Shown here: one piece after another, positions 1 through 59,962 of the stretch
Layout: each line of letters opens with the position of its first letter
Numbering within the stretch: the stretch's first letter is position 1
Virus record (IMG/VR): IMGVR_UViG_3300045996_001403
Coordinates: 1-59,962 of that record
Source: a virus
Taxonomy: Duplodnaviria; Caudoviricetes
Direction: 5' to 3' (one strand)
DNA length: 59,962 nucleotides
Program-made: the position numbers and the translations under genes
Notes under the pieces: model-generated
The model's database searches: none
The model's input: only the letters and a program-made list of their open reading frames with translations
Told to the model about the DNA's origin: nothing

Positions 1-65
1 CCTCCCTTTTTTCGCTGGTACCACGGGGGCCGTTTTTTGGCGGTAGATGCTTCCGGGAGGCTCTG

Positions 66-572
66 ATGCCTCGGACGAAGAAGGCCGCGGGGCAGGCGGT
101 CGATCGGCGCAACGGCCGGCAGGCGGAACTTCAGGTGGCGGAGGCCACGGCGCTGCCGCCAGTTCCGACGGGGTTGAAGCGGGACGAGTCGGTCGCGCTG
201 TGGTCGGCGTACTGGGGCGACGCGATCGCTGGGCTCGTCCAGCCTGCGGAGATCGCGCTGGTCGAGCGATGGGTGCGCAACGTCGATCGCTACCGCGTGC
301 TCATGGACGTGGCGGACGCGGAGCCGCTGGTCGAGGGCTCGATGGGGCAGATGCGGGCGAACCCCGCGTACGACCTGGCGCTCAAGATCGAGGCGGCGAT
401 CACCCGCGACGAGGCGCAGCTCGGGTACGGCCCGAAGAACCGCGCGGCCCTGGGGATCGCCGTGGTCCAGCAGAAAGCCAGTCTCGCGGATCTGAACGAC
501 CGGTACGGAGGTGGCATGGATGGCAGCCACCACGCCGAAGAGGAAGACCCGAGGCTCTCGCTCGCGGAGTGA
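66..572 (+). CDS. terS: Terminase small subunit (P27-like)
   Basis: First ORF, upstream of terL; 'PLVEGSMGQMRANPAY...DEAQLGYGPKNRAAL' fits the P27-family small terminase pattern. Confidence 0.85.
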   Translation: MPRTKKAAGQAVDRRNGRQAELQVAEATALPPVPTGLKRDESVALWSAYWGDAIAGLVQPAEIALVERWVRNVDRYRVLMDVADAEPLVEGSMGQMRANPAYDLALKIEAAITRDEAQLGYGPKNRAALGIAVVQQKASLADLNDRYGGGMDGSHHAEEEDPRLSLAE

Positions 573-2217
573 GCCGGGTTGCCAGAACTGTGGATGGAAG
601 CCGAAGGCCGGCGCGCTCTGGCCTACCGAAGGGCCGATGGCGGTCCAGTGGATCGAGGACAACCTCGTCTTTGCCGAAGGCGACTGGTACGGCCAGCCGT
701 TCCGTTGCCGTTCGGACCAGAAGCGGTTCCTGTACCGGTGGTACGAGTACTGCGGCGGCTGCGGCCAGTGGCACTACGACGAGGCACTCCGCGGCGCCGC
801 GACGGGCGACGGAAAGACTGCGTTCGTTGCGGCGATCGTCGCCCTGGAGTTCGCGGGTCCGCCGCAACGCAAGGATGCCGACGGCACGGTTCGGGGCATC
901 GCCCCGTCGTCGCCCAACATCCCGATTGCCGCCGCGAGCTTCGAGCAGGCAGACCTGCTCTACGGCGCGTTCGCGCTGATGCTCGGCGGCCGTGACCAGA
1001 TCATGAAGGAAGCCCCGCTGTGCGGCTACTTCGAGGTCTACGACACGGTCACGGAGTTCGGTGACGGCAGGCCCGGCAAGGTCCACCGGGTTGCCGCTGT
1101 CGCAGGCACGAACGAAGGTGGCCTGCCGCACCTGTTCGTGCGCGACGAGCTGCACGAGTGGGGCGATGTCGGGTCGAACAAGGCCCGCGTGGCGACGGTC
1201 ATCGGCAAGTCCACGAAGAAGCGCAAGACGCTGCGTGGTTCCGGCCGGATTCTGTCGCTGTCCACTGCGGGGTTCGACAAGGATCACTCGCTGCTGGGCG
1301 CGATGTACAAGCGCGGCAAGGCGGCGGAGAAAAAGCCGGATCTCGCGCCTCGCTTCCTGTTCGACTGGCAGGAGGCCCCGGACGGTCTCGACTACACCAA
1401 GCGCGAGCACCGGGAGATCGCGGTCAAGGCCGCGTCCGCCGCCGCGGGAAAGCAGTGGTCGATCCCCGACAGGGTGGCGGAGTACGGCAAGCCCGACTGT
1501 CCGCCCCATGAGTGGATTCGCTACTACGCGAACCGCTGGGTTGACATGGTCGAGGAGTCTTGGCTCAAGGACCACCCCGGAGCATGGGGCGCCTGCGAGG
1601 GCGAGTGGGACTCGTCGAACGAGAACCCGTTCGTGCTCGCGGTGGACATGGCGCTCAAGCAAGACTCGGTCGCGGTGGATCGCTGCGAGCTTTTGCCGGA
1701 CGGCAGGATCGCCGTCACCACGAAAGTGTGGCGAGCGCAGGGTACGGCCGATGGTCGGATCAACCATGCCGAGGTGTGGGATTACATCAAGGCGAACGCG
1801 AAAGGGTTGGGGTTCCGCGGCGTCGTCTACGATCCCCGGTTCTTCGAGGTTCCCGCAAGGATGCTGGAGGACGAGGGCATCCTCGCCATCCAGTTCGACC
1901 AGTCCCCGGCGCGCATGACCCCTGCGTGCGGCGAGACGTTCAAGATGATCATCGCCACGCAGATCGTGCACAGCGGCGAGCGGGACTTGACCGACCATGT
2001 TGTCGCCGCGGTGCAACGTCCACAGGAGCGCGGTGGCTTCACCCTGTCCAAGGGGCGCAGCAAGCGCCACATCGACGCGTGTGTGGCCATGTGCATGGGC
2101 GTGTGGGTGCTTCTCGAAGTGCCCGCTCCCGCAGCCCCCTCGCCGGTCACCGTCAACACCGCCGAGGTGTCCACGTCGCACGACATGTTCCGGCCGACCG
2201 AACGACTCAACCTGTAG
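511..2217 (+). CDS. terL: Terminase large subunit
   Basis: Walker A-like 'ATGDGKT', Walker B 'FVRDELHEW', 'LSLSTAG' coupling motif, nuclease motifs 'LAVDMA', 'VVYDP', 'HIDACVA'; exact start uncertain. Confidence 0.93.
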   Translation: MAWMAATTPKRKTRGSRSRSEPGCQNCGWKPKAGALWPTEGPMAVQWIEDNLVFAEGDWYGQPFRCRSDQKRFLYRWYEYCGGCGQWHYDEALRGAATGDGKTAFVAAIVALEFAGPPQRKDADGTVRGIAPSSPNIPIAAASFEQADLLYGAFALMLGGRDQIMKEAPLCGYFEVYDTVTEFGDGRPGKVHRVAAVAGTNEGGLPHLFVRDELHEWGDVGSNKARVATVIGKSTKKRKTLRGSGRILSLSTAGFDKDHSLLGAMYKRGKAAEKKPDLAPRFLFDWQEAPDGLDYTKREHREIAVKAASAAAGKQWSIPDRVAEYGKPDCPPHEWIRYYANRWVDMVEESWLKDHPGAWGACEGEWDSSNENPFVLAVDMALKQDSVAVDRCELLPDGRIAVTTKVWRAQGTADGRINHAEVWDYIKANAKGLGFRGVVYDPRFFEVPARMLEDEGILAIQFDQSPARMTPACGETFKMIIATQIVHSGERDLTDHVVAAVQRPQERGGFTLSKGRSKRHIDACVAMCMGVWVLLEVPAPAAPSPVTVNTAEVSTSHDMFRPTERLNL

Positions 2218-2227
2218 GAGCCCCGCC

Positions 2228-2437
2228 GTGCTCGTGCGCATACCCGCCCCGTCCAGCGCGCTGTTGGCCAATCTGCTCGGGCTGTTCGGCCTAATCGGCA
2301 TCGCCGTGTCCGTTGGCGGACTCACCGGCAACTGGTGGTGGTCAGCCCTGGCCGGCTCCGCTTTCGCCGTCGGTTTGTCGGTCATCGCCTTCACCCACAC
2401 CGCGGTGGAACCACCTCACCCCCCGGCTCGTACCTGA
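2228..2437 (+). CDS. Small membrane protein between terL and portal
   Basis: RBS AGGAG then GTG; two hydrophobic segments. Confidence 0.7.
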   Translation: MLVRIPAPSSALLANLLGLFGLIGIAVSVGGLTGNWWWSALAGSAFAVGLSVIAFTHTAVEPPHPPART

Positions 2438-2469
2438 ACCTGACGTACCCGATCGGATGGGGGTGACCC

Positions 2470-3909
2470 GTGCGATCGTGGCTCGTCCCCGCCCGCAGGG
2501 CGACCGAAGCATCACCGGCTCAAGTCGCGGCTACCGGCGCGGCGGGTGGCACGTGGGGTGGCGACCCGATCGACCCGGGTGAGGCCGGTTGGCGCCCGGC
2601 GGGAACCTCGGGCCGCGAGGTTCCGCCGTGGACACAGGAGAAGTCGCGCATCTACAGCGTGGCGGCCTACCGGTCCAACCCGATGGCACGAGCCATCATC
2701 GACACCTACACCTCGTTCTGCGTCGGGGACACCGGTGTCACCTACGAGGTGCGCAACCCGAAGGTGCGCGAGGTGGTCGACGAGTTCTGGACTGACCCCC
2801 GCAACAACCTCAAGGCCATCCAGGCGCCGCTGATGCGGGATCAGTTGCTGGTGGGCGAGACCCTACTGGAGATGATGGTCGGCCCCCGGTCGGGCGCCAC
2901 GCGGTTCTCCCCGGTGGATACAGCGCTGATCAAGGACGTCAGGCTTCTGCACGGCAATCCACTGTGGCCGGACAGGGTGGTGTTCAACGCCCCGTTCGAG
3001 ATCGAGGTGTCCTCCCGCGTGGTGGCGGTGGACGACTCCACCGGCCTGCGCGATGGCGAGGTGATGTTCTGGGCCCCGTTTAAGAGTCTGATCACCGACA
3101 GACGGGGGATGCCGTTCCTCGCCCCCGTGCTGGACTGGCTCGACTCCTACGACACCGTGTTGTCCAACCTGATCGACCGCACCGCACTGGCCCGATACCT
3201 GGTCTGGGACGTCACGGTCGAGGGCGGACAGGAAGAGGTCGACGCATTCGTCAAACAGCGCGGCGGTGTCCACGTGCCGCGCTCCGGCTCGATCGAGGTG
3301 CACAACCAGTCGGTGTCGTGGGAGGCCAAGCACGTCCAGACCGGCGCCTATGAGGACTCCGCTGCGGCGAAGTCTGTGTTGACCCTGGTGGCCGGCGGGT
3401 CAGGGCTGGCGAAGACGTGGCTTGCCGATCCCGAGGACGCCAACCGCGCCACCTCGCTGACGATGGCCGAACCCGTCCGTCGTCGCGTGCAGGGCGTGCA
3501 GGACACGTGGCTGGGATACCAGGCGGAGCTGACCCGCTTCGCCATCGATCGTGCCGTGGCCGCGAAGCGTCTTCAGGCCAAGGTCGAGGCGACCGACCCG
3601 CGCACCGGGGCGAAGTACGAGATTCCCGCGAGCCAGGCGGTCACGATCTCCGGTCCCGAGGTCGCCGCGGCCGACGCGCAGATCACCGCCCAGGTGCTGC
3701 TGAATCTCTCCACTGGCCTGGAGAAGCTGAAGACGATCGGAGCCCTCACGCCTGACGCCGCCGCCGTTGCGGCGCGCAAGGCGTGGGAGGACTACATGGG
3801 GGTTCCCTACTCCGCGGACCTCGGCAAGCCCGATGCAGACCCGGACGACATCGCAACCGCCGTGGACGACGCGGAGAGCACGCGCCTGCGGTCGGTCAAG
3901 AACCCCTGA
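2470..3909 (+). CDS. Portal protein
   Basis: 479 aa, follows terL; 'YRSNPMARAIIDTYTSFCVG', 'RRGMPFLAPVLDWL' portal-like motifs. Confidence 0.85.
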   Translation: MRSWLVPARRATEASPAQVAATGAAGGTWGGDPIDPGEAGWRPAGTSGREVPPWTQEKSRIYSVAAYRSNPMARAIIDTYTSFCVGDTGVTYEVRNPKVREVVDEFWTDPRNNLKAIQAPLMRDQLLVGETLLEMMVGPRSGATRFSPVDTALIKDVRLLHGNPLWPDRVVFNAPFEIEVSSRVVAVDDSTGLRDGEVMFWAPFKSLITDRRGMPFLAPVLDWLDSYDTVLSNLIDRTALARYLVWDVTVEGGQEEVDAFVKQRGGVHVPRSGSIEVHNQSVSWEAKHVQTGAYEDSAAAKSVLTLVAGGSGLAKTWLADPEDANRATSLTMAEPVRRRVQGVQDTWLGYQAELTRFAIDRAVAAKRLQAKVEATDPRTGAKYEIPASQAVTISGPEVAAADAQITAQVLLNLSTGLEKLKTIGALTPDAAAVAARKAWEDYMGVPYSADLGKPDADPDDIATAVDDAESTRLRSVKNP

Positions 3910-3921
3910 CCTGGAGGACTC

Positions 3922-4371
3922 ATGGAACGCGCCGATGTCGCGCGCCTGCTCAACGTGGCGGAAGCCGACGTGTGCCACTACACCGAGACCGACGAGTCCG
4001 TGTCGGTGATGCTGATCGGTGACGTGGCGAGGCTGTGGACCCCCGACGGGGTGTTCGCGGTCAACGACTGCCCGGCCAACCGTCAGCTCCGTCCCATCCC
4101 GGACGAGTGGAGGGCGCGCGGCGGAACCGTCACCCCGCAGCTCGTCATCGTGGGCGAGACCGGCCCGGAGATCGTGGACCTCCCCGCGGGGGAGGTGGTC
4201 ACCGTGTCGCCGCCCCCGGTCGACGAGGTTCCCGACGGCACGGCGGAGCAGGTGCTCGCCTGGGTCGACGGCGACCCCGACCGTGCCGCGCGGGCGATCG
4301 ACGCGGAGCAGTCACGCGACAAGCCCCGCTCGGTGCTGCTGGCCAACCTGAGGAAGGTGGCCGGCTCGTGA
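3922..4371 (+). CDS. Hypothetical head-region protein
   Basis: RBS GGAGG; C-terminal 'VPDGTAEQVLAWVDGDPDRA..A..AE...KPR..LL' motif recognised from actinophage head modules. Confidence 0.65.
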   Translation: MERADVARLLNVAEADVCHYTETDESVSVMLIGDVARLWTPDGVFAVNDCPANRQLRPIPDEWRARGGTVTPQLVIVGETGPEIVDLPAGEVVTVSPPPVDEVPDGTAEQVLAWVDGDPDRAARAIDAEQSRDKPRSVLLANLRKVAGS

Positions 4372-7064
4372 CCGACGTACGCCCACTCTGCGGGGACCCG
4401 ACCTGCGGGCCGTGTGCCGAGAAGCGCATGACCGACGCCTACGCCGCAGTCGTGGGCGATACCGACCCCTGCCCCGATTGCGGGCATGTCTGCCGACAGG
4501 AGGCAGCGGTGCGCGTCACCGAAACCACCGAGGCCGCGGCGAAGCCGGACGTCGAATACGCCGACCCCGGCCTCCAGGAGGACGGCAAGCCCCGACTGCC
4601 GCTCAACAACGAGGCCCGGGTGCGCAAGGCGTGGGACTGGATCAACCAGGCCCGCAACGCCACGCACTACAGCCCGGCCGACTGGAAGAAGATTAAGGCC
4701 CGCGTCAAGGCCGCGATGAAGCGACTCGACATCGCGGTGTCGGAGAACTCCACAGAGGCGGTCATCAACGGCCAGCGTTCGTGGGACGAACTGCGGGATC
4801 TGGTCCGCCGGGCCATCCGCGCCCGCATCGAGGCCGGAACCAACGGCTACTGCTGGGTGTACATCGTCGACATCTCCGACACCGACGTGGTGTTCACCGC
4901 AGACGACGACACCCTGTGGCAGGCGCCCTGGTCCATCGACGGCGACACGGTGGCCGTGGACGAGCCGGTGCAGGTGGTGCGCACCTACGCCCCGGTAGAG
5001 GCCGATGACGAGTCCGAGGGTGCCGCCACCGAGTCCGAGGAGCGCGCCCGCGTCGACATCGACGGGGCCCGCATCCTCGAAGCCAAAGGTGAGGCATCCG
5101 ACGGCGGTCGGATCTTCCGGGTGCAGATCATCGCCTACGGCGACAGCAAAAACGGCAGGCGCTACCCGGAGTCGGTAATGCGCGCCGCAGCCTCCCTCTA
5201 CGAGGGGGCGAAGGCGTTCGACCACCACCGCACCGCCGAGGAGATGTCCACCGGCACCATTCAGGGACTGATCGGCTACTACCGCAACGCCTCCGCAGGC
5301 GCCAATGGAGTGGAGGCCGATCTCCACCTGCTCCCCTCCGCGACCCAGGCGGCCGAAGCGCTCGACGCCGCCCTGTCCCAGGAGAGCGCGGAACCGCTCG
5401 TGGGGATCTCCCACGACGTCTACGCGAAGTTCCGGTCGATCCAGGAGAGCGGCCGATCCATCCAGGAGGCGACCGAGATCACCTCGGTCAACTCCGCCGA
5501 CGTCGTCTCCCACCCCGCCGCCGGCGGCAAGGCCACCCGCGTGGTGGCGGGAGGCATCGACACCCCCCAGGACAGGGCGTCCGAGGGGCAGAGCACGAAG
5601 GAGACCGACGTGGCCCTCAGCCGCGAAGATGTGCTCGCCGCGTTCAAGGAGGCGACGGCGGAGGAACTCGCCGCCGTCGGCCTGACCCGGGCGGGCACCC
5701 CCACCATCGAGGCCACCGAGACGGCGAAGCCGGAGCAGGTGACCGAGACCACCGTGGCGAAGGCCTCGATCCTGGGCCGCCTGACCATCAAGGCCAAGGT
5801 CGAGGACGCCCAGCTCCCCGCCGCGGCGATCGAGTCCATCACCACCATGCTGCCCGACCGGATCAGCGAGTCCGACGTGGACACGCAGATCGGCATCTAC
5901 AAGGGCGCGCTGACGGGCCTGGAGCGCGCAGGCCTGGTGCCGCAGCTCGCCAAGGTCGAGGTGACCCAGGAGGCGCACGACAAGAAGGTCACTGCGCTCG
6001 ACGCCTTCTTCGCCGGGGACTACTCCAAGGGCTACCCCTCGTTCCGCGAGGCGTTCATGGACTTCACCGGCCGCGCCCCGCGGTCGCTTGACGGCGACTT
6101 CAACCGGGTCATCGTCTCCGAGTCGATCCGACCCTACGACTCCGGCGTGCGCGCCCACGAGTCGCTCGACACCGGCTCCTGGGCGCAGGCCCTGGGCGAC
6201 TCGATCACCCGGCGCATGGTCGCGCTGTACGGTCAGCCGGGCCTGCAGTCCTGGCGGTCGATCGTCTCCAGCACCGTGCCGGTGAACGACTTCCGCACCC
6301 AGCGCATCCAGCGCGTCGGCGGCCACGGCCTGCTGCCCACCGTCAACCAGGGCGCCCCCTACCAGCCCCTCACCTCGCCCGGGAACGAGGAGGTGACCTA
6401 CGCGCTGGCCAAGAAGGGCGGCACGGAGGACATCACGCTGGAGATGATCGCCAACGACGACGTGCGCGCCATCCAGCAGATCCCCGCGAAGCTCGGCCTC
6501 GCGGCGGCGCAGACGCTGTTCCGGTTCGTCTGGGACTTCTTCGACACCAACGCCACGATCTACGACGGCAAGGCGTTGTTTCACGCCGACCACGCCAACG
6601 CCGGCAGCACCGCGCTGTCGCAGTCGGCGCTGACCGCGGCCCGTGCGGCGATGCGCAGCCAGGCCGCCTACGGCGACTCCAGCAACATCCTGTCGCTGGT
6701 GCCGAAGAAGCTGATCGTGGTCAACGACCTGGAGGAGCTGGCGTTCCAGCTCTCCACCTCCGCGGTCGCGGTGCCCTCGACCCCGGCCGGGCCGTCGGAC
6801 ACCCCGAACATCCACAAGAACATGGAGACCATCGTCGTCGACTACTGGGCCTCCACCACCAAGTGGCTGCTCGTGGCCGACCCGGCGCTGTGCCCGACGT
6901 TCGAGCTGGGCTTCTACCGCGGCCAGGAGCTGCCGGAGCTGTTCACCCAGTCCGACCCGAACACCGGTTCCACGTTCAACGCCGACAAGGTCACCTACAA
7001 GGTGCGCCACATCTACTCCGGCGCGGTGCTGGACTACCGCGGCTTCTACCGCGGCAACAGCTGA
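4368..7064 (+). CDS. Fused prohead protease/scaffold/major capsid protein (Mu gpT-like capsid domain)
   Basis: GTGA overlap with the previous stop; protease-like 'SKNGRRYPE..AFDHH..VGISH..SADVVSHPAAGG'; capsid 'VNDFRTQ..EMIANDD..AIQQIPAKLG'. Confidence 0.88.
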   Translation: MTDVRPLCGDPTCGPCAEKRMTDAYAAVVGDTDPCPDCGHVCRQEAAVRVTETTEAAAKPDVEYADPGLQEDGKPRLPLNNEARVRKAWDWINQARNATHYSPADWKKIKARVKAAMKRLDIAVSENSTEAVINGQRSWDELRDLVRRAIRARIEAGTNGYCWVYIVDISDTDVVFTADDDTLWQAPWSIDGDTVAVDEPVQVVRTYAPVEADDESEGAATESEERARVDIDGARILEAKGEASDGGRIFRVQIIAYGDSKNGRRYPESVMRAAASLYEGAKAFDHHRTAEEMSTGTIQGLIGYYRNASAGANGVEADLHLLPSATQAAEALDAALSQESAEPLVGISHDVYAKFRSIQESGRSIQEATEITSVNSADVVSHPAAGGKATRVVAGGIDTPQDRASEGQSTKETDVALSREDVLAAFKEATAEELAAVGLTRAGTPTIEATETAKPEQVTETTVAKASILGRLTIKAKVEDAQLPAAAIESITTMLPDRISESDVDTQIGIYKGALTGLERAGLVPQLAKVEVTQEAHDKKVTALDAFFAGDYSKGYPSFREAFMDFTGRAPRSLDGDFNRVIVSESIRPYDSGVRAHESLDTGSWAQALGDSITRRMVALYGQPGLQSWRSIVSSTVPVNDFRTQRIQRVGGHGLLPTVNQGAPYQPLTSPGNEEVTYALAKKGGTEDITLEMIANDDVRAIQQIPAKLGLAAAQTLFRFVWDFFDTNATIYDGKALFHADHANAGSTALSQSALTAARAAMRSQAAYGDSSNILSLVPKKLIVVNDLEELAFQLSTSAVAVPSTPAGPSDTPNIHKNMETIVVDYWASTTKWLLVADPALCPTFELGFYRGQELPELFTQSDPNTGSTFNADKVTYKVRHIYSGAVLDYRGFYRGNS

Positions 7065-7124
7065 TCGGTCGTCGCGCCCCCGCTGCCCGGCGGGGGTGCC
7101 CCTCTCCAACTCGCAGGAGTCTCA

Positions 7125-7538
7125 GTGTCAATCCAGGACAAGGAGCTGCGCGGCGACCGGGTCTTCGTCGTCCCGGTGGCCGGCCAGAGCACGGCCGGCA
7201 CCGCCGACGAGTTCACCGCCTTCGTGGCCCCGTTCGCCTGCAAGGTCGTCGCCGTGAAGTGGGTGCCCACCGCGGGCATCACCGCCAACGGCAGCAACTA
7301 CTTCACCCTCACCCTGCGCAACAGGGGCGCGGCCGGCTCCGGCACCGCCCTGCCCGCGCAGCGGGCCTACTCCTCGGGCAACGCGACGGCGTTCGTTGCC
7401 GAGTCGGCCACCCTGTCGGCCACGGCCGCGGACCTCAACGTCGCCGCCGGCGACGTGCTGACCGTCGAGAAGCTCGTCACCGGCACCGGCCTGGCCATGC
7501 CCGACGGCACCATCCAGGTCCACGTTCAGGCGCGCTGA
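7125..7538 (+). CDS. Putative capsid decoration protein
   Basis: Small beta-rich Ala/Thr/Gly protein directly after the capsid gene. Confidence 0.55.
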   Translation: MSIQDKELRGDRVFVVPVAGQSTAGTADEFTAFVAPFACKVVAVKWVPTAGITANGSNYFTLTLRNRGAAGSGTALPAQRAYSSGNATAFVAESATLSATAADLNVAAGDVLTVEKLVTGTGLAMPDGTIQVHVQAR

Positions 7539-7813
7539 TGACGGCGCAGGCGACCCCGGTCAACGTCACCGGAACCGGCACCGTCTACGGCACGCCCTGC
7601 ACCTACCGGGGCCTGTCGATCCGTGACACCAGCGGCTCGACGAACACGGTCACCCTCTACGACAACACGTCGGCGGCGGGGACCGTGATCGGCTCGTTCC
7701 AGCTCGCGGCCAACGCCTCCGCGCTAGACAACATCGCAGACGGCGTGCGCTGCGCCAACGGCATCCACCTCGCCTCCACCGGGGCGATCGTCGGCAGCGT
7801 CCGCATCGGCTGA
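7538..7813 (+). CDS. Small virion structural protein (hypothetical)
   Basis: TGATG coupling; beta-rich 91 aa. Confidence 0.6.
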   Translation: MTAQATPVNVTGTGTVYGTPCTYRGLSIRDTSGSTNTVTLYDNTSAAGTVIGSFQLAANASALDNIADGVRCANGIHLASTGAIVGSVRIG

Positions 7814-7825
7814 CAGGGAGGTCCC

Positions 7826-8791
7826 GTGGCGTACACCCGCGTAGCCAAGACCGCGGCGGCCACACTCACCCACGTGTTCACTGTGGACGAGACGCCAACC
7901 GACTCGACCACGACCGTGACCGTGACCATCGTGGACGCCAACGGGACCTCCGTCGCCAGCGGGAACGCGACATCGGCCGGGGCGGGGACGGGTGGCTACA
8001 CCTATACCCTGCCCGGCCAGTCGCACACCAACATCCTCACCGTGTCCTGGACCGCCACCATCAACGGCGCCACCGTGGTGGAACAGGACACGGTGGAGAT
8101 CGTCGGGGGCTTCTTCTTCAGCCTCGTGGAGGGTCGTGCGTCGGACTCGTCGCTCAACGACACCGGCAAGTACCCCACCGCCCGACTCGCCCTCGCCCGA
8201 CTGGAAACCGAAGTCGAGTGCGAGGAAATCTGCGACCGGGCGTTCACCCCCCGGTACGCCCGGGTAGTGCTCGACGGGTCCGGGACGGACGAGCTGATGC
8301 TCACCGGACACAGCGACCTGCGCTCCATCCGGTCGGTCAAGGTGGCGCCCCGCGTGGGGGAGACGTTCGTCGCGTACACCTCCGCGGAACTCGCCGCACT
8401 CACCATCACCCCCGACCGGGTGTTGCAGCGCACGGACCGGAACGTCTTCACCGAGGGCCGCGGCAACGTGGTGGTCGAGTACGAGTACGGCCTCGACCAC
8501 CCCCCGTCGGACCTGCGCCGCGCGGCGTTCGTGCGGTTCAAGAACTTCGCCACCGTCGAACGCTCCAGCATCCCCGACCGCGCCCTGTCGTGGACCAGCT
8601 CGGACGGCACCACCTACCGCATGAGCATCCCCGACGCCTACCGCACCGGCATCCCCTACGTGGATGGCATCTACGGGCGCTACTCCCTGCGGGCCAACGC
8701 AGGCACCGAAGACGGCAAGGCGGGTCCCGCGTCGCGGCAGCTCAGCTACGACCCCCAGCACCACACCCTGTTCCACGGCGGGAGGCGCTGA
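7826..8791 (+). CDS. Head-to-tail adaptor with N-terminal Ig-like extension
   Basis: Position; 'VEYEYGLDHPPSDLRRAA' and 'TGIPYVDGIYGRY' connector-like motifs. Confidence 0.7.
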   Translation: MAYTRVAKTAAATLTHVFTVDETPTDSTTTVTVTIVDANGTSVASGNATSAGAGTGGYTYTLPGQSHTNILTVSWTATINGATVVEQDTVEIVGGFFFSLVEGRASDSSLNDTGKYPTARLALARLETEVECEEICDRAFTPRYARVVLDGSGTDELMLTGHSDLRSIRSVKVAPRVGETFVAYTSAELAALTITPDRVLQRTDRNVFTEGRGNVVVEYEYGLDHPPSDLRRAAFVRFKNFATVERSSIPDRALSWTSSDGTTYRMSIPDAYRTGIPYVDGIYGRYSLRANAGTEDGKAGPASRQLSYDPQHHTLFHGGRR

Positions 8792-9234
8792 TGGCCGGCA
8801 CCGTCGCGGTCGCGGTGAAGAAGGCCATCATCGACGGTGCCGCGGCCCGCTTCGCGGACACCGACGTCAAGACCTCCTACCACTACCCCGGGGACGATCC
8901 GCAGCGGGAACTCATCCACGGCGACAGCGTCTCCGGGGACCAGGGCTATCCGCTCATGCGCGGCACCGGCCGATGGCCCCGGGACGAGACGCTTTCGGTG
9001 CGGATCTGCATCGTCGTCACGAAGCCCGGCGCCGACCCGTACGACTGTGAACTCCGCGCCGTCGAGATCGGACAAGAGCTGGAGGAGTTCATTGCCGACG
9101 ACCCCGGCATCGCAGGGCTCGACGGGCTGATCTCCATCGGCGTGTCGAACATCGATCTCGACTCGGCGTACGACGACGACCAGGCCGTAGCGGTGCTGGT
9201 CTACGACTTCGCCGTCAAGGCCCGCATCCGCTGA
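8791..9234 (+). CDS. Neck/tail terminator-like protein
   Basis: TGATG coupling, 147 aa, upstream of major tail gene. Confidence 0.55.
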   Translation: MAGTVAVAVKKAIIDGAAARFADTDVKTSYHYPGDDPQRELIHGDSVSGDQGYPLMRGTGRWPRDETLSVRICIVVTKPGADPYDCELRAVEIGQELEEFIADDPGIAGLDGLISIGVSNIDLDSAYDDDQAVAVLVYDFAVKARIR

Positions 9235-9291
9235 CCCCACCCCACCCCCAGCCCGCGCACCGCGGGCTCTTCGTCATGCCCAGGAGTCTCT

Positions 9292-9462
9292 GTGCGCGTC
9301 ACCTACACCGGCCCGATCGACGCGGTCGAGCTGCCCCAGACCGGCGCCGTGGTGAAGCGCGGCGAGTCGGTCGACGTCCCCGACGACCTCGGGAAGTCCC
9401 TCATCCAGCAGTCCTGCTGGGAGCCCGCGAAGCCCGCCAAGACGCCCGCGAAGGAGAACTGA
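9292..9462 (+). CDS. Small hypothetical protein (56 aa)
   Basis: RBS AGGAG, GTG start, reads VRVTYTGPIDAVELP...KEN; below the ORF-track cutoff. Confidence 0.6.
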   Translation: MRVTYTGPIDAVELPQTGAVVKRGESVDVPDDLGKSLIQQSCWEPAKPAKTPAKEN

Positions 9463-9463
9463 C

Positions 9464-10435
9464 GTGGCGATCCCCTCAGGGCTCAGCGCCCAGTTGATGA
9501 CCGCGGAAGAAGTCACGTACGGAACGGTCGTCACGCCCGACCGCGGCTTTGAGCTCCGCAACGAGTCGCTGAAGCTGGAGAGCGAGCGCATCGAGTCCCC
9601 GGCCCTGCGCTCCGGTACCCGGGTGCAGCGCTCCGACCGGTGGGCCACGGGCAAGCGGGCCGTGTCCGGCGACATCACCATGGACCTGATCAACAAGTCC
9701 CAGGGACGGTGGTGGAAGCACGCCTTCGGCGGGGTCGCCACCTCGCAGCCCGATGGCGTCGGCTCGCCCACCGTCTACCTGCACACCTTCACCCCGGGTG
9801 ATCTGCCGGTGGGGCAGACCATCCAGGTGGGACGCCCCAACGTGAACGGCACCACTCAGGCGTTCACCTACCACGGCTGCAAGGTCGCCTCGTGGGAGCT
9901 GGCGTGCGCCGTCGGGGAAATCGCCTCCCTGAAGGTCTCCATCCTCGGAGAGGACGAGGACACCACCACTTCGCTGGCGTCCATCTCGTACCCGACCGGC
10001 ATCGCGATGATGACATTCGTCCACGGCTCTGTCACCGTGGGCGGCAGCCCGGCGAACATCAAGTCCGTCACCGCGTCGGGCAACAACGGCCTCAACGGAG
10101 ACCGGTACTTCCTCGGCGGCGCCCTGCGAAAGAACCCGCTGGAGAACGCGCTGCGCGAGTACACCGGCTCGTTCGAGGCGGAGTTCGAAGACCTCACCGC
10201 CTACAACCGGTTCGTCAACGGAACCGAAGCTGAAGTCGTGCTGCTGTTTCAGGGCGCCATCATCAACGGCTCGTACAGGTACGAAACTAAGATTACCGCG
10301 AACGTTCGTTTCGACGGCGAAACCCCGAACGTCGGAGGCCCGGACATCGTGCCCCTGAACACCCCGTGGAAGGTCGTCGACAACGGAACGACCTCCATCA
10401 AGGTCGAGTACCAGACCACGGACAGCACCCCGTAG
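9464..10435 (+). CDS. Major tail (tube) protein
   Basis: 'AEEVTYGT..TP', 'SGDITMDL', 'FTYHGCKVASWEL', 'REYTGSFEAEF' tail-tube motifs. Confidence 0.85.
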   Translation: MAIPSGLSAQLMTAEEVTYGTVVTPDRGFELRNESLKLESERIESPALRSGTRVQRSDRWATGKRAVSGDITMDLINKSQGRWWKHAFGGVATSQPDGVGSPTVYLHTFTPGDLPVGQTIQVGRPNVNGTTQAFTYHGCKVASWELACAVGEIASLKVSILGEDEDTTTSLASISYPTGIAMMTFVHGSVTVGGSPANIKSVTASGNNGLNGDRYFLGGALRKNPLENALREYTGSFEAEFEDLTAYNRFVNGTEAEVVLLFQGAIINGSYRYETKITANVRFDGETPNVGGPDIVPLNTPWKVVDNGTTSIKVEYQTTDSTP

Positions 10436-10444
10436 GAGGCGGCC

Positions 10445-11008
10445 GTGGCCCGCGTGGAGATCGAGGGCACCGCCGACTTCAAGGCGTTGTCCCGAGCACT
10501 AAGGGAAGCGGGCAAGGGGCAGATCGCCAGGGAGATGGCGAAGGGTCTCCGCGAGGGCGCGCAGCCCTTGGTCAAACAAGCCCAGGACAACGTGCGCTCC
10601 CTGAGGGTGTCCGGCGTTCGTGGCGGAGCATCAGCCAGGGCCGCGCGGACACTCAAGGCACTGGGCAAGAAGAAGCGACCGAGCGAGCGGGTCAAACAGA
10701 AAGCGCACCAGGGTTCCGGACTCAGGGCGACAGTCGCACGGGCGACCAACGTCAAACTGTCCACATCGGCGCGTGCCGCGTCCATGCGACTGCGGGCACA
10801 ACAGGCCAAGATGCCGGCTGACCAGCGTCGTCTGCCCGCCTACCTCAACAAGGGTAAATGGCGTCACCCGCTGTTCGGCAACAAGGAGCGCTGGTACGAG
10901 CAGAAGGCTCCGCCTGCCTGGTTCGACGACGCGGCCGAGAAGCGCGGGCCGCAGACCAGGGACAAGGCGGTCGAAGTGGTGGCCAAGTATCTGGAACACA
11001 TCGTGTAG
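10445..11008 (+). CDS. Basic tail-completion/neck protein (HK97 gp10-like)
   Basis: Very basic; 'WRHPLFGNKERWYEQ' motif; position in tail module. Confidence 0.55.
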   Translation: MARVEIEGTADFKALSRALREAGKGQIAREMAKGLREGAQPLVKQAQDNVRSLRVSGVRGGASARAARTLKALGKKKRPSERVKQKAHQGSGLRATVARATNVKLSTSARAASMRLRAQQAKMPADQRRLPAYLNKGKWRHPLFGNKERWYEQKAPPAWFDDAAEKRGPQTRDKAVEVVAKYLEHIV

Positions 11009-11020
11009 TGAGGGGAAGAA

Positions 11021-11392
11021 ATGCTCAAGTTCATCGTCGAAGGGGTGGGCGAATTCCCCCTCGACACATCAGCGCTGACCCTTCAGGAAGTGATTGACCT
11101 GGAGGACGAGACCGATCGGCTGGTGGACGACCTGCTCGCCAGCTTCAACGGCTGGGGCAAGCTGAACGGTCGCCGCGGGTCTGTCGGCATCGCGGCTTTC
11201 CTGTGGCTCGCCATGCGACGAGCCAACCACATGGTGTCGTTCAAGCGTCTGGTCGCGGAGACCGACATCGCCAAGGTCAATCTCGCCTGGGACGAGGAGC
11301 CGCAGCCGGACCCTACCGACGAGCCTCCGGCGAAGCCCGCGCCCGCAAGTCGGTCGGCGCGAAGGGCGGCGGCAGGCTCGTCGAAGAAGTAG
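11021..11392 (+). CDS. Tail assembly chaperone
   Basis: Between tail tube and tape measure; overlapping -1 frame ORF runs to 11511. Confidence 0.7.
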   Translation: MLKFIVEGVGEFPLDTSALTLQEVIDLEDETDRLVDDLLASFNGWGKLNGRRGSVGIAAFLWLAMRRANHMVSFKRLVAETDIAKVNLAWDEEPQPDPTDEPPAKPAPASRSARRAAAGSSKK

Positions 11393-11521
11393 GCCGCTAC
11401 TGCGCAGCCTTCTGGGTGCACCTCAACGTCAGGCCGTCCGAGTTGGGGTCCCTTGCGTTGCAGGACTACATCGTCGGACGTGGCGTGATCGATCAGATGT
11501 CCGGGAAGTAGGTGCGCTGCC

Positions 11522-13849
11522 GTGGCGACCAAGGATCTGAACTTCAACATCTTCGGTCGTGACGTCAACGCGTCGAAGGCGCTCGACAAAGTGGGCGACT
11601 CGGTTGATCGTCTGGCGGGCAGGCTGGACGGGTTCAACACCTACACCATCAAAACGTTCGGCGGGCTGGCCAGTGCGGCGACGGGCGCGGGTCTCGGTGT
11701 CGCGGCCGGGCTGACCATGGCCACCGGCGGGTTCATCGCCTTCGGTGCCGTGGCGCTTCGCGAGAACACCGCGGTCCAGGATAGCTGGCGAAATCTCGGC
11801 AACACGGTCAACGTCGAGTCGGCAAGGATGGCGGAGCCGCTCGAAGGTCATCTCGTCCGCGCGGCGGGCACCCTCCAGCGCACGTTCCTGGACCTGGAGC
11901 CGGCCCTCTCCAGGGGCTTCGAGGCCGCAGGCCCCAGTCTCGATCACCTTGTGGCCGGAGTGGACCAGTTCGCCCGCCGCGCCGTGCCCGGCATGGTGCT
12001 CGCGGTCGAGCGCAGCGAGCCCGTGTTCGTCGGGATGCGCCAGTTCCTCGCGGACACGGGCGACGGGGTCAACGACTTCTTCGTCAACATGTCCGAGGGG
12101 GCCGACTCCTCCGGGCGCATTCTCGCGGAATTCGGCGGCATCTCCCGCGACGCCCTCGGCACCACCGGCTCCCTGCTGGCGACCCTGTCCAATGAGGGTG
12201 CCCCCGCAGTGCACGAGCTGGCGGGAGCGTTCGGCGGTCTCCTGCGTGCGGTAGAGGGCATGTCCACCTCTGGCATGCCGGTGTTGTTCTCCACGGCCAC
12301 AAACCTGCTGGGCGTTTTGGGCAAGATCCTCGACATCGCCGGCCCGCTCGCGCCCGCCTTGGGAACCGTGGTCGGCGTGATGCTGTCCGCCAAGGCCGGC
12401 GCCGCGATCTTCGGCGCAGCAGGCGAGGCGATCGGCAACGTCGGCACCCGCATCGAGCGGGCGGGCGAGCGCAGCGGGAAGGCCGATGGCGCGCTGTCCA
12501 AGCTCGGTCGAACCATGGGGGCGTTCGGCCCGTGGGGCGCAGTCGCCGGCGGCGCCCTGCTCGGCTTGTCCGCGGCGGCCGACGCGGCATGGGGGTCCAC
12601 CGAGAATCTGGCTCAAGGGCTGATGCGAGGCGGCCAGGCTGCCGCAGCGGCCGGCGCGCAGCTTGCGAGCAACGACCTCACGGTGGCCACCTACACCTCC
12701 AGCCTCAGCCTGCTTACCGGCGGCGGCGGACCTCTCGATCTGTTCATCACCACCACCGACGAGGCGAATCGGGCGGTCACGGAGCAGCGCGCCCAGATGA
12801 CCACTCTGGAGCGGGCGCAAGTGGACGCCGCCGCAGCGGCTGCGAACCACTCCCGCGCGGTGGAGACGTACGGCGAGACATCAGACCAGGCCGCCGCCAC
12901 TGCGGCACTTCTCGCGATGAGGCAGCGCGATCTGCGCAACGCGCAGGACGAGGCGGCCCGAGCGACGAAGACGTTGACGGAGAAGCTGCTCGAACAGCAG
13001 CAGATGGCGTTGACGCTGGCCAACGACAACCTCGCCCTGCGGCTCGCCACCCAACAGTACGACGATTCGCTGAAGGCGCTCAACGAAGCGGTTACCACGT
13101 ACGGCGACAAGTCACGTGAGGCGCGCGACGCGGCGATGCAGCACGAGGAGGCGTCGATCCGGTTGGTGGCCGCGGCTGGTGTTGAGGCCGCATCGCACTA
13201 CGCGAACCGGGACTCGGTCGAGGCGCAGACGGCCTCTTTGGATGCCAGCAACCGGAAAGCGCTGGAGTTGGCCGCAAGCATGCAGGGCCCGCTTCCGGCC
13301 GCCCTGCAAATCATGATCGCCAACATGGACGATGCGTCCCTGTCCGCACTGGGCGCTACCCGCACCATCGACGGAACGGGTTCCGCCGTGGTGCGCCTGC
13401 CCGGCGGCAAGACGGTCACGATCAACGCGGCCGATTACGCAACCGCCACCATCAACGGCATTCAGAACAGCATCGACAACATGCGCGGAAAGACCATCCA
13501 GATCCACATTCAGCAACTGGTGTCGACGACCGGGCCGACCATGGCGAATCTCGGCAACCCCGCCGCCGTTCTTCCCCGCGCCAAGGGCGGCCCGGTGATG
13601 GCCGGGCGGCCCTACCTGGTGGGCGAGAAAGGGCCGGAGCTGATCTTCCCCGCGCAAGACGGATTCGTTGCCACCGCCCGCGAGACAGCGGACATCATGC
13701 GCGGTGCACGCACCCAGTCCGTTCGTGCCGTCGGCCAAGGGACGACCACGGCGGGAATCGAAAAGCATTACCACCTCACCGTCTACATGCAGGGCAACGA
13801 TTTGAGCGTGGAGCAACAGTTCCGCCGCATGGAACTACTCGACCGCTAG
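11522..13849 (+). CDS. Tape measure protein
   Basis: Ala/Gly-rich helical 775 aa; N-terminal 'FNIFGRDVNASKAL'; C-terminal 'RAKGGPV.AGRPYLVGEKGPELI'. Confidence 0.92.
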   Translation: MATKDLNFNIFGRDVNASKALDKVGDSVDRLAGRLDGFNTYTIKTFGGLASAATGAGLGVAAGLTMATGGFIAFGAVALRENTAVQDSWRNLGNTVNVESARMAEPLEGHLVRAAGTLQRTFLDLEPALSRGFEAAGPSLDHLVAGVDQFARRAVPGMVLAVERSEPVFVGMRQFLADTGDGVNDFFVNMSEGADSSGRILAEFGGISRDALGTTGSLLATLSNEGAPAVHELAGAFGGLLRAVEGMSTSGMPVLFSTATNLLGVLGKILDIAGPLAPALGTVVGVMLSAKAGAAIFGAAGEAIGNVGTRIERAGERSGKADGALSKLGRTMGAFGPWGAVAGGALLGLSAAADAAWGSTENLAQGLMRGGQAAAAAGAQLASNDLTVATYTSSLSLLTGGGGPLDLFITTTDEANRAVTEQRAQMTTLERAQVDAAAAAANHSRAVETYGETSDQAAATAALLAMRQRDLRNAQDEAARATKTLTEKLLEQQQMALTLANDNLALRLATQQYDDSLKALNEAVTTYGDKSREARDAAMQHEEASIRLVAAAGVEAASHYANRDSVEAQTASLDASNRKALELAASMQGPLPAALQIMIANMDDASLSALGATRTIDGTGSAVVRLPGGKTVTINAADYATATINGIQNSIDNMRGKTIQIHIQQLVSTTGPTMANLGNPAAVLPRAKGGPVMAGRPYLVGEKGPELIFPAQDGFVATARETADIMRGARTQSVRAVGQGTTTAGIEKHYHLTVYMQGNDLSVEQQFRRMELLDR

Positions 13850-13859
13850 AGGGGGTGCG

Positions 13860-14708
13860 GTGGAGACCGTGGAGTGGATCGACCCCGACGGTGTCAGCAC
13901 CACCCTGGAAGTCGAGTGGGACGTGTCCGGGCGCGGCGCCCCTCCCGTCCGTATGGACGAGGAGGACGTGCCCGGACAGCCCGGCTCGCGCCTGCGGGCG
14001 GTGCGCCACGGTGCCCGGGATTTCGCCCTGCCGCTGTGGATCACGTCCGACACGGAGACGAACCTCCGCACCGAGGTGCGGTCGCTGATCGCGTCGATGG
14101 ACCCCACCCGAGGAGACGGGCGCATCCGCGTCACCGGGCCCGGCGGGGATCAGCGGGAGATCGTCTGCCGCTACCAGGGGGGCCTGGAACTGTCGGAGAC
14201 GCTGGGCGACACCAGTGGCCCACTGCTCCAGCGCGCCCCGGCGATGTTCCGGGCGCACGACCCGTACTGGGCGGATGTCTCGCCCACGGTCACCGAGTGG
14301 GAGCTGGGCCAGGCTCCGGGGAGCTTCTTCCCGATCTTCCCGATCAGACTCAGCAGCTCCGAAGTGTTCGCGCTCGACACGGTCACCAACGCCGGCGACG
14401 TGGACGCCTGGCCGGTGTGGACCATCACCGGTCCCGGCTCCGGGATCCGCATGGCCAACCTCACCACAGGCAAGGCGTGGGGGTTCACGGTCGATCTCGG
14501 CACGGGGGAGTCGCTGACGATCGACACGCGGCCCGGCGTCAAGACCGTGATCCACAGCAGCGGCGCGAACTGGTGGCAGTACCTCAGCTCCACCTCGCGA
14601 CTCTGGTCACTGCGTCGCGGCGTCAACTCGCTGCGCATCGAGATGGGCTCCGCGACCGCCGAATCCCACGTCGCCCTGTCCCGCACCCACAAGTACCTGG
14701 CGGTGTGA
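13860..14708 (+). CDS. Distal tail (Dit) protein
   Basis: Follows TMP; 'FRAHDPYW', 'TNAGDVDAWPVWTITGP', 'LRRGVN'. Confidence 0.82.
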   Translation: METVEWIDPDGVSTTLEVEWDVSGRGAPPVRMDEEDVPGQPGSRLRAVRHGARDFALPLWITSDTETNLRTEVRSLIASMDPTRGDGRIRVTGPGGDQREIVCRYQGGLELSETLGDTSGPLLQRAPAMFRAHDPYWADVSPTVTEWELGQAPGSFFPIFPIRLSSSEVFALDTVTNAGDVDAWPVWTITGPGSGIRMANLTTGKAWGFTVDLGTGESLTIDTRPGVKTVIHSSGANWWQYLSSTSRLWSLRRGVNSLRIEMGSATAESHVALSRTHKYLAV

Positions 14709-14709
14709 C

Positions 14710-15843
14710 GTGTGGACCGTCTACGTCCGGGATCAGAACCTGCGACGTCAAGGGGAGATCGACGACTACGCGACGCTGGAGGCGGTCCGCCGGCTGAACC
14801 GGGTGGGCACCTGGACGCTGGACCTGCCTGCCACCTCGGACGCGGCGCTGCTGCTAGCCCAACCGGGCTGGGGTGTGCAGGTGGTCGACGAGGACTCCGG
14901 CGACTCACTGACCTCCGGCCCCACGGTGGACGTCGAGAGAAACCGAACGGGCGACAGCGACTCCATCACCGTGTCCGGAGTGGACGACATGATCCACCTC
15001 GAAGACCGCCTCGCCCACCCGCAACCCGCCTCCGCCGCGCCGCCGTACAGCACGAGCGCCTACGACGTGCGCACCGGTACGGCGTCCACGGTGATCAGCC
15101 AGTACGTCAACGTCAATGCGGGCCCCGGTGCGATCGCACAGCGACGAGTTCCGCTGCTGACCCTGGCCACCGACCCGGTGGTGGGCGGCAGCATTACCGG
15201 CCGTGCCCGCTGGCAGAACCTGCGTGAGTTCGCGGAGGAGTTGGCACTGTCTGGCGGAGGCCTGGCCTTTGACGTCACCCAGGTCGGCGGGCCGGGATTG
15301 CAGTTCGCCGTCCGGGCGCCCGTTGATCGCACCTCGACAGTGCGGCTCTCCGTCGACCTCGGCACGCTGGCCGGCTACAAGTACAGCGTCCGCGCCCCGC
15401 AGGTGAGCTACGTCTACTGCGGCGGCGGAGGCGAGGGAACCGCCCGTGCCGTCGCGGAAGGACAGTCACCGGGCGACATCGTCACCTGGTCCCGCCGCGT
15501 CGAGCAGTGGGCGGACCGCCGCGACACCACCGACAGCGCCGAGCTGGCACAGGAGATCGCCAAGCGCCTTGCGGAGGGCCAGGGCGAGTCTGCGGTGACG
15601 TGCAGCCCGGTCGACATCGACGGCGTCCACTACCTCACCGACTACGCACTGGGAGATCGGGTGTCCGTCGAGATCGACGACGCGGTCATCACCGAGCTGA
15701 TCCGCGAGGTGCGGCTCATCGCGCGGCCGGACGAACAGCGAGTGCTGCCGCTCGTCGGCACCCCCGCCGCATCCACCGCGCTGCGCCTGCTCCGGCGTTT
15801 GCGCAGCACCGACACCCGACTGATCAACCTCGAACGGAGGTGA
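14710..15843 (+). CDS. Minor tail/baseplate hub protein (ReqiPepy6 Gp37-like)
   Basis: 'RLNRVGTWTLDLP', 'GGGGEGTAR', 'RRVEQWADRRD', 'DYALGDRVSV'. Confidence 0.8.
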   Translation: MWTVYVRDQNLRRQGEIDDYATLEAVRRLNRVGTWTLDLPATSDAALLLAQPGWGVQVVDEDSGDSLTSGPTVDVERNRTGDSDSITVSGVDDMIHLEDRLAHPQPASAAPPYSTSAYDVRTGTASTVISQYVNVNAGPGAIAQRRVPLLTLATDPVVGGSITGRARWQNLREFAEELALSGGGLAFDVTQVGGPGLQFAVRAPVDRTSTVRLSVDLGTLAGYKYSVRAPQVSYVYCGGGGEGTARAVAEGQSPGDIVTWSRRVEQWADRRDTTDSAELAQEIAKRLAEGQGESAVTCSPVDIDGVHYLTDYALGDRVSVEIDDAVITELIREVRLIARPDEQRVLPLVGTPAASTALRLLRRLRSTDTRLINLERR

Positions 15844-15848
15844 CCGCC

Positions 15849-16802
15849 ATGGCCGTCACGGCAGACACTTACTACCCGTTCGACAGTGGAGCGGGAGCGG
15901 ACGTCACGGAAGAGGGCTGGCGCCGGTTCATGCGCTACCTGACCGGCCGGGGCAGCATGGCCAACGGCGTCATCCGCGGCGTCGGCAATCAGCACGAGGT
16001 GTACGCCGACTCCTCCGGCATGCAGGTCAAGGTCAGGACCGGCGAAGTCTGGGAACGCGGCCACTGGGGCGAGCTGACAGGGGAGAAGACCCTGCCCATC
16101 GCCGCCGCCGACCCGACCAACCCCCGCAAGGACCGGGTGATCGCCCGCGCCGCGTTCGGTGACAACCGGATCGAGTACGACGTCCTGCAGGGAACCGCGG
16201 CGGTTTCCCCCACCGCGCCGTCGGTGACCCAAAGCGACACCAAGTGGGAGACGTCGCTCGCGGTGGTGGACGTGCCCGCCGCCGCATCCACGATCGCCGC
16301 GTCGAACGTCGCGGACGCGAGGCTTTTCATCGACGACCTCGACATCACCCCTCGGGGGACCGTCGACATCACGGTCAACAACTCGACCACGCTGACGGAC
16401 GCGACCGGCCTGTCCGCACTGCTGTCGGCCGGCGGCCTGTACCTGCTGGACGGGTACGTCGAGTACTCCGCCGCCACCGCCGCGGACGCCAAGCTTGCGC
16501 TGACCGTGCCCGCCTCCACCACGGGCAGGTGGTACGCGCACGCCCTGGACTCGGGCACTACCGGAACCGCGGGCAACCTGTCCGGGGCCAGCAACTCGAC
16601 GGCCTCGACGCTCGTGCTCGGCGGTGCCGCGGCCGGCACCCGGTGTGTGGCCCGCCTGTCCGGCTGGCTTCAGATGCCTTCCGAGGCCGCGGCCGGATCG
16701 CTGATGAACGTCCAGCTCCAGTTCGCCCAGAACACGGCGAACGCGTCGAACGCCGTGCTCTACCTCAACTCCTGGCTGCGGTTCACCCGCTACCGAACCT
16801 GA
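15849..16802 (+). CDS. Minor tail protein
   Basis: RBS GGAGG; 'YPFDSG', 'ADPTNPRKDRVI', 'APSVTQ..WETSLAVVDV' actinophage minor-tail motifs. Confidence 0.75.
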   Translation: MAVTADTYYPFDSGAGADVTEEGWRRFMRYLTGRGSMANGVIRGVGNQHEVYADSSGMQVKVRTGEVWERGHWGELTGEKTLPIAAADPTNPRKDRVIARAAFGDNRIEYDVLQGTAAVSPTAPSVTQSDTKWETSLAVVDVPAAASTIAASNVADARLFIDDLDITPRGTVDITVNNSTTLTDATGLSALLSAGGLYLLDGYVEYSAATAADAKLALTVPASTTGRWYAHALDSGTTGTAGNLSGASNSTASTLVLGGAAAGTRCVARLSGWLQMPSEAAAGSLMNVQLQFAQNTANASNAVLYLNSWLRFTRYRT

Positions 16803-16822
16803 TTGTCGAACGAGGGGGATTC

Positions 16823-18556
16823 GTGTCTTTGTGGACGTGGCGCACGGCGTGGTCGTGGCGGCACCTGCACCCGGTCACCGCGGTGCTCATCGGCAGCTCC
16901 AACAGCCACGGCGTCTACGGCACGGGCTACCTGTCCAGCGTGGAACGCAACATGGCCTCCGCTCTCTCGAACCGACTGGGCGGCGGGACGAGCTACCTCG
17001 GTGACCATCCCGGGTGGACGCTGACCGGCACCACCAGTGTGGCCAACGTCGGCTTGAGCCGGTTCAGTCGGCAGTTGTCGCCCGGCGCGTCGATGGCCCG
17101 CACGGCTCCGCGATGCGAGCGGTTCAGCGTCCAGTTCAAGCAGGGCGCCGGATCGGGAGTGTTCACCGTCGCCATCGACGGCGGCCCGGCGGTGACGGTC
17201 ACGCCGGACACCTCGGGCACCTCGGAGCGCTACGACGGCACGTGGACCTCCGGCGAACTGGTACCCGGGCCGCACTCCATCAAGATCACCGCTGTCGGTA
17301 CCGCGACCATCATGGGTGTGCAGGCGGAATCCGGCGCGGTGCGGGTGGTGAACGCCGCGCACGGGGGCACGAGCGCGAAGCTCTACGCCGACGTGTCAGC
17401 GGCGATGCGCACCCACAACCGCGCGGTCGGCTCGGTGTCCCCGTCGCTGCTCGTCATGATGGTGGGCAGCAACGACTACGCCGGACTCAACGCCCCGCAG
17501 GACGCGGCAGCCTACGCGGCGAACCTGCGGCGCGCGGTGCAGCGGGCGCGGGCCGCGTGCCCCACTCCTCCGAGCGTGCTGCTCGTGCACCAGCACCGAC
17601 GCTGGGACGTGGCCAACCCGCCGTCCTCTTGGGAGGCGTTCGGTCAGGCCCTGCAACAGGTCGCCGCGGACCTGCCGGACTGCGCCGCCCTCGACGTGTC
17701 GGGCGCGTTCCCGACCGGACCCGAGTGCGACGTGGACCAGCTCGTCGGCCCGGACGGCGTCCACCTCACCGAGAGGGGCGCGGCGCTGCTGGCCGACCTG
17801 ATCGGAGACGCCCTGCTCGGTCACCTGCCCCCGCCCTCCACCGCCCCGGCCCAGCCGGAGCCCGACCCGGCCGCCCTTCCTGGACTGCTCGCGGCATGGC
17901 GCGCCGGTGATCTCACCGGCACGGACGGATCCCCGGTCGTCGCGTGGACCCCGTACGCCGGTACGGAGGCCTCACCTCTGCTGTCGGTCGCCTCACCTGC
18001 GGTGCTGCGCCACCGCGCCCACACCATCCACCGCGCCGTGGACACGGCCGGATCCCGTCCACTTCAGACCGGGCCGTGGTCCACCACCCACACCGGGCCG
18101 ATCACCGTGCTCGCCGTCGCCCGCGCGGGCACCGCGACCGTGAGCGGATCCGGCCACCTGTGGTCCGGTCGCGCCGGAACCTACGTCACCGCGCAGCTCG
18201 CCGCGGACAACATCCTCGCCCTCGGCGCCGGAGGCCTGTCGGCCCCCGCCTCCGCGTGGGTCTACGCGGGGACGCAGGGATGGGCGGTGTACGGCGCGGT
18301 CTACGACGGCGCCAACTCCGCGCTCTACACTCACAACTGCGACCCGGTGAGCGTGTCACTCGCCCACGGGTCCGCTTACGGGCTGCCGGGGTTCACCCTC
18401 GGCGCGGGCTCCAGTGGCAACGGGCAGTTCGCCTCCGCCCAGTACGCGGAGGTCATCGTCTACGGCCGCGCCCTCACCCCGGCGGAAGCCACCTCGGCGG
18501 TCGCCGCGCTGGCCCGCCGCTACGCACTCGACGGCTCCGGCCGTACCTCGACCTGA
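16823..18556 (+). CDS. SGNH/GDSL hydrolase with C-terminal LamG/lectin-like domain (putative tail-associated esterase)
   Basis: SGNH blocks 'IGSSNSHG', 'NAAHGG', 'VGSND', 'DGVH'; C-terminal 'YAEVIVYGRALTPAE'. Confidence 0.75.
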   Translation: MSLWTWRTAWSWRHLHPVTAVLIGSSNSHGVYGTGYLSSVERNMASALSNRLGGGTSYLGDHPGWTLTGTTSVANVGLSRFSRQLSPGASMARTAPRCERFSVQFKQGAGSGVFTVAIDGGPAVTVTPDTSGTSERYDGTWTSGELVPGPHSIKITAVGTATIMGVQAESGAVRVVNAAHGGTSAKLYADVSAAMRTHNRAVGSVSPSLLVMMVGSNDYAGLNAPQDAAAYAANLRRAVQRARAACPTPPSVLLVHQHRRWDVANPPSSWEAFGQALQQVAADLPDCAALDVSGAFPTGPECDVDQLVGPDGVHLTERGAALLADLIGDALLGHLPPPSTAPAQPEPDPAALPGLLAAWRAGDLTGTDGSPVVAWTPYAGTEASPLLSVASPAVLRHRAHTIHRAVDTAGSRPLQTGPWSTTHTGPITVLAVARAGTATVSGSGHLWSGRAGTYVTAQLAADNILALGAGGLSAPASAWVYAGTQGWAVYGAVYDGANSALYTHNCDPVSVSLAHGSAYGLPGFTLGAGSSGNGQFASAQYAEVIVYGRALTPAEATSAVAALARRYALDGSGRTST

Positions 18557-18568
18557 ACGGAGCCGCCC

Positions 18569-18814
18569 GTGGACAACCTCTCCATCCCCCCGGGCTCGGT
18601 CGTCATCACCCCCACCGAGCTGTACAAGGAAATGCAACTGACGCACCAGGCGGTGACGGAAATGCGCGGCGACCTGAAGAAGGTCACGGAGGTCATGCCC
18701 GACCACGAGACCCGCATCCGCGCCCTGGAGCGCCGGATCTGGCTCGCGGCAGGTGTCGCCGCCGGTGCCGCCGCCGGGATCACCAAGGCCCTCTCCGCAG
18801 TGCTGGGAGGTTGA
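18569..18814 (+). CDS. Small coiled-coil protein with C-terminal TM segment (lysis-cassette associated)
   Basis: 'DHETRIRALERR' then hydrophobic tail, directly before the lysin. Confidence 0.6.
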   Translation: MDNLSIPPGSVVITPTELYKEMQLTHQAVTEMRGDLKKVTEVMPDHETRIRALERRIWLAAGVAAGAAAGITKALSAVLGG

Positions 18815-18815
18815 C

Positions 18816-19802
18816 GTGATCTACGGCGTAGACGTCAGCGCCTACCAGCCGAACTTCGATTTCGCCGCCTGCCGTCGCGAGGGATACGACTTCGCGATCA
18901 TCAAGGCGACCGAGGGAACCGGCTGGAAGTCTGCCTACTACCGCGCCCAGGTGGAGCGCGCGCGTGCGGCCGGTCTGCTGGTCGCGGCCTACCACTATGT
19001 GCGCGGCTCCGACGTCGCCGGCCAGGTCAACAACATCAAGTCGATGGTGTCGACCGACATGCCGGTGATCCTCGACGTCGAGGACGGCGCCCCGCCGATC
19101 GGGGTGATCCGCCAGCTCAACGCCGCGGTGAACGCGGCGGGCTACCGGACGCCCCTGATCTACATCCCGCGCTGGTACTGGTCCGGCGTCATGGGCAGCC
19201 CAAGCCTGGCTGGCCTGCCGCCGAACTGGCACTCGCGCTACCCGGACAACGCGGTGCGACGCAAGGAAAGCTTCACGCTCGGCGCGGAGTACTGGCCGAC
19301 GTTCGGCGGGCTGCCGACCGTGATCGCTCAGTTCACCAGCTCGCTCGCCGTGGCGAACTACCCGACCGGCCGGATCGACGGCAACGCCTACCGAGGGACC
19401 CGAGAGCAACTCGCCGCCCTCCTGGGCGGACAGGAGGAGAACGACGTGGGACACGTGGACAGCATCAGCGACGAGGCGGCACTGAAGATCGCCAAGACGC
19501 TGCTCAACTTCCCCGCCGAGCTGCCCGGCGGCCGTCGGGTGGGGGACCCCGCGCCCGGCCCGGACGGCAAGCTGCGGCTGCGGCTGGAGGAGAACTTCGG
19601 CCACACCAACCGGGTCGCCAACGCCACTCGTGACGAGGTGATCGCCCTGAGGGTGGCGTTCGACAAGCTGGCCGAAGCGTACGCGGCCGACCGGGACGTA
19701 GAGGCCGAAGACATCAAACGAGCCGTGACCGACGCGCTGCGAGAGAGCGTCGTCAACGTGGACATCAACGTCAAGGGCGCGGACACCAAGCCCGCCGCCT
19801 GA
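18816..19802 (+). CDS. Endolysin, glycoside hydrolase family 25 muramidase
   Basis: 'YGVDVSAYQ', 'FAIIKATEG', 'AAYHY', 'ILDVE', 'AQFTS', 'IDGN'. Confidence 0.9.
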   Translation: MIYGVDVSAYQPNFDFAACRREGYDFAIIKATEGTGWKSAYYRAQVERARAAGLLVAAYHYVRGSDVAGQVNNIKSMVSTDMPVILDVEDGAPPIGVIRQLNAAVNAAGYRTPLIYIPRWYWSGVMGSPSLAGLPPNWHSRYPDNAVRRKESFTLGAEYWPTFGGLPTVIAQFTSSLAVANYPTGRIDGNAYRGTREQLAALLGGQEENDVGHVDSISDEAALKIAKTLLNFPAELPGGRRVGDPAPGPDGKLRLRLEENFGHTNRVANATRDEVIALRVAFDKLAEAYAADRDVEAEDIKRAVTDALRESVVNVDINVKGADTKPAA

Positions 19803-19834
19803 TCGCTCACCAACCGAGAGGAAGCCTCATCACC

Positions 19835-20068
19835 ATGACCGCCCCCGCCCTGTCCGACGCCAAGTCCCGCGCCCTGCGCACCCTCGGGCAGAACCTGCTG
19901 CTGGACGTCGGCGTGGCCGTCGCCACGGTGGCGCTGCCCGCCGTCCAGTCCGAGCACGTCGACTACCGCCTGCTCGGGCTCGCGCTGGCGAAGACCGCCC
20001 TCGTCACCGCGGTCGCGTTCGGCCACCGGAGGCTCAACGAGTTGAAGGCGAAGAACCGCGACATGTGA
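19835..20068 (+). CDS. Putative holin
   Basis: Two TM segments, 'RALRTLGQ' motif, basic C-terminus, follows the lysin. Confidence 0.65.
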   Translation: MTAPALSDAKSRALRTLGQNLLLDVGVAVATVALPAVQSEHVDYRLLGLALAKTALVTAVAFGHRRLNELKAKNRDM

Positions 20069-20121
20069 CCCCTGCCGATCGCCCCGGCAGGCCCCGCCCG
20101 CACCCCCTCCGCGGGCGCGCG

Positions 20122-20166
20122 AACGCCCCCGCTCCCGGCCTTCGGGTCGGCGGAGCGGGGGCGTTT
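20122..20166. terminator. Intrinsic terminator ending the lysis operon (possibly bidirectional)
   Basis: AACGCCCCCGCTCC ... GGAGCGGGGGCGTT stem ending in TTT, between convergent genes. Confidence 0.75.
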
Positions 20167-20173
20167 CGTCGTG

Positions 20174-20626
20174 TCAGCGTTTGACCCGGTTCATCTCCGC
20201 GATGATGTCCTCGTCGGCCGACATCAGCGGGGCGTAGACCTCAGTCACGCACCGGCTGCGCTCGGGTGACCCGACCCGGGAGGCAATGCAGGTGTCGAGC
20301 CACTCCGAGGCCAGGCGCTCCGTCTCGGCTGTCGCGGACACCACCCCGTCATACTCCGCGCCCGACTCCCGGGCGACCCGGGCAATGTCCGCGGCGGCGA
20401 CGTTCAGCTCCGTGACGGCCCCACCGCAGGCGAGGCTGTAGGCCTCCCCACCCCGGCAGGCGTCGCGCACGCCCAGCTCCGTCAGCCGCTCCGTCCACCG
20501 GGGGATCAGGGCAGCGGCTGCCGGGGTCGATGCGGAAGCCGAGGTCGAGGGGGTCGGCACGTCACCGCCCTCCGTCGAGCAGGAGGTGAGCATGACAACA
20601 GCGGCCATCACGGCGACGATTCGCAT
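20174..20626 (-). CDS. Lipoprotein (possible superinfection exclusion)
   Basis: Signal peptide with lipobox LTSC, Ser/Thr/Pro linker, four-Cys helical domain. Confidence 0.7.
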   Translation of the reverse strand: MRIVAVMAAVVMLTSCSTEGGDVPTPSTSASASTPAAAALIPRWTERLTELGVRDACRGGEAYSLACGGAVTELNVAAADIARVARESGAEYDGVVSATAETERLASEWLDTCIASRVGSPERSRCVTEVYAPLMSADEDIIAEMNRVKR

Positions 20627-20656
20627 GCCGGATATGTCGCCGCACCCCGTCAGGCG

Positions 20657-20962
20657 TTACCGGTCCGCGTGCGAAGCCGATCCGGCGTGCCGGCCTTCGC
20701 GCATGATCTGAGTCTGTTCCCGCAGACTCCGGGCGATGCCGTTCAGGGTGACGATGAACCACACCAGGAAGACGACCGTGCCGACGACGACCGCGAGCCA
20801 CAAGACCACCGGCAGCAGCGCTGCCGGGAGCGACGAGTTCGCGGCGAGGGAAGCCAATGCCACCGCCCCCAGGAACACGATGATCAGCGCGGCGTAGCCG
20901 GCCGCCCTCATGCCGGGCTGTCGGTTGTCCGGTCCGGTGGTCACAGCTCCTCCTCGGGTCAT
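20657..20962 (-). CDS. Two-TM membrane protein
   Basis: Two long hydrophobic helices. Confidence 0.65.
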   Translation of the reverse strand: MTRGGAVTTGPDNRQPGMRAAGYAALIIVFLGAVALASLAANSSLPAALLPVVLWLAVVVGTVVFLVWFIVTLNGIARSLREQTQIMREGRHAGSASHADR

Positions 20963-21013
20963 CTGCTGAGTCGCACCTGATCCGATGTGCGTTACACCCG
21001 ACCCGCCCGCGCG

Positions 21014-21116
21014 AAGGCCCCCTCCTCTGGCTACGGCCGGGGAGGGGGCCTTTCGTCGTGTCCAGGGTTGGGTGGCGCGAAGCCCCGCCCTCCGCGAAAG
21101 GGGGGCGGAGCTTCGC
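21014..21116. terminator. Two tandem hairpin terminators
   Basis: AAGGCCCCCTCC/GGAGGGGGCCTT (21014-21052) and GCGAAGC.../...GCTTCGC (21077-21116). Confidence 0.6.
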
Positions 21117-21139
21117 TGAACGTGGGGCTGATCGGCGGT

Positions 21140-21961
21140 TCAGGGGATTTGCCGTGTGACCGTCACCGAGGCGCGGGGGTGGGCCATCGCCATGGTTTGC
21201 GCGGCCGTGAGCGCGTCGAGCACCGGGCGCAGGGCTCGCTTCCGGTGGCCCGGGGCGGCCGGGTCGTCGTACGCCCGGTTCAGCACGCGCAGAACCTCGA
21301 TCGACTCGGACGGCAGCATCTCCGGACTCAACCAGGTCACGCCGGTCAGGGACGCGTGGCCGGACGAGCGCTCCTCGTCCCGGTCGTCGTCCTCCTCGGG
21401 TTCGGCGCTCTCGACCAGGTCGAGCAGCCGGTTGTAGACCCGCTCCAGGTGGTACGCGACGTCAGGGTGGATGCCCGTTCCCGAGGGCATCAGGTCGGCA
21501 ATGGCGAGCAGCGCGTCCGCCAGGTACCCGATCTCGGGCCCCTCCGCGTCGTACTGGACGTGCCGGGCGCGCCCGGCGAGGACCCGCACCTGGTACATGG
21601 ACCGCCACGGCGCCCCGACGTCCCCGCCGTCGCGCGCCTTCTCCTCCAGGTCGCGTTGGGCGCGGACCGTGCCCGTGCCGACGCTCAGCATGATCTCGTA
21701 GAGGCGGGGTCCGATCCGAGCGATGCCGAGCCGCAGTCGGCCGCCCTGGTCCCAGGCCGCCCGGTCGAGCGCCTGGCACCGGGCGTGCGGGTAGCCGGCG
21801 CGGTGCGCGGCTTCGATCCACCGCCACATCAGGGCGATCCGCTCGGCGGTGTCGTAGTCGATGGCAAACGGGTCGTGGTCGGCGGCGAGCGCGTCGTCTT
21901 CGGGCCAGACGTTGACGGTGATCGTGGCAGGGTCGGGTAGCCGATCGGGGTTGATGCGCAT
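21140..21961 (-). CDS. Hypothetical protein (273 aa)
   Basis: RBS GAGAGGA, GC3-rich codon use; no family recognised. Confidence 0.7.
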   Translation of the reverse strand: MRINPDRLPDPATITVNVWPEDDALAADHDPFAIDYDTAERIALMWRWIEAAHRAGYPHARCQALDRAAWDQGGRLRLGIARIGPRLYEIMLSVGTGTVRAQRDLEEKARDGGDVGAPWRSMYQVRVLAGRARHVQYDAEGPEIGYLADALLAIADLMPSGTGIHPDVAYHLERVYNRLLDLVESAEPEEDDDRDEERSSGHASLTGVTWLSPEMLPSESIEVLRVLNRAYDDPAAPGHRKRALRPVLDALTAAQTMAMAHPRASVTVTRQIP

Positions 21962-22042
21962 AGCGTTCCTCTCGGGATGGGTCGAGTCGGTTGGCGGCGA
22001 TTGCCGCCAGCCCCACGCGAGTGGGGAACGCCGATATCCACG

Positions 22043-22318
22043 CTACCGGCTGGTCGTACTGGGTGCGGTATCGGCTGCCTCATCCCCGCGTGAGCGGGGA
22101 ACGGCGGTGTCCTTCTCGCTCGCGCGCCACCCCTTGCCGGGGGCCTTTGCGGCGGCGTCGATGACGTCGGCGGCCCGGTACCTGTTCGCCCCGGCCCGAC
22201 CGGGTTCGCGGTCGTAGACCTTGACGCCCCAGCGTGTGGCCACCTGCTTGCGGACGTTCCGAGCGGGGATGCCCAGGTACTCCGCGGTCTGGGCGGTGGT
22301 CCAGATTTCGTCGGTCAC
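22043..22318 (-). CDS. Small excisionase/MerR-like HTH DNA-binding protein (leaderless)
   Basis: 'WTTAQTAEYLGIPARNVRK...NRYRAADV'; -10-like CACGGT 6 nt before the GTG. Confidence 0.7.
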   Translation of the reverse strand: MTDEIWTTAQTAEYLGIPARNVRKQVATRWGVKVYDREPGRAGANRYRAADVIDAAAKAPGKGWRASEKDTAVPRSRGDEAADTAPSTTSR

Positions 22319-22328
22319 CCCCAAACCG

Positions 22329-22432
22329 TGCCCCACGGTGGGGCCAGGGGGCAAGCCTTCTGGCCGGGGTTGCGCCGTTCGAGTGGATGCCCCACCGTGG
22401 GGCTTGCACGATGCCCCACGGTGGGGCATGCT
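22329..22432. promoter_or_regulatory. Three palindromic operators GCCCCAC(G/C)GTGGGGC with rightward promoter TTGCAC-17-CATGCT
   Basis: Copies at 22330-22344, 22389-22403 and 22413-22427. Confidence 0.85.
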
Positions 22433-22469
22433 GGTTGCAGCAGCAAGGAACACCACCGAGGAGGACGAG

Positions 22470-22628
22470 ATGGCCCGCAGCGAAGCCGAGATGACGCCGT
22501 ACGAGGTCGAGATGTTCACGACCCGCCTGGAGCTGGCCGAGGCGGCACTGGAGCGCGGCGACGTCCAGTCGGCCCAGACCCACCTGTTCGACAACATGGC
22601 CGAACAGCCGTGGCTCTGGAAGCGGTGA
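22470..22628 (+). CDS. Small acidic hypothetical protein
   Basis: RBS GAGGAGG, 52 aa, downstream of the operator-controlled promoter. Confidence 0.65.
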   Translation: MARSEAEMTPYEVEMFTTRLELAEAALERGDVQSAQTHLFDNMAEQPWLWKR

Positions 22629-22704
22629 CCCGACCGCCCGCCCCTCCGGGGGCGGGCCTCCTTCCTGCTCGGACCCCGCACCACCTCACCCCCAGGAGAA
22701 GATC

Positions 22705-22869
22705 ATGGGCAAGAAGCCCGCCCAGCCGGGTGGTTCCGGTCCCAAGCCGCAGCCCGAGGGCTGGCACGTCGAGCGCGTCTACAGCACGAAGCCCGGCCAC
22801 AAGCTGCTGTCCAGCTCCGGCTGCACCTGCTCGCAGGGGCGCGACCACAGCCGGTACGAGAGCCCGTGA
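22705..22869 (+). CDS. Small hypothetical protein (54 aa, CxC..H)
   Basis: RBS AGGAG, ATG; followed by strong hairpin 22908-22948. Confidence 0.5.
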   Translation: MGKKPAQPGGSGPKPQPEGWHVERVYSTKPGHKLLSSSGCTCSQGRDHSRYESP

Positions 22870-23363
22870 CGTTCGATCGCCTATGAATACTTCCGGGTGT
22901 TGAACCACGAATGACCCCCTCGCGGACATCGGGCGAGAGGGTCATTCGCTTCCCTGCTTGTCGCCACGCCCGCCCTGGTGACGGCCGGTCTAGTGGGCCG
23001 CGCAGTTCGGGTTGCGCATCGCGGTCAGGACCGGTTGTCGGACGCGTCGCTACCCGTGGTGGGCTTCGGCTCCGCCGGGGCCGGCCTGGGCTCGTGGCGG
23101 TCGTCGAACGGCTGGGAGTCGGACATGGTCATCTCCTCGTGCTGGTTGGTGATGGGGTCCGCGCCCGCCCCGGGGGGAGCCCGCTCGAGGGTGCGAGTGG
23201 TCGGGGCGGGCGCGGGTGCGTGCACCACGCCCAGTGATCGGTGCACGCGCCGGGCCGCATCGGGCGACCCGGAGCTAGGTGCCCGCGTGCGTCGGGCAGT
23301 TCGGGTTCGGGATGCGCCTGCCGGTACCCAGCTCGTACCAGCAGGTGTACGAGGCGCGCCCGC

Positions 23364-23897
23364 TCACTGCGCCGGTCTCCGGACGTGACGGCGGCTCTCC
23401 GCGAGCAGCCGCGGAACCACGCCCCCCACCGGGGGCCGGGCCAGCGCGCCACGGGGCGCGTCGTCGGCATCCGGCGCGGGCAGGGCCAGGGCCTGCTCGA
23501 TCACCCACCGGGCATCCGGATGCCACACATACCACAGCAGAGGGCCGGTCGGGGCGAGCAGGTCGTCCTCGGGTTCGATCGCGACCCGGTAGGCGTAGGC
23601 GCTGGACAGCCGCTCGCCCTCCACCCGTCCGGGCAGCTCGTCGAGGATCTGAACCACGTCCGCCACGCCCTCGCGCAGCCGCAGCCACACCAGTGCGCGG
23701 GGCTCCTCGCGGGAGGGCACGTACAGGGTGGTCCAGGCGTCGTCGCGCAGCGCCCGCACCAGGGTGTCGAGGTCGCGGGGCTCCGGCTCCGGCGGCAGCG
23801 GGCCCAGCCGGGGGATAGCCCGACGCCACTGGACTGCGGCCCAGGCGGACAGCGACGCCACGACCGCGGCGTCCACCAGCAGGGGCCACGCGGTCAC
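23364..23897 (-). CDS. Membrane-anchored hypothetical protein in an operon divergent from the XRE gene
   Basis: N-terminal TM; coupled starts/stops with small ORFs 24001-24264, 23894-24001 and 23275-23367. Confidence 0.6.
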   Translation of the reverse strand: MTAWPLLVDAAVVASLSAWAAVQWRRAIPRLGPLPPEPEPRDLDTLVRALRDDAWTTLYVPSREEPRALVWLRLREGVADVVQILDELPGRVEGERLSSAYAYRVAIEPEDDLLAPTGPLLWYVWHPDARWVIEQALALPAPDADDAPRGALARPPVGGVVPRLLAESRRHVRRPAQ

Positions 23898-24567
23898 CGT
23901 CGCCCCCCTGCCTGCCGGGGCGGGTCGCACTCGGTCGCGGTCAACCAGTAGACGAGGGCCGCGAGGATCAACATCAGGAAGTTCTCGATCAGGCCGTGCA
24001 TCACGCCGCCCTGTGCCGGGGGCCGCCATGACTGACGACCCGGAGTCGATGAGGGACCACGACCGGGGCCGGGGGTCGCGCCCCGGTCGTGGCCCGTCCG
24101 CCCTCGTCGGGGGAGGAGAGGGCGGACGCGCGGAGAACCCGGCACCGGGCGCCGATCTCGGCGTACATGGCCCGCCGGGCACGCAGCCGGCGACGGGTCA
24201 CGCGCATGACCAGCAGCACAGCGACCGCGACAACGGCGATCGCTACCGCGCCTGTCCAGTGCATCGGGCACCTCCGCGAGTAGACGGGGTGCCGGGGCCG
24301 ACCATGTGACCCCGGCACCTTGCCCGACACCCATGCGGCCGGGCATCCCGCCGACGGGGCGACCGACAGCGGGAGATGCGGGACCCGTGCCCCGCGAGAA
24401 GGCCTCGCGGGGCCGGGCCGCCGGACTCGGGCGGGGTGCGTAGGCGGCCTGTCCGAGACCGCTCCCGCCGTTGACCGGCACGGCTGACACTACGACCTGC
24501 ATATGCAGATCGTCCATGCACCGATCGGATGACGCGACGAAACCGCAGGTAGCACTACGCTCTGTGC

Positions 24568-25413
24568 GTGGCAGTCAAGCGGAAGAGCGTTCTCGGTCGG
24601 GCGTTGAGGGACCTACTGGACAGGGCAGGCAAGACGCCTGCCGATGTCGAGGACCGGCTCGCCTGCTCGCAAGCCAAGGTCAGCCGGATCCTCAATGGTC
24701 GTGTCGGCATCAGACTTGCCGAACTGGAGAGCATCCTTACCCTTTGTAATGCGACAGACGCTGAGATTGCTTCGATCAAGGACAAGTGGCAGGAGGCTCG
24801 GGCCCCGAGCCAGACCGTCACCAGCCTGGCTGACATCCCACCTAAACTTCGATCGCTCGTTCGCCTCCAGTTCGAGGCTTCGGTGATCAGCTACGTACAG
24901 CCGATCGTCATCCCCGGCCTCTTGCAGACCGACAACTTCGCGAGGGCCATTGCCGAAGCTGACGAGTTTGTCGACGGCACGGAGGTAGAGCGGGTGGTCA
25001 CCATCCGAAAACGCAGAGGCGAACTACTGGATCGCCCCAATCCTCCGACCATCCGCGCAGTCATCTCCGAGGGTGCCCTTCGGGATGTCATCGGCGGACC
25101 GGCGGTGATGATTGAGCAACTTGAATGGCTTGCGAAGTTGAGTCGACGCCCCAACGTCGAAATCCGCGTCCGTCCTCATATTGCGGGTGCGCTGGGAACC
25201 ATGAGCGGTGCTGTGACCGTGCTGGAGTTCAGCGACCCGGAGGACTCGCCAAGCGTCTACCTGGAGCACCCCGCCGGTGGCGAATGGGTCGAGGAGGCCG
25301 GTGCGGTTGATCGGTTCAAGCGGGTGTTCGATAAGGCTTCGCAGGGGTCCTTGAGTGCGTCAGGGACTACCGAGTGGATCTCCGCGCGCGTCGCGGAGTT
25401 GAAGAACCTGTGA
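24568..25413 (+). CDS. XRE-family HTH plus DUF5753 regulator (WhiJ/Scr1-like)
   Basis: N-terminal HTH 'SQAKVSRILNG'; 'IPGLLQT', 'ISEGALR..IGGPAVM.EQL', 'VYLEHPAGG'. Confidence 0.9.
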   Translation: MAVKRKSVLGRALRDLLDRAGKTPADVEDRLACSQAKVSRILNGRVGIRLAELESILTLCNATDAEIASIKDKWQEARAPSQTVTSLADIPPKLRSLVRLQFEASVISYVQPIVIPGLLQTDNFARAIAEADEFVDGTEVERVVTIRKRRGELLDRPNPPTIRAVISEGALRDVIGGPAVMIEQLEWLAKLSRRPNVEIRVRPHIAGALGTMSGAVTVLEFSDPEDSPSVYLEHPAGGEWVEEAGAVDRFKRVFDKASQGSLSASGTTEWISARVAELKNL

Positions 25414-25420
25414 GGCTGAT

Positions 25421-25618
25421 ATGGACATGTCCGACGCCCGAGCGTGGCGTAAGTCCAGTTACAGCGGCGCCAACAACGACTGCGTCGAGGTCGCCCTCCC
25501 CGAGGAGGGCCTGGCGATCCGTGACACGAAGAATCGTTCCGGCGGGATGGTGACCGTGGGGGCAACCGCCGCGGCGGCCTTCCTCGCGGCGGTCAAGCAG
25601 GGGCGGTTTGACGCCTGA
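25421..25618 (+). CDS. DUF397 protein (BldB/Scr2-like)
   Basis: 'WRKSSYSGANNDCVEVA', 'IRDTKN', 'FLAAVKQGRF'. Confidence 0.92.
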   Translation: MDMSDARAWRKSSYSGANNDCVEVALPEEGLAIRDTKNRSGGMVTVGATAAAAFLAAVKQGRFDA

Positions 25619-25861
25619 CCTCCGAGCCGGCGGGGTGCCTCGACGTGGCCCCGCCGGTCGCCCCAGTCGCGTCCGTGCGGCGCGCACCTGATCGCCCGTC
25701 AAGCGGAGGCTGCCCCTCGTGGGCGCCGGGAGAAGTGGGGAGAATCTGGGGAGATGATCTTGCCAATCGGACCTCTCCCCACCAACGGGAACCAACGCAT
25801 ACCTACCCCCTGAGCTGCGAAGATGGGCCATAAGTACACCTCAGGGAAGTGCGAAGACGTT

Positions 25862-25905
25862 ACTGGGGGTCAAGGGGTCGCAGGTTCAAATCCTGTCGTC
25901 CCGAC
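25862..25905 (+). mobile_element. attP: attP core: 3' half of host tRNA-Pro(GGG)
   Basis: ACTGGGGGTCAAGGGGTCGCAGGTTCAAATCCTGTCGTCCCGAC = anticodon loop, T-arm and 3' acceptor strand; 5' half absent; next to the integrase. Confidence 0.9.
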
Positions 25906-25922
25906 GGTCGAAGTAGCAGGTC

Positions 25923-25959
25923 AGAGGCCCTGCTCTCCAACACGGAGAGCAGGGCCTCT
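25923..25959. terminator. 16-bp stem hairpin after att core and integrase
   Basis: AGAGGCCCTGCTCTCC-AACAC-GGAGAGCAGGGCCTCT. Confidence 0.75.
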
Positions 25960-26001
25960 CCCGTGTGGGGAGAATCTGGGGAGATGATCTTGATCGGGCG
26001 G

Positions 26002-27579
26002 CTAGCGGGCGCGGGCGAACCGCAGCACCTGGCCGCCCCCGCCAGTCGCCTCGGCACGCTCGGCAAGAAGCCGGTCCAACACCGTCACCGCTGACCGCGG
26101 GGACATCCCCAACCGGGCGTCCAACGCGGACTCCCACGCCCCGGTCAGCCCTTCCATCAACCGCTCCCGCATCTCCCGCGTGACGTGGCTGTAGCGCCCC
26201 TGCACCGAGCCGTCCGCGTGTCCGAGGCGTTCGTCCATCAACACGCCGGGCGTGCCCAGCTCCAGCATCAGCGTCTTGTGCGAGTGGCGCAGACCGTGTG
26301 GGGTCAGGCCCGGCGCGAGCGGCACCCAGCAGGCATCGGCCTTGCCGTGCGCGCCCTTGCCCCGCACCGGCACGCCGGGCCACGGTTCTCCCACCACCGG
26401 CACCGGACGCTCCGGGTGCGGCGCCTTCGCCGGGTACAGCCCGGTCGCGGCAGGCTGGAACACCCACGTCGCGAACCCGGACCGACGCCAGTGCGGGGCG
26501 GTCTCGCTCTTCGCGACGCCACGTACGAATCCCGACTCGGACACCGCGACCTCCACCCGCTCGCGCTTCTCCGGAGCGACCTTCTCCGGGTGGTTGAGCA
26601 CGTTGGACACCGTGCCGGTCGACACCCCGGCCAGGCGCGCCACGTCTGCGAGCGTCGCCCCCGAACGACGGGTGGTCTGTCGTGCGGCGTGGGCACCGCG
26701 GAACGCATAGACGTGGCCGTGGCAGTCGCATGTTTCGGGGCGGACGCGGGCGACGTGGTCGGAGAGCAGCCGGTCCAGGAAAGCGGGGGTGTCGATGGTG
26801 CGGTAGGAGTCGTCCTTCGGAGGCACACGGGTCATCACCCCGGTGGAAAGTTCGTACAGCTGCCACTCCACGCGTACCGAGCGCGGTCGGACATACCGGG
26901 TCTCCAGGCCTACGAGTTCTCCCCAGCGCGTCCCCGTGTAGTAGGTCGCGACCAGCAGCGCGAACTCGTCGTCCCGACCGGTGAGCAGTGCCGCCCGTTC
27001 TGCCAGCAGCAGCGCCCCGAGCGGATCCGTGATGGTCTTCTCCGGACTGCGCGCGGCGGACCTTCCTGCAACCTTGCCCCGGCCCCGACGTTTCGCGGCG
27101 GGATTGCGTTCGATCAAGTTGTACGGCGGTTCCGTGGCGTCTTGGAGCATAAGGTGCAAGATCTTGCGCCACTGTCGGACGCTGCTGTCCGCGTAGTCGG
27201 CTCGCCGCTCTTTCGCCTCCCAGGCGGCCACGTCAGACTCTGCGATGGCGTCAAGGTCCATCTCCCCAAAGTGGGGCAGCAAGTGCGCCTCGATGGCAAG
27301 CCGATAGCCCTCCATGGTGGATTCCGCCAGATGTTGAGCGGCATACCATTGAGAGGCAAAGGCATCGAATCGAACTTTGACGTTGACTACGACAGGTCGT
27401 TTGCCGTTGCGGACCTCGGCCTCTTTGTCGTTCGCGGCCTTCTCGGCTTCCCGCTTGGTTCGGAACCTGATTGTCCCGCCGTGCTCATCGGTGACCGTGC
27501 CGTAGTTACCGGGGCCGATCTTGTACCGGCCCCGGTAGTATGCCCCGTCCTTGCCGCCGCGTTTCTCGGCGTACCCCAC
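26002..27579 (-). CDS. int: Tyrosine integrase with internal LacI-type HTH
   Basis: Catalytic TGTRWGE, PPK, HGLRH, RLGH, RY motifs; insert 'ATLADVARLAGVSTGTVSNVLNHPEKVAPEKRERVEVAVSESGF'. Confidence 0.93.
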   Translation of the reverse strand: MGYAEKRGGKDGAYYRGRYKIGPGNYGTVTDEHGGTIRFRTKREAEKAANDKEAEVRNGKRPVVVNVKVRFDAFASQWYAAQHLAESTMEGYRLAIEAHLLPHFGEMDLDAIAESDVAAWEAKERRADYADSSVRQWRKILHLMLQDATEPPYNLIERNPAAKRRGRGKVAGRSAARSPEKTITDPLGALLLAERAALLTGRDDEFALLVATYYTGTRWGELVGLETRYVRPRSVRVEWQLYELSTGVMTRVPPKDDSYRTIDTPAFLDRLLSDHVARVRPETCDCHGHVYAFRGAHAARQTTRRSGATLADVARLAGVSTGTVSNVLNHPEKVAPEKRERVEVAVSESGFVRGVAKSETAPHWRRSGFATWVFQPAATGLYPAKAPHPERPVPVVGEPWPGVPVRGKGAHGKADACWVPLAPGLTPHGLRHSHKTLMLELGTPGVLMDERLGHADGSVQGRYSHVTREMRERLMEGLTGAWESALDARLGMSPRSAVTVLDRLLAERAEATGGGGQVLRFARAR

Positions 27580-27616
27580 CGATCCTCCGTCATGTCGTCG
27601 GCGGGGAGTTACCCGC

Positions 27617-28321
27617 CTACTCTTCGTCTGTTCGGCGCTTCAGCTCGCGCACCTTCGGGCTCGGCTCGGGTAGCTTCTTCGCCAGTGCATCCATGGCCTT
27701 GCGCAGGTCGGCACCGTTGGCTGTGAACTTTGCGTATCGGTCTTCGGCGGCGTTCTCGCGCTCGCTTACAAGTCGGCCCAGTTCGCCCATGTTCCGCAGC
27801 AGGTCGCGCTGATCCTCGGTGGAGTCGCTGACCTTGCGGTACACCTCGTCCAGCCGCTTACCGTGGTTATTCCATGTCTCGACCATGCCGTCGAGAACCT
27901 TCCGCTGCCTGTCGATCATCTCCGCCGCGAGCCGTCGCTGCTCAGCCAGCATCCCGGCGGCGAACACGGCGTGGCGGTGCTCCGCGTCCTTCGCGTCCTG
28001 CTCGTTTTGCTTGATGATCGCTCCAGCCAGCTCTTCCTGACGCTGGTAAAGCATGCGCACGACGCGAATCACCAGGAAGATTCCCGCGAGTATGACGGTG
28101 CCCAGCGTGGCAGCCGCGGCCCCGGTCCACGCGAGGTTGCTGATGTAGTCCTCGCCCGTGTCGTGGGCTTTCTTCGTGGAGACCCAGAGGGCCCCGGAGG
28201 CGACGGTCCCGATGGCGAGCGTCAGCCACTGACCGCGCGTCCACGTCCTGCCAACCCGGCGCCATGACGCCATCGGACTGCCCTTGTTGACTCCCGGCTG
28301 CTTCTGGTGGCTCGACGTCAC
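27617..28321 (-). CDS. Two-TM membrane protein with coiled-coil C-terminus
   Basis: Between repressor and integrase, same strand; start uncertain. Confidence 0.65.
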   Translation of the reverse strand: MTSSHQKQPGVNKGSPMASWRRVGRTWTRGQWLTLAIGTVASGALWVSTKKAHDTGEDYISNLAWTGAAAATLGTVILAGIFLVIRVVRMLYQRQEELAGAIIKQNEQDAKDAEHRHAVFAAGMLAEQRRLAAEMIDRQRKVLDGMVETWNNHGKRLDEVYRKVSDSTEDQRDLLRNMGELGRLVSERENAAEDRYAKFTANGADLRKAMDALAKKLPEPSPKVRELKRRTDEE

Positions 28322-28414
28322 TGTCCGCCCTCTCCGTCCACGCCCCGCGTGACGGAGTGTAATGACCGCCTATCTGCGGATTCCAGGTGACGCAGAAGGG
28401 ATCATCCGAACGGA

Positions 28415-28876
28415 CTAACTGGCAACCCTCCCGTCATCCGTACGCAACCTAGGGTCCGGCTGCTGCTGCGCCGGTTGAGCGAACAGTCCGTCCATGTAGA
28501 CCCGTGCGACCTGGTCTCCGTGCCGGGCGCGCAGCCGTGCCACCGCGGCGGCGACTTCCGCGAACGGGTCACCCTCCTCCGCGTCTGCCCCCTCCTTGTC
28601 CTCGACGTCAGCCCCCTCGACAGGCTGCGGCTCGGGCATGTTGGCGGGACGCCCTCCGGCGCGGATGGAGTCGATGCTCCCCGGCATCCACCGGAGGGCT
28701 TCCTCTAGAGCTGACTTGGTGGCGCGGTTGGGGCGGCTCGTCGCGCCACTGCGGATGAGGCCTAGTCCTTGGCGCGTGATGCCACTGAAGTCTGCAACGT
28801 CTTGCCACTGCAAGCCGAGCTCTCGGACCCGGTCCTCCATCCAGGAGCCAAGATCTTTGCTGGAGTTTGCTGACAT
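28415..28876 (-). CDS. Immunity repressor (XRE HTH), probably leaderless
   Basis: 'RVRELGLQWQDVADFSGITRQGLGLIRSG...LEEALRWMPGS'; divergent from the Cro-like gene; -10-like CAAAAT 7 nt upstream. Confidence 0.75.
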   Translation of the reverse strand: MSANSSKDLGSWMEDRVRELGLQWQDVADFSGITRQGLGLIRSGATSRPNRATKSALEEALRWMPGSIDSIRAGGRPANMPEPQPVEGADVEDKEGADAEEGDPFAEVAAAVARLRARHGDQVARVYMDGLFAQPAQQQPDPRLRTDDGRVAS

Positions 28877-28949
28877 GGAGCAAATTTTGGCACACGTTCG
28901 GTCACAGCACAGTGTCGGGGACCACAGTTTCCGCAGGTTACGACAATCG

Positions 28950-29053
28950 GTGTACACGACCGGTTACTACTTGTCACCAACACGACCACTAGTTGACAGC
29001 AAACTTGCTGTTCGAGGGTTGTTCGAGGAAAGAACTTTGCGTACGGTTGCAAC
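28950..29053. promoter_or_regulatory. Lysis/lysogeny switch region
   Basis: AT-rich; palindrome ACAGCAA-AC-TTGCTGT 28996-29011; TGTTCGAGG twice at 11-bp period; TTGTTC-17-TACGGT ahead of the ATG at 29054. Confidence 0.7.
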
Positions 29054-29305
29054 ATGCCAGCCGCCAAGAAGACCAACGGGAAAGCCCTCCGGGCGATCCG
29101 CACGGCCCGCGGCCTGAAGCTCAACCAGCTCGCCGCACGGCTCGACAAGCTCGGCGCCGCAACCGCCAAGCCGTCGCACCTCTGCAACATCGAGACCGGT
29201 CGCAGAGATGCCAGCGATGCCCTCCGCAATGCCATCGCCCTGGTCTTGGGCATCGACGTCGCCGCCATTGAGACCCGGCCGGTGCCCCATGACGCCGCAG
29301 CCTGA
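29054..29305 (+). CDS. Cro-like XRE HTH protein
   Basis: 'LRAIRTARGLKLNQLA...SHLCNIETGRR'. Confidence 0.8.
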   Translation: MPAAKKTNGKALRAIRTARGLKLNQLAARLDKLGAATAKPSHLCNIETGRRDASDALRNAIALVLGIDVAAIETRPVPHDAAA

Positions 29306-29600
29306 CCCCGCCGCCAACCTGCCCCGCCTCTACCTGCCGGCCGAACTCGCCACCGCCCTGGGCGTCAGCGAGTGGTGGGTGAAGAACGAGGCCCGCCACC
29401 GCCGCATCCCCTCCGTGAAGATCGCCGGTGCGTGGCGGTTCACCTCCGTCCACTTCGCCCAGATCGTCGCGAAGCACGAGCAGGCACCCGAGGTCGTTCG
29501 GGCCGAGACCACGACCCCCCGCCGCCGGACGGTTCTCGCGAACCCCGACGCCCCCCAGCTCCAGGCGCGCACGCCCCGCCGCCAGCGCCGCACCGCATGA
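29289..29600 (+). CDS. Excisionase-like HTH protein
   Basis: 'LYLPAELATALGVSEWWV...IPSVKIAGAWRF'. Confidence 0.78.
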   Translation: MTPQPDPAANLPRLYLPAELATALGVSEWWVKNEARHRRIPSVKIAGAWRFTSVHFAQIVAKHEQAPEVVRAETTTPRRRTVLANPDAPQLQARTPRRQRRTA

Positions 29601-29617
29601 ATAGGAGGTGACACCCC

Positions 29618-30424
29618 GTGACTGACGTGACCCTGTTCGGCCAGTCCCCGTTCGACGCGATCCGCCGGGTCGACGAGAACGGCGAGCACTGGACGGGCCG
29701 CGAGTTGATGCCGCTCCTCGGGTACGAGAAGTGGGAGCGGTTCGTGGATGCGATCCACCGCGCCCAAGCTGTAGCCGCCAACGCGGGCGACACCCAGGCT
29801 TTTTCCCGGCTCCGGGAAGAAGACACCGGTGGTCGCCCCCGCCAGAACTGCCGCATGACGCGCTACGGCTGCTACCTGGTCGCCATGAACGGCGACCCCC
29901 GCAAGCCGGAGATCGCCGCCGCCCAGACCTACTTCGCCGTGAAGACCCGTGAGGCGGAGGTCCGGACGTCCCTCCCGGACATCTCCACCCCGACCGGTGT
30001 TCTCGCGATGGCGGAGCAGTTCGCCGCGACCGCCCGGCAGCTCGTCGCCGCCGAGAAGCGCGTGGCGGAGTTGGAGCCCAAGGCCGCCGCAGTGGACCTC
30101 TACATGGACGCCTCCGAGGTGTTCCTCATCCGCGAGGTCGCCAAGACCCTCGGGGTGAAGGAGTCGGTACTCCGTCAGCACTGCTACGACCGCAAGATCC
30201 TGATGTCTCACCCGGCCCGCCGCAACGAGCCGTACGCGGAGCACGTGACCGCCGGCTACTTCGAGGTGAAGGCTCGCCCGGTTGAGGTGCGCGGCGAGCC
30301 CCGCGCCTTCAACACCACGTACGTCACGACCATCGGGGTGGAGTTCCTGCGCCGCTCGCTCACGCGGGCCGGGCTGCTGGGTGACGGTCCTCGTCTGGTC
30401 GCCATCCCCGGAGGTGTCGCGTGA
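29618..30424 (+). CDS. Antirepressor (BRO/DinD-like N-terminus, ANT/KilAC C-terminus)
   Basis: '[17 protein letters not shown]', '[19 protein letters not shown]', 'LEPKA..IREVAK', '[11 protein letters not shown]'. Confidence 0.85.
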
Positions 30425-32091
30425 ACCCCATCCGCCGCGTCCTCTCGTACCTCCGTCCTTCGCCGGTGGAGGTCAGCCAGGAAGACGCGTTCATCGACGA
30501 GCTGTCCACCACGGACACCGACCCCTCGGAGCGGCTGGCGTTCCTGCTGGCGGTGGCCTCCGAGAACCTGAAGTGGGTGTCGTGATGGGCCTCATCAAGC
30601 GCCTGTTCGGCTCCAAGCGGGTGTCCGGCAAGGACATGCAGCGCCTGGAGCGGGAGATCGCGGAGGTGCTCCGCGAGGAAGCCCGCAAGCGCGGGGGTGG
30701 CAAGTGAGCCCCGACGAACTGGCTGCCGCCTACGCCGAAGCCGTCGCCCCGGACGAGCTGGCAGACGAGCAGTGGGACCGCGAGCAGTCCCTCGCCAACG
30801 ACTGACTTTCCCCGAGCGCCGTGTTTCCCGGGCGGGGAAACCGGCCCGACGAAGACAACTTTCGCGGTCTCCCGCGCCCGGACAGACGCGAGAGACCACT
30901 GACCTCAAGGAGATGTGACCTCCTCATGGCTGATACGAAGCGTACCCAACTCACCCGGGACGACGTCATTGTCCACTCGTACGACCTGCCTGGTACATGG
31001 CATGGCGTCGTGTGGCACGTCGAGATCAATGCGAAGCACTACGTGGTGAGCGCCGTGGACCTGCCATCGGTCGCGGCCGGCTACAAGACCTGCGAGACCG
31101 CCGTGTTCCCGGCCAACTCCGACGGCACAGTGGACAACTACCACGACCTCGTGATGTTGGGCGACATCAAGGACCACGAGGCTGCCATCGCGGCTTTGCT
31201 GGAAGACCTCAGCGGCGCTCCGGAACCCAAGCCGACGACGGAGGACTTCCTCCGCTGGCTGGTTCGCATGGACGACCCGACCGACGAGCAGGGCGTCCGG
31301 GACCGCCAGGTCGTGCGGCTCTCCGCGATCATCGACCGCGCCCGCGCGCTGCTCGGGGAGGCGTGATGTCCGAGTCGGTCCGCATCACCGCCAGGCACCG
31401 GGCCCCCGAGCACCGCGCCGAGGACCACGCCCCGCTCGACTACGTGATGACCATGGTCTACCGCATCACCGGGCGCATCCCGGACCGGGATACCGCGCCG
31501 CGGCACTACGCCGACACCTTCACCGGCGACTTGGCGGGGGTGGCGTGATGTCGCACTGGGACTACACGCTGCGCCTGGATGACGTGTTCCACAACGAGAA
31601 CATGTCGTTCGACGCCCGCCGCGACGAGATCGTGAAGCGCATCCGCACCTCCCCGTTCTACGACAAGACCGACGGTTGGCTCGTGGACTTCGTGGGGGAG
31701 ATGGCGAACTCCGACCACGTGGACGAGTTCGACGAGTGGCGGGACCAGTTCTACGACTGGTGCAACCTCAATCGCGTGTGGGTCCAGACGCGAAAGGCCG
31801 CCTGATGCTGCACCTCCGCACCCCCGAGCTGCACAACCTGCTCGACGCCGTGGCCAACGGCAGGGTCGTCCACCACTCCGGTGACTGCGGGGCCTGGCCT
31901 ACCGGATGGTCCTGGACCGAGGGCGGGCACATGACCTTCCAGGCCCAGTGCGACCTGGACTACCTGCACCGCCACTGCCTCGTGAGCTGGGAGTGCACCC
32001 GCAACTCGTGCGGCGACTCCGCCTACACCACCACCTCCGGCGAGGAGCTGCTGGAGCAGTGGGACACCGACTACCCGAAGGGGAGTGCCGC

Positions 32092-32703
32092 GTGAGCGAC
32101 TATCCCGAGATGGCGGAGCGCTTCAAGCGCGACACCGCCGACCACGTGATGACCGTCGCCCACGACGACGGCCTGTACCGGCACCTGAAGTTCCGCAACC
32201 CCAAGCACTCGTGGAACTACTGGTTCGACCTGATCACCGTGCCCGGCGCGCTGATCTTCCAGGGCGCCGGGCAGTCCTTCGTGTTCCGCCGCACCGAGGA
32301 CATGTTCGCGTTCTTTCGTGGGTCGGCGTGGAAGGGTGCGCCGAACTACAGCTACTGGGCGGAGGAGCTCACCGACGGCGGGCGTGACTCGGTCATGCGG
32401 TACAGCGAGGACCTGTTCGTGCGGGAGGTCAAGGAGCGCTTCGTCGAGGACATCCGGGACGGCTCGGTGCCGCCGGGTACCAGCAAGGCCCTGCTGGAGC
32501 ACTTCGAGTGGGTGGACCACTCGTTCGAACAGAACGCCCGCGACGCGCTCGATTCGTTCGAGCACAAAGGCTTCTGCTTCCGCGACACGTGGGAGTGGGA
32601 CTTCCGGGACTACCACTGGTGGTACCTGTGGGCCTGTCAGGCGATCGTGTGGGGCATCAACCGGTACGACGCCGCTCGGCAGCCCGAGGCGGTGGCGTCA
32701 TGA
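32092..32703 (+). CDS. Conserved phage hypothetical protein
   Basis: 'H.MTV.HDDGLYRHLKF...YWFDLIT.PG.L' motif recognised from diverse phages. Confidence 0.7.
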   Translation: MSDYPEMAERFKRDTADHVMTVAHDDGLYRHLKFRNPKHSWNYWFDLITVPGALIFQGAGQSFVFRRTEDMFAFFRGSAWKGAPNYSYWAEELTDGGRDSVMRYSEDLFVREVKERFVEDIRDGSVPPGTSKALLEHFEWVDHSFEQNARDALDSFEHKGFCFRDTWEWDFRDYHWWYLWACQAIVWGINRYDAARQPEAVAS

Positions 32704-33811
32704 GCGCCTTCGTCACCATCGTCTGCGACTGCACCCCGGCGTGTGGTGAGACCACGATCGTGGACGGGGTCGAGACCCGCTCCCAGGCCCGTGCGATCGC
32801 GGAGGACCGGGGCTGGTACCGGGACACCCTGCCCGGCGGGAACACCTACATCGTGGCCCCGGGTCACAGGTTGGGGCGTGCGTCGTGACCGAGACGTGGG
32901 CCGTGGGCGACCGGTGCTACTGCCGACGCGCCGACGGGGAGGCCTGCCCGGCGATCGTGGACGAGGTGCACGACACCGTGCTGGTGGTCGGCACCGCGAC
33001 CCGCATCCCCGAGACCTACATCGTCACCCCCGACGAGATTTCCCGGAGGATCCGATGACCGCCGTGATCCAGCCGCACGTCCGCGAGTCCGCGACACCGA
33101 CTGACCTGCTGGGCGAGCCGTACCCGTCCGGGCTGCTGCTGGCCGACTGCTCCTGCGGCGGCGTCTACATCGCGCCCGCCGGTGGCGAGGAGTTTGCCGC
33201 GCTGGAGAAAGCCCACGCCCGCCACATTGCCGACACCGCCGAGGAGCAGTGACCGTGGACCCCATCATCGACACCGCCGGACTGGCCCGGGAGATTTGCG
33301 ACTACCTGGCCGAGGGCTGGGAGATGCCGTACGACGCCCGCCGCCTCCTGGCCGCCGCTGTCCCGCTGCTCGCCTCTCGGACAGCCACGAACGGCGACGC
33401 GCGCAGCACCGCGATCACGTTTGCGCTGGAGACCGTCAAGACCGGCCCCGCGTCTCGCCTCGGACGGGAACTGGTGCGCGTGGTCAACGCCATGCACGAC
33501 GCCGGCCTGCTCCACGCCGCCCCCCCGGACACCGACACCGCCGCACTGCGCGCCGAGGTGGAGGCCGAGCGGCTGCGCGCGGACCAGCTGGGCGAGACCG
33601 CGAACCGGCTCCGCCAGGAACGCAGCGACGCCCGCGCCGAACGGGACAGCATGGTCCGCGACCTGCTGGCCGCGGTCTACCCCGGCGACCCCATGCCCGA
33701 CCGGCCCCTCGACACCGTGTGGGAGCACCTGCTGGAGCAGGTCCGGAAGACGCGCGTGAGGTTGGACCAGGTCAACGAGGCGATCGCCACGGGTGCCCTG
33801 CGAGGTGGGCG

Positions 33812-34018
33812 GTGAGCGACCGCACCGGCTTCGAAAACTTCACGGGCGAGCACCAGCGCGTCACGTACGACCCCGACCGCGCCGCCCAGGGCCTGCCCCC
33901 GTGGGTCAACGAGGACGGCGGCCAGTACTTCCTCGACTCCGAGGTCACCGAGCACACCGAGCAGGAGAAGGCCCGTCTCTCGCTGCTCGACTACATCGCG
34001 GACGGGGGCACGGTGTGA
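33812..34018 (+). CDS. Small protein, paralog of 46265-46420
   Basis: Shares 'VTYD..RA..GLPPW..EDGGQYFLDSEV'. Confidence 0.65.
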   Translation: MSDRTGFENFTGEHQRVTYDPDRAAQGLPPWVNEDGGQYFLDSEVTEHTEQEKARLSLLDYIADGGTV

Positions 34019-36948
34019 GCGACCTCGACCGCGCCATCCGCGACGCCGCTGGCAACGCCAACTGGTTCGGGCTCCACGCCGCCCTGATCGCCGTGTTCGA
34101 CCGGCACAAGCCCCATCCGATCGACGGGGACAAGCCGAACGGCCCGCAGTACTGCGATGCCTGCCTCGGCTCGGACGAGGACTACCTCGGCTACCCGTGC
34201 CCGACCGTGCGGGACATCGCGGACAGGCTGGGCGTGTCGGCCGTGTCCTCCCAGGACACGCCAGCGCCCCGACAGGCACGGTGCGACCGCCGGGCAGGTC
34301 ACCTCGAATCCGGCTCGGGTCTGTGCCTGGTCCGGTGCACCAAGACGCTGGGCTGCACGGACCAGGCCGGACACAGGGGACGGTGCACCACCGGCCTGTG
34401 GGGTCCTCTCGCCCAGGGCTGGGCCGAGAGCGAGTCCACACGGTGTCAGGGGCCCGAGGTGCTGTCCGGGGACGCCACGGGAGACCAGCGATGAGAAACG
34501 TACCGATGTTCGAGAAGCCCGCCGAGCAGAAGGTGGAGCTGAGCCGGGCACTGTCCGTGGCGGCGAACCGCCTGGCCGTCGAAGAGGCGGCGAAGTGGAC
34601 GGCCATCAAGGTCAAGGGCGTCCGCCCGTGCCAGGAGTGCGCCTACATGCAGCACGAGACCGGCGGCGCCTTCGGGCCGCGGCGGCAGGCGAAGCACCGG
34701 CGCACCCACCCGCGAGGCGGGGCGATCGAGCTGTGCACCGCGCACGCCGACCTGTGGAAGACCCGCGACGAGAAGGACTCGCACATCAGGAGGTCCGCGT
34801 GACCCCGCGCGTCGCACCCCCGGGAGACGGCACCCTGCTCGCCCACCTGTCCACCGCCGCGGCGTGAGGAGACCCCCGATGACCGACCAGACCACACCGG
34901 CACCGATTCCCACGACCGACGCCCTTGTGCTGGGCACGCTGCGTGGTGCGGTGACCGCGCTGTTGGACGAGTGCACCGAGACTCAGCGCAACCTGGCCGC
35001 CCGGATCTTCCCGCAGCCCGTCGAACGGCTGGGCGAGACGCAACTGCGGAAGCTCCATGACCTGTGCCGCCGCGCCGTCGAGAAGAACCGCGCTGGCCGG
35101 CTGACGGGGATGGCCCGGTGACCGCCTCTTCCCCGTCGCCGTCCGGGCCGGTGGACACGACCGCCCTCCGTGACCAGATCGCCCGCGCACTGACCACCAG
35201 CCGCGACCCCAACGACGACGCGGCCGTGGACGAGTCGCACCTGCACGCCAACCACGACTACTCGTACGCCTGCCACCTGTGCACGAACAACGTGGACGGC
35301 CTGACGGACGCGCTGCTGTCGGTGGTCGCCCCGCTGCTGGCTACTGCCGCCGAGCGTGAGGAGCGGCTTCGCGCCGACCTGGAGGAGTCCGAGCGGCGAC
35401 ACGCCGACCGCGACGAGATCAACGCCACGTGGGTGGCCTACAAGAACCGCGTCGTCGCCCGGGAGAACGCCTACCGGGACCAGCTCGCCACCGCGCTGGA
35501 CGCGTGGGACGAGCGCGGCACCCGGCCGTGGCTGGAGGCGCTGGTACCGCAGGCGTGCGAGGAGATCACCCGTCTGCGTGCCGGGGTGTCCCGCACCGCA
35601 CCAGCCACACCCGACGACGCCTCGTACCAGATCACGAGCGCGATCGTCCGGCGTCTCCAGCAGGCCGGGTGGCCGCTGACCTCGGAGCAGCAGCAGGCCG
35701 TGGTCCAGATCGTCATGGACAGGGTCCGCTCGTGGCCGTCCGCTCCCGTCTCGGGCCCGGAACCCGCCACCGAGTTCGAGGGCCCCGAGCCCTACTTCGA
35801 GCGCGAGTGCGACGAGTACGTGGACGAGGAGGGGCACGACCGGCCCGAGGTCGAGCACTGCTCCCACATCCGCCAGGTGCCCGCCGAGCCGGCACCCGCC
35901 ACATCGGACGGGCACCGGGTCACGTCGTCGTCAGTCCTCAGTGGCGGTCTCGACAGGAGGAGGGGGGCCCAGCGGGTCGAAGTCGAACCCGAAGGTCACC
36001 CGAGCCCAGTTCTCGATGATCTCGAAGGGGATGCGGTCGGTGTCGTCGTGGATCACGAGACCAGTGTGGCGCGACCGCCAGGTTCGGACACCGGATGTCC
36101 CGAATCTGTCCCGAATCTGTCCACCTGACGGAAACGGGACACCGATCCCTGAAACCAAACGCTGCTGCCTCCCGCCGACGGCCCGTCTCTTGAGAGGAAC
36201 ACCAACCCATGAGCCCCCACAGGCCACAAGCCAAAATCGCGCCCAACGACCCGCTGGCGAACCGCCTCATCGAGGATCTGATCCGGACCTGGCTGAAAGT
36301 CAGCCTCGGCTATGCCGATGCCACATCCTCCACGGAGGAGGAACGCCAGGGTGTCCGCAACGCGAGTGCCCACCTGGAAGAGTTCTGGGTCGACCTGGTG
36401 CCGAGCATCGTGGACTCGCTCCAACGGGCCGCCCTGCTGAATCGGGGAGACTCCCGTGACCGCTGAGCCCTCCAACGGCTCCGTCCCTGCCCCTGCCGTG
36501 TCGCAGGCCCCGGCGGAGACACCCGCACCCCCGGCATGGACCGCGCACGAGGTGGACGTGACCGTGCACGACACGGACGACGCCCAGGCGTTCTGCCACA
36601 CCTGCGGCAGCCGGTGGGTTGGTCGGCCGAACGCGGTCAACGACTGGGCCGACGGGCATCGTGCCGACACCACCCGTCGCTCTGGGCCGCTGCGCGGCGA
36701 GGCCTCCGGCGCTCCGTCCAAGACCGCCAACGATCCCGAGAGGGGGGCGAACTGATGGCCCGCGCCAAGACCGCCAAGACCGACCCCAACTCCTTCGCGC
36801 TCCACGGGCTGCCCTGTCCCGTGTGCCAGCGTCCCGCCTCCCGTCACTACCCGCTGCTGGGGTTGACCGAGCACGAGTCGATGTGGATGGCGTGGCCGTG
36901 CCGCACCAAGCCCGCGCAGCGTCCCGTCGAGCAGGAGCGGAGGGCGGC

Positions 36949-37461
36949 GTGACCCCCAAGTTTCGGCAGGTGACGCTGACCCTGCACGACCCGAATCCGC
37001 GCTGGATGCGGCGGGCGCTCTGCGCCGGCGACGATCCGGAGTTGTGGTTCGACGGCGACACCGAGGAGGGCCGCCGGGTGTGCGCGATCTGCCCTGTGCG
37101 CCGCGACTGCGACTCGTGGGCGCGTGAGAACGGGATGATCGGCGTGTGGGCCGGGCTGTCCGAGCGTGAGCGTGACGGTCGAGACATCCGCCCTCACCGC
37201 GAAGGGGACTGCCGGGATGGTCACCCGCTGGTTCCGTCCAATGTGGCCAGCGACGGTACGTGTCGAACCTGCAACGACTACACCCACGAGATGCGCCAGC
37301 TCGCCAGGGGCGCCACGTTGGCACCGTGCCGGTGTGGCCGGCGGATCGGCCTGCACTCCGGCTACATCACCACCCACAAGGACCGGCAGACCGGGGAGGT
37401 TTGCAGCGGTAGTCGTTTGCTCCCGGGGGATGCGATCAAGAACAAGGAGGTGTCGGTGTGA
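36949..37461 (+). CDS. WhiB-family regulator with Cys-rich C-terminal extension
   Basis: 'WMRRALC..DPELWF..VCAICPVRRDC..GVWAGLSERER'. Confidence 0.85.
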   Translation: MTPKFRQVTLTLHDPNPRWMRRALCAGDDPELWFDGDTEEGRRVCAICPVRRDCDSWARENGMIGVWAGLSERERDGRDIRPHREGDCRDGHPLVPSNVASDGTCRTCNDYTHEMRQLARGATLAPCRCGRRIGLHSGYITTHKDRQTGEVCSGSRLLPGDAIKNKEVSV

Positions 37462-38033
37462 GCACTGAAGACCTGGCCCTCAAGGTGGGCGCGCTCAAGG
37501 CCATCAAGGACTACGCCACCGCGGCCTACGACCAGGCCCGCGAGGAGATCGCGGAGGCGATGCGCCGCGGTGACCGACTGACCGCCCGCTCCCCGCTGGA
37601 CGACTCGAAGATCGGCTCGGTGTCCATGACGGACCCCAAGCCCGTCGCCCGGGTCAGCGACATGACCGCGCTCACCGCATGGCTGAGCGAGAACTACCCC
37701 GACCTCGTCACCGACTCGTACGAGGTCAACGCCACCACCGACCAGATCACAGCCCTGGTGTTCGAGCACCGACCCGAGTGGCTGCACCGCAAGCAGCGCG
37801 TGGATCCCCGCATCGTCCAGCAGATCCGCGAACGGTCCGCCGCGGTCGGCGCACCCGTGGGTCCGATGGGCGAAGCCGACGTACCCGGCATCGCGGTGGA
37901 GACCTCGGACCCGGTGGTGTCGTGCAAGTCCGCCCCCGGCGCCCTCGACGCGGTGGCGGCCCTGATCCGAGCGGACCGCATCGGCCTCGACGGCGTGGCG
38001 CGTGCCCTCCCGAACGTGAAGGACGAAGCGTGA
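37458..38033 (+). CDS. Hypothetical recombination-module protein
   Basis: Coupled between the WhiB and SSAP genes. Confidence 0.6.
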   Translation: MSTEDLALKVGALKAIKDYATAAYDQAREEIAEAMRRGDRLTARSPLDDSKIGSVSMTDPKPVARVSDMTALTAWLSENYPDLVTDSYEVNATTDQITALVFEHRPEWLHRKQRVDPRIVQQIRERSAAVGAPVGPMGEADVPGIAVETSDPVVSCKSAPGALDAVAALIRADRIGLDGVARALPNVKDEA

Positions 38034-38719
38034 ACGAGAACGTGCAAGCGGCGCTGCGGAAGCCGTTCCCCAAGTCGAAGATCGGCAAGCTGCCCAAGGT
38101 CTGGTGCAACCCGTGTGGCGACCGGAACAAGCAATGTTCCGATCACCAGCGCGAAAAGTGCCGGATCTGCAAGGCGGTCATCACGACCGCACACCTCCAC
38201 GTGAACTTCGTTGGCCACGCCGACGTCACTGATCGCCTGCTAGACGTGGACCCGGAATGGAATTGGGAGCCGATGGCCTTCGATTCCTTCGGCCTGCCCG
38301 CACTCGATGAGCACGGCGGCCTCTGGATCCGCCTCACCATCGCCGGCATCACCCGCCCCGGCTACGGCCACGCCGACGGCAAGCGGGGCGGCAACGCCAT
38401 CAAGGAGTCCATCGGTGACGCCATCCGCAACGCTGCGATGCGGTTCGGCGTGGCGCTGGACCTGTGGCGCAAGGAGACGCCCGAGGCGGACGACGACGTG
38501 CCGGTCCGCGAGGTGGAGCGTCCCGCGCAGACGGTGGAGGAGCGCCGGACGGAACTGCGCGGCCAGATCAACCTGATCGGCACGGCCAAGGGCATGAAGG
38601 TGGACCAGATCGCCGCCGAGTTCACCCAGTGGTCCGGCGAGCAGAAGCTCGACATCCGCGCCGCGGGCCCGGCGACGCTGGCGGAGTACCTGAACTACCT
38701 CCAGCGGGGTACTGCGTGA
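38030..38719 (+). CDS. Rad52/Sak-like ssDNA annealing protein
   Basis: 'LRKPFP', 'FVGHADVTDRLLDVDPEWNWE', 'KESIGDAIRNAAMRFGVALDLW'. Confidence 0.78.
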   Translation: MNENVQAALRKPFPKSKIGKLPKVWCNPCGDRNKQCSDHQREKCRICKAVITTAHLHVNFVGHADVTDRLLDVDPEWNWEPMAFDSFGLPALDEHGGLWIRLTIAGITRPGYGHADGKRGGNAIKESIGDAIRNAAMRFGVALDLWRKETPEADDDVPVREVERPAQTVEERRTELRGQINLIGTAKGMKVDQIAAEFTQWSGEQKLDIRAAGPATLAEYLNYLQRGTA

Positions 38720-39639
38720 GCGGCGACGTCCTCAACCCGGTGCAGGTGGAGCAGGCCATCCGCACCTTGGCGAACAGCATCTCCCGTGGCGTGACGGTGG
38801 TGTCCAACGCCGAAGCCTCCGCGCGCAAGGCCCGGCACGCCTACGACCTCGCGTTCGCCCGCGCCTACATGGCGCACCCGGGCCCGGCGCACGAGAAGAA
38901 GTACGCCGCGGAGATCGTCACCGAGCAGGAGCGTGCGGACGTGGACGTGCAGGAAGTGGCGTTCCGACACGCGGAGCGTACCGCTCGCGCCCTGTCGGAG
39001 GAGCTGCGGGCGTGGCAGTCGGTGGGCGCCTCGGTGCGGGCCATGTACTCCACGCCCGGGGGGTCGGTGTGAGCCTGGCGCCCGAGCAGGTGGCCGCGCT
39101 GCGCCACTACTACGACACCACCGACACGAGCGACACGATGGGCGAAGGACAGTGGGAGGGCCCGCGTCCCGCCGGCACGGCCGATCTCGCAGAGGGCACC
39201 GGTATCCCGACCGTCCGGTACGAGGACAACGACAGCACCGAGGAGACCTCGTGAGCACCAAGACCTTCCACATCGGAGACCTGCTCAGCATCTCGTCGGG
39301 ATACCTCGTGTCCCGCGACCACATCGGCGGCGTCTACAACATCCTCAACCACATGACCGGCGACGAGCTGATGACCCACCAGCTCCCGCTCGCCTGCGAC
39401 GCGGTGACGCCGGACCTGCTGGAGCAGCACCCGTGGCTGCGCGAGGTTGCCGACCCGGTCAGGTTGAACGGTGAAGCGGAGTGCATCACGTGGGTGGCGT
39501 CGGTCGCGGACCAGTACGGCGAGTACCACGAGATCCGGTCCTGCCCGCTGTCGTGGGGCAGGCACAACCCGATGGACGACCTCGCCAACCAGTACCCCCA
39601 CATGAAGGTCATCGGGGTCGTGATGCCCGAGGAAACGCC

Positions 39640-40155
39640 GTGAAGTCCGGCGATCCCCTCAAGCGCAAGACCCCGCTCAACCCCGGCAAAGGCTTGGCTC
39701 GCACCTCCCCTCTCCGCTCCGCAGGGAACGGACGAGAGGGGAAGGCGAAGGCGGCGCCCAAGAAGTCCGCGCGCGACACAGGGCCGACCAAGGCCATGCG
39801 GGACGCCGTCCTCAGGCGCGACGACTTCACGTGCCAGATGTGCGGCAGGGACATCACCGGCCCCCACTCGCTCCAGCACCGACTGCCCCGCGGCCGGGGC
39901 GGCACGAACACCATGTGCAACCTCGTGACCGTGTGCGGCTCCGCCACGACGCCGGACATGTGCCACGACGACATCGAGAACCAGGCTCGCAAGCGCGCCA
40001 CCCGAGAGGGCTTCCTGGTGCCGTCGAGCCCGCTCATCACCCCCGAGAACTGGCCGGTTCTGCGGTTCCGGGACCACTGGTCCATGCCGGGGGAAACCGG
40101 CTGGACGGAGTGCGAGCCCCATCCGGACCAGCTGACCTGGGGACTCGCGGCGTGA
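39640..40155 (+). CDS. HNH endonuclease
   Basis: 'VLRRDDFTCQMCG..QHRLPRGRGG..NLVTVCG..CH'. Confidence 0.8.
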   Translation: MKSGDPLKRKTPLNPGKGLARTSPLRSAGNGREGKAKAAPKKSARDTGPTKAMRDAVLRRDDFTCQMCGRDITGPHSLQHRLPRGRGGTNTMCNLVTVCGSATTPDMCHDDIENQARKRATREGFLVPSSPLITPENWPVLRFRDHWSMPGETGWTECEPHPDQLTWGLAA

Positions 40156-40459
40156 CCCTGCCCCACCCATCACCACCAAGCAAGGAGGCGAGCATGGACA
40201 CCGTGCACAGGGCGGCGCCGTCGTCGCTGCCGCCCGTGCCGCGGTCACGCCGCTGGCTGTGGCTCGCCTGCTGGGACGGCCGGCTCCCGGCCGAGATGCT
40301 CCACTCCCGCGACCGCGAGGACCTCGTCTGGCATCTCGTGGCCGCGGGCTGGTCGGACCGTCAGATCGCAGAGCACACCCGCATGACCGACTACACCACC
40401 GCCCGCATCCGGTCCCGACTGGAGCTGCCGGCGAACGACTACTACGAGGAGGCTGCCTG

Positions 40460-41347
40460 ATGGCCCGCATCCGCTCCATCAAGCCGGAGTTGCGGACCTC
40501 CGACCTCGTGGCCTCCTGGCCCATCGAGATGCGCTACTTCTTCGTGCTGCTCTGGGGGTACCTGGACGACAAGGGCAGGGGCCTCGACGCGCCCAAGCAG
40601 ATCGCCGGTGACTGCTTCCCGCACGACGAGAAAATCACCTCGACTCACGTCGACAACTGGCTCGAACAGATGCGGGTTGCACTGCGTGGAACGCAAGGAC
40701 CGATCTGCCGCTACGAAGTGGACGGTCGTCGCTACCTCCACTGCGTGAACTGGGGCGAGCATCAGCGACCCAACCGGCCGACTCCGTCACGCCTCCCACC
40801 TTGCCCTTTGCACGAAACACTCAGTGAGCCACTCACTGAGGAACTCACTGAGTCGCTCACTGAGACCCCGTTGAGGGACTCAGTGCCCGGAGCAGGGGAG
40901 CAGGGGAGCAGGGGAGCAGGGGAGCAGTACAACAACACCGCGCACCGCTCCGCGGCGGAGATGTTCGCCCGCTTCTACGCCGCCTACCCCCGCAAGGCCG
41001 GACGCAAGGCAGCGGAGAAGGCGTGGGCCAAAGCCCTCAAGGACGGAACCGATCCGGAGATGCTCGTCCAGGCCGCCGGCCGCTACGCCGGAGAGCGGGC
41101 AGGGCAGGACCCGAAGTTCACCCCCCATCCGGCGACGTGGCTGAACCAGGGCCGCTGGGACGACGACCCCGAACCTGTCGGCCCTCGCGTGTACAACCAG
41201 CCGCAGACGGGCACCGGCTCCCGGCGGATGGACAAGGTCCTCTCTGCCCTCGACCCGAACGATCCGTTCCTCGCCCAGTACGGCCAGGCACCACCCGACT
41301 CCCCCGCCGAACAGTTCCTGGTCATCGAAGGAGGACGCAGCGCATGA
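40460..41347 (+). CDS. Replication initiator protein
   Basis: 'MARIRSIKPE', 'LWGYLDDKGR', 'FYAAYPRKAGRKAAEKAW', 'HPATWLNQGRWDD'. Confidence 0.82.
   Translation: MARIRSIKPELRTSDLVASWPIEMRYFFVLLWGYLDDKGRGLDAPKQIAGDCFPHDEKITSTHVDNWLEQMRVALRGTQGPICRYEVDGRRYLHCVNWGEHQRPNRPTPSRLPPCPLHETLSEPLTEELTESLTETPLRDSVPGAGEQGSRGAGEQYNNTAHRSAAEMFARFYAAYPRKAGRKAAEKAWAKALKDGTDPEMLVQAAGRYAGERAGQDPKFTPHPATWLNQGRWDDDPEPVGPRVYNQPQTGTGSRRMDKVLSALDPNDPFLAQYGQAPPDSPAEQFLVIEGGRSA
40819..40927. repeat. Putative origin iterons within rep: CTCA(G/C)TGAG x4 at 12-bp period, then GGAGCAGG x4.9
   Basis: Repeats read directly in the inter-domain linker of the initiator gene. Confidence 0.75.
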
Positions 41348-41853
41348 ACCCCGCAGAGGCCGGACGCATCCTCGCCGTCGCCATCGGCTTCGACTCCCGG
41401 ATGCCGCAACCCGACCCGCGAGGATTCCTCCGGGGCATCTGGGCCGACGCTCTGGCCGACGTGCCCTACGAGGATGCCTACCGGGTGGTGATCGGCTACT
41501 ACACGTCCGAGCGGTACCTGGACAGGCGCGAGCCGATCTCCCCCGCGGACATCGTCGTCGGCGCCAGGAAGCTCCGCTCCGTCGGCAACGCCCCGGACGT
41601 GAAGTCCCTCCCCGTCGGGGCAGGGTCGTCGGAGGAGGTGCGCGCCTCCGCGATGGCCGCAGCCCGCGAGGTGTTCGCCCGCCTGCCCCAGTTGGCGAAC
41701 GCAGGCCAGATGCCCGCATCGCTGCGCCGGCTGACCCGCAAGGCCCGGAACACCCAGCGGCGAGCAGAGGCGGCAAGCCGCGCGCTGGCCGAACTGGACC
41801 AGCTCGTCCGCGAGACCTCCCCCAACCCCGACACCACCACCGAAGGGGCCTGA
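41344..41853 (+). CDS. Putative helicase loader/inhibitor-like protein
   Basis: Follows rep; 'EAGRILAVA...WADALADVPYEDA...ISPADI'. Confidence 0.55.
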   Translation: MNPAEAGRILAVAIGFDSRMPQPDPRGFLRGIWADALADVPYEDAYRVVIGYYTSERYLDRREPISPADIVVGARKLRSVGNAPDVKSLPVGAGSSEEVRASAMAAAREVFARLPQLANAGQMPASLRRLTRKARNTQRRAEAASRALAELDQLVRETSPNPDTTTEGA

Positions 41854-41856
41854 CCC

Positions 41857-42303
41857 ATGCCCGGACTGCCCGAAGTCACCATGACCGGCACGCTGACCGC
41901 CGATCCCGAGCTGCGTTTCACCCAGGGCGGGCACGCGGTGGTGTCGTTCACCGTCGCCTGCAACGACCGCAAGTTCGACCGGGACTCGAACAAGTGGATC
42001 GACGGTGACGCCACGTTCGTCCGCTGCAACCTGTGGCGCCAGGCCGCCGAGAACGTGGCGGAGTCCCTGACCCGCGGCAACCGCGTGATCGTGGTGGGCC
42101 AGCTCAAGCAGCGGAAGTACACCCCGAAGGACGGCCCCGAGCGCACCGTGTTCGAGCTGGAGGTGTCCGAGGTCGGGCCGTCGCTGCGGTTCGCCACGGC
42201 GAAGGTCAACAAGGCTGACCGCAACGGTGGTGGGCAGTCGGCCCCGGCCTCCGACCCGTGGGGCAGCGCACCGTCCGCCTTCGACACCCCGCCGCCCTTC
42301 TAG
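41857..42303 (+). CDS. ssb: Single-stranded DNA-binding protein
   Basis: 'GTLTADPELRFT', 'WRQAAENVAESLTRG.RVIV', C-terminal 'DTPPPF'. Confidence 0.95.
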   Translation: MPGLPEVTMTGTLTADPELRFTQGGHAVVSFTVACNDRKFDRDSNKWIDGDATFVRCNLWRQAAENVAESLTRGNRVIVVGQLKQRKYTPKDGPERTVFELEVSEVGPSLRFATAKVNKADRNGGGQSAPASDPWGSAPSAFDTPPPF

Positions 42304-42837
42304 CCCGTGATCCTCTGCACGGAGTGCCGGTGTCCGCTCGATCCCCGTCTCGGGCGGACCCGGCACCCCAACCCCCGATGTGATCCGGGCCCGGCGTGGT
42401 GGTTGCGCCCGGAGTGGCAGGAGTGGCTGAGGCAAGCAACGCAGACACCCTCAAAAACACCGTCACAAAACGCCGTAGGGCCACGAACCCCCTCTGCCGC
42501 TAGCGAGGAGACCTGACGACATGGATCTGACCGACTACAACGCTCGCTGGAACTACGCCCGCAAGGTCGAGCGCAACGGCCCGATCAAGCCCACGATCGA
42601 CCACCTGACCCTGCTGGCCCGATCCTGCTGGGACTGGAACGGCGACGAGTTCGGCTCGCCCTCCATGGACCCCAAGCGCCCGTTCGGCAACAGCGACGTC
42701 GAGGACGACATGGCCGAGCTGCTGCCGCACCTCTCCGCGAGTGAGCGGCTGAAGCTGTACTGCGAGCTGCCCGCCGTGCTGGCGTACATCACCAACGACG
42801 ACCGCATGGTGCAGGCCATCGCGGTGGAGGCGCAGCG

Positions 42838-43209
42838 ATGAGCACCCCCAAGCGCATCCAGCGCAGACGGACCGCCGGGTGGCGGATGCCCGAGGGGGCG
42901 GTGTACGTCGGCCGCCCCTCGCGGTGGGGCAACCCGTTCCGGATCGGCGTGCCGTTCTGCGGGCCTACCATCCGCGAACCGCACTCGCCCACCGAGGTGG
43001 TCGACGCGTTCCGCACGTGGATCGCGCTGGACACTCTTGCCCCGCTGTTCTGGGATCGCGAACTGATTGCGGCCCATGTGCAGATGAAGGCTGGGCTCGC
43101 CCGCGGTGACCTGCTTGGCAGGGACCTCGCGTGCTGGTGCCCACTGGACCAGCCGTGTCACGCGGACGTACTGCTCCGCATCGCCAACGAGGAGGAAGAC
43201 CGTGGCTGA
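42838..43209 (+). CDS. DUF4326 protein
   Basis: 'PKRIQRRRT.GWRMP..AVYVGRPSRWGNPF...LACWCPLDQPCHADVL'. Confidence 0.85.
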   Translation: MSTPKRIQRRRTAGWRMPEGAVYVGRPSRWGNPFRIGVPFCGPTIREPHSPTEVVDAFRTWIALDTLAPLFWDRELIAAHVQMKAGLARGDLLGRDLACWCPLDQPCHADVLLRIANEEEDRG

Positions 43210-43977
43210 CGCCATCACCCCCGCCCAGCTTGCCGCCGCCGTGGAGGCATGCCACGTGCCGATGTTCGCTTTCCGCCACCCGAACCGGCAGATCGACGCC
43301 GTCTTGGAGGCCGCGTGGCCCGAGGTGCACGAGGACGACGTGCCCGCCGAGGCGCACCGCGCAGCCCGTGCCGCCGCCGAGGAGGTGCGCGAGGGTGGCG
43401 CCCCCGCGGTCCTCGCGGCCCTGAACGCCGCCGCCCCGTACATGCCCACCGTCGGGACGACCCGTGGCTGACACCCCCACTGCCCGCGTCCTCCTGGACG
43501 CCGCCACCCGAGCGGTGGAGACGGCACACGAGCAGCACCTGACCACCGCCCAGGTTGTGACCGCCGCGGTCCTGCGGGCCCTGTCCGCCGAGCTGGCCTC
43601 CGCCCCCGTGGACTGGCCGGACCCGCTGGACCTGGACGACATGGCGGGCCGGATCGAAAGGGGAGAGGCGTGAGCAACTGCGACGTATGCGGCGAGGAGC
43701 CCTCCGTTGGAGTGGCCAGCGTGCCCGGAATGCCCGTGAGCGTGGCCTACGGCAGGAAGTGCCTACAGGCCAATGCCCACCCGTGGGGGCTATTGGTGGC
43801 GAACACTGCGCTGTGTGGCGGCTTCGATCAGACCGCCGAGTGGTGGCAGGAGATGGTGACGGCCACCTGCGGCCACCTCGGGAGGTCTCTCACCGAGTTC
43901 GAGGCCGACGTTCGAGCCGAGATCATGGAGGAAGGCCGCCGACTTCGCGAGTGGCATGAGACGAGCGAGGACGGCGA

Positions 43978-44535
43978 GTGACCGCGGTCGTCGGCTTGGA
44001 CCTGAGCCTGACCTCCTCCGGCCTGGCCCGCATCACCTGGGGTCGGGACCGGACGGTGGTGACGGAGACGTGGCACCGCGGGGAGGCGGGGGTGACGACC
44101 CTGCCCGACCCGGCGGACCGCTGCACGGCACTGCACCGGCTCAAAGCGGACATCGTGGAGTGGGCGCACCCGGCGCACTTGGTGGTCGTGGAGAAGCTGG
44201 TGCCCAACCCGGTGAGCAGGTCGACGAACGAGCGGGCCGCGCTGTGGTACCTGACGGTGTCGGCCCTGGTCAGCCGGGGCTCGTCGGTGGTCGAGGTGCA
44301 TCCGGGCACGCTGAAGCGCTACGCCACCGGCCGTGGCGGCGCGCCGAAGCAGGAGATGCGGGCAGCGGCGAAGGCCAACTTCCCCGGGGTCGTCACCGCC
44401 TGCTCGGACGAGGACGACGCGCTGTGGCTCGCCGCCCTCGGGGTCCAGGTTCTCGACGGCCCGCTGGAGCACCTGTGGACCGCCGAGCGTCGGGAGATCA
44501 CTGCGGGCATCCGGGCATCCCCGTTCGCCGCCTGA
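43978..44535 (+). CDS. RuvC-like Holliday junction resolvase
   Basis: 'VVGLDLSLTSSG', 'VVVE', 'LKRYATGRGGAPK', 'DEDDA'. Confidence 0.85.
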   Translation: MTAVVGLDLSLTSSGLARITWGRDRTVVTETWHRGEAGVTTLPDPADRCTALHRLKADIVEWAHPAHLVVVEKLVPNPVSRSTNERAALWYLTVSALVSRGSSVVEVHPGTLKRYATGRGGAPKQEMRAAAKANFPGVVTACSDEDDALWLAALGVQVLDGPLEHLWTAERREITAGIRASPFAA

Positions 44536-44544
44536 CCGGGAGGG

Positions 44545-44760
44545 CTACTCGGGGGCGGGGTCGCCCGCGAGGTCGGGGCGGTGCTCCTTGATCCAAGCCT
44601 CGACGTCCTCGACTCGCCATACCGCCCCCATGGCGAGGGTGTCGTAGGGCTCGGGCCAGTCGGGGCGACGGGTGAGTTGGTAGACGCGCTGTCGGCTGAC
44701 GCCGAGACGGTCTTCGATCTCGCGGGCGCCCATGAGGTGTTTCGGCACATCGGTCAACAT
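44545..44760 (-). CDS. AlpA-like HTH regulator (leaderless)
   Basis: 'LMGAREIEDRLGVSRQRVYQL..PDWPEP..L..G.VW..EDVEAW'; TAGTCT 7 nt before the ATG. Confidence 0.82.
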   Translation of the reverse strand: MLTDVPKHLMGAREIEDRLGVSRQRVYQLTRRPDWPEPYDTLAMGAVWRVEDVEAWIKEHRPDLAGDPAPE

Positions 44761-44767
44761 AGACACC

Positions 44768-44819
44768 AGACTAGTAGGCACTTGCCAACTGAACAATGGA
44801 CTACTAGTCTCGTGCCTAC
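44768..44819. promoter_or_regulatory. Mirror-symmetric divergent promoters with inverted repeats
   Basis: AGACTAGTAG (44768-77)/CTACTAGTCT (44801-10); rightward TTGCCA-17-TAGTCT; leftward TTGTTC-17-TAGTCT. Confidence 0.8.
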
Positions 44820-44864
44820 CCCCCCTGGCGGGGGGCACGAGGACCGCCACCTTCGGAGGAAGAC

Positions 44865-45434
44865 ATGACCGCAGCCACCGCCCGTACCGTCACCACCTCG
44901 GTCCGCCGTGCCCTCCGCTCCGCTGGCCTGCTGGACGCGGTGGTCAAGACCGGCACCCGCCAGGACGGAGACACCTGGGTAACCAACGTCGAGACCGTCA
45001 CCAAGGACCAGGCCGCGGTCGTGGCGGACGACCTGCGCGCCACCTTCCCGGCGGTGGAGGTCCGGGGCGGCATGAACTTCTTCGAGGTCCGGATCACCCA
45101 GCCGGTCGCCACCCCCGAGCCCGCGCCGGTCGTCGAGGAGCAGCCCGCAGCCAAGCCGGTCAAGCGGTGGAAGTCCCGCGACGAGATCCAGGCGGAGCGG
45201 GACAGCCTGGACATGGAACAGGTCAACGAGCTGGTGGACTTCCTGTTCACCGCGTGGCGGGGGCACCGGCTCACGAGCGCCGCCAAGGCGGTCCGCCTGG
45301 AGCACGCCCGGGACCAGGTCCTGCTGGAGTGGGTGGACCACTACCTGAGCGAGCGCATCGGCAGCGTCTCGCCGGTCTACCTCGCGCCGATCCCCGGCAC
45401 CCGCAACTACCTGCTCGACAAGGTCTACGCCTGA
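44865..45434 (+). CDS. Hypothetical protein, first gene of the cassette
   Basis: RBS GGAGGA, strongly GC3-biased codons. Confidence 0.7.
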   Translation: MTAATARTVTTSVRRALRSAGLLDAVVKTGTRQDGDTWVTNVETVTKDQAAVVADDLRATFPAVEVRGGMNFFEVRITQPVATPEPAPVVEEQPAAKPVKRWKSRDEIQAERDSLDMEQVNELVDFLFTAWRGHRLTSAAKAVRLEHARDQVLLEWVDHYLSERIGSVSPVYLAPIPGTRNYLLDKVYA

Positions 45435-45444
45435 TCAACCTCAC

Positions 45445-45505
45445 GGCGAAACGGGACTCCGGTCCCGTCTCCCGGATTGGCATTCCGGGACTGACGAGCC
45501 TGCCG
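45445..45505 (+). ncRNA. Type II hammerhead ribozyme with loop-I pseudoknot
   Basis: GGC-GAAA-CGGGAC(TCCG)GTCCCG-TC-TCCCGGA(TTGGCAT)TCCGGGA-CTGACGA-GCC-TGCCG: all core residues and three stems; GUC cleavage after 45469. Confidence 0.92.
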
Positions 45506-45521
45506 CACCAGAGGAGACGAC

Positions 45522-46196
45522 ATGACCGCCGCCCTGTTGGACTCGCACATCACCGCCACCGTCCGCCTCGCCGCAACCCACCTCACCAACGGCAAGCTCC
45601 CCGTCCCCGCCCGCATCCGCGAGCAGTTCGCCCCCGACGCCAAGATCCGCGTCGACCTCATCGACGCGTTCGGCGGCTCCCGCAGCCTCGGCACCTTCAC
45701 CGCGCGGCAGACCGGCATCACCCTCACCGGCATCACCTGGCCCGAGGACATGCGCGCCGACGAGCGCGTCGAGCTGAGCGTCATGCGCGGCGGCGACTCC
45801 CGGTGGATCGGCGTCTACATCGACACCACCCCCGCCCCGGCCGAGCCCCCGAAGCCCGAGTCCGTGCAGGGCGCCGTGCAGATCCTGTCCCGCGAGATCG
45901 TCGCCACCGCCCAGATCAACGGCGGCACCCGCGTTGTCGAACTGTCCATCATCGGGAACACCGACGGGCGCCGGACCTGGACCACCTACCGGACCGCCGC
46001 CTACGACTCCAACCACCCCAACCCCTACCCCTCGGTGGGCATCGGCCCCGCCGACACCCCGGAGCAGATCGAGGCCGCCCGCGCCGACGCGAGCACCCTG
46101 CTCGACCCCAGCGGCGACCCGCAGTGCTGCGACTGCTGGTCTGGTTGGGACCCCTACTGCGGCAAGACCGGCTGCTGGGGCGTCTACCGCCCCTGA
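45522..46196 (+). CDS. Hypothetical protein with Cys-rich C-terminus
   Basis: RBS GAGGAG just 3' of the ribozyme; 'QCCDCW..YC...C'. Confidence 0.7.
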   Translation: MTAALLDSHITATVRLAATHLTNGKLPVPARIREQFAPDAKIRVDLIDAFGGSRSLGTFTARQTGITLTGITWPEDMRADERVELSVMRGGDSRWIGVYIDTTPAPAEPPKPESVQGAVQILSREIVATAQINGGTRVVELSIIGNTDGRRTWTTYRTAAYDSNHPNPYPSVGIGPADTPEQIEAARADASTLLDPSGDPQCCDCWSGWDPYCGKTGCWGVYRP

Positions 46197-46264
46197 TCCC
46201 CGGCGGGGCGGGCTCCACTTCGCCGCCCGCCCCGCCTCCCGCCTCACCGCCAGAGGAGAACCCC

Positions 46265-46420
46265 GTGCGCACCGGCACCGAGACCTTCACCACCGCCTGC
46301 CTGCCCGTCACCTACGACCAGTCCCGCGCCGACGCCGGCCTGCCGCCGTGGGCCAGCGAGGACGGCGGCCAGTACTTCCTGGACTCCGAGGTCATCGAGA
46401 CCTCCGACCAGGAGGGCTGA
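46265..46420 (+). CDS. Small protein, paralog of 33812-34018
   Basis: RBS GAGGAG; shared 'EDGGQYFLDSEV' motif. Confidence 0.65.
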   Translation: MRTGTETFTTACLPVTYDQSRADAGLPPWASEDGGQYFLDSEVIETSDQEG

Positions 46421-46653
46421 CCCGTGTCCGCCATGTCCAAACTCGACGCCACCCTCCGCTCCCTCGGTTACCCCGTCCACTTGGACGACGACGGCCGGGG
46501 AGACCCGTGGGTGCAGACCGGTCCCGACGCGTTCCAGTTCGTCATCTTCGGCATGTCCGGGCCGCGTATGGCCCACGGCGCCCTCACCCGTGCGCAGGTG
46601 GAGTCCCACTGCGGCCGGCTCGTGCCGCTCCCCGACTGACAGGAGAATGATCA

Positions 46654-47199
46654 GTGCCTCCGCTCAAGCATCACTCCATCAGTTCGTCCGCCCGATCGCT
46701 GTCCGACCTCGTGCACTCCGTCGACTCCGGCGACCTCGACCTGTCCCCGCCGTACCAGCGCGGCGACGTGTGGACCGACGCGCAGCGCGCCAACCTGATC
46801 AAGTCCATCCTGATCGGCATCCCGATCGCGGCGATCGTGCTGAACCGCCGCGGCGACAACCGGGCATGGGAGCAGCGCACGGGCAGGCTCAAGATGAGCG
46901 AGCCCTACTTCGCTTGCATCGACGGCAAGCAGCGCCTGACCACGGTCGGCCTGTGGCTGAACGACGGACTGTGGGTGCCGGGCGAGTGGTTCGACGGGGT
47001 GTACGGCGCGGCCGTCGTGACCTACCAGATGCTGCCGGTGGTCACCCAGCGGTTCTTCCTCAACCGCGCCGTCATTCCGGTTGCCGAAGCCACGCTGGGC
47101 AGCGTCGAAGAGGAGGCGGAGGTGTACGACCTCATCAACTCCGCTGGCACCGCGCACACCCGGGCCGACCTGGACCGCGCCCGCGCACTGCGGGCCTGA
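46654..47199 (+). CDS. Stand-alone DUF262 (ParB/GmrSD N-terminal-like) protein
   Basis: 'PPYQRGDVW', 'LIKSILIGIPI', 'IDGKQRLTT'. Confidence 0.85.
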   Translation: MPPLKHHSISSSARSLSDLVHSVDSGDLDLSPPYQRGDVWTDAQRANLIKSILIGIPIAAIVLNRRGDNRAWEQRTGRLKMSEPYFACIDGKQRLTTVGLWLNDGLWVPGEWFDGVYGAAVVTYQMLPVVTQRFFLNRAVIPVAEATLGSVEEEAEVYDLINSAGTAHTRADLDRARALRA

Positions 47200-49052
47200 C
47201 TCCGGAGCGCCGCAGGCCCGCCCCGGAGGGGCCCGGAACACCCCCTGACCACCCTCTCCCTACCAACCTCCAGAAGGGCCCGACATGAGCATCAGGCAGA
47301 TCCCCGAGCCGACCACCGTCGAGGAGTTGGCGGCCCGCCTCGTCACCACCGCGAAGTCCGCGATGGCGGCAGGATCACCGGAGGAGGTGGTGCGCGAGGT
47401 GCTGATGGGCCTGGCCAGCAGCCGGGTATCGGCACGTCGCGGGCGGAATGCCGACGTCGTGCCGCTGGCCGTGGTCCGCGAGCTGGCCGCCGAGGTCGCG
47501 CGCTCGAAGCACGGCCGGTCCTGACCCCCGTATCCCGCACCAAGCCCCAGGAGGAGAGAAGTGGACACCCCGCCCCGGCGCACCGAGGTACGCCACCGCA
47601 TCCTGCACGCCGCGTCCATCGGCAAGGTCCGCCTTGCCCCGAAGGGCAGCGCCCGCGAGTGGGACTTCAAGGTGTACTTCACGACCTACCCGCAGATGGC
47701 CCGCGCGGCGAACACGCTCTGGGAGGCCGGCTTGCTCCAGTTCTCCGACGACTTCGAGGTGCTGCCGACCACCGCGGGCGACAACGAGCTGTACCGGTGG
47801 AACAACCGCTACGGCCGCACGACCTTCTGACCACCCTCTCCCTCTGTTCCCGGAAGGGGAAGACATGACCTCCGATGCGGCTCCATCGCGACGTAGGGGG
47901 ACGACCAAGCCAAGACGGTTGCTCACACTTGCGAAGCGCGTTCCCATCGAAGTGGCCCTGATGATGTGGCGTTGGATCGCCGGTCTGCACGAACCGATCG
48001 ACATTGGCCCGCCGACCTACACGTGGTGCTCCTACTGTGCGGTCCCGTGGCCGTGCGATTCGTTCGTGTCGGCCACCGACATGATCGAGAGTCTGACCGG
48101 AGGTGCTACCAGTGACCAACCATGATCCGGCTACGCCGGGGGCCTCCGGCACTCCGATGGACCTGGTGGGCAAGACCGTGCGGTGGGAGCACGAAGGTCG
48201 CTGGTTCACCGCGAACGTGACGAAGTTCCAGCCCGAGGTCGGGGTGTGGGACTGCGTGGTGGTGGACCCGGGCACGTTCCGGTTCTGGGAGCCGGGTCAC
48301 GAGACCTACTTCGGCGTGCGCGAGCTGGTCACCGTCATCGACTCCGAGCCCTACACCGAAGACGAGGAGTGCGAGTGATCCGCTACACCGATGTCGCGGC
48401 CGTGGACACCACCTGGGCCGTGAGAATCACCCCGTTAATCTCCACCACGCTGTCCACGGTGCGGGAGATGCTGAAGCTGGCTTCCTACAGCGCACCCCTC
48501 ACCGCCTACGCCAGCGGGTCCGAGGACGAGATTTACTCGATCATCCTCGCCCGCGACCCGTCCCGCACTCACGGCACACCCAGCCCGGAGGACTGCGATC
48601 GGGCCGTTCGGGAGATCACGGCTATCAGCCACTGGACCGCCACGTACCGCACCACCGGATCGATGGTGGCCATGGGGTTGAGGGAGGGCTACGACCCGGA
48701 CGCGCACGTGTGGACCATCGACGAGGTCCGTGCCGTCTGCCCCGGCGTGCCCGCTGCCGCGGTGCACCTGCTGTCGGCCCGCCGCACCGGAGACGAGGTC
48801 CAATGGTGGGAGGAGCCGTGCGCCCTCCTCACCCCCGCTGCTGTCGACGTCGAACTGATGGATCACCTGGCGCACGGGATGAGCCAGGACCGCTACACCG
48901 TGACCGACTGGACCGCCGGCCGCACCCACGCCCGCGCGCGAACCCGAGGAGCATCCGTGGAGACCTGCCTGAACTGCTGGCGAGCCGACCAGGGCGACGC
49001 GAGCCACTGCGGCTCCTGCCCCTGCTGCACCCCGACCGAGGAGTCCTGACCC

Positions 49053-49559
49053 GTGGACATCGAGACCTACATGCGCGAGGCCCGACGCTTCGACAACCAC
49101 CGCCCGGAGGCCATGCTCGACGCTCTGGTCCACGGGCTCATGGCAGAGGTGGGGGAGGTGTGGGGGTGTCTTCTTGATCGGGACTACGGCCTGGGCGTGC
49201 TCCATGAGATGGGCGACGTGGCGTGGAACGTCGCGCGACTCGCGGACGTCGTTGGTGTGCCGCCAGCCGAACTGGTTCGCGACCAGTGGGAGCCAGCGGT
49301 TGACGACCTTGCGGCAGCTGGCGAGCTGGTGCGCCATGCGGCAGCAGTGGCGGGATTGCTGGAGAAGTCGCATCGTATTGTCAAGTTCCCTTGGGATTTG
49401 CATGACAGAATCGCCCAAGCCTTGCATGAAACTTGGCAGGCCCTTGAGTGTTATGCGGGCTGGCATAGGTATGGCATGGACGTGGTCATGCGGACCAACA
49501 TCGACAAGCTCACCGCCCGGTACGCCGAGCGTGGACTGACCGTCAAGGAGGCGTCGTGA
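49053..49559 (+). CDS. MazG-like NTP pyrophosphohydrolase
   Basis: 'GLMAEVGEV', 'EMGDVAWN', 'NIDKLTARY'. Confidence 0.7.
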   Translation: MDIETYMREARRFDNHRPEAMLDALVHGLMAEVGEVWGCLLDRDYGLGVLHEMGDVAWNVARLADVVGVPPAELVRDQWEPAVDDLAAAGELVRHAAAVAGLLEKSHRIVKFPWDLHDRIAQALHETWQALECYAGWHRYGMDVVMRTNIDKLTARYAERGLTVKEAS

Positions 49560-50452
49560 CCAGCCCGAAGTGGCCAGTCGTCGGAGCCGAGGTCGTCGTG
49601 TGGTGCGAGGTCGACGGTGAGAAGTACCACCATGTGCGAGCCGGTCACGTCTACTGGGTCGGCCCGTCTTCGTTCACCGTCGTCCCCGGGGACGACCTGC
49701 ACTACGCCATTGACACCTGCTCCGCGTGGCAGGGATACGGACGGAACGCGGTGACATGGTGGGTGGTGCCAGCTGGCTCGGGCCGGGCCGCTGCCGCGTG
49801 GGCGGCCCAGGACAACCGGCGTCGCGCCGACAAGGCGGTGTGGGCGGTGTCCGACTGGATCAAGGCCCGGAGCAGGGAGACGCGTGAGCGCGCCATCCAG
49901 GCTCTACAGGCGATCGAGATGGACAGGGAAGACATGCTAATCGAAACCGAGGAGGCGTCGTGACCGAGCCCCCTTCCGCTCTCCTGGAAAGAGCGGCGGC
50001 CCTGATCCAGCAGCGGGCGGAGGCGATTCGCTCTCCGGAGTACTGGGACCGCGAGGTGCGCGGCGCGGACATGAGCGAGGCAGGCGCGGCTTGGGCGAAG
50101 TTGACTTCCCCCTCTGTCGCCCCTCCTCTCGTGGAGTGGCTGCGACGGTCGGCCGGTGACATCGAGGTTCACGTTGCCGCATGGCGGTCCACCAACGGGT
50201 ATCACCCGCCGCGCAGCGAGGAGGCGGTGGCACGGCTGGTTGAGCACCACTTCGGCCCCGCTCTCGCCTTCGCCCGCACCATCCTGGGTGAGCATCCCGC
50301 CCACGACTGGGTGTTCCCGTACGACGCCCATCCCGGTGCCCGGGAGTGCCGGACGTGCGGGGCGCACGACGACGCGGCGCCCTGCCGCTACCCGCATTGA
50401 ACTGCGAAAACTGCTAGAATCCACTGTGTACACCACGACCCGAGAGGCCATC

Positions 50453-50710
50453 ATGCTGAGCGTTCTGGACCGCCACCCCGCCGTGCAGGAGTTCGCGGCC
50501 ATGTTCGACTTCGGGCACCTGCCCGAGGGTCTGCCGCGGCGGGTGAGCGCCACGTTCCACGAGCAGGCGCAGGCCCTGATCGACCTCCTGCCGGACGGCC
50601 CCGGCCTGACGCGGGCCCTGCACCGCCTGTGGGAGTCGAAGAACGAGGCCGTGTTCCTCGCCGTGCGCACGGCGAAGGCCACTGCCACCGTGTCGGACCC
50701 GCGCGACTGA
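50453..50710 (+). CDS. Small helical-hairpin phage protein
   Basis: 'FDFGHLPEG..R.VS..F...LPDGP.LT..L..L.ESK..AV'; TAGAAT -10 and RBS upstream. Confidence 0.65.
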   Translation: MLSVLDRHPAVQEFAAMFDFGHLPEGLPRRVSATFHEQAQALIDLLPDGPGLTRALHRLWESKNEAVFLAVRTAKATATVSDPRD

Positions 50711-51885
50711 CCCCCTGTGTACGCCGCCACCTTGGAGGGCTCGATGTTCGACCCTGGCATGCCCTGCACCTGCCCCGGATGTGATGTGGTCGTGGACCTG
50801 AACGACATGGTCCGCGACCCACTCGACCCGACACGGGTCGGCCTGGTGTGCCCCTCGTGCGCAACCGAGCGTCGGCAGGAAGCGGACCCCGCCGCCGCGT
50901 ACATGCCCGGAGGTGAGGGGTGAGCCCCGAAGAGATCCTGACCGTCCTCAACGGCCTGGAGCCGGTGAACACGGACGACTGGGTGTTCTGCGTCATCACG
51001 CGCGGCTCCCGCGAGCACTACAACTCCCGTACCGGTCAGATCGAACCGCGCGACGAAGAGTCATGGTGGCCGTTCGAGAAGGGGGAGGTCGTCGTCCTCG
51101 ACGACGAGTACGGTCGTGAGCCGTTTGGAGAGGAGCGCAAGCCTTCGAAGTGGGACCTGGAGGTGGAGCACTTCGACTCGCTGGCGGACGCCGTTGCGTG
51201 TCGGGAGGCCGTGCTGGCGGGCACGTGGAAGGCGGACGGGTGAGCACCTCTGACCTCTCCTCTCGTCTCCTCGCAGCAATCGAAGAGACGGAACGACTGG
51301 CGGCGATCGCCAAAAGCAACACCGAGGGCGTATGGGGTCCAAGCACGTGGGCCGCGGCTGCGGCGTCGATCGCGCTCTACGACAAGTCCGGCAAGCTCGC
51401 GGTCGGCAGCGTGTCGCACATCGAGCACCACGACCCGGCCTCCGTCCTCCGTCGCTGCGCCGCCGACCGCCGACTCGTGAAGCGCTGCGCCGACGTGCTC
51501 TCCGCGAAGGGCTGGGAGTACGACGACACCCCGGACCTTACCCGGCGGGCTCTTGAGGATTTGGCCTCCGCCTACGGCCTCTCCGACCACCAGGAGGGCG
51601 AGGCATGAGCACCGTGGACATCGGAGAGTGCCGCGGGGACGAGGGCGACTACATCGCCGTCTACTACCAGCACGACTTTCGTCGTCACCAACATGCCGAG
51701 ACCCTGAACGAGGCTGTCGCTGGCCTGTGGTGGGGGAGTGATCAGAACCTGCTCTACCCGGTGGCCGTGCTCGGTCCGAGCGGAGAGGTTATCCACGGCG
51801 AAGGTACGGGCGACGGCGATGTGTACGACGCGATCGCCGCTTATGACGCCCGCATTGGCCGTCCCGACCACCAGGAGGGCGAAGA

Positions 51886-52695
51886 GTGAGCGACGCCGAG
51901 GCGACCATCGCGAGACGGGACCACCTCCACCCCGATGTGGAGGCGGAAGGCGCAGGCAAGGCAACGGCGGAGGCGTTGAAGTGCGACGAGGTCTGGACTG
52001 AGTGGCGCTTGGTGGGGCGACCCGAATCCGGCGGGCCAGTGTACGACCGTGTCGCGGTCGAGCCGAACGAGGTCGAGGAAATGCTCGACACCTGGGAGCG
52101 AATCAAGTCCGGCGAACTTGCCTGGCAGAACGCGAGCCTCAGCTCAAGGTTGGCCGTGGCGCTTCGCAGCGACTGGCAGGCCCCGAAGGTCGACCAGTTC
52201 GAACGCTGGCTGCCGATACCCGGGTTCGAAGGGCTCTACGTCGTAAGCGATCTCGGACGGGTCGCCTCCCTCAGACGCCGGTTGGTGATGACGCCGGGAG
52301 AAGTTGCCTATGGGTACGCGATGGGTATCAACCTGACGAAGAACGGCAGGACGGTGACGCACAACGTGCACAAGCTCGTCATGCTCGCGTTCGTGGGGCC
52401 CAGACCTAAGGGTATGCAGATCTGTCACAACGACGGCGACCCGAAGAACAACGCGCTGAGCAACCTGAGGTACGACACCCCTCAGGGGAACGCCGAAGAC
52501 AGCAAGCGACACGGCACGTCGTTCCACCTGAACAAGCGGCACTGCCCCAACGGGCATCTGTACGACGAGGCCAACACCTACATCAACAGCAAGGGTCACC
52601 GCTGTTGCAGGGAGTGCCAACGCACACAGGCGCGCCGTAAGTACCACCGTCGCAAGGCGGAGGGGCGTCCGCGCGTACGTCGTCCAGCAGCATGA
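51886..52695 (+). CDS. NUMOD4-HNH homing endonuclease with extra N-terminal domain
   Basis: 'ERWLPIPGFEGLYVVSDLGRV', 'VHKLVMLAFVGP..CHNDGDPKNN.LSNL', 'HCPNGH..NT..CREC'. Confidence 0.88.
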   Translation: MSDAEATIARRDHLHPDVEAEGAGKATAEALKCDEVWTEWRLVGRPESGGPVYDRVAVEPNEVEEMLDTWERIKSGELAWQNASLSSRLAVALRSDWQAPKVDQFERWLPIPGFEGLYVVSDLGRVASLRRRLVMTPGEVAYGYAMGINLTKNGRTVTHNVHKLVMLAFVGPRPKGMQICHNDGDPKNNALSNLRYDTPQGNAEDSKRHGTSFHLNKRHCPNGHLYDEANTYINSKGHRCCRECQRTQARRKYHRRKAEGRPRVRRPAA

Positions 52696-52775
52696 AGGCT
52701 CTGACCTGCTGACTTGCTTTAGCTTGTACAGAGGTCATGATTACCCGTACAGCCACAGTGGACCGGGAGGCATCC

Positions 52776-53705
52776 GTGCAGGACTTCGTTCCCTCGTGCG
52801 TCGTCTGTGGCGCGGTCTCCGGGCGGCCCCTGTGTGGCAGCGAACGGGCCCTCACCGGGTGCCTCGGGAAGCTCCTCCGCGAGTTGGGCCGCATCACCGA
52901 CCTGGTGGAGGAGCTGGACACCACCATCGCCCGCCTGGACAAGACCGGCGGTGGCTCGGTCGGGTACGTCAGCAACGGCGCCGACGAGAAGCCCTTGCCG
53001 ATCAACATGGCCGCGACCGAGCCCAAGCTTCTCCTGCGCGACCGGCTGATCTCGTGGTGTCGGGACCTGTGGGAGACCAACGCCGCCCGCAACGAGGACG
53101 GCTCGGTGCCCCCGCTGGACCTCCGGTTCGGTGTGGCCCCCGCCGCCCTGTGGCTGCTGCGCCACCCCTCGTGGATCGCCTCCCACGAAGCCGTCTACGA
53201 GCTGTACGACGAAGTCATGGAGACGACCCGCCTCGCGTGGCGCGCAGTGGACACCGCCCCCGACCGGGTCTACATCGGCACCTGCTCCGCCCCGCTCGCC
53301 GCGGAGTCCGGAACGGAGCAGTGTGCGGAGGAGCTGTACGCCCGCGACGGAGACTGGGAGAAGCGCTGCCCGGGATGCGGAACCATCCACGACGTGCGGG
53401 AGCGCCAGGCCGCTCTTGCCGCCGCCGTAGAGCACCAGTACGTGTCCCCGGGCTTCCTGGTGGGCCTCGTCCGCGACCGGGGAGACCGGCTCACCACGGC
53501 CATGCTGCGCAGCCTTCTGCGCCGGGGCAGGATCGCCGCTTTCGTCCACCTCGACGAGAACCACCCGGGCGCGGGGGTGCTGGACCGGCATGGCTGGCTG
53601 GTCCGCCCATGGGTGTCCGGCCAGGACCCGGTCGACGTCCGCCTGTACCGGGTGGGGCAGGTGCTGGACGCGATCACCAACCGGTATTCGAGGCAGGCCG
53701 CGTAA
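52776..53705 (+). CDS. Putative late-gene activator (Zn ribbon plus C-terminal wHTH)
   Basis: 'YIGTC..C..ELYA..CPGCG', 'LYRVGQVLD'; last early gene before a consensus promoter; RBS GGAGG (upstream ATG at 52737 also possible). Confidence 0.55.
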   Translation: MQDFVPSCVVCGAVSGRPLCGSERALTGCLGKLLRELGRITDLVEELDTTIARLDKTGGGSVGYVSNGADEKPLPINMAATEPKLLLRDRLISWCRDLWETNAARNEDGSVPPLDLRFGVAPAALWLLRHPSWIASHEAVYELYDEVMETTRLAWRAVDTAPDRVYIGTCSAPLAAESGTEQCAEELYARDGDWEKRCPGCGTIHDVRERQAALAAAVEHQYVSPGFLVGLVRDRGDRLTTAMLRSLLRRGRIAAFVHLDENHPGAGVLDRHGWLVRPWVSGQDPVDVRLYRVGQVLDAITNRYSRQAA

Positions 53706-53713
53706 CCCCCGAG

Positions 53714-53742
53714 TTGACACGGCGAAAGTGAACGCCTAGATT
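53714..53742 (+). promoter_or_regulatory. Consensus housekeeping-sigma promoter TTGACA-17-TAGATT
   Basis: Read directly; precedes the non-coding leader and tRNA. Confidence 0.75.
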
Positions 53743-53982
53743 TCCTAGTGTCGGGTTTCATGTCGAGCGACACCGCTTGCGAAGCCCGCGTCGGAACCTT
53801 GCAGACGGGAGCCGCCCCCGGGCCGCTCCCGTCTTCGCGTTCCGACCCTTCTCGTCCACTGCCTGCCAGACACACGTCTCCGCGGTCTCCTGACCGACTC
53901 ATGACACACCTGGGCACGCGCAGTGGCACCACCCGCTCGACGTGCGGAGGCCCCGGCTTCCGGCGCGCCACGTCGAGCACAC

Positions 53983-54066
53983 GGAAGATGGCGGCGCTGG
54001 TGCGCCAAACCGGTTGCTAGCCGGTCGCCGGGTTAATGCCCGAGGGTTCGACTCCTTCATCTTCCT
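53983..54066 (+). tRNA. Non-canonical tRNA-Ser(GCT) with 8/4 (or 7/5) fold and long variable arm
   Basis: GGAAGATG/CATCTTCC acceptor; GGCGC-TGGT-GCGCC D-arm; ACCGG-TTGCTAG-CCGGT anticodon arm; CGGG..CCCG variable arm; AGGG-TTCGACT-CCTT T-arm. Confidence 0.85.
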
Positions 54067-54493
54067 CGGAGGCGCGTCCATCACGGGCGCGCCTACCCAA
54101 AACTGCGGGGTGCGAGAGCCCCGCGGATCCGGCCACGACCCCTTGAGCGCTGGCGGCGGCGATGCGCTCGGGGTCGTGGCCCCCTAACGTTCGGGAGGTG
54201 CGGTGAGCGCGGCGCGCAAGCGAAGGAAGCTCAGTAAGTCCCACCTCACATGGGAGAACCCATACACGGGCGAGAAGCAGTACACCTCGGGCAAGGGTGC
54301 GGTGTTCGCAGCCCGCTTCGATCGCCTGTGGAACAAGCGCAAGCTGTCCGATCCGTCCTACCTGACGGGACGGTCGTTGGCGAATGCTCCGGTGAAGTAC
54401 TCGCGCTGCCCCACCTGCGCAGGAGCGCCGCATCACCCGCCGTCGTTCTTCATGGCACGCTGAGCCTCGCCGCCCGACTCTGAGGGGGTGTCC

Positions 54494-54721
54494 ATGTCCC
54501 TCGCCTCCGCTCTCGGCACGCCCCCGACCCGTCGTCGGGACTGCAAGGTCAAGGACATCGTCGACCAGCTCGCCCCCGAGGACCGCGAGATCCTGAACCG
54601 AGCCTGGAGCACGCACTCCGCCGACGCCATCGCCAAGGCCTTGACCGAGGATGGCCATCCTGTCGCCGCGTCTACTGTGACCCGGCATCGTCTGGGTCGG
54701 TGTAGCTGTGCCGCTCGGTGA
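54494..54721 (+). CDS. Small Cys/His HTH-like protein coupled to the phosphoesterase
   Basis: 'DCKV..IAKAL..TVTRHRLGRCSC'. Confidence 0.6.
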   Translation: MSLASALGTPPTRRRDCKVKDIVDQLAPEDREILNRAWSTHSADAIAKALTEDGHPVAASTVTRHRLGRCSCAAR

Positions 54722-55904
54722 GCGCCTGGCGCAGCCGGTGCAGCCGGACGCCCGCCGCCCCCGTCGAGGTCATCCTCGCGGTGACGAGCTGGACGTCCGC
54801 TACGACGCCGCCAAGGGCGTGGTGGAAGTCGAAGGCCGCGAGACCGTGGTGCCGATCGGCGCCGAAGAGGCTCAGTGGCGCGCGGACATCACCCGCGTCA
54901 CGGGCTTCGCCATCCCCGACCACCGCCGGGTGGAACTGACCGACGTCCGCCGCTGGGGAGACCCGGCGGAGCCGTACGTGTACTGCCGCTACCGCATCGT
55001 GGACCGCGAGTCCGAGGGCGAGCGGCTGGACGTCGAAGACCTGGTGTGCGCGGTCAAGGCCGTGCGACGCAAGACCGCCCCGGTACCCGTGGGTACCGAG
55101 CGGGCGCTGATCGTCCCCTGGGCCGATCTCCAGGTGGGCAAGGTCGGCTCCCGAGGTGACTCCGAAGACCTCGTGAACCGGGTGCTAGAGAAGCTCGACG
55201 CCCTGGAGGCCCACGCCCGCGCGGTGAAGGCCGACACGGCGTACCTGATCGACGTGGGCGACTGCGTCGAGTCGTTCGAGAACACCCCGCAACAGGGCTT
55301 CACCAACGACCTCAGCTTCCCCGAACAGCTGCGCCTCGCGCGCCGGTTGTTCACCGAGGCCGCTCTCCGCCTGTCGAAGCTCCACTCCCGGGTGGTGTGC
55401 GCCGCGGTGCCGTCCAACCACGGGCGCTGGAGGCGCGGCAAGGACGCCCTCGGCAAGCCGGGGGATGACTACGGCATCGAGACCCTGACGGCGGTGGCGG
55501 ACGCGTTCGCGCTCAACCCCGACGCGCTCGGTCACGTGTCCTTCGTGGTGCCGGGCGTGTGGGAGGAGTCGTTGACGCTGGACGTGTACGGCACCCTGCT
55601 GGGTGTGGTGCACGGCCACCAGGTCAACCGCCCCGAACGCCTCGCCTCCTGGTGGGCGGGACAGGCCCACGGCGGCCAGCCGGTCGCGGACGCGGACATT
55701 CTGCTGAGTGGTCACTTCCACCACCTGTGGGTCACGGCAACGGGCAGGTCGGCGCACACGGGCCGTTCGAAGTGGCTCATGCAGGCGCCCACGCTCGACA
55801 ACGGGTCGGACTGGTACCGGCTCCGCTCGGGCCACGACTCCGACCCGGCCCTGATGGTGTTCACCGTGGACGCCAACGGCTGGGACGGCCTCAAGCTCCT
55901 CTAG
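54708..55904 (+). CDS. Calcineurin-like metallophosphoesterase
   Basis: 'ADLQVGK', 'VGDCVE', 'SNHG', 'HGHQ', 'GHFHH'. Confidence 0.85.
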   Translation: MPLGERLAQPVQPDARRPRRGHPRGDELDVRYDAAKGVVEVEGRETVVPIGAEEAQWRADITRVTGFAIPDHRRVELTDVRRWGDPAEPYVYCRYRIVDRESEGERLDVEDLVCAVKAVRRKTAPVPVGTERALIVPWADLQVGKVGSRGDSEDLVNRVLEKLDALEAHARAVKADTAYLIDVGDCVESFENTPQQGFTNDLSFPEQLRLARRLFTEAALRLSKLHSRVVCAAVPSNHGRWRRGKDALGKPGDDYGIETLTAVADAFALNPDALGHVSFVVPGVWEESLTLDVYGTLLGVVHGHQVNRPERLASWWAGQAHGGQPVADADILLSGHFHHLWVTATGRSAHTGRSKWLMQAPTLDNGSDWYRLRSGHDSDPALMVFTVDANGWDGLKLL

Positions 55905-56600
55905 GACCGGAGGCCCCGCCGTGCGCCTGTCCATCAGCCTGCTCGGTACCGAGCTACTGGCCATCGAGTGGGGCGAGCCCGTGCTGGAACTGGTGCAGCC
56001 CGAGGCCGACCACATGGGCGGCTCGTTCGACGTGCCGTTCGGGTTCACCTCGCCGCCTGCGATCGCGCCCCGTCCGGCGTGGTCCCCGACCGAGGAGGAC
56101 TGATGGCCGCCGCCTATCGGTGCGAAGCGTGCGAAAGCATCCCCGATTGGGACTTGGAGCGTTACGGTGACGCCGTCGCCTCCTGGGCCTGCCACGCTCA
56201 CTTGCCTGGCGTGCTGCGCGACTTGCAGCGCAAGTTCGAGATCACCGAGATCTCGGTGAAGCCTTCCCGCCGCTCGATTCGGGTGTACCGGCGCGACGAT
56301 GGGCAGTGGTGCTCGAAGTGCTTCCGCTGCCGTGAGTGGCTCACCAAGGGTGAGTCGACGTGGGCGGCAGCGTCCGTCGTGGCCTATTTCCACGCCGTCC
56401 TGTGGCACGCCACGGTGGAGGTCGCCCGGTGACCGCCTTCCTCGCCGCCCCCGAGCACCGCGTGGTTCTCTACACCGGCTCCCCGTTCCCCGTGGAGGCC
56501 CGCCCACCCCTGCCTCGCGCCCCGGAGACGTGGTGCGACCACCGGCCATCGTGGGGCGCCCACGGACTGAGGTTCGTCGAGCCGACGAGCGAGGTTCCCG

Positions 56601-57284
56601 ATGACGGACTACAGCCTCTGGCCCGACGCTGACGGTCCCGCGTCCGGCTCTGCTGACGCGTCGGTGGTGTTGGGCACCGAGTTCTACGTCACCGCCCAGG
56701 CGTGGTTGAAGGCGTTGACGTTCTGGCGTGCCGACACGACCATCACCGGCCCTGTGACGGGTCGGGTGTACACGCGTGTCGACGCCCCCGCAACCAATGA
56801 TCCCCTCGCGGGCAGTGACATCAGCTTCGCCCTGTCCGGCACGGGCGAGCAGGTGGCCCTGCTGGACGCTCCGGTGGAGCTGACCGTGAACCAGCGCTAC
56901 GTCGCGGCCTGCCTGTTCCCTTCCGGCTACTCCGCCACGGGCGGCTACTGGCGCAGCGGTGACGGTTCCTCGGGGATCGTGAACGGCCCGCTTCGGGCAC
57001 CATCGGAATCCACCGCCACCGCGAACGCCCAGGGGCTCTACCTGTACACCACCACGCTCACCTTCCCCCTGAACGCCTCTCCGAACGGCGCCAGCTACTG
57101 GGTCGGCGTCATCGTCACCGACGAGGAACCCGGAGAGGGTGGTCCGGAGTCGCCGGAGACGCCGCCGGACGAGACGTTCGCGGCCGGTCCGCTGCGCACG
57201 CCGTGGACCGTGTCCCGCGTCCACTCCACGTGGTCCGCCGGCCCCTTGTCCGCCCCGTGGTCCGCTGGCCGGCTCCGCACCTAG
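56601..57284 (+). CDS. DUF4082-like beta-sandwich protein
   Basis: 'LGTEFYV..LTFWR', 'PVELTVNQRYVA', 'FP...SYWVGV'. Confidence 0.6.
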   Translation: MTDYSLWPDADGPASGSADASVVLGTEFYVTAQAWLKALTFWRADTTITGPVTGRVYTRVDAPATNDPLAGSDISFALSGTGEQVALLDAPVELTVNQRYVAACLFPSGYSATGGYWRSGDGSSGIVNGPLRAPSESTATANAQGLYLYTTTLTFPLNASPNGASYWVGVIVTDEEPGEGGPESPETPPDETFAAGPLRTPWTVSRVHSTWSAGPLSAPWSAGRLRT

Positions 57285-57293
57285 GAGGCCTCG

Positions 57294-57617
57294 GTGGACG
57301 TTTACGTGGACCGCGACTCCAAGCAGTACATCGGGGTGACGGTGGCCTACTCGTTGCTCTCGGGCGGCACCAGTTCGCCTACGGGCTACACGGTGACCGT
57401 GGCGGTGGTGCCTTCGGGCACGCGCCCCGCTTCCGGCGACTTCAAGACGGCCTCGTGGTCGTCGGGTAGCAACGGCTACGTGGCAGGCCTGCTGGTGGGT
57501 CCTGGTTCGTCCGTGGGCGGCCTGACGGTCGGTGCCCGGTACGACGTGTACGCCAAGGTGTCTGCGGACGCTGAGACGCCTGTCATCAAGAGTCCGGATA
57601 CGCTGGTGGTCCGCTGA
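57294..57617 (+). CDS. Small beta-rich putative virion protein
   Basis: RBS AGGAGG; 'GLLVGPG..YDVYAKV..ETPV'. Confidence 0.6.
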   Translation: MDVYVDRDSKQYIGVTVAYSLLSGGTSSPTGYTVTVAVVPSGTRPASGDFKTASWSSGSNGYVAGLLVGPGSSVGGLTVGARYDVYAKVSADAETPVIKSPDTLVVR

Positions 57618-57840
57618 TGGCTGCGACCTGTCCGGCAACGTTGGCGCACACCCATGGCACCACGACGTGTCGCCTGCCTACTGGTCACGATGGCGGGCCA
57701 CACGAAGGCGTCTGCCACGTTTGCCGCGAAGACGGCGCGGACCCGGAGGACAGCATCCTCACATGGGCCGCCATGCAAGGCGACTGGCTCACCGGGCCGG
57801 CTCGCTGACCCCGCACACCCCTTCCGCCGAGGAGTGCACG

Positions 57841-59473
57841 ATGGATCTGTTGCAGTTCACCGCCATGGACTACTGGCTGGGCTTCGGGTCGCTCGTCGCG
57901 CTGACGATCGACCGGTGGGCGCGGGGCGACTGGATGCCCGTCCACAGCGAGCACGTTCCCACGGACTTCGCCTCGCTCACCATCAACAACGTCCCCATCG
58001 AAGTGCTGTACGGGCCGGACGCGGTGCGTCACCCGTACAAGCTGAGCGAGCCGGACGAGACCCCACCGGCGCTGCTCGAACAGACAGCGATCTTCACCCC
58101 GCCTCCGGCCGGCTACTTCAACGCCGACCTCGCGCTCTGGAAGGCTGCCGACCGCCTCGCAGCCCGAACCGCCCAGCCCGATCCGCTCCGGATCATCACC
58201 GGCCTCTGACGCGGAGGTGGCCCATGTGGGAGCGTCGTTGGTCGGCCTTCCTCGCCGCCTGCACCGTCGGGTTCGCCGTGCTGGAGTGGCTGGGCTTGCG
58301 TTCCCGCAACCGGGGCGGCCCGAACGGCACCCTGACCCACTTCGTGCGCCGGGCGCTCCACATCGACCCCGTGGGGCCGCGCCACCGGGCGGGCAAGGCG
58401 GCGCTGGTGGCCTTCCTCGCCTGGCTGGCCATCCACTTCCTCACCGGTCGCTGGCCGTCGTAACCAAGATCGAACTATCGGTGAACGCGCAGGTCGCACC
58501 CGTACCCGCAAGTAACAAGTGGGGTGGCCATGCTCAGCACCGAGGACCGCATCGCCAACCTCCTCCTCGCCATCGCCAACGCGGACAGCCTCATCACCTG
58601 GGCACTCGACACGGACGACCAAGCGCTGTTCACCGCCCAGGTCGAACGCCGCCGCCAGTGCCGCGCTGTCCTCTCCCGCCTGCAGGAGTCACCGCCGTGA
58701 CCGACGCCTTCTTCGGGCTGCCCGCCTGCCGCTGGACGGGCACCAACCGCGACGAGATGCGCGAGTTCACCCTCCTCCCGGGCCGCAACGTCCAGGCCCT
58801 GTTCGCCACCGATGGCGCCCACGGCATCCACACCGCCCGCGGTCCTCAGCCGCTGTGGATCGGGGACGTGGTGGTCCGCAATGAGCGCGACCAATTCCTG
58901 ATCGTCCCGGCCGACGTCGTCGCAGCCGTCAACGCCTGAGCCTCTACCTGTTCAACCGTGGAGCCGCCGCCATGAGCACCGAAGACCGGACATCCCGCAA
59001 GCTTCGCATCCGCTCCGACGGGACGGGTCCGGGTACCACGATCGAGGCCGTGCCGCAGGATGGCTCCGCTCCGGTCCGCCTGGACAACGTCCTGTCGGCC
59101 ACCTGGACCGCCCGCTGGGACGAGCTGGCCACCGCAACCCTGACGTTCGTCGATGTCGAGGTGGACGTTACCGGCGAGGAGAAGCAGTGAGCGGCGTCTT
59201 CTTCGGACTGCCAGCCTTTCGCCGGTAGGGCGCCGACCACACTGGACCGAGTGCCTTCGTCACCCCACTCGGAACGGAGAGCCCGTGATGCGTCGAAGTG
59301 AACGCCTCTACTTTCGGTACATCAACCCGTGGTGGTTACGGTTCGGGATGCTGCTCAAGCGGATTGGCTGCCGCATCGTGCTGGGCAAGGGGCACAGGCT
59401 GGTCGACCCGCAGCCCTACATGGACGAGGGGCTCCTCGTCTGCCATGGCTGCGGCCACACGGTCCTGTTCTAA
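57841..59473 (+). other. Cluster of small hypothetical genes (e.g. 57841-58209, 58224-58463 membrane, 58698-58939, 58972-59190)
   Basis: Co-oriented short ORFs, most with RBSs. Confidence 0.55.
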
Positions 59474-59485
59474 CCTTGACTGGAG

Positions 59486-59830
59486 GTGCGCGTGGTCAAC
59501 CGCCCCTGCCTCGACTGCGGCACCCTCACCCCCAAGACCCGCTGCCCCTCCTGTAGCTCCGCCCACAACCGGGAGCGGGACCAGCGCCGCGGCAGCGCCA
59601 CCGAGCGGGGATACGGCCACGCCTACCGGGTGCGCCGGGCACAGGCCCTGGAAGGCGCCACCCACTGCCGCACCTGCGGTCAACCGTTCAGCGAGTCCAA
59701 CCCTGCGACGGGTGGACACGTCGTCCCCCTGCGGTCCCTGCCGCGACACGAGCGCAGGGCAAGCGCGGCCACTGCACAGGTAGTGCCCGAGTGTCAAGCC
59801 TGCAACTACGGCAATCGGGTGAACTTGTGA
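59486..59830 (+). CDS. Terminase-associated HNH-type endonuclease
   Basis: 'RPCLDCG..RCPSC..RGSATERGYG..HCRTCG..GHVVP..CQACN'; just before terS on the circular map. Confidence 0.8.
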   Translation: MRVVNRPCLDCGTLTPKTRCPSCSSAHNRERDQRRGSATERGYGHAYRVRRAQALEGATHCRTCGQPFSESNPATGGHVVPLRSLPRHERRASAATAQVVPECQACNYGNRVNL

Positions 59831-59866
59831 CCCCGGTCGGTAGGGGCGCAGTGATCCACTCCGGCG

Positions 59867-59953
59867 CAAGCCTCTGACCTGCGCAAACGCAGTGATCAAG
59901 CCTCTGACCTGCGGAAATAGGAACCCCCCATCCAAGTCCCCCCTGACCTGCGA
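59867..59953 (+). repeat. CTGACCTGCG repeats near the putative packaging end
   Basis: CAAGCCTCTGACCTGCG at 59867 and 59897; third core at 59943. Confidence 0.7.
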
Positions 59954-59962
59954 CAACGGGAC

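What the first reader, a model, noticed from the sequence alone, without database searches (positions are those of the whole stretch)
45445..45505. Self-cleaving type II hammerhead ribozyme between two early genes
Seen: perfect core (CUGACGA, GAAA, GUC), stems I (7 bp), II (3 bp) and III (6 bp plus A-U), and loop-I UGGCA able to pair with 3' UGCCG (45501-45505), the pseudoknot known for type II hammerheads. Cleavage after 45469 would leave a 5'-OH, hairpin-capped mRNA 52 nt before the ATG at 45522, with the pseudoknot 5 nt from the RBS. Hammerheads are known in phages, but their role is largely unresolved. Inference: control of mRNA stability or translation.
Basis: partly seen in the sequence, partly recalled or inferred. 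Interest (0 to 1): 0.85.

Follow-up and report, generated by a model that had tools for sequence, protein, structure and literature searches.

The report
Type II hammerhead ribozyme in actinophage
A textbook self-cutting RNA (type II hammerhead ribozyme) fills the gap between two unknown genes of an uncultured high-GC soil phage; it is a new example of a known kind, whose role in phages is still unproven.

Summary
Window 45444-45508 (+) matches Rfam Hammerhead_II (RF02276) at 42.1 bits, above the gathering score of 37 (E 3e-5). It is the only ribozyme hit in the 59,962-bp phage record, even at E<=1. One slip of mine: stem II's 3' strand is 45498-45500.

A model built from 94 hammerheads of other (pro)phages scores the site at 69 bits; the next best place in the window scores 14. 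Across 131 distinct family members the helices and the pseudoknot covary.

The family is widespread in high-GC phages. It occurs as arrays of 8-13 copies in Streptomyces phages (Arquatrovirinae) and in a Pseudonocardiaceae genome. The window has one copy.

In 90 of 124 cases with a detectable downstream gene, the start codon lies 10-19 nt after the ribozyme; in the window it is 13 nt.

Most likely function: cutting a bicistronic mRNA, leaving each half capped by a hairpin. No RNA or cleavage data exist. Homologues of the downstream gene and the phage's capsid relatives lack the ribozyme.

Verdict: real, a new member of a known kind, of modest interest.

The parts
45444..45508 (+). Type II hammerhead ribozyme, full Rfam match
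   Evidence: RF02276, 42.1 bits against a gathering score of 37, model positions 1-66 of 66. R2 gives 69.0 bits.
45445..45447 (+). Stem II, 5' strand (GGC). Pairs with 45498-45500 (GCC).
   Evidence: Sequence. Family helix 1 is 99.7% paired.
45448..45451 (+). Core G12 A13 A14 A15.1 (GAAA)
   Evidence: Sequence. Invariant in A3.
45451..45468 (+). Stem III hairpin (A-U plus 6 bp, loop UCCG). Becomes the 3'-terminal hairpin of the upstream product.
   Evidence: Sequence. Present in the MFE fold. Family helix 2 is 96.6% paired, with 6 of 7 pairs changed on both sides.
45469..45470 (+). Predicted scissile bond, between C45469 (C17) and U45470 (1.1)
   Evidence: Position in the Rfam alignment and the GUC triplet. 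Cleavage itself was not tested.
45470..45490 (+). Stem I hairpin (7 bp, loop UUGGCAU). Becomes the 5'-terminal hairpin of the downstream product.
   Evidence: Sequence. MFE folds. Family helix 3 is 98.0% paired, with 7 of 7 pairs changed on both sides.
45491..45497 (+). Core C3 U4 G5 A6 N7 G8 A9 (CUGACGA; N7 = C)
   Evidence: Sequence. CUGANGA is invariant in A3.
45498..45500 (+). Stem II, 3' strand (GCC)
   Evidence: Sequence.
45501..45505 (+). 3' tail UGCCG. Forms the pseudoknot with loop-I UGGCA (45478-45482).
   Evidence: Sequence. The family pseudoknot is 84.6% paired. Pair 86-120 reads UA in 49 and AU in 44 sequences. The pseudoknot was not part of the model that made the alignment.
45511..45524 (+). 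Shine-Dalgarno GAGGAG and the ATG (45522) of the 224-aa gene
   Evidence: Sequence. The start lies 13 nt after the model end, inside the family's modal 10-19 nt bin.
44865..45434 (+). Upstream gene, 189 aa, unknown function. Its stop codon ends 9 nt before the ribozyme match.
   Evidence: GC1/2/3 0.70/0.46/0.95. No Pfam or PHROG hit. One partial homologue in 5.8 billion proteins.
45522..46196 (+). Downstream gene, 224 aa, unknown function, with a Cys/Trp-rich C-terminus
   Evidence: GC3 0.97. Nine homologues, some from Actinosynnema and Lentzea. AF2 pLDDT 77, with no fold match at E<=0.001.
46202..46236 (+). Perfect 12-bp G+C hairpin right after the 224-aa gene. Possible 3' stabiliser or terminator without a U-tract.
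   Evidence: Sequence. In soil run X1 one contig places this hairpin directly before a near-identical hammerhead. The terminator scan does not call it.
44734..44864 (.). Lower-GC (57-59%) gap with a 25-nt inverted repeat (44760-44784 / 44794-44818). Lies between a small minus-strand HTH-like ORF (44546-44733) and the 189-aa gene. Possible divergent promoter/operator of the unit that holds the ribozyme.
   Evidence: (I10). Inference only: the consensus promoter scan found 0 sites in 40000-50000.

Best explanation
The element is a genuine, probably active type II hammerhead ribozyme. It is transcribed as part of the mRNA that runs from the 189-aa gene into the 224-aa gene. Once stems I-III and the loop-I/tail pseudoknot have folded, the RNA cuts itself between C45469 and U45470.

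The upstream product then ends in the stem III hairpin with a 2',3'-cyclic phosphate. The downstream product begins with a 5'-OH whose first nucleotide is already paired in the 7-bp stem I hairpin. A fixed 52-nt leader follows, carrying the Shine-Dalgarno sequence.

The inferred consequence is that the two cistrons are uncoupled. Each gets a defined, hairpin-capped end and its own stability and translation. This would be a natural counterpart of the synthetic ribozyme insulators used to normalise 5' UTRs.

Shown here: the sequence and structure match, family covariation, and the stereotyped position before start codons. Inferred: transcription, cleavage, and the effect on stability and translation.
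For: (1) Rfam RF02276 gives 42.1 bits against a gathering score of 37. All core nucleotides and the three core-adjacent pairs are canonical, so the site meets the acceptance rules quoted in the Methods passage of PMC3088659.

(2) Model R2, built from other loci, gives 69.0 bits. The next best place in the window gives 14.1.

(3) Family covariation over 131 distinct sequences:
- 94.7% of cells paired, against 71.6% in shuffles (0 of 500 shuffles reach the observed value).
- Covariation score 0.537 against 0.144.
- Slid controls give 30-49% paired.
- The pseudoknot, which was not modelled, is 84.6% paired and shows a UA/AU swap (49/44).

(4) The ribozyme lies on the same strand as both flanking genes and fills 65 of the 87 nt between them. 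No promoter- or terminator-like site lies between them.

(5) Family position. Of 150 aligned hits, 124 have a detectable downstream ORF, and 90 of those start 10-19 nt after the model end (window: 13). Of 125 with an upstream ORF, 75 have their stop 0-19 nt before the ribozyme (window: 9).

(6) The MFE fold of 45435-45524 contains stems III and I exactly as predicted. The cleaved leader keeps stem I at its very 5' end.

(7) Literature:
- Type II hammerheads with this pseudoknot are active in vitro, cluster in prophages flanking single genes, and were proposed to process long phage transcripts (PMC3088659, passages).
- RiboJ-type hammerhead insulators 'normalize the 5'-UTR', and uncleaved mRNA decays faster (PMC7536230, passages).
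Against: - There are no RNA data: no RNA run holds the region. Cleavage cannot be tested here.
- Conservation at the same genomic position could not be shown.
  - The 3 genomic and 3 metagenomic loci that encode homologues of the 224-aa protein have no hammerhead.
  - The 4 viral records with a related capsid have none above 13.3 bits.
  - So this gene does not need the ribozyme.
- RNAfold prefers pairing 5' CGGCG (45444-45448) with the tail UGCCG over stem II plus the pseudoknot. The fold is only modestly better than shuffles: z -2.16, with 7 of 200 shuffles as good. RNAfold cannot model pseudoknots.
- A 5'-OH can mark an mRNA for decay rather than protect it. The glmS product is degraded by RNase J1 (PMC11780869, passage). 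RNase J is present in the likely host clade.
- The position counts include many near-identical copies from related phages, so they are not independent.
Confidence: 0.7

Rival explanations
1. Same ribozyme, opposite outcome. Cleavage down-tunes the 224-aa gene: the 5'-OH end makes the downstream fragment a substrate for RNase J, as with the glmS ribozyme. The ribozyme would then set a low ratio of the second to the first gene product.
For: The glmS ribozyme's 5'-hydroxyl product is degraded by RNase J1 (PMC11780869, passage). RNase J homologues above the NCBIfam cut-off are present in the Actinosynnema genome G005 and in G084, 2 each.
Against: - The first nucleotide after the cut is paired in a 7-bp G+C-rich hairpin. 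From recalled knowledge, 5'-end-dependent nucleases need an unpaired 5' end.
- In arrays, nearly every gene would be destabilised, which is hard to rationalise.
- Uncleaved RiboJ mRNAs decay faster than cleaved ones (PMC7536230).
Confidence: 0.13
2. The ribozyme is a portable boundary module. A conserved 65-nt element travels with, or recombines between, gene cassettes of unrelated actinophages. Its presence here reflects cassette exchange more than any need of these two genes.
For: - A soil contig (X1) carries the same hammerhead (1 difference in 65) behind a different left flank: the 46192-46236 hairpin.
- The flanking genes have no homologues in 138 loci that hold family members or relatives.
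- Family members occur in phages that share no terminase with the window: 0 of 4.
- Ends of similarity between 10 Streptomyces-phage loci fall within 10 nt of a hammerhead in 35% of 645 cases, against 10% for random positions.
Against: - The enrichment disappears against the proper control. Hammerhead junctions have 5.62 ends per window of about 146 nt; hammerhead-free gene junctions have 3.55 per window of about 67 nt.
- No exact copy of the window's stem I plus core exists in IMG/VR.
- The nearest family member is only 79% identical.
- The X1 evidence is a single low-depth contig.
Confidence: 0.1
3. It is an inactive relic or a neutral hitch-hiker: a hammerhead-shaped sequence that is no longer used.
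For: It is a single copy with no syntenic counterpart in relatives. Some phage hammerheads are slow or inactive in vitro (PMC3088659).
Against: There is not one core deviation, mispair or bulge in 22 predicted pairs. The score is above Rfam's threshold. The spacing to the start codon matches the family mode. A decaying relic would be expected to show defects.
Confidence: 0.05
4. It is a chance match in G+C-rich DNA with no RNA function.
For: High-GC DNA folds into many hairpins. The MFE z-score is only -2.16.
Against: E is 3e-5 against all of Rfam for the whole window. There is a 55-bit gap to the next best site in 120 kb of both strands. The site is intergenic and on the sense strand.
Confidence: 0.02

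Closest known systems
Type II hammerhead ribozymes of bacteria and prophages (Rfam RF02276; Perreault et al. 2011, PMC3088659)
   Same: - Identical core.
[quoted passage not shown]
- Watson-Crick pseudoknot between loop I and the 3' tail.
- Intergenic position in phage DNA, on the sense strand of small genes of unknown function.
   Different: - It is a single copy in a complete 60-kb phage record, rather than a cluster.
- The host clade is probably Pseudonocardiaceae (Actinomycetota), inferred only from homologues of one protein. The word 'Actinobacteria' does not occur in that paper's main text. Its supplementary alignments could not be read.
Hammerhead arrays in Streptomyces phages of the Arquatrovirinae (e.g. 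Daudau, MF766045) and in a Pseudonocardiaceae genome (G084), found here
   Same: - Same subfamily: loop-I UGGC(A) with tail (U)GCC.
- Same length.
- Same placement, 10-19 nt before a start codon.
- Stems I and III covary with the window's copy.
   Different: - Those genomes carry 8-13 copies in 6-10 kb. The window carries one.
- No shared flanking genes and no shared terminase.
- The nearest copy is 79% identical.
Synthetic ribozyme insulators (RiboJ and variants)
   Same: A hammerhead placed just upstream of the ribosome-binding site cuts away upstream RNA. The mRNA then starts with a defined, structured leader (PMC7536230).
   Different: RiboJ is an engineered ribozyme with an added 23-nt hairpin. 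Here the 5' hairpin is stem I of the ribozyme itself, and the upstream RNA is a coding mRNA that also gains a 3' hairpin. The functional equivalence is inferred, not tested.
glmS ribozyme
   Same: Self-cleavage in a bacterial mRNA leader produces a 5'-OH downstream product whose fate decides gene expression (PMC11780869).
   Different: glmS belongs to a different fold and depends on a metabolite. Its product is destabilised, and it sits in a host gene, not in a phage operon.

Membership tests
Hammerhead ribozyme, type II (RF02276) | Conserved core C3 U4 G5 A6 N7 G8 A9 / G12 A13 A14 / A15.1-U16.1 / H17 | tested here: met
   CUGACGA at 45491-45497, GAAA at 45448-45451, A45451-U45468, C45469. Aligned without core mismatches by cmscan.
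Hammerhead ribozyme, type II (RF02276) | Three helices around the core, with intact pairs next to it (10.1-11.1, 1.1-2.1, 15.1-16.1) | tested here: met
   G45498-C45447, U45470-A45490 and A45451-U45468. Stems of 3, 7 and 7 bp with no mispair. Covariation in the family.
Hammerhead ribozyme, type II (RF02276) | Type II permutation: stems I and III are capped by loops, and the strand ends lie in stem II | tested here: met
   The order is stem II 5' strand, GAAA, stem III hairpin, cleavage site, stem I hairpin, CUGANGA, stem II 3' strand.
Hammerhead ribozyme, type II (RF02276) | Pseudoknot of 4 or more pairs between loop I and the nucleotides just 3' of stem II | tested here: met
   UGGCA 45478-45482 with UGCCG 45501-45505, 5 pairs including one G.U. 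The family helix is 84.6% paired, with changes on both sides in 4 of 5 pairs.
Hammerhead ribozyme, type II (RF02276) | Score at or above Rfam's curated gathering threshold | tested here: met
   42.1 bits against 37. The same result came from the genome search.
Hammerhead ribozyme, type II (RF02276) | Site-specific self-cleavage giving 2',3'-cyclic phosphate and 5'-OH ends | not testable with these tools
   This needs in vitro transcription or end-specific RNA sequencing. No RNA run was listed.
Clustered prophage hammerheads flanking single genes (Perreault 2011, Fig. 3 legend and text) | Several hammerheads close together, bracketing genes | tested here: not met
   There is exactly one hit in the window, with filters off and with all Rfam families at E<=1. 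It works like these hammerheads, but it is a solo copy.

The most novel reading that the evidence does not exclude
In high-GC actinophages, the type II hammerhead plus the Shine-Dalgarno sequence that follows it at a fixed distance may form a portable, self-contained 'expression boundary'. It would convert long transcripts into monocistronic mRNAs. Each mRNA would have a 3' end sealed by stem III and a 5' end sealed by stem I, which makes it a natural ribozyme insulator.

Some phages would use it gene by gene: 8-13 copies in Streptomyces phages that can be grown in the laboratory. The window's phage would use it once, inside a promoter, gene, ribozyme, gene, hairpin module.

The near-identical copy behind a different flank in a soil contig would then show such modules being exchanged between phages.
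Probability: 0.3. Interest if true: 0.6.

Novelty: new member of a known kind. Interest (0 to 1): 0.3.

Why it matters
On its own, the element adds one more well-formed type II hammerhead to a class described in 2011.

Its value lies in context. What hammerheads do in bacteria and phages is still called an open question (PMC6155905, passage). Following this copy led to a coherent subfamily in actinophages with two useful properties:

- Its position relative to start codons is stereotyped.
- It occurs as unannotated arrays in cultured Streptomyces phages: 8 hits at Rfam's threshold in 9.5 kb of phage Daudau.

Those phages and their hosts are genetically tractable. The processing/insulator hypothesis could therefore be tested there directly, and the window's solo copy offers a minimal two-gene case for reporter assays.

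I found no paper on ribozymes in Streptomyces phages or actinobacteriophages in the held library. Supplementary alignments of PMC3088659, and Rfam's full hit lists, may already contain them, and I could not see those.

Tried and rejected
- **Cleavage-dependent unmasking of the Shine-Dalgarno sequence.** The MFE fold pairs CCUC (45439-45442, upstream fragment) with GAGG (45511-45514). Across 134 distinct family members, the upstream-flank/downstream-flank duplex energy equals that of permuted partners: -6.19 against -6.16 kcal/mol, with 74 of 200 permutations as low. Rejected as a family feature.
- **Hammerheads as recombination hot spots.** The apparent enrichment is explained by their intergenic position.
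- **Conservation at the same genomic position.**
  - No relative of either flanking protein in IMG/VR or in cultured phages.
  - The capsid relatives L002-L005 lack the ribozyme.
  - Homologues of the 224-aa protein in Actinosynnema and Lentzea genomes and in three metagenome contigs lack it.
- **Other ribozymes in the window.** None at E<=1.
- **Function of the flanking proteins.**
  - No hits in Pfam or PHROGs.
  - The AF2 model of the 224-aa protein (pLDDT 77.2) has no PDB or BFVD match at E<=0.001.
  - Weak partial resemblance of residues about 118-194 to Rad52/Erf-type annealing folds (E 0.06-0.4).
  - Weak resemblance of the N-terminal part to B3-like barrels (TM under 0.5).
  - The motif LPVPARIREQ recalls AbrB/MazE-type domains. 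This is recalled, not tested.
  - The Atlas gave nothing usable for the 189-aa protein.
  - These are leads only.
- **RNA evidence.** No RNA holder was listed.
- **Laid soil DNA contigs.** They cover the stretch only in short pieces. One X2 contig joins 44790 to 45511, skipping the 189-aa gene and the ribozyme. It has only 20 letters on one side, so I give it no weight.
- **Promoter scan.** 0 sites in 40000-50000. My reading of TTGCCA (44782-44787), a 17-nt spacer and TAGTCT (44805-44810) as a promoter is by eye, and the tool does not support it.
- **Supplements of papers** were not opened. Dataset S1 of PMC3088659 may bear on whether actinophage hammerheads are already listed.

Full report
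**What the window is.** The window is a complete 59,962-bp IMG/VR virus record of about 69% G+C.
- Structural genes lie at the left end: terminase 511-2217, portal 2470-3909 and a 1009-aa protease/capsid fusion 4035-7064.
- A long run of mostly plus-strand non-structural genes lies to the right: Ant-like 29618-30424 and exonuclease 54708-55904, SSB 41857-42303, DUF4326 42838-43209 and GmrSD_N 46654-47199.
- There is no DNA match to a cultured phage in the region tested (44000-47000). The capsid fusion's best match there is 33% identity.
- The host is unknown. The only homologues of the gene downstream of the finding that carry an organism name come from Actinosynnema and Lentzea, which points to Pseudonocardiaceae. 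That is an inference from one protein.

**The observation.**
- Stem II is GGC 45445-45447 with GCC 45498-45500.
- GAAA is at 45448-45451.
- Stem III is A45451-U45468 plus six pairs, with loop UCCG.
- The cleavage-site nucleotide is C45469.
- Stem I is 45470-45476 with 45484-45490, with loop UUGGCAU.
- CUGACGA is at 45491-45497.
- The tail UGCCG (45501-45505) is complementary to loop-I UGGCA (45478-45482).
- The leader to the ATG at 45522 is 52 nt, and GAGGAG begins 5 nt after the tail.

Rfam's Hammerhead_II model matches 45444-45508 end to end at 42.1 bits (gathering score 37, E 3e-5 for the whole window). At E<=1 no other ribozyme family matches anywhere in the window. The upstream stop codon (45432-45434) ends 9 nt before the match, so the ribozyme fills 65 of the 87 intergenic bases.

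**Relatives of the element.** Conservation at the same genomic position could not be found.
- Neither flanking protein has a relative in IMG/VR or in cultured phages.
- Four viral records with a 52-57% identical capsid have no hammerhead above 13.3 bits.
- The three genomic and three metagenomic loci that encode homologues of the 224-aa protein have none.

Relatives at the family level are abundant.
- A scan of 151 Pseudonocardiaceae genomes with RF02276 found one genome (G084) with six hits in 5.4 kb, 5 of them over the cut-off, and one genome with a sub-threshold hit. The other 149 had none. Only 31 candidates per genome were scored in that scan.
- The G084 copies share the window's loop-I UGGCA and tail UGCC but have different, compensating stems.
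- A pattern built from three conserved motifs found at least 116 stretches in IMG/VR.
- A covariance model built from the window plus five G084 copies (R1) found 173 matches at E<=0.01 in 39 of 83 sources. It found 74 more in a further 46 sources.
- In the window it found only the one site: 79.8 bits, with the next at 13.6 and filters off.
- A second model (R2), built from 94 matches of other loci only, scores the window's site at 69.0 bits, with the next at 14.1.

**Covariation.** On the 150 best matches (131 distinct), I counted the three helices plus the pseudoknot, which I added by hand.
- 94.7% of cells form standard pairs, against 71.6% in shuffles (0 of 500 reach the observed value).
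- The covariation score is 0.537 against 0.144.
- Sliding the partners by 1-3 columns gives 30-49% paired.
- Stem I has changes on both sides in 7 of 7 pairs, and stem III in 6 of 7.
- The pseudoknot is 84.6% paired. Pair 86-120 splits UA 49 / AU 44. Pair 85-122 shows CG 72, UG 24, UA 9 and GC 3.

Caveats:
- Helices 1-3 were fitted by the model.
- Many rows come from related phages.
- The pattern fixed the loop motif in the seeds. It did not fix the tail, and it did not fix the many extra copies found in the same loci.

**Where the family lives.** The array-bearing contigs include complete Streptomyces phage genomes.
- L066 is phage Daudau (Arquatrovirinae). 144 Streptomyces phage records match its right arm.
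- Rfam's own model at its gathering score finds 8 hammerheads in 9.5 kb of Daudau, and 7 in the G084 region.
- None is annotated in the Daudau record. The genes there are small ORFs, among them an OCR-like antirestriction protein, an acetyltransferase, an HNH endonuclease and a dNMP kinase.
- Copy number per complete record ranges from 1 (window) through 2 (G158, G159) to 8 (G161).
- These phages share no terminase with the window: 0 of 4.
- The nearest family member is 79% identical over aligned columns.
- No exact copy of the window's stem I plus core exists in IMG/VR.

**Position relative to genes.** I took the 150 aligned hits and called ORFs by GC3.
- 124 have a downstream ORF. The start codon lies 10-19 nt after the model end in 90 of them, 0-9 nt in 12, 20-29 nt in 11, overlapping by up to 10 nt in 4, and 80 nt or more away in 7. 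The window's distance is 13 nt.
- 125 have an upstream ORF. The stop lies 0-19 nt before the ribozyme in 75 of them. The window's distance is 9 nt.

The family is therefore placed so that the cut RNA begins with stem I and runs straight into a ribosome-binding site. These counts are inflated by related phages and by my simple ORF rule.

**The local unit in the window.**
- Upstream of the 189-aa gene lies a 131-bp gap of 57-59% G+C. It holds a 25-nt inverted repeat.
- Beyond the gap, on the minus strand, is a 62-aa ORF with coding-like composition. It has a weak HTH_17 match of 19.6 bits, below the cut-off of 27.
- After the 224-aa gene comes a perfect 12-bp G+C hairpin, 46202-46213 with 46225-46236.

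I read this as regulator, promoter/operator, 189-aa gene, ribozyme, 224-aa gene, hairpin. The promoter is inferred only, because the consensus scan finds none.

**A second context.** I laid contigs of four soil DNA runs on 44000-47000. One 631-nt contig of run X1 (depth 4.6) joins three pieces:
- window 46192-46236, the hairpin, with 2 differences;
- five other letters;
- window 45445-45509, the ribozyme, with 1 difference.

The 500 nt before these pieces do not match the stretch. A near-identical ribozyme therefore exists behind a different left flank. This rests on a single low-depth contig.

**Mechanism.** The best-supported reading is self-cleavage of the bicistronic RNA at C45469/U45470. 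Type II topology has a consequence that follows directly from the structure:
- The upstream product ends in the stem III hairpin with a 2',3'-cyclic phosphate.
- The downstream product starts with stem I, with its first nucleotide paired.
- Loop I and the tail both remain in the downstream product, so the pseudoknot may persist 5 nt before the Shine-Dalgarno sequence.

Folding supports stems III and I, and stem I in the cleaved leader.

By analogy with RiboJ-type insulators (PMC7536230, passages), and with the proposal that phage hammerheads process long transcripts (PMC3088659, passages), I infer that the cistrons are uncoupled and given defined, protected ends.

The opposite outcome is possible. 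The glmS product's 5'-OH leads to RNase J1 decay (PMC11780869, passage), and RNase J is present in G005 and G084. I rate this lower because the 5' end is buried in a hairpin. The idea that an unpaired 5' end is required is recalled knowledge, not tested here.

**Ideas tested and dropped.**
- An anti-Shine-Dalgarno pairing across the ribozyme, seen in the MFE fold, is not enriched in the family.
- An excess of similarity breakpoints at hammerheads vanishes when compared with hammerhead-free gene junctions.

**Comparison with what is known.** The element meets every sequence-level criterion of the type II hammerhead family, as set out in the membership table. It differs from the published 'clustered' arrangement in being a solo copy.

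Reviews still describe the role of prokaryotic hammerheads as open and note their link with phages (PMC6155905, passages).

Searches of the held library for hammerhead or ribozyme together with actinobacteriophage, Streptomyces or Streptomyces phage found nothing relevant. Supplements and Rfam's hit lists were not available to me.

**Verdict.** The element is real, well formed and probably active, and it is a new member of a known kind. I put confidence at 0.7 that it is a functional processing ribozyme. The sign of its effect on expression is open. Interest is 0.3. The by-products may be worth more than the finding itself: the stereotyped spacing and the unannotated arrays in cultured Streptomyces phages.

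Noticed in passing
L140 (MF766045, Streptomyces phage Daudau, record 40396-49896) and L023 (G084:C1:4246000-4264000): These loci hold arrays of type II hammerheads. Rfam's gathering score finds 8 in 9.5 kb of Daudau's right arm and 7 in the G084 region; my model R1 finds 13 there. None is annotated in the Daudau record. 144 Streptomyces phage records match that arm.
   Followed up: partly
window 46192-46236 and 45445-45509: One 631-nt soil contig (run X1) joins the 12-bp hairpin that follows the 224-aa gene directly to a near-identical hammerhead (1 difference), with 5 other letters between them. The same ribozyme therefore occurs behind a different flank.
   Followed up: partly
window 44546-44864: A minus-strand 62-aa ORF has coding-like composition and a sub-threshold HTH_17 match. 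Next to it is a 57-59% G+C gap with a 25-nt inverted repeat (44760-44784 / 44794-44818). This is probably a divergent regulator and operator in front of the 189-aa gene.
   Followed up: partly
window 44790 to 45511: One contig of soil run X2 joins these two places, skipping the 189-aa gene and the ribozyme. It has only 20 letters on one side and depth 2, so it is too weak to use.
   Followed up: no
window 40819-40928: There are two tandem repeat blocks. One has three 12-nt-spaced copies of a palindromic ACTCAGTGAG-type unit. The other has four 8-nt-spaced copies of GGAGCAGG. They could be an origin or an iteron-like region (D3, D4, I14).
   Followed up: no
L010 433-536 (Actinosynnema contig): A tRNA match (52.3 bits) has 38 nt where the 7-nt anticodon loop is expected. 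It lies about 3.5 kb upstream of the homologue of the 224-aa protein.
   Followed up: no
window 53983-54067: A phage tRNA-Ser (GCT) also scores 42.2 bits on the tRNA-Sec model, below that model's threshold of 47. This is probably just its long variable arm.
   Followed up: no
window 4035-7064: A 1009-aa ORF fuses protease and major-capsid regions (phrog_29592, E 1.4e-241). Its nearest cultured relative is a Microcystis phage at 33% identity.
   Followed up: no

What the first reader, a model, noticed from the sequence alone, without database searches (positions are those of the whole stretch)
53983..54066. tRNA-Sec-like, 8/4-fold tRNA with a serine anticodon
Seen: possible 8-bp acceptor and 4-bp T-stem, 5-bp D-stem with a 4-nt UGGU loop, no U8/A14, long variable arm, GCU anticodon, U discriminator, no encoded CCA. 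G1-C, G2-C, A3-U and the long arm fit SerRS recognition. 8/4 'allo-tRNA'-type RNAs are a described but rare class. A 7/5 fold (GAGGG/CCUUC) is also possible. Inference: a nuclease-resistant substitute tRNA or a decoy against tRNA-targeting defence.
Basis: partly seen in the sequence, partly recalled or inferred. Interest (0 to 1): 0.78.

Follow-up and report, generated by a model that had tools for sequence, protein, structure and literature searches.

The report
Phage serine tRNA with 8/4 fold
This is a real serine tRNA gene (anticodon GCU) in a soil actinomycete phage, built on the unusual selenocysteine-tRNA-like "8/4" cloverleaf that has already been described for some phage and bacterial serine tRNAs, so it is an interesting but not new kind of molecule.

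Summary
Window 53983-54066 (+) is an intact 84-nt tRNA with anticodon GCU, an 8-bp acceptor, a 2-nt connector, a 5-bp D stem with a UGGU tetraloop, a 17-nt variable arm, a 4-bp T stem and U73. CCA is not encoded. ARAGORN calls it tRNA-Ser. Rfam reports no tRNA match at gathering thresholds, and its best clan hit is tRNA-Sec at 42.2 bits, below the cut-off of 47.

It belongs to the published (8/4) tRNA-Ser / allo-tRNA class (Mukai et al., NAR 45:2776). In phage relatives with the same D-arm layout, position 8 covaries with the base that a 7/5 fold would give to the T stem: 16 of 17 pair, in four pair types. The 7/5 pair forms in only 5 of 17.

This copy, and its GCU-anticodon clade, can draw both folds. 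8/4 is therefore favoured at about 75%, not proven.

The nearest relative is 90.7% identical and lies in an unrelated phage contig. None of its eight differences breaks a helix.

tRNA-dependent lysogeny is rejected, because attP matches tRNA-Pro(GGG). A comparison with a candidate host genome shows no sign of codon compensation. The "decoy / nuclease-resistant" idea is untested.

Verdict: new member of a known kind.

The parts
53983..54066 (+). Whole tRNA-Ser(GCU) gene, 84 nt including discriminator U73; CCA not encoded
   Evidence: ARAGORN; Rfam tRNA-Sec 42.2 bits; model R1 71.3 bits; sequence read
53983..53990 (+). Acceptor stem, 5' strand (G1-G8); G8 is the extra eighth pair partner
   Evidence: Pairs listed; P(8-76)=0.84 in the ensemble; 8:65 covaries in relatives
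53991..53992 (+). Two-nucleotide connector G9 C10 (would be three, G8-C10, under a 7/5 fold)
53993..54006 (+). D arm: 5-bp stem GGCGC/GCGCC with UGGU tetraloop
   Evidence: compensatory C13-G22 to U-A in L268; same UGGU loop in the tRNA-Sec of genome G001
54009..54025 (+). Anticodon arm: 5-bp stem, loop UUGCUAG, anticodon GCU at 54016-54018, G at position 38
54026..54042 (+). Long variable arm (17 nt; stem C47-G60 to U51.G56, loop UAAU); G60 is the base that a 7/5 fold would instead pair with C76
54043..54057 (+). T arm: 4-bp stem AGGG/CCUU, loop UUCGACU
54058..54065 (+). Acceptor stem, 3' strand (C76-C83)
53714..53742 (+). Promoter-like site TTGACA-17-TAGATT, about 240 nt upstream, just after the stop of ORF 52737-53705; a possible start of the tRNA transcript (inferred)
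   Evidence: 1 site found, shuffles mean 0.0
53935..53978 (+). 10-bp inverted repeat ending 4 nt before the tRNA 5' end (possible processing or structural element, inferred)
   Evidence: I3
54070..54094 (+). G+C-rich hairpin starting 4 nt after the discriminator (possible 3' end or terminator element without a T run, inferred)
   Evidence: I4

Best explanation
The gene encodes a working elongator serine tRNA that reads AGC/AGU. It belongs to the (8/4) tRNA-Ser / (8/4) allo-tRNA class: a 12-bp acceptor/T branch split 8+4 instead of 7+5, a 2-nt connector, and a tRNA-Sec-like long D stem with a tetraloop.

**Inferred life cycle.**
1. It is transcribed from the phage genome, possibly from the promoter-like site at 53714-53742.
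2. Host RNases trim it.
3. The host CCA-adding enzyme supplies CCA.
4. Host SerRS serylates it through the long variable arm and the G1-C72, G2-C71, A3-U70 acceptor pairs. The class paper states that U73 is tolerated.
5. EF-Tu accepts it because the branch is 12 bp, not the 13 bp of tRNA-Sec.

**What is shown and what is inferred.**
- Shown here: the gene's anatomy, its class membership by architecture and homology, conservation of all its helices in relatives, and its sporadic, horizontally moved distribution.
- Inferred: expression, charging and use in translation. The class paper showed these experimentally only for other allo-tRNAs in E. coli.

The benefit to the phage is not established. 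My best guess is that it keeps AGY decoding supplied during infection, rather than compensating for codon bias.
For: **Anatomy.** All 27 pairs of the 8/4 cloverleaf are standard pairs.

**Energies.**
- 8/4: -39.3 kcal/mol.
- 9/3: -38.9 kcal/mol.
- 7/5: -37.3 kcal/mol.
- Ensemble P(G8-C76) = 0.84 against P(G60-C76) = 0.15.

**Class description.** Mukai et al. (PMC5389517; abstract, sections 13-14 and passages read) describe:
- an 8/4 branch, a long D stem with a tetraloop, a long V arm and G73 or U73;
- discovery of the class as false positives of the Rfam tRNA-Sec model;
- (8/4) tRNA-Ser in bacteriophages, proteobacteria and rumen Clostridia;
- 8/4 and 9/3 allo-tRNAs that are processed, aminoacylated and delivered by EF-Tu in E. 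coli.

**Covariation in relatives from an IMG/VR scan that left positions 8, 49 and 65 free.**
- Of 17 distinct tRNAs chosen only for a D stem of 5 bp or more and a 4-5-nt loop, 8:65 pairs in 16 (GC, AU, UA, CG) and 49:65 pairs in 5.
- Of the other 33, 8:65 pairs in 10 and 49:65 in 29.
- On alignment A1 the 8:65 pair reads GC 11, AU 9, UA 3, CG 1, other 1, while the 7/5 pair forms in 11 of 25. A1 has 25 rows: the window, those 17, and 7 rows I added by eye after seeing that they pair.

**Closest relative.** L268:4446-4529 is 90.7% identical over 86 nt. As read, its 8 differences are:
- one compensatory D-stem pair (C-G to U-A);
- one in the D loop;
- one at A25;
- three in the V loop;
- the discriminator.
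None breaks a helix. The flanking proteins are unrelated.

**Other GCU relatives with the same layout.** They occur in metagenome contigs and in tRNA clusters or arrays. They also occur in Actinomycetes genomes: G123/L292 (GCU), G079/L290 (CGA) and G002/L103 (UGA).
Against: - For this sequence the decisive pair is ambiguous, because C76 can pair with G8 or with G60.
- In the 13 GCU-anticodon relatives, 8:65 pairs in 13 of 13 but the 7/5 pair also forms in 12 of 13. The window's own clade therefore does not separate the folds. The case for 8/4 rests on architecture, on the UGA/CGA relatives, on two GCU sequences with U.C at 49:65 (L262, L292), and on a 2 kcal/mol difference.
- In one GCU sub-family (L226, L278, L273, L254, L238) the outer T-stem pair is C.C or C.U.
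- There is no expression, CCA-addition or charging evidence for this gene.
- U73 is unique among the 13 GCU relatives (G 11, U 1, A 1), so serylation efficiency is uncertain.
- None of 15 loci around related terminases carries any tRNA within the DNA fetched, at most 10 kb on each side. The gene is therefore dispensable for this phage lineage.
- AGY makes up 25.7% of serine codons in the phage against 35.8% in a 100-kb sample of candidate-host genome G001. Codon compensation does not explain it.
Confidence: 0.7

Rival explanations
1. It is an ordinary 7/5 serine tRNA. G60-C76 is the fifth T-stem pair and G8 is unpaired. The molecule merely has an unusual D arm (3-nt connector, 5-bp stem, tetraloop).
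For: - ARAGORN draws exactly this fold.
- GAGGG/CCUUC is a legal 5-bp stem.
- In 12 of 13 GCU-type relatives the 49:65 pair can form, including A-U when 8:65 is A-U.
- The energy gap to 8/4 is only 2 kcal/mol.
Against: - A 3-nt connector before a D stem that starts at position 11 is the tRNA-Sec/allo-tRNA register (8+2), not the canonical one (7+2).
- In relatives with the same D-arm layout, 49:65 is a mismatch in 12 of 17 while 8:65 covaries.
- L262 and L292 (GCU) have U.C at 49:65.
- G60 has a competing partner, C47, in the variable stem (P = 0.78).
- No tRNA-clan family reaches its gathering score.
Confidence: 0.17
2. The non-canonical body (no U8/A14, Sec-like D arm, G38) makes it a substitute serine tRNA that escapes a host tRNA-targeting nuclease or other defence, or acts as a decoy for one. 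It concerns why the phage keeps the gene and is compatible with the best explanation.
For: - Published proposals hold that phage tRNAs counter tRNA-depleting defences. They also report that mycobacteriophages avoid the NGA serine tRNAs cleaved by VapC toxins and carry tRNA-Ser(gct) instead (PMC10264068, passages; titles and abstracts).
- There is no codon-compensation signal.
- The gene is sporadic and horizontally moved.
- The anticodon loop differs from the tRNA-Ser(GCU) of candidate host G001 at position 38, G instead of A.
- 8/4 serine tRNAs are concentrated in phage contigs and tRNA arrays.
Against: - No defence system or nuclease is identified.
- Nothing here tests cleavage.
- A GCU tRNA cannot rescue UCN codons, which make up about 74% of the phage's serine codons.
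- A pure decoy needs no conserved serine anticodon or intact acceptor.
Confidence: 0.15
3. This is tRNA-dependent lysogeny. The phage would integrate into, and destroy, a host tRNA-Ser(GCU) gene, and would carry its own copy to complement the loss.
For: - The phage is temperate: a tyrosine integrase lies at 26002-27579.
- It carries a single tRNA.
- The phenomenon is documented in actinobacteriophages (PMC10865867; abstract and section 10 read).
Against: - The attP candidate at 25862-25909, about 90 bp from the integrase stop, is 48 of 48 identical to G001 DNA at the 3' end of tRNA-Pro(GGG). About 44 nt lie in the gene and about 4 nt lie beyond it. It is 98% identical over 43-44 nt in G002 and 85% over 68 nt in G003.
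- That core is long, rebuilds the tRNA, and belongs to a different isotype.
Confidence: 0.02
4. It is a passenger gene with little or no function in this phage. It would have been picked up recently from another phage's tRNA cluster, perhaps along with the nearby HNH endonuclease gene, and be on its way to loss.
For: - It is absent from the DNA fetched around 15 related terminases.
- The nearest copy sits in an unrelated phage contig inside a cluster of Trp, Ser(CGA), Ser(GCU) and Asn tRNAs.
- An HNH endonuclease gene lies at 51886-52695.
- There is no codon-use rationale.
Against: - Not one helix is disrupted.
- All 8 differences from L268 are compensatory or unpaired.
- A promoter-like site lies upstream.
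Confidence: 0.08
5. It has altered amino-acid identity. One version: the Sec-like D arm and 8-bp acceptor make Ser-tRNA(GCU) a substrate or sponge for the host selenocysteine synthase SelA. The other: U73 plus G34 C35 lets CysRS charge it. Either way AGC/AGU would occasionally be read as Sec or Cys.
For: - Candidate host lineages G001 and G002 encode SelA (333 and 324 bits) and a bona fide tRNA-Sec (77.5 and 69.8 bits).
- The tRNA-Sec of G001 has the same UGGU D loop.
- A review states that allo-tRNAs contain SelA identity elements and, after engineering, give EF-Tu-dependent Sec insertion (PMC6267555, passage).
- U73 and GCA are given as the main CysRS determinants in PMC5389517.
Against: - The D stem has 5 bp, not 6.
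- No experiment bears on it.
- The host is only inferred.
- U36 replaces A36 of the Cys anticodon.
- The closest relative has G73.
- Random Sec or Cys at serine codons would probably be harmful.
Confidence: 0.03

Closest known systems
[quoted passage not shown]
   Same: 8-bp acceptor plus 4-bp T stem; long D stem with a tetraloop; long variable arm; G73 or U73; a serine anticodon; found in bacteriophages; picked up by the tRNA-Sec covariance model below threshold.
   Different: - The host range named in the text I could read is bacteriophages, proteobacteria and rumen Clostridia. Here it is a high-G+C phage whose attP and terminase relatives point to Actinomycetes.
- It is a solitary gene rather than part of a tRNA cluster.
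- The GCU anticodon clade keeps a base at position 49 that could also pair with 65.
- Whether GCU examples are in that paper's Figure 2 or supplements I could not see.
Bacterial tRNA-Sec (Rfam RF01852)
   Same: 8-bp acceptor, 2-nt connector, long D stem with a UGGU-type tetraloop, long variable arm, and charging by SerRS as the first step (the last point is established knowledge).
   Different: 12-bp rather than 13-bp acceptor/T branch (4-bp not 5-bp T stem); 5-bp not 6-bp D stem; anticodon GCU not UCA; 42.2 bits against a gathering score of 47.
Canonical class II bacterial tRNA-Ser(GCU), for example that of genome G001 (L106:1598-1684)
   Same: Anticodon loop UUGCUA-, long variable arm, GG start of the acceptor, and the same codons read.
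   Different: The canonical one has a 7/5 branch, U8, a 3-bp D stem with a loop of about 10 nt, G73 and A38. Model R1 scores host serine tRNAs at 36-43 bits, with a mismatch at pair 8.
selC* tRNA-Cys (same paper)
   Same: Sec-like 8/4 body and U73.
   Different: selC* has a GCA or UCA anticodon and an A51a bulge. Neither is present here.
Phage tRNAs used in tRNA-dependent lysogeny (Guerrero-Bustamante and Hatfull, mBio 2024; PMC10865867)
   Same: A temperate actinophage with a tyrosine integrase and a lone tRNA gene.
   Different: attP here is a 48-bp core identical to G001 DNA at the 3' end of tRNA-Pro(GGG). It is not a short core in a tRNA-Ser gene.

Membership tests
(8/4) tRNA-Ser / (8/4) allo-tRNA | An eighth acceptor pair and a 4-bp T stem can form (12-bp branch split 8+4) | tested here: met
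   G8-C76 plus A61-U75, G62.U74, G63-C73, G64-C72. The 8/4 cloverleaf is -39.3 kcal/mol and P(8-76) = 0.84.
(8/4) tRNA-Ser / (8/4) allo-tRNA | The 8/4 split is preferred over 7/5 (the 7/5 pair 49:65 is not the real one) | tested here: inconclusive
   In this sequence G60-C76 can also form. In relatives chosen by D-arm layout, 8:65 pairs in 16 of 17 and 49:65 in 5 of 17. In the 13 GCU relatives the figures are 13 of 13 against 12 of 13.
(8/4) tRNA-Ser / (8/4) allo-tRNA | Long D stem with a tetraloop, as in tRNA-Sec | tested here: met
   GGCGC/GCGCC with UGGU. The stem is kept by a compensatory change in L268.
(8/4) tRNA-Ser / (8/4) allo-tRNA | Long variable arm and discriminator G73 or U73 (SerRS elements named by the paper) | tested here: met
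   A 17-nt variable region with a 4-5-bp stem, and U73. The paper's text was read.
(8/4) tRNA-Ser / (8/4) allo-tRNA | Anticodon for a serine codon (this separates the tRNA-Ser members from other allo-tRNAs) | tested here: met
   GCU at 54016-54018.
(8/4) tRNA-Ser / (8/4) allo-tRNA | Serylated by SerRS and used by EF-Tu and the ribosome | not testable with these tools
   Shown by the authors only for other allo-tRNAs in E. coli.
tRNA-Sec (RF01852) | Reaches the family's gathering score | tested here: not met
   42.2 bits against 47. The genuine tRNA-Sec genes of G001 and G002 score 77.5 and 69.8 bits.
tRNA-Sec (RF01852) | UCA anticodon and a 13-bp (8/5) acceptor/T branch | tested here: not met
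   The anticodon is GCU. There are 12 pairs at most, because C76 can serve only one helix.
Canonical 7/5 class II tRNA-Ser | U8, a 2-nt connector, a 3-4-bp D stem with a large loop (A14, G18 G19), and a match to the general tRNA model | tested here: not met
   Position 8 is G. Under 7/5 the connector is 3 nt. The D stem is 5 bp with a 4-nt loop. No tRNA-clan family reaches its gathering score in the window.
selC* tRNA-Cys | GCA or UCA anticodon with U73; A51a bulge in the modified 8/4 form | tested here: not met
   U73 is present, but the anticodon is GCU and the T stem has no bulge.
tRNA of a tRNA-dependent lysogeny system | [quoted passage not shown] | tested here: not met
   attP 25862-25909 is 48 of 48 identical to G001 DNA at the 3' end of tRNA-Pro(GGG).

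The most novel reading that the evidence does not exclude
The 8/4, tRNA-Sec-like body is itself the adaptation. Under this reading, phage-borne and array-borne 8/4 serine tRNAs such as this one are structurally orthogonal spare parts. SerRS, EF-Tu and the ribosome still accept them, but they escape host enzymes that read the canonical elbow and core (U8-A14, D loop, 7-bp acceptor), such as tRNA-cleaving toxins or defence nucleases. That would let the phage keep AGY decoding alive when host tRNA-Ser is attacked. A still bolder variant is that, in SelA-positive hosts, it engages the selenocysteine synthase.
Probability: 0.12. Interest if true: 0.75.

Novelty: new member of a known kind. Interest (0 to 1): 0.35.

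Why it matters
- **Annotation.** 8/4 serine tRNAs are awkward for standard annotation. ARAGORN draws this one in the wrong register, reported no tRNA-Ser(GCU) at two GCU relatives (none at all in L257; none at the GCU site in L262), and Rfam's models stay below threshold. tRNA counts in phage and actinomycete genomes are probably too low for this class.
- **Range of the class.** This case and its relatives put the class in high-G+C phages and in tRNA arrays of Actinomycetes genomes. They also show that the same scaffold carries UGA, CGA and GCU anticodons. Two contigs carry nearly the same variable and T arms with different anticodons (L083 UGA; L227 and L282 GCU).
- **Open question.** If the architecture turned out to matter for escaping tRNA-targeting immunity, or for the selenocysteine machinery, it would give a natural test bed for why nearly all tRNAs keep the 7/5 split.
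- **As it stands.** It is a well-documented extra example, not a new principle.

Tried and rejected
**Searches that led nowhere**
- Close relatives in the INPHARED phage collection. Megablast of 50000-58000 found nothing. blastn of the tRNA found only T-arm/acceptor matches of 24-28 nt to annotated tRNA-Ser genes of Pectobacterium, Salmonella and Klebsiella phages.
- The search for related loci with the upstream neighbour protein in IMG/VR found no relative.
- A strict IMG/VR pattern for this acceptor, a UGGU loop and GCU gave 0 hits.
Nearly all were canonical U8 tRNA-Ser(GCU). By my reading only L201 shares the 2-nt connector, 5-bp stem and tetraloop layout.

**Ideas rejected**
- A 9/3 fold. 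The MFE draws G9.U75. However, 9:64 pairs in only 5 of 13 GCU relatives and 9 of 19 overall, and it is mostly a mismatch in the UGA group.
- Codon compensation. The host is only inferred from the attP identity and from terminase relatives in Crossiella, Prauserella and Micromonosporaceae.
- tRNA-dependent lysogeny.
- A second tRNA. ARAGORN's 'tRNA-Gly' at 641-720 has mismatched stems and lies inside the terminase ORF. I treat it as a false positive. Model R1 finds no other copy in the window.

**Results that are blanks, not evidence**
- Expression: no RNA holder was listed.
- Contigs of four soil-metagenome runs were laid on the stretch. Two short contigs cover the tRNA: X2 record 12 over 53982-54051 with 10 other letters and 1 gap, and X3 record 19 over 53999-54068 with 5 other letters. 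The listing did not show which letters differ there, so nothing could be drawn on covariation.

**Tools and material not available**
- The look-up of encoding contigs is marked closed and was not called.
- Supplements were not read. The supplementary data of PMC5389517 (the basis of the fold predictions and the phage tRNA clusters in Fig. S2) and its Figure 2 may already list GCU or actinophage examples.
- 'Not in print' rests only. Among papers holding 'allo-tRNA' and 'bacteriophage', those two searches found only PMC5389517 and one unrelated review.
Full report
**What the window is.** The window is a whole virus record of 59,962 bp with about 69% G+C. It encodes:
- a large terminase and a portal at the left end;
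- a tyrosine integrase at 26002-27579 on the minus strand;
- near the finding, an HNH endonuclease (51886-52695), a PHROG 908 protein of unknown function (52737-53705) and a PHROG 284 exonuclease (54708-55904).

Terminase relatives at 63-79% identity are abundant in metagenomes. They also occur in genomes named Crossiella, Prauserella and Micromonosporaceae. Fifteen related loci were found in genomes mostly of Actinomycetota, with one each labelled Saccharibacteria and Planctomycetaceae. Known isolated phages are distant, with terminase identity of 21-28%.

**The observation.** The features are:
- an acceptor of eight pairs;
- G9 C10 as connector;
- a 5-bp D stem closed by UGGU;
- a 5-bp anticodon stem with loop UUGCUAG;
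- a 17-nt variable region;
- a 4-bp T stem with loop UUCGACU;
- U as discriminator, and no encoded CCA.

ARAGORN reports tRNA-Ser(gct) but can only draw it as 7/5 with a three-base connector. Rfam reports no tRNA-clan match at gathering thresholds in the whole window. With relaxed thresholds the best clan member is tRNA-Sec at 42.2 bits, below its cut-off of 47. The fold is well beyond chance (z = -3.59; 0 of 200 shuffles). The stretch is intergenic by third-position G+C. A strong promoter-like site lies about 240 nt upstream, and hairpins hug both ends of the tRNA.

**What it is.** The description matches a published class. Mukai et al. (PMC5389517; abstract, sections 13 and 14 and several passages read) re-examined false positives of the Rfam tRNA-Sec model and found tRNAs with these properties:
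- the 12-bp acceptor/T branch is split 8/4 or 9/3;
- the D stem is long with a tetraloop, the variable arm is long, and the discriminator is G73 or U73;
- 8/4 and 9/3 allo-tRNAs are processed, charged and used by EF-Tu in E. coli.

**Testing the fold with relatives.** I scanned IMG/VR with a T-loop/acceptor motif that leaves positions 8, 49 and 65 free (87 loci). Parsing gave 50 distinct tRNAs, which fall into two kinds.
- Seventeen were selected only for a D stem of at least 5 bp and a loop of 4-5 nt.
  - They pair 8 with 65 in 16 cases, using G-C, A-U, U-A and C-G.
  - The pair that a 7/5 fold needs (49:65) is possible in only 5. It is A.C, A.A, U.U, G.G, C.C or C.U in the rest.
- The other 33 mostly have U8 and a 3-bp D stem with a 9-nt loop.
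  - They pair 49:65 in 29 and 8:65 in 10.
  - Those ten also have short D loops by eye.

On an alignment of the window, the 17 and 7 rows added by eye (A1):
- the eighth acceptor pair reads GC 11, AU 9, UA 3, CG 1, other 1;
- the alternative pair forms in 11 of 25.

So the architecture that the window tRNA shares is an 8/4 architecture.

**The limits of that argument.** In the window tRNA, C76 can pair with G8 or with G60.
- Nearest-neighbour energies favour 8/4 (-39.3) and 9/3 (-38.9) over 7/5 (-37.3 kcal/mol).
- The ensemble gives 0.84 for 8-76 against 0.15 for 60-76.
- A metagenome scan for GCU tRNAs with G38 (62 loci, 31 distinct strings) and a model search gave 12 GCU relatives with the same layout.
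- In these 13 sequences 8:65 pairs in all 13 (GC 9, AU 4), but 49:65 also pairs in 12.
- Only L262, and a further copy in an Actinomycetes genome (L292), have U.C there.

The GCU clade thus keeps both options open. I rate 8/4 at roughly three in four for this molecule. That rests on the 8+2 register of the D stem, the UGA/CGA relatives, the competing C47-G60 variable-stem pair and the energies. The 9/3 drawing is not supported by relatives (9:64 pairs in 5 of 13).

**Conservation and distribution.** The closest relative, L268:4446-4529, is 90.7% identical over 86 nt. As read from the alignment, its eight differences are a compensatory C-G to U-A in the D stem, single changes in the D loop and at A25, three in the variable loop, and the discriminator (G instead of U). 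None disrupts a helix.
- The proteins around it are unrelated to the window's (no tblastn hit).
- The contig is phage-like.
- There the gene sits in a cluster with tRNA-Ser(CGA), Asn and Trp.
- Other relatives lie next to a tRNA-Ser(CGA), or in arrays of up to 42 tRNAs.
- None of the 15 loci around related terminases has any tRNA in the DNA fetched, at most 10 kb on each side. In a prophage the tRNA would lie about 6.6 kb from that gene.

The gene is therefore a sporadic, horizontally moved addition.

Model R1 was also run on Actinomycetes genomes.
- In Rhizocola hellebori it finds an 8/4-type tRNA-Ser(UGA) with U73 inside a 12-tRNA array (58.9 bits).
- Of 151 genomes sampled from the class of G001, 11 have a match at E <= 1e-8.
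- Of the four best loci inspected, two are 8/4-type and two are canonical serine tRNAs with a mismatch at pair 8. The 8/4-type ones are L290, Ser(CGA) in a 16-tRNA array, and L292, Ser(GCU).

**Why the phage has it.** Three ideas were tested as far as sequence allows.
1. *tRNA-dependent lysogeny* (PMC10865867) is rejected.
   - The attP candidate at 25862-25909, next to the integrase stop, is 48 of 48 identical to G001 DNA at the 3' end of tRNA-Pro(GGG).
   - It is nearly identical in two other Actinomycetes genomes.
   - That is a long, reconstituting core of another isotype.
2. *Codon compensation* is not supported.
   - AGC is 13.3 per 1000 codons and 22% of serine codons.
   - AGY is less used in the phage (191 of 744 serine codons) than in a 100-kb sample of G001 (411 of 1149).
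   - The host is inferred, not known.
3. *Defence evasion* cannot be tested here.
   - It is in line with a published proposal for mycobacteriophages, which are said to avoid the NGA serine tRNAs cut by VapC toxins and to carry tRNA-Ser(gct) (PMC10264068, passage).
   - Against it, a GCU tRNA cannot read the roughly 74% of serine codons that are UCN.

One extra observation keeps a bolder reading alive. Both G001 and G002 have SelA and a genuine tRNA-Sec. The tRNA-Sec of G001 has the same UGGU D loop. A review states that allo-tRNAs carry SelA identity elements (PMC6267555). Nothing shows that this matters in nature.

**Verdict.** The finding is real and correctly described. It is a new member, in a high-G+C actinomycete phage and with a GCU anticodon, of an already described class. 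The most likely mechanism is plain: a SerRS-charged, EF-Tu-compatible serine isoacceptor for AGC/AGU with an 8/4 branch. The fold assignment for this particular copy and any role in counter-defence remain to be shown experimentally.

Noticed in passing
window 45444-45508 (+): Type II hammerhead ribozyme match above Rfam's gathering score (42.1 against 37 bits, E 3e-05). It lies in the gap between ORFs 44865-45434 and 45522-46196.
   Followed up: no
window 25862-25909 (+): Probable attP core, about 90 bp from the integrase stop. It is 48 of 48 identical to genome G001 (Crossiella sp. S99.2) DNA at the 3' end of tRNA-Pro(GGG). It is 98% identical over 43-44 nt in G002 and 85% over 68 nt in G003. 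In each of those genomes a second copy of the core lies 15-80 kb away on the same contig without a tRNA, as if other elements already sit at that site.
   Followed up: partly
window 26002-27579 (-): The 525-aa integrase ORF has a LacI-type helix-turn-helix hit (residues 309-352, E 2e-15) between its N-terminal SAM-like domain and its C-terminal catalytic domain. This is an unusual insertion or a mis-joined ORF.
   Followed up: no
window 641-720 (+): ARAGORN reports an 80-nt 'tRNA-Gly(gcc)' with several mismatched stem pairs inside the terminase large-subunit ORF. It is very likely a false positive. The database copy of the terminase is 526 aa, so the true start is probably near 637, not 511.
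   Followed up: partly
window 51886-52695 (+): HNH/NUMOD4 homing-endonuclease-like gene two genes upstream of the tRNA. It is a possible vehicle for local gene mobility.
   Followed up: no
L108 (G002:C18:150348-152283), about 1243-1843; L103 (G002:C8), about 767-1853: Rhizocola hellebori carries dense tRNA arrays with irregular members. One is a 70-nt tRNA-Ala(UGC) whose 4-bp D stem with a UGGU loop follows the acceptor with no connector. Another is an 8/4-type tRNA-Ser(UGA) with U73.
   Followed up: partly
L083:3260-3342 compared with L227:1388-1469 and L282:6381-6463: Contigs from different collections carry 8/4 serine tRNAs with nearly the same variable and T arms but different anticodons (UGA against GCU). 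This suggests anticodon switching on one scaffold.
   Followed up: no
L257:108-191 and L262:1515-1598: ARAGORN reported no tRNA-Ser(GCU) at either site: no tRNA at all in L257, and in L262 none at the GCU site although it lists five other tRNAs. Model R1 scores the two sequences at 42-45 bits. Standard annotation can miss the class.
   Followed up: partly
window 54202-54793: One soil-metagenome contig (run X1, record 2) matches both sides of this stretch but has 318 other letters in place of these 592 bases. The small ORFs just downstream of the tRNA look like a replaceable cassette among relatives.
   Followed up: no
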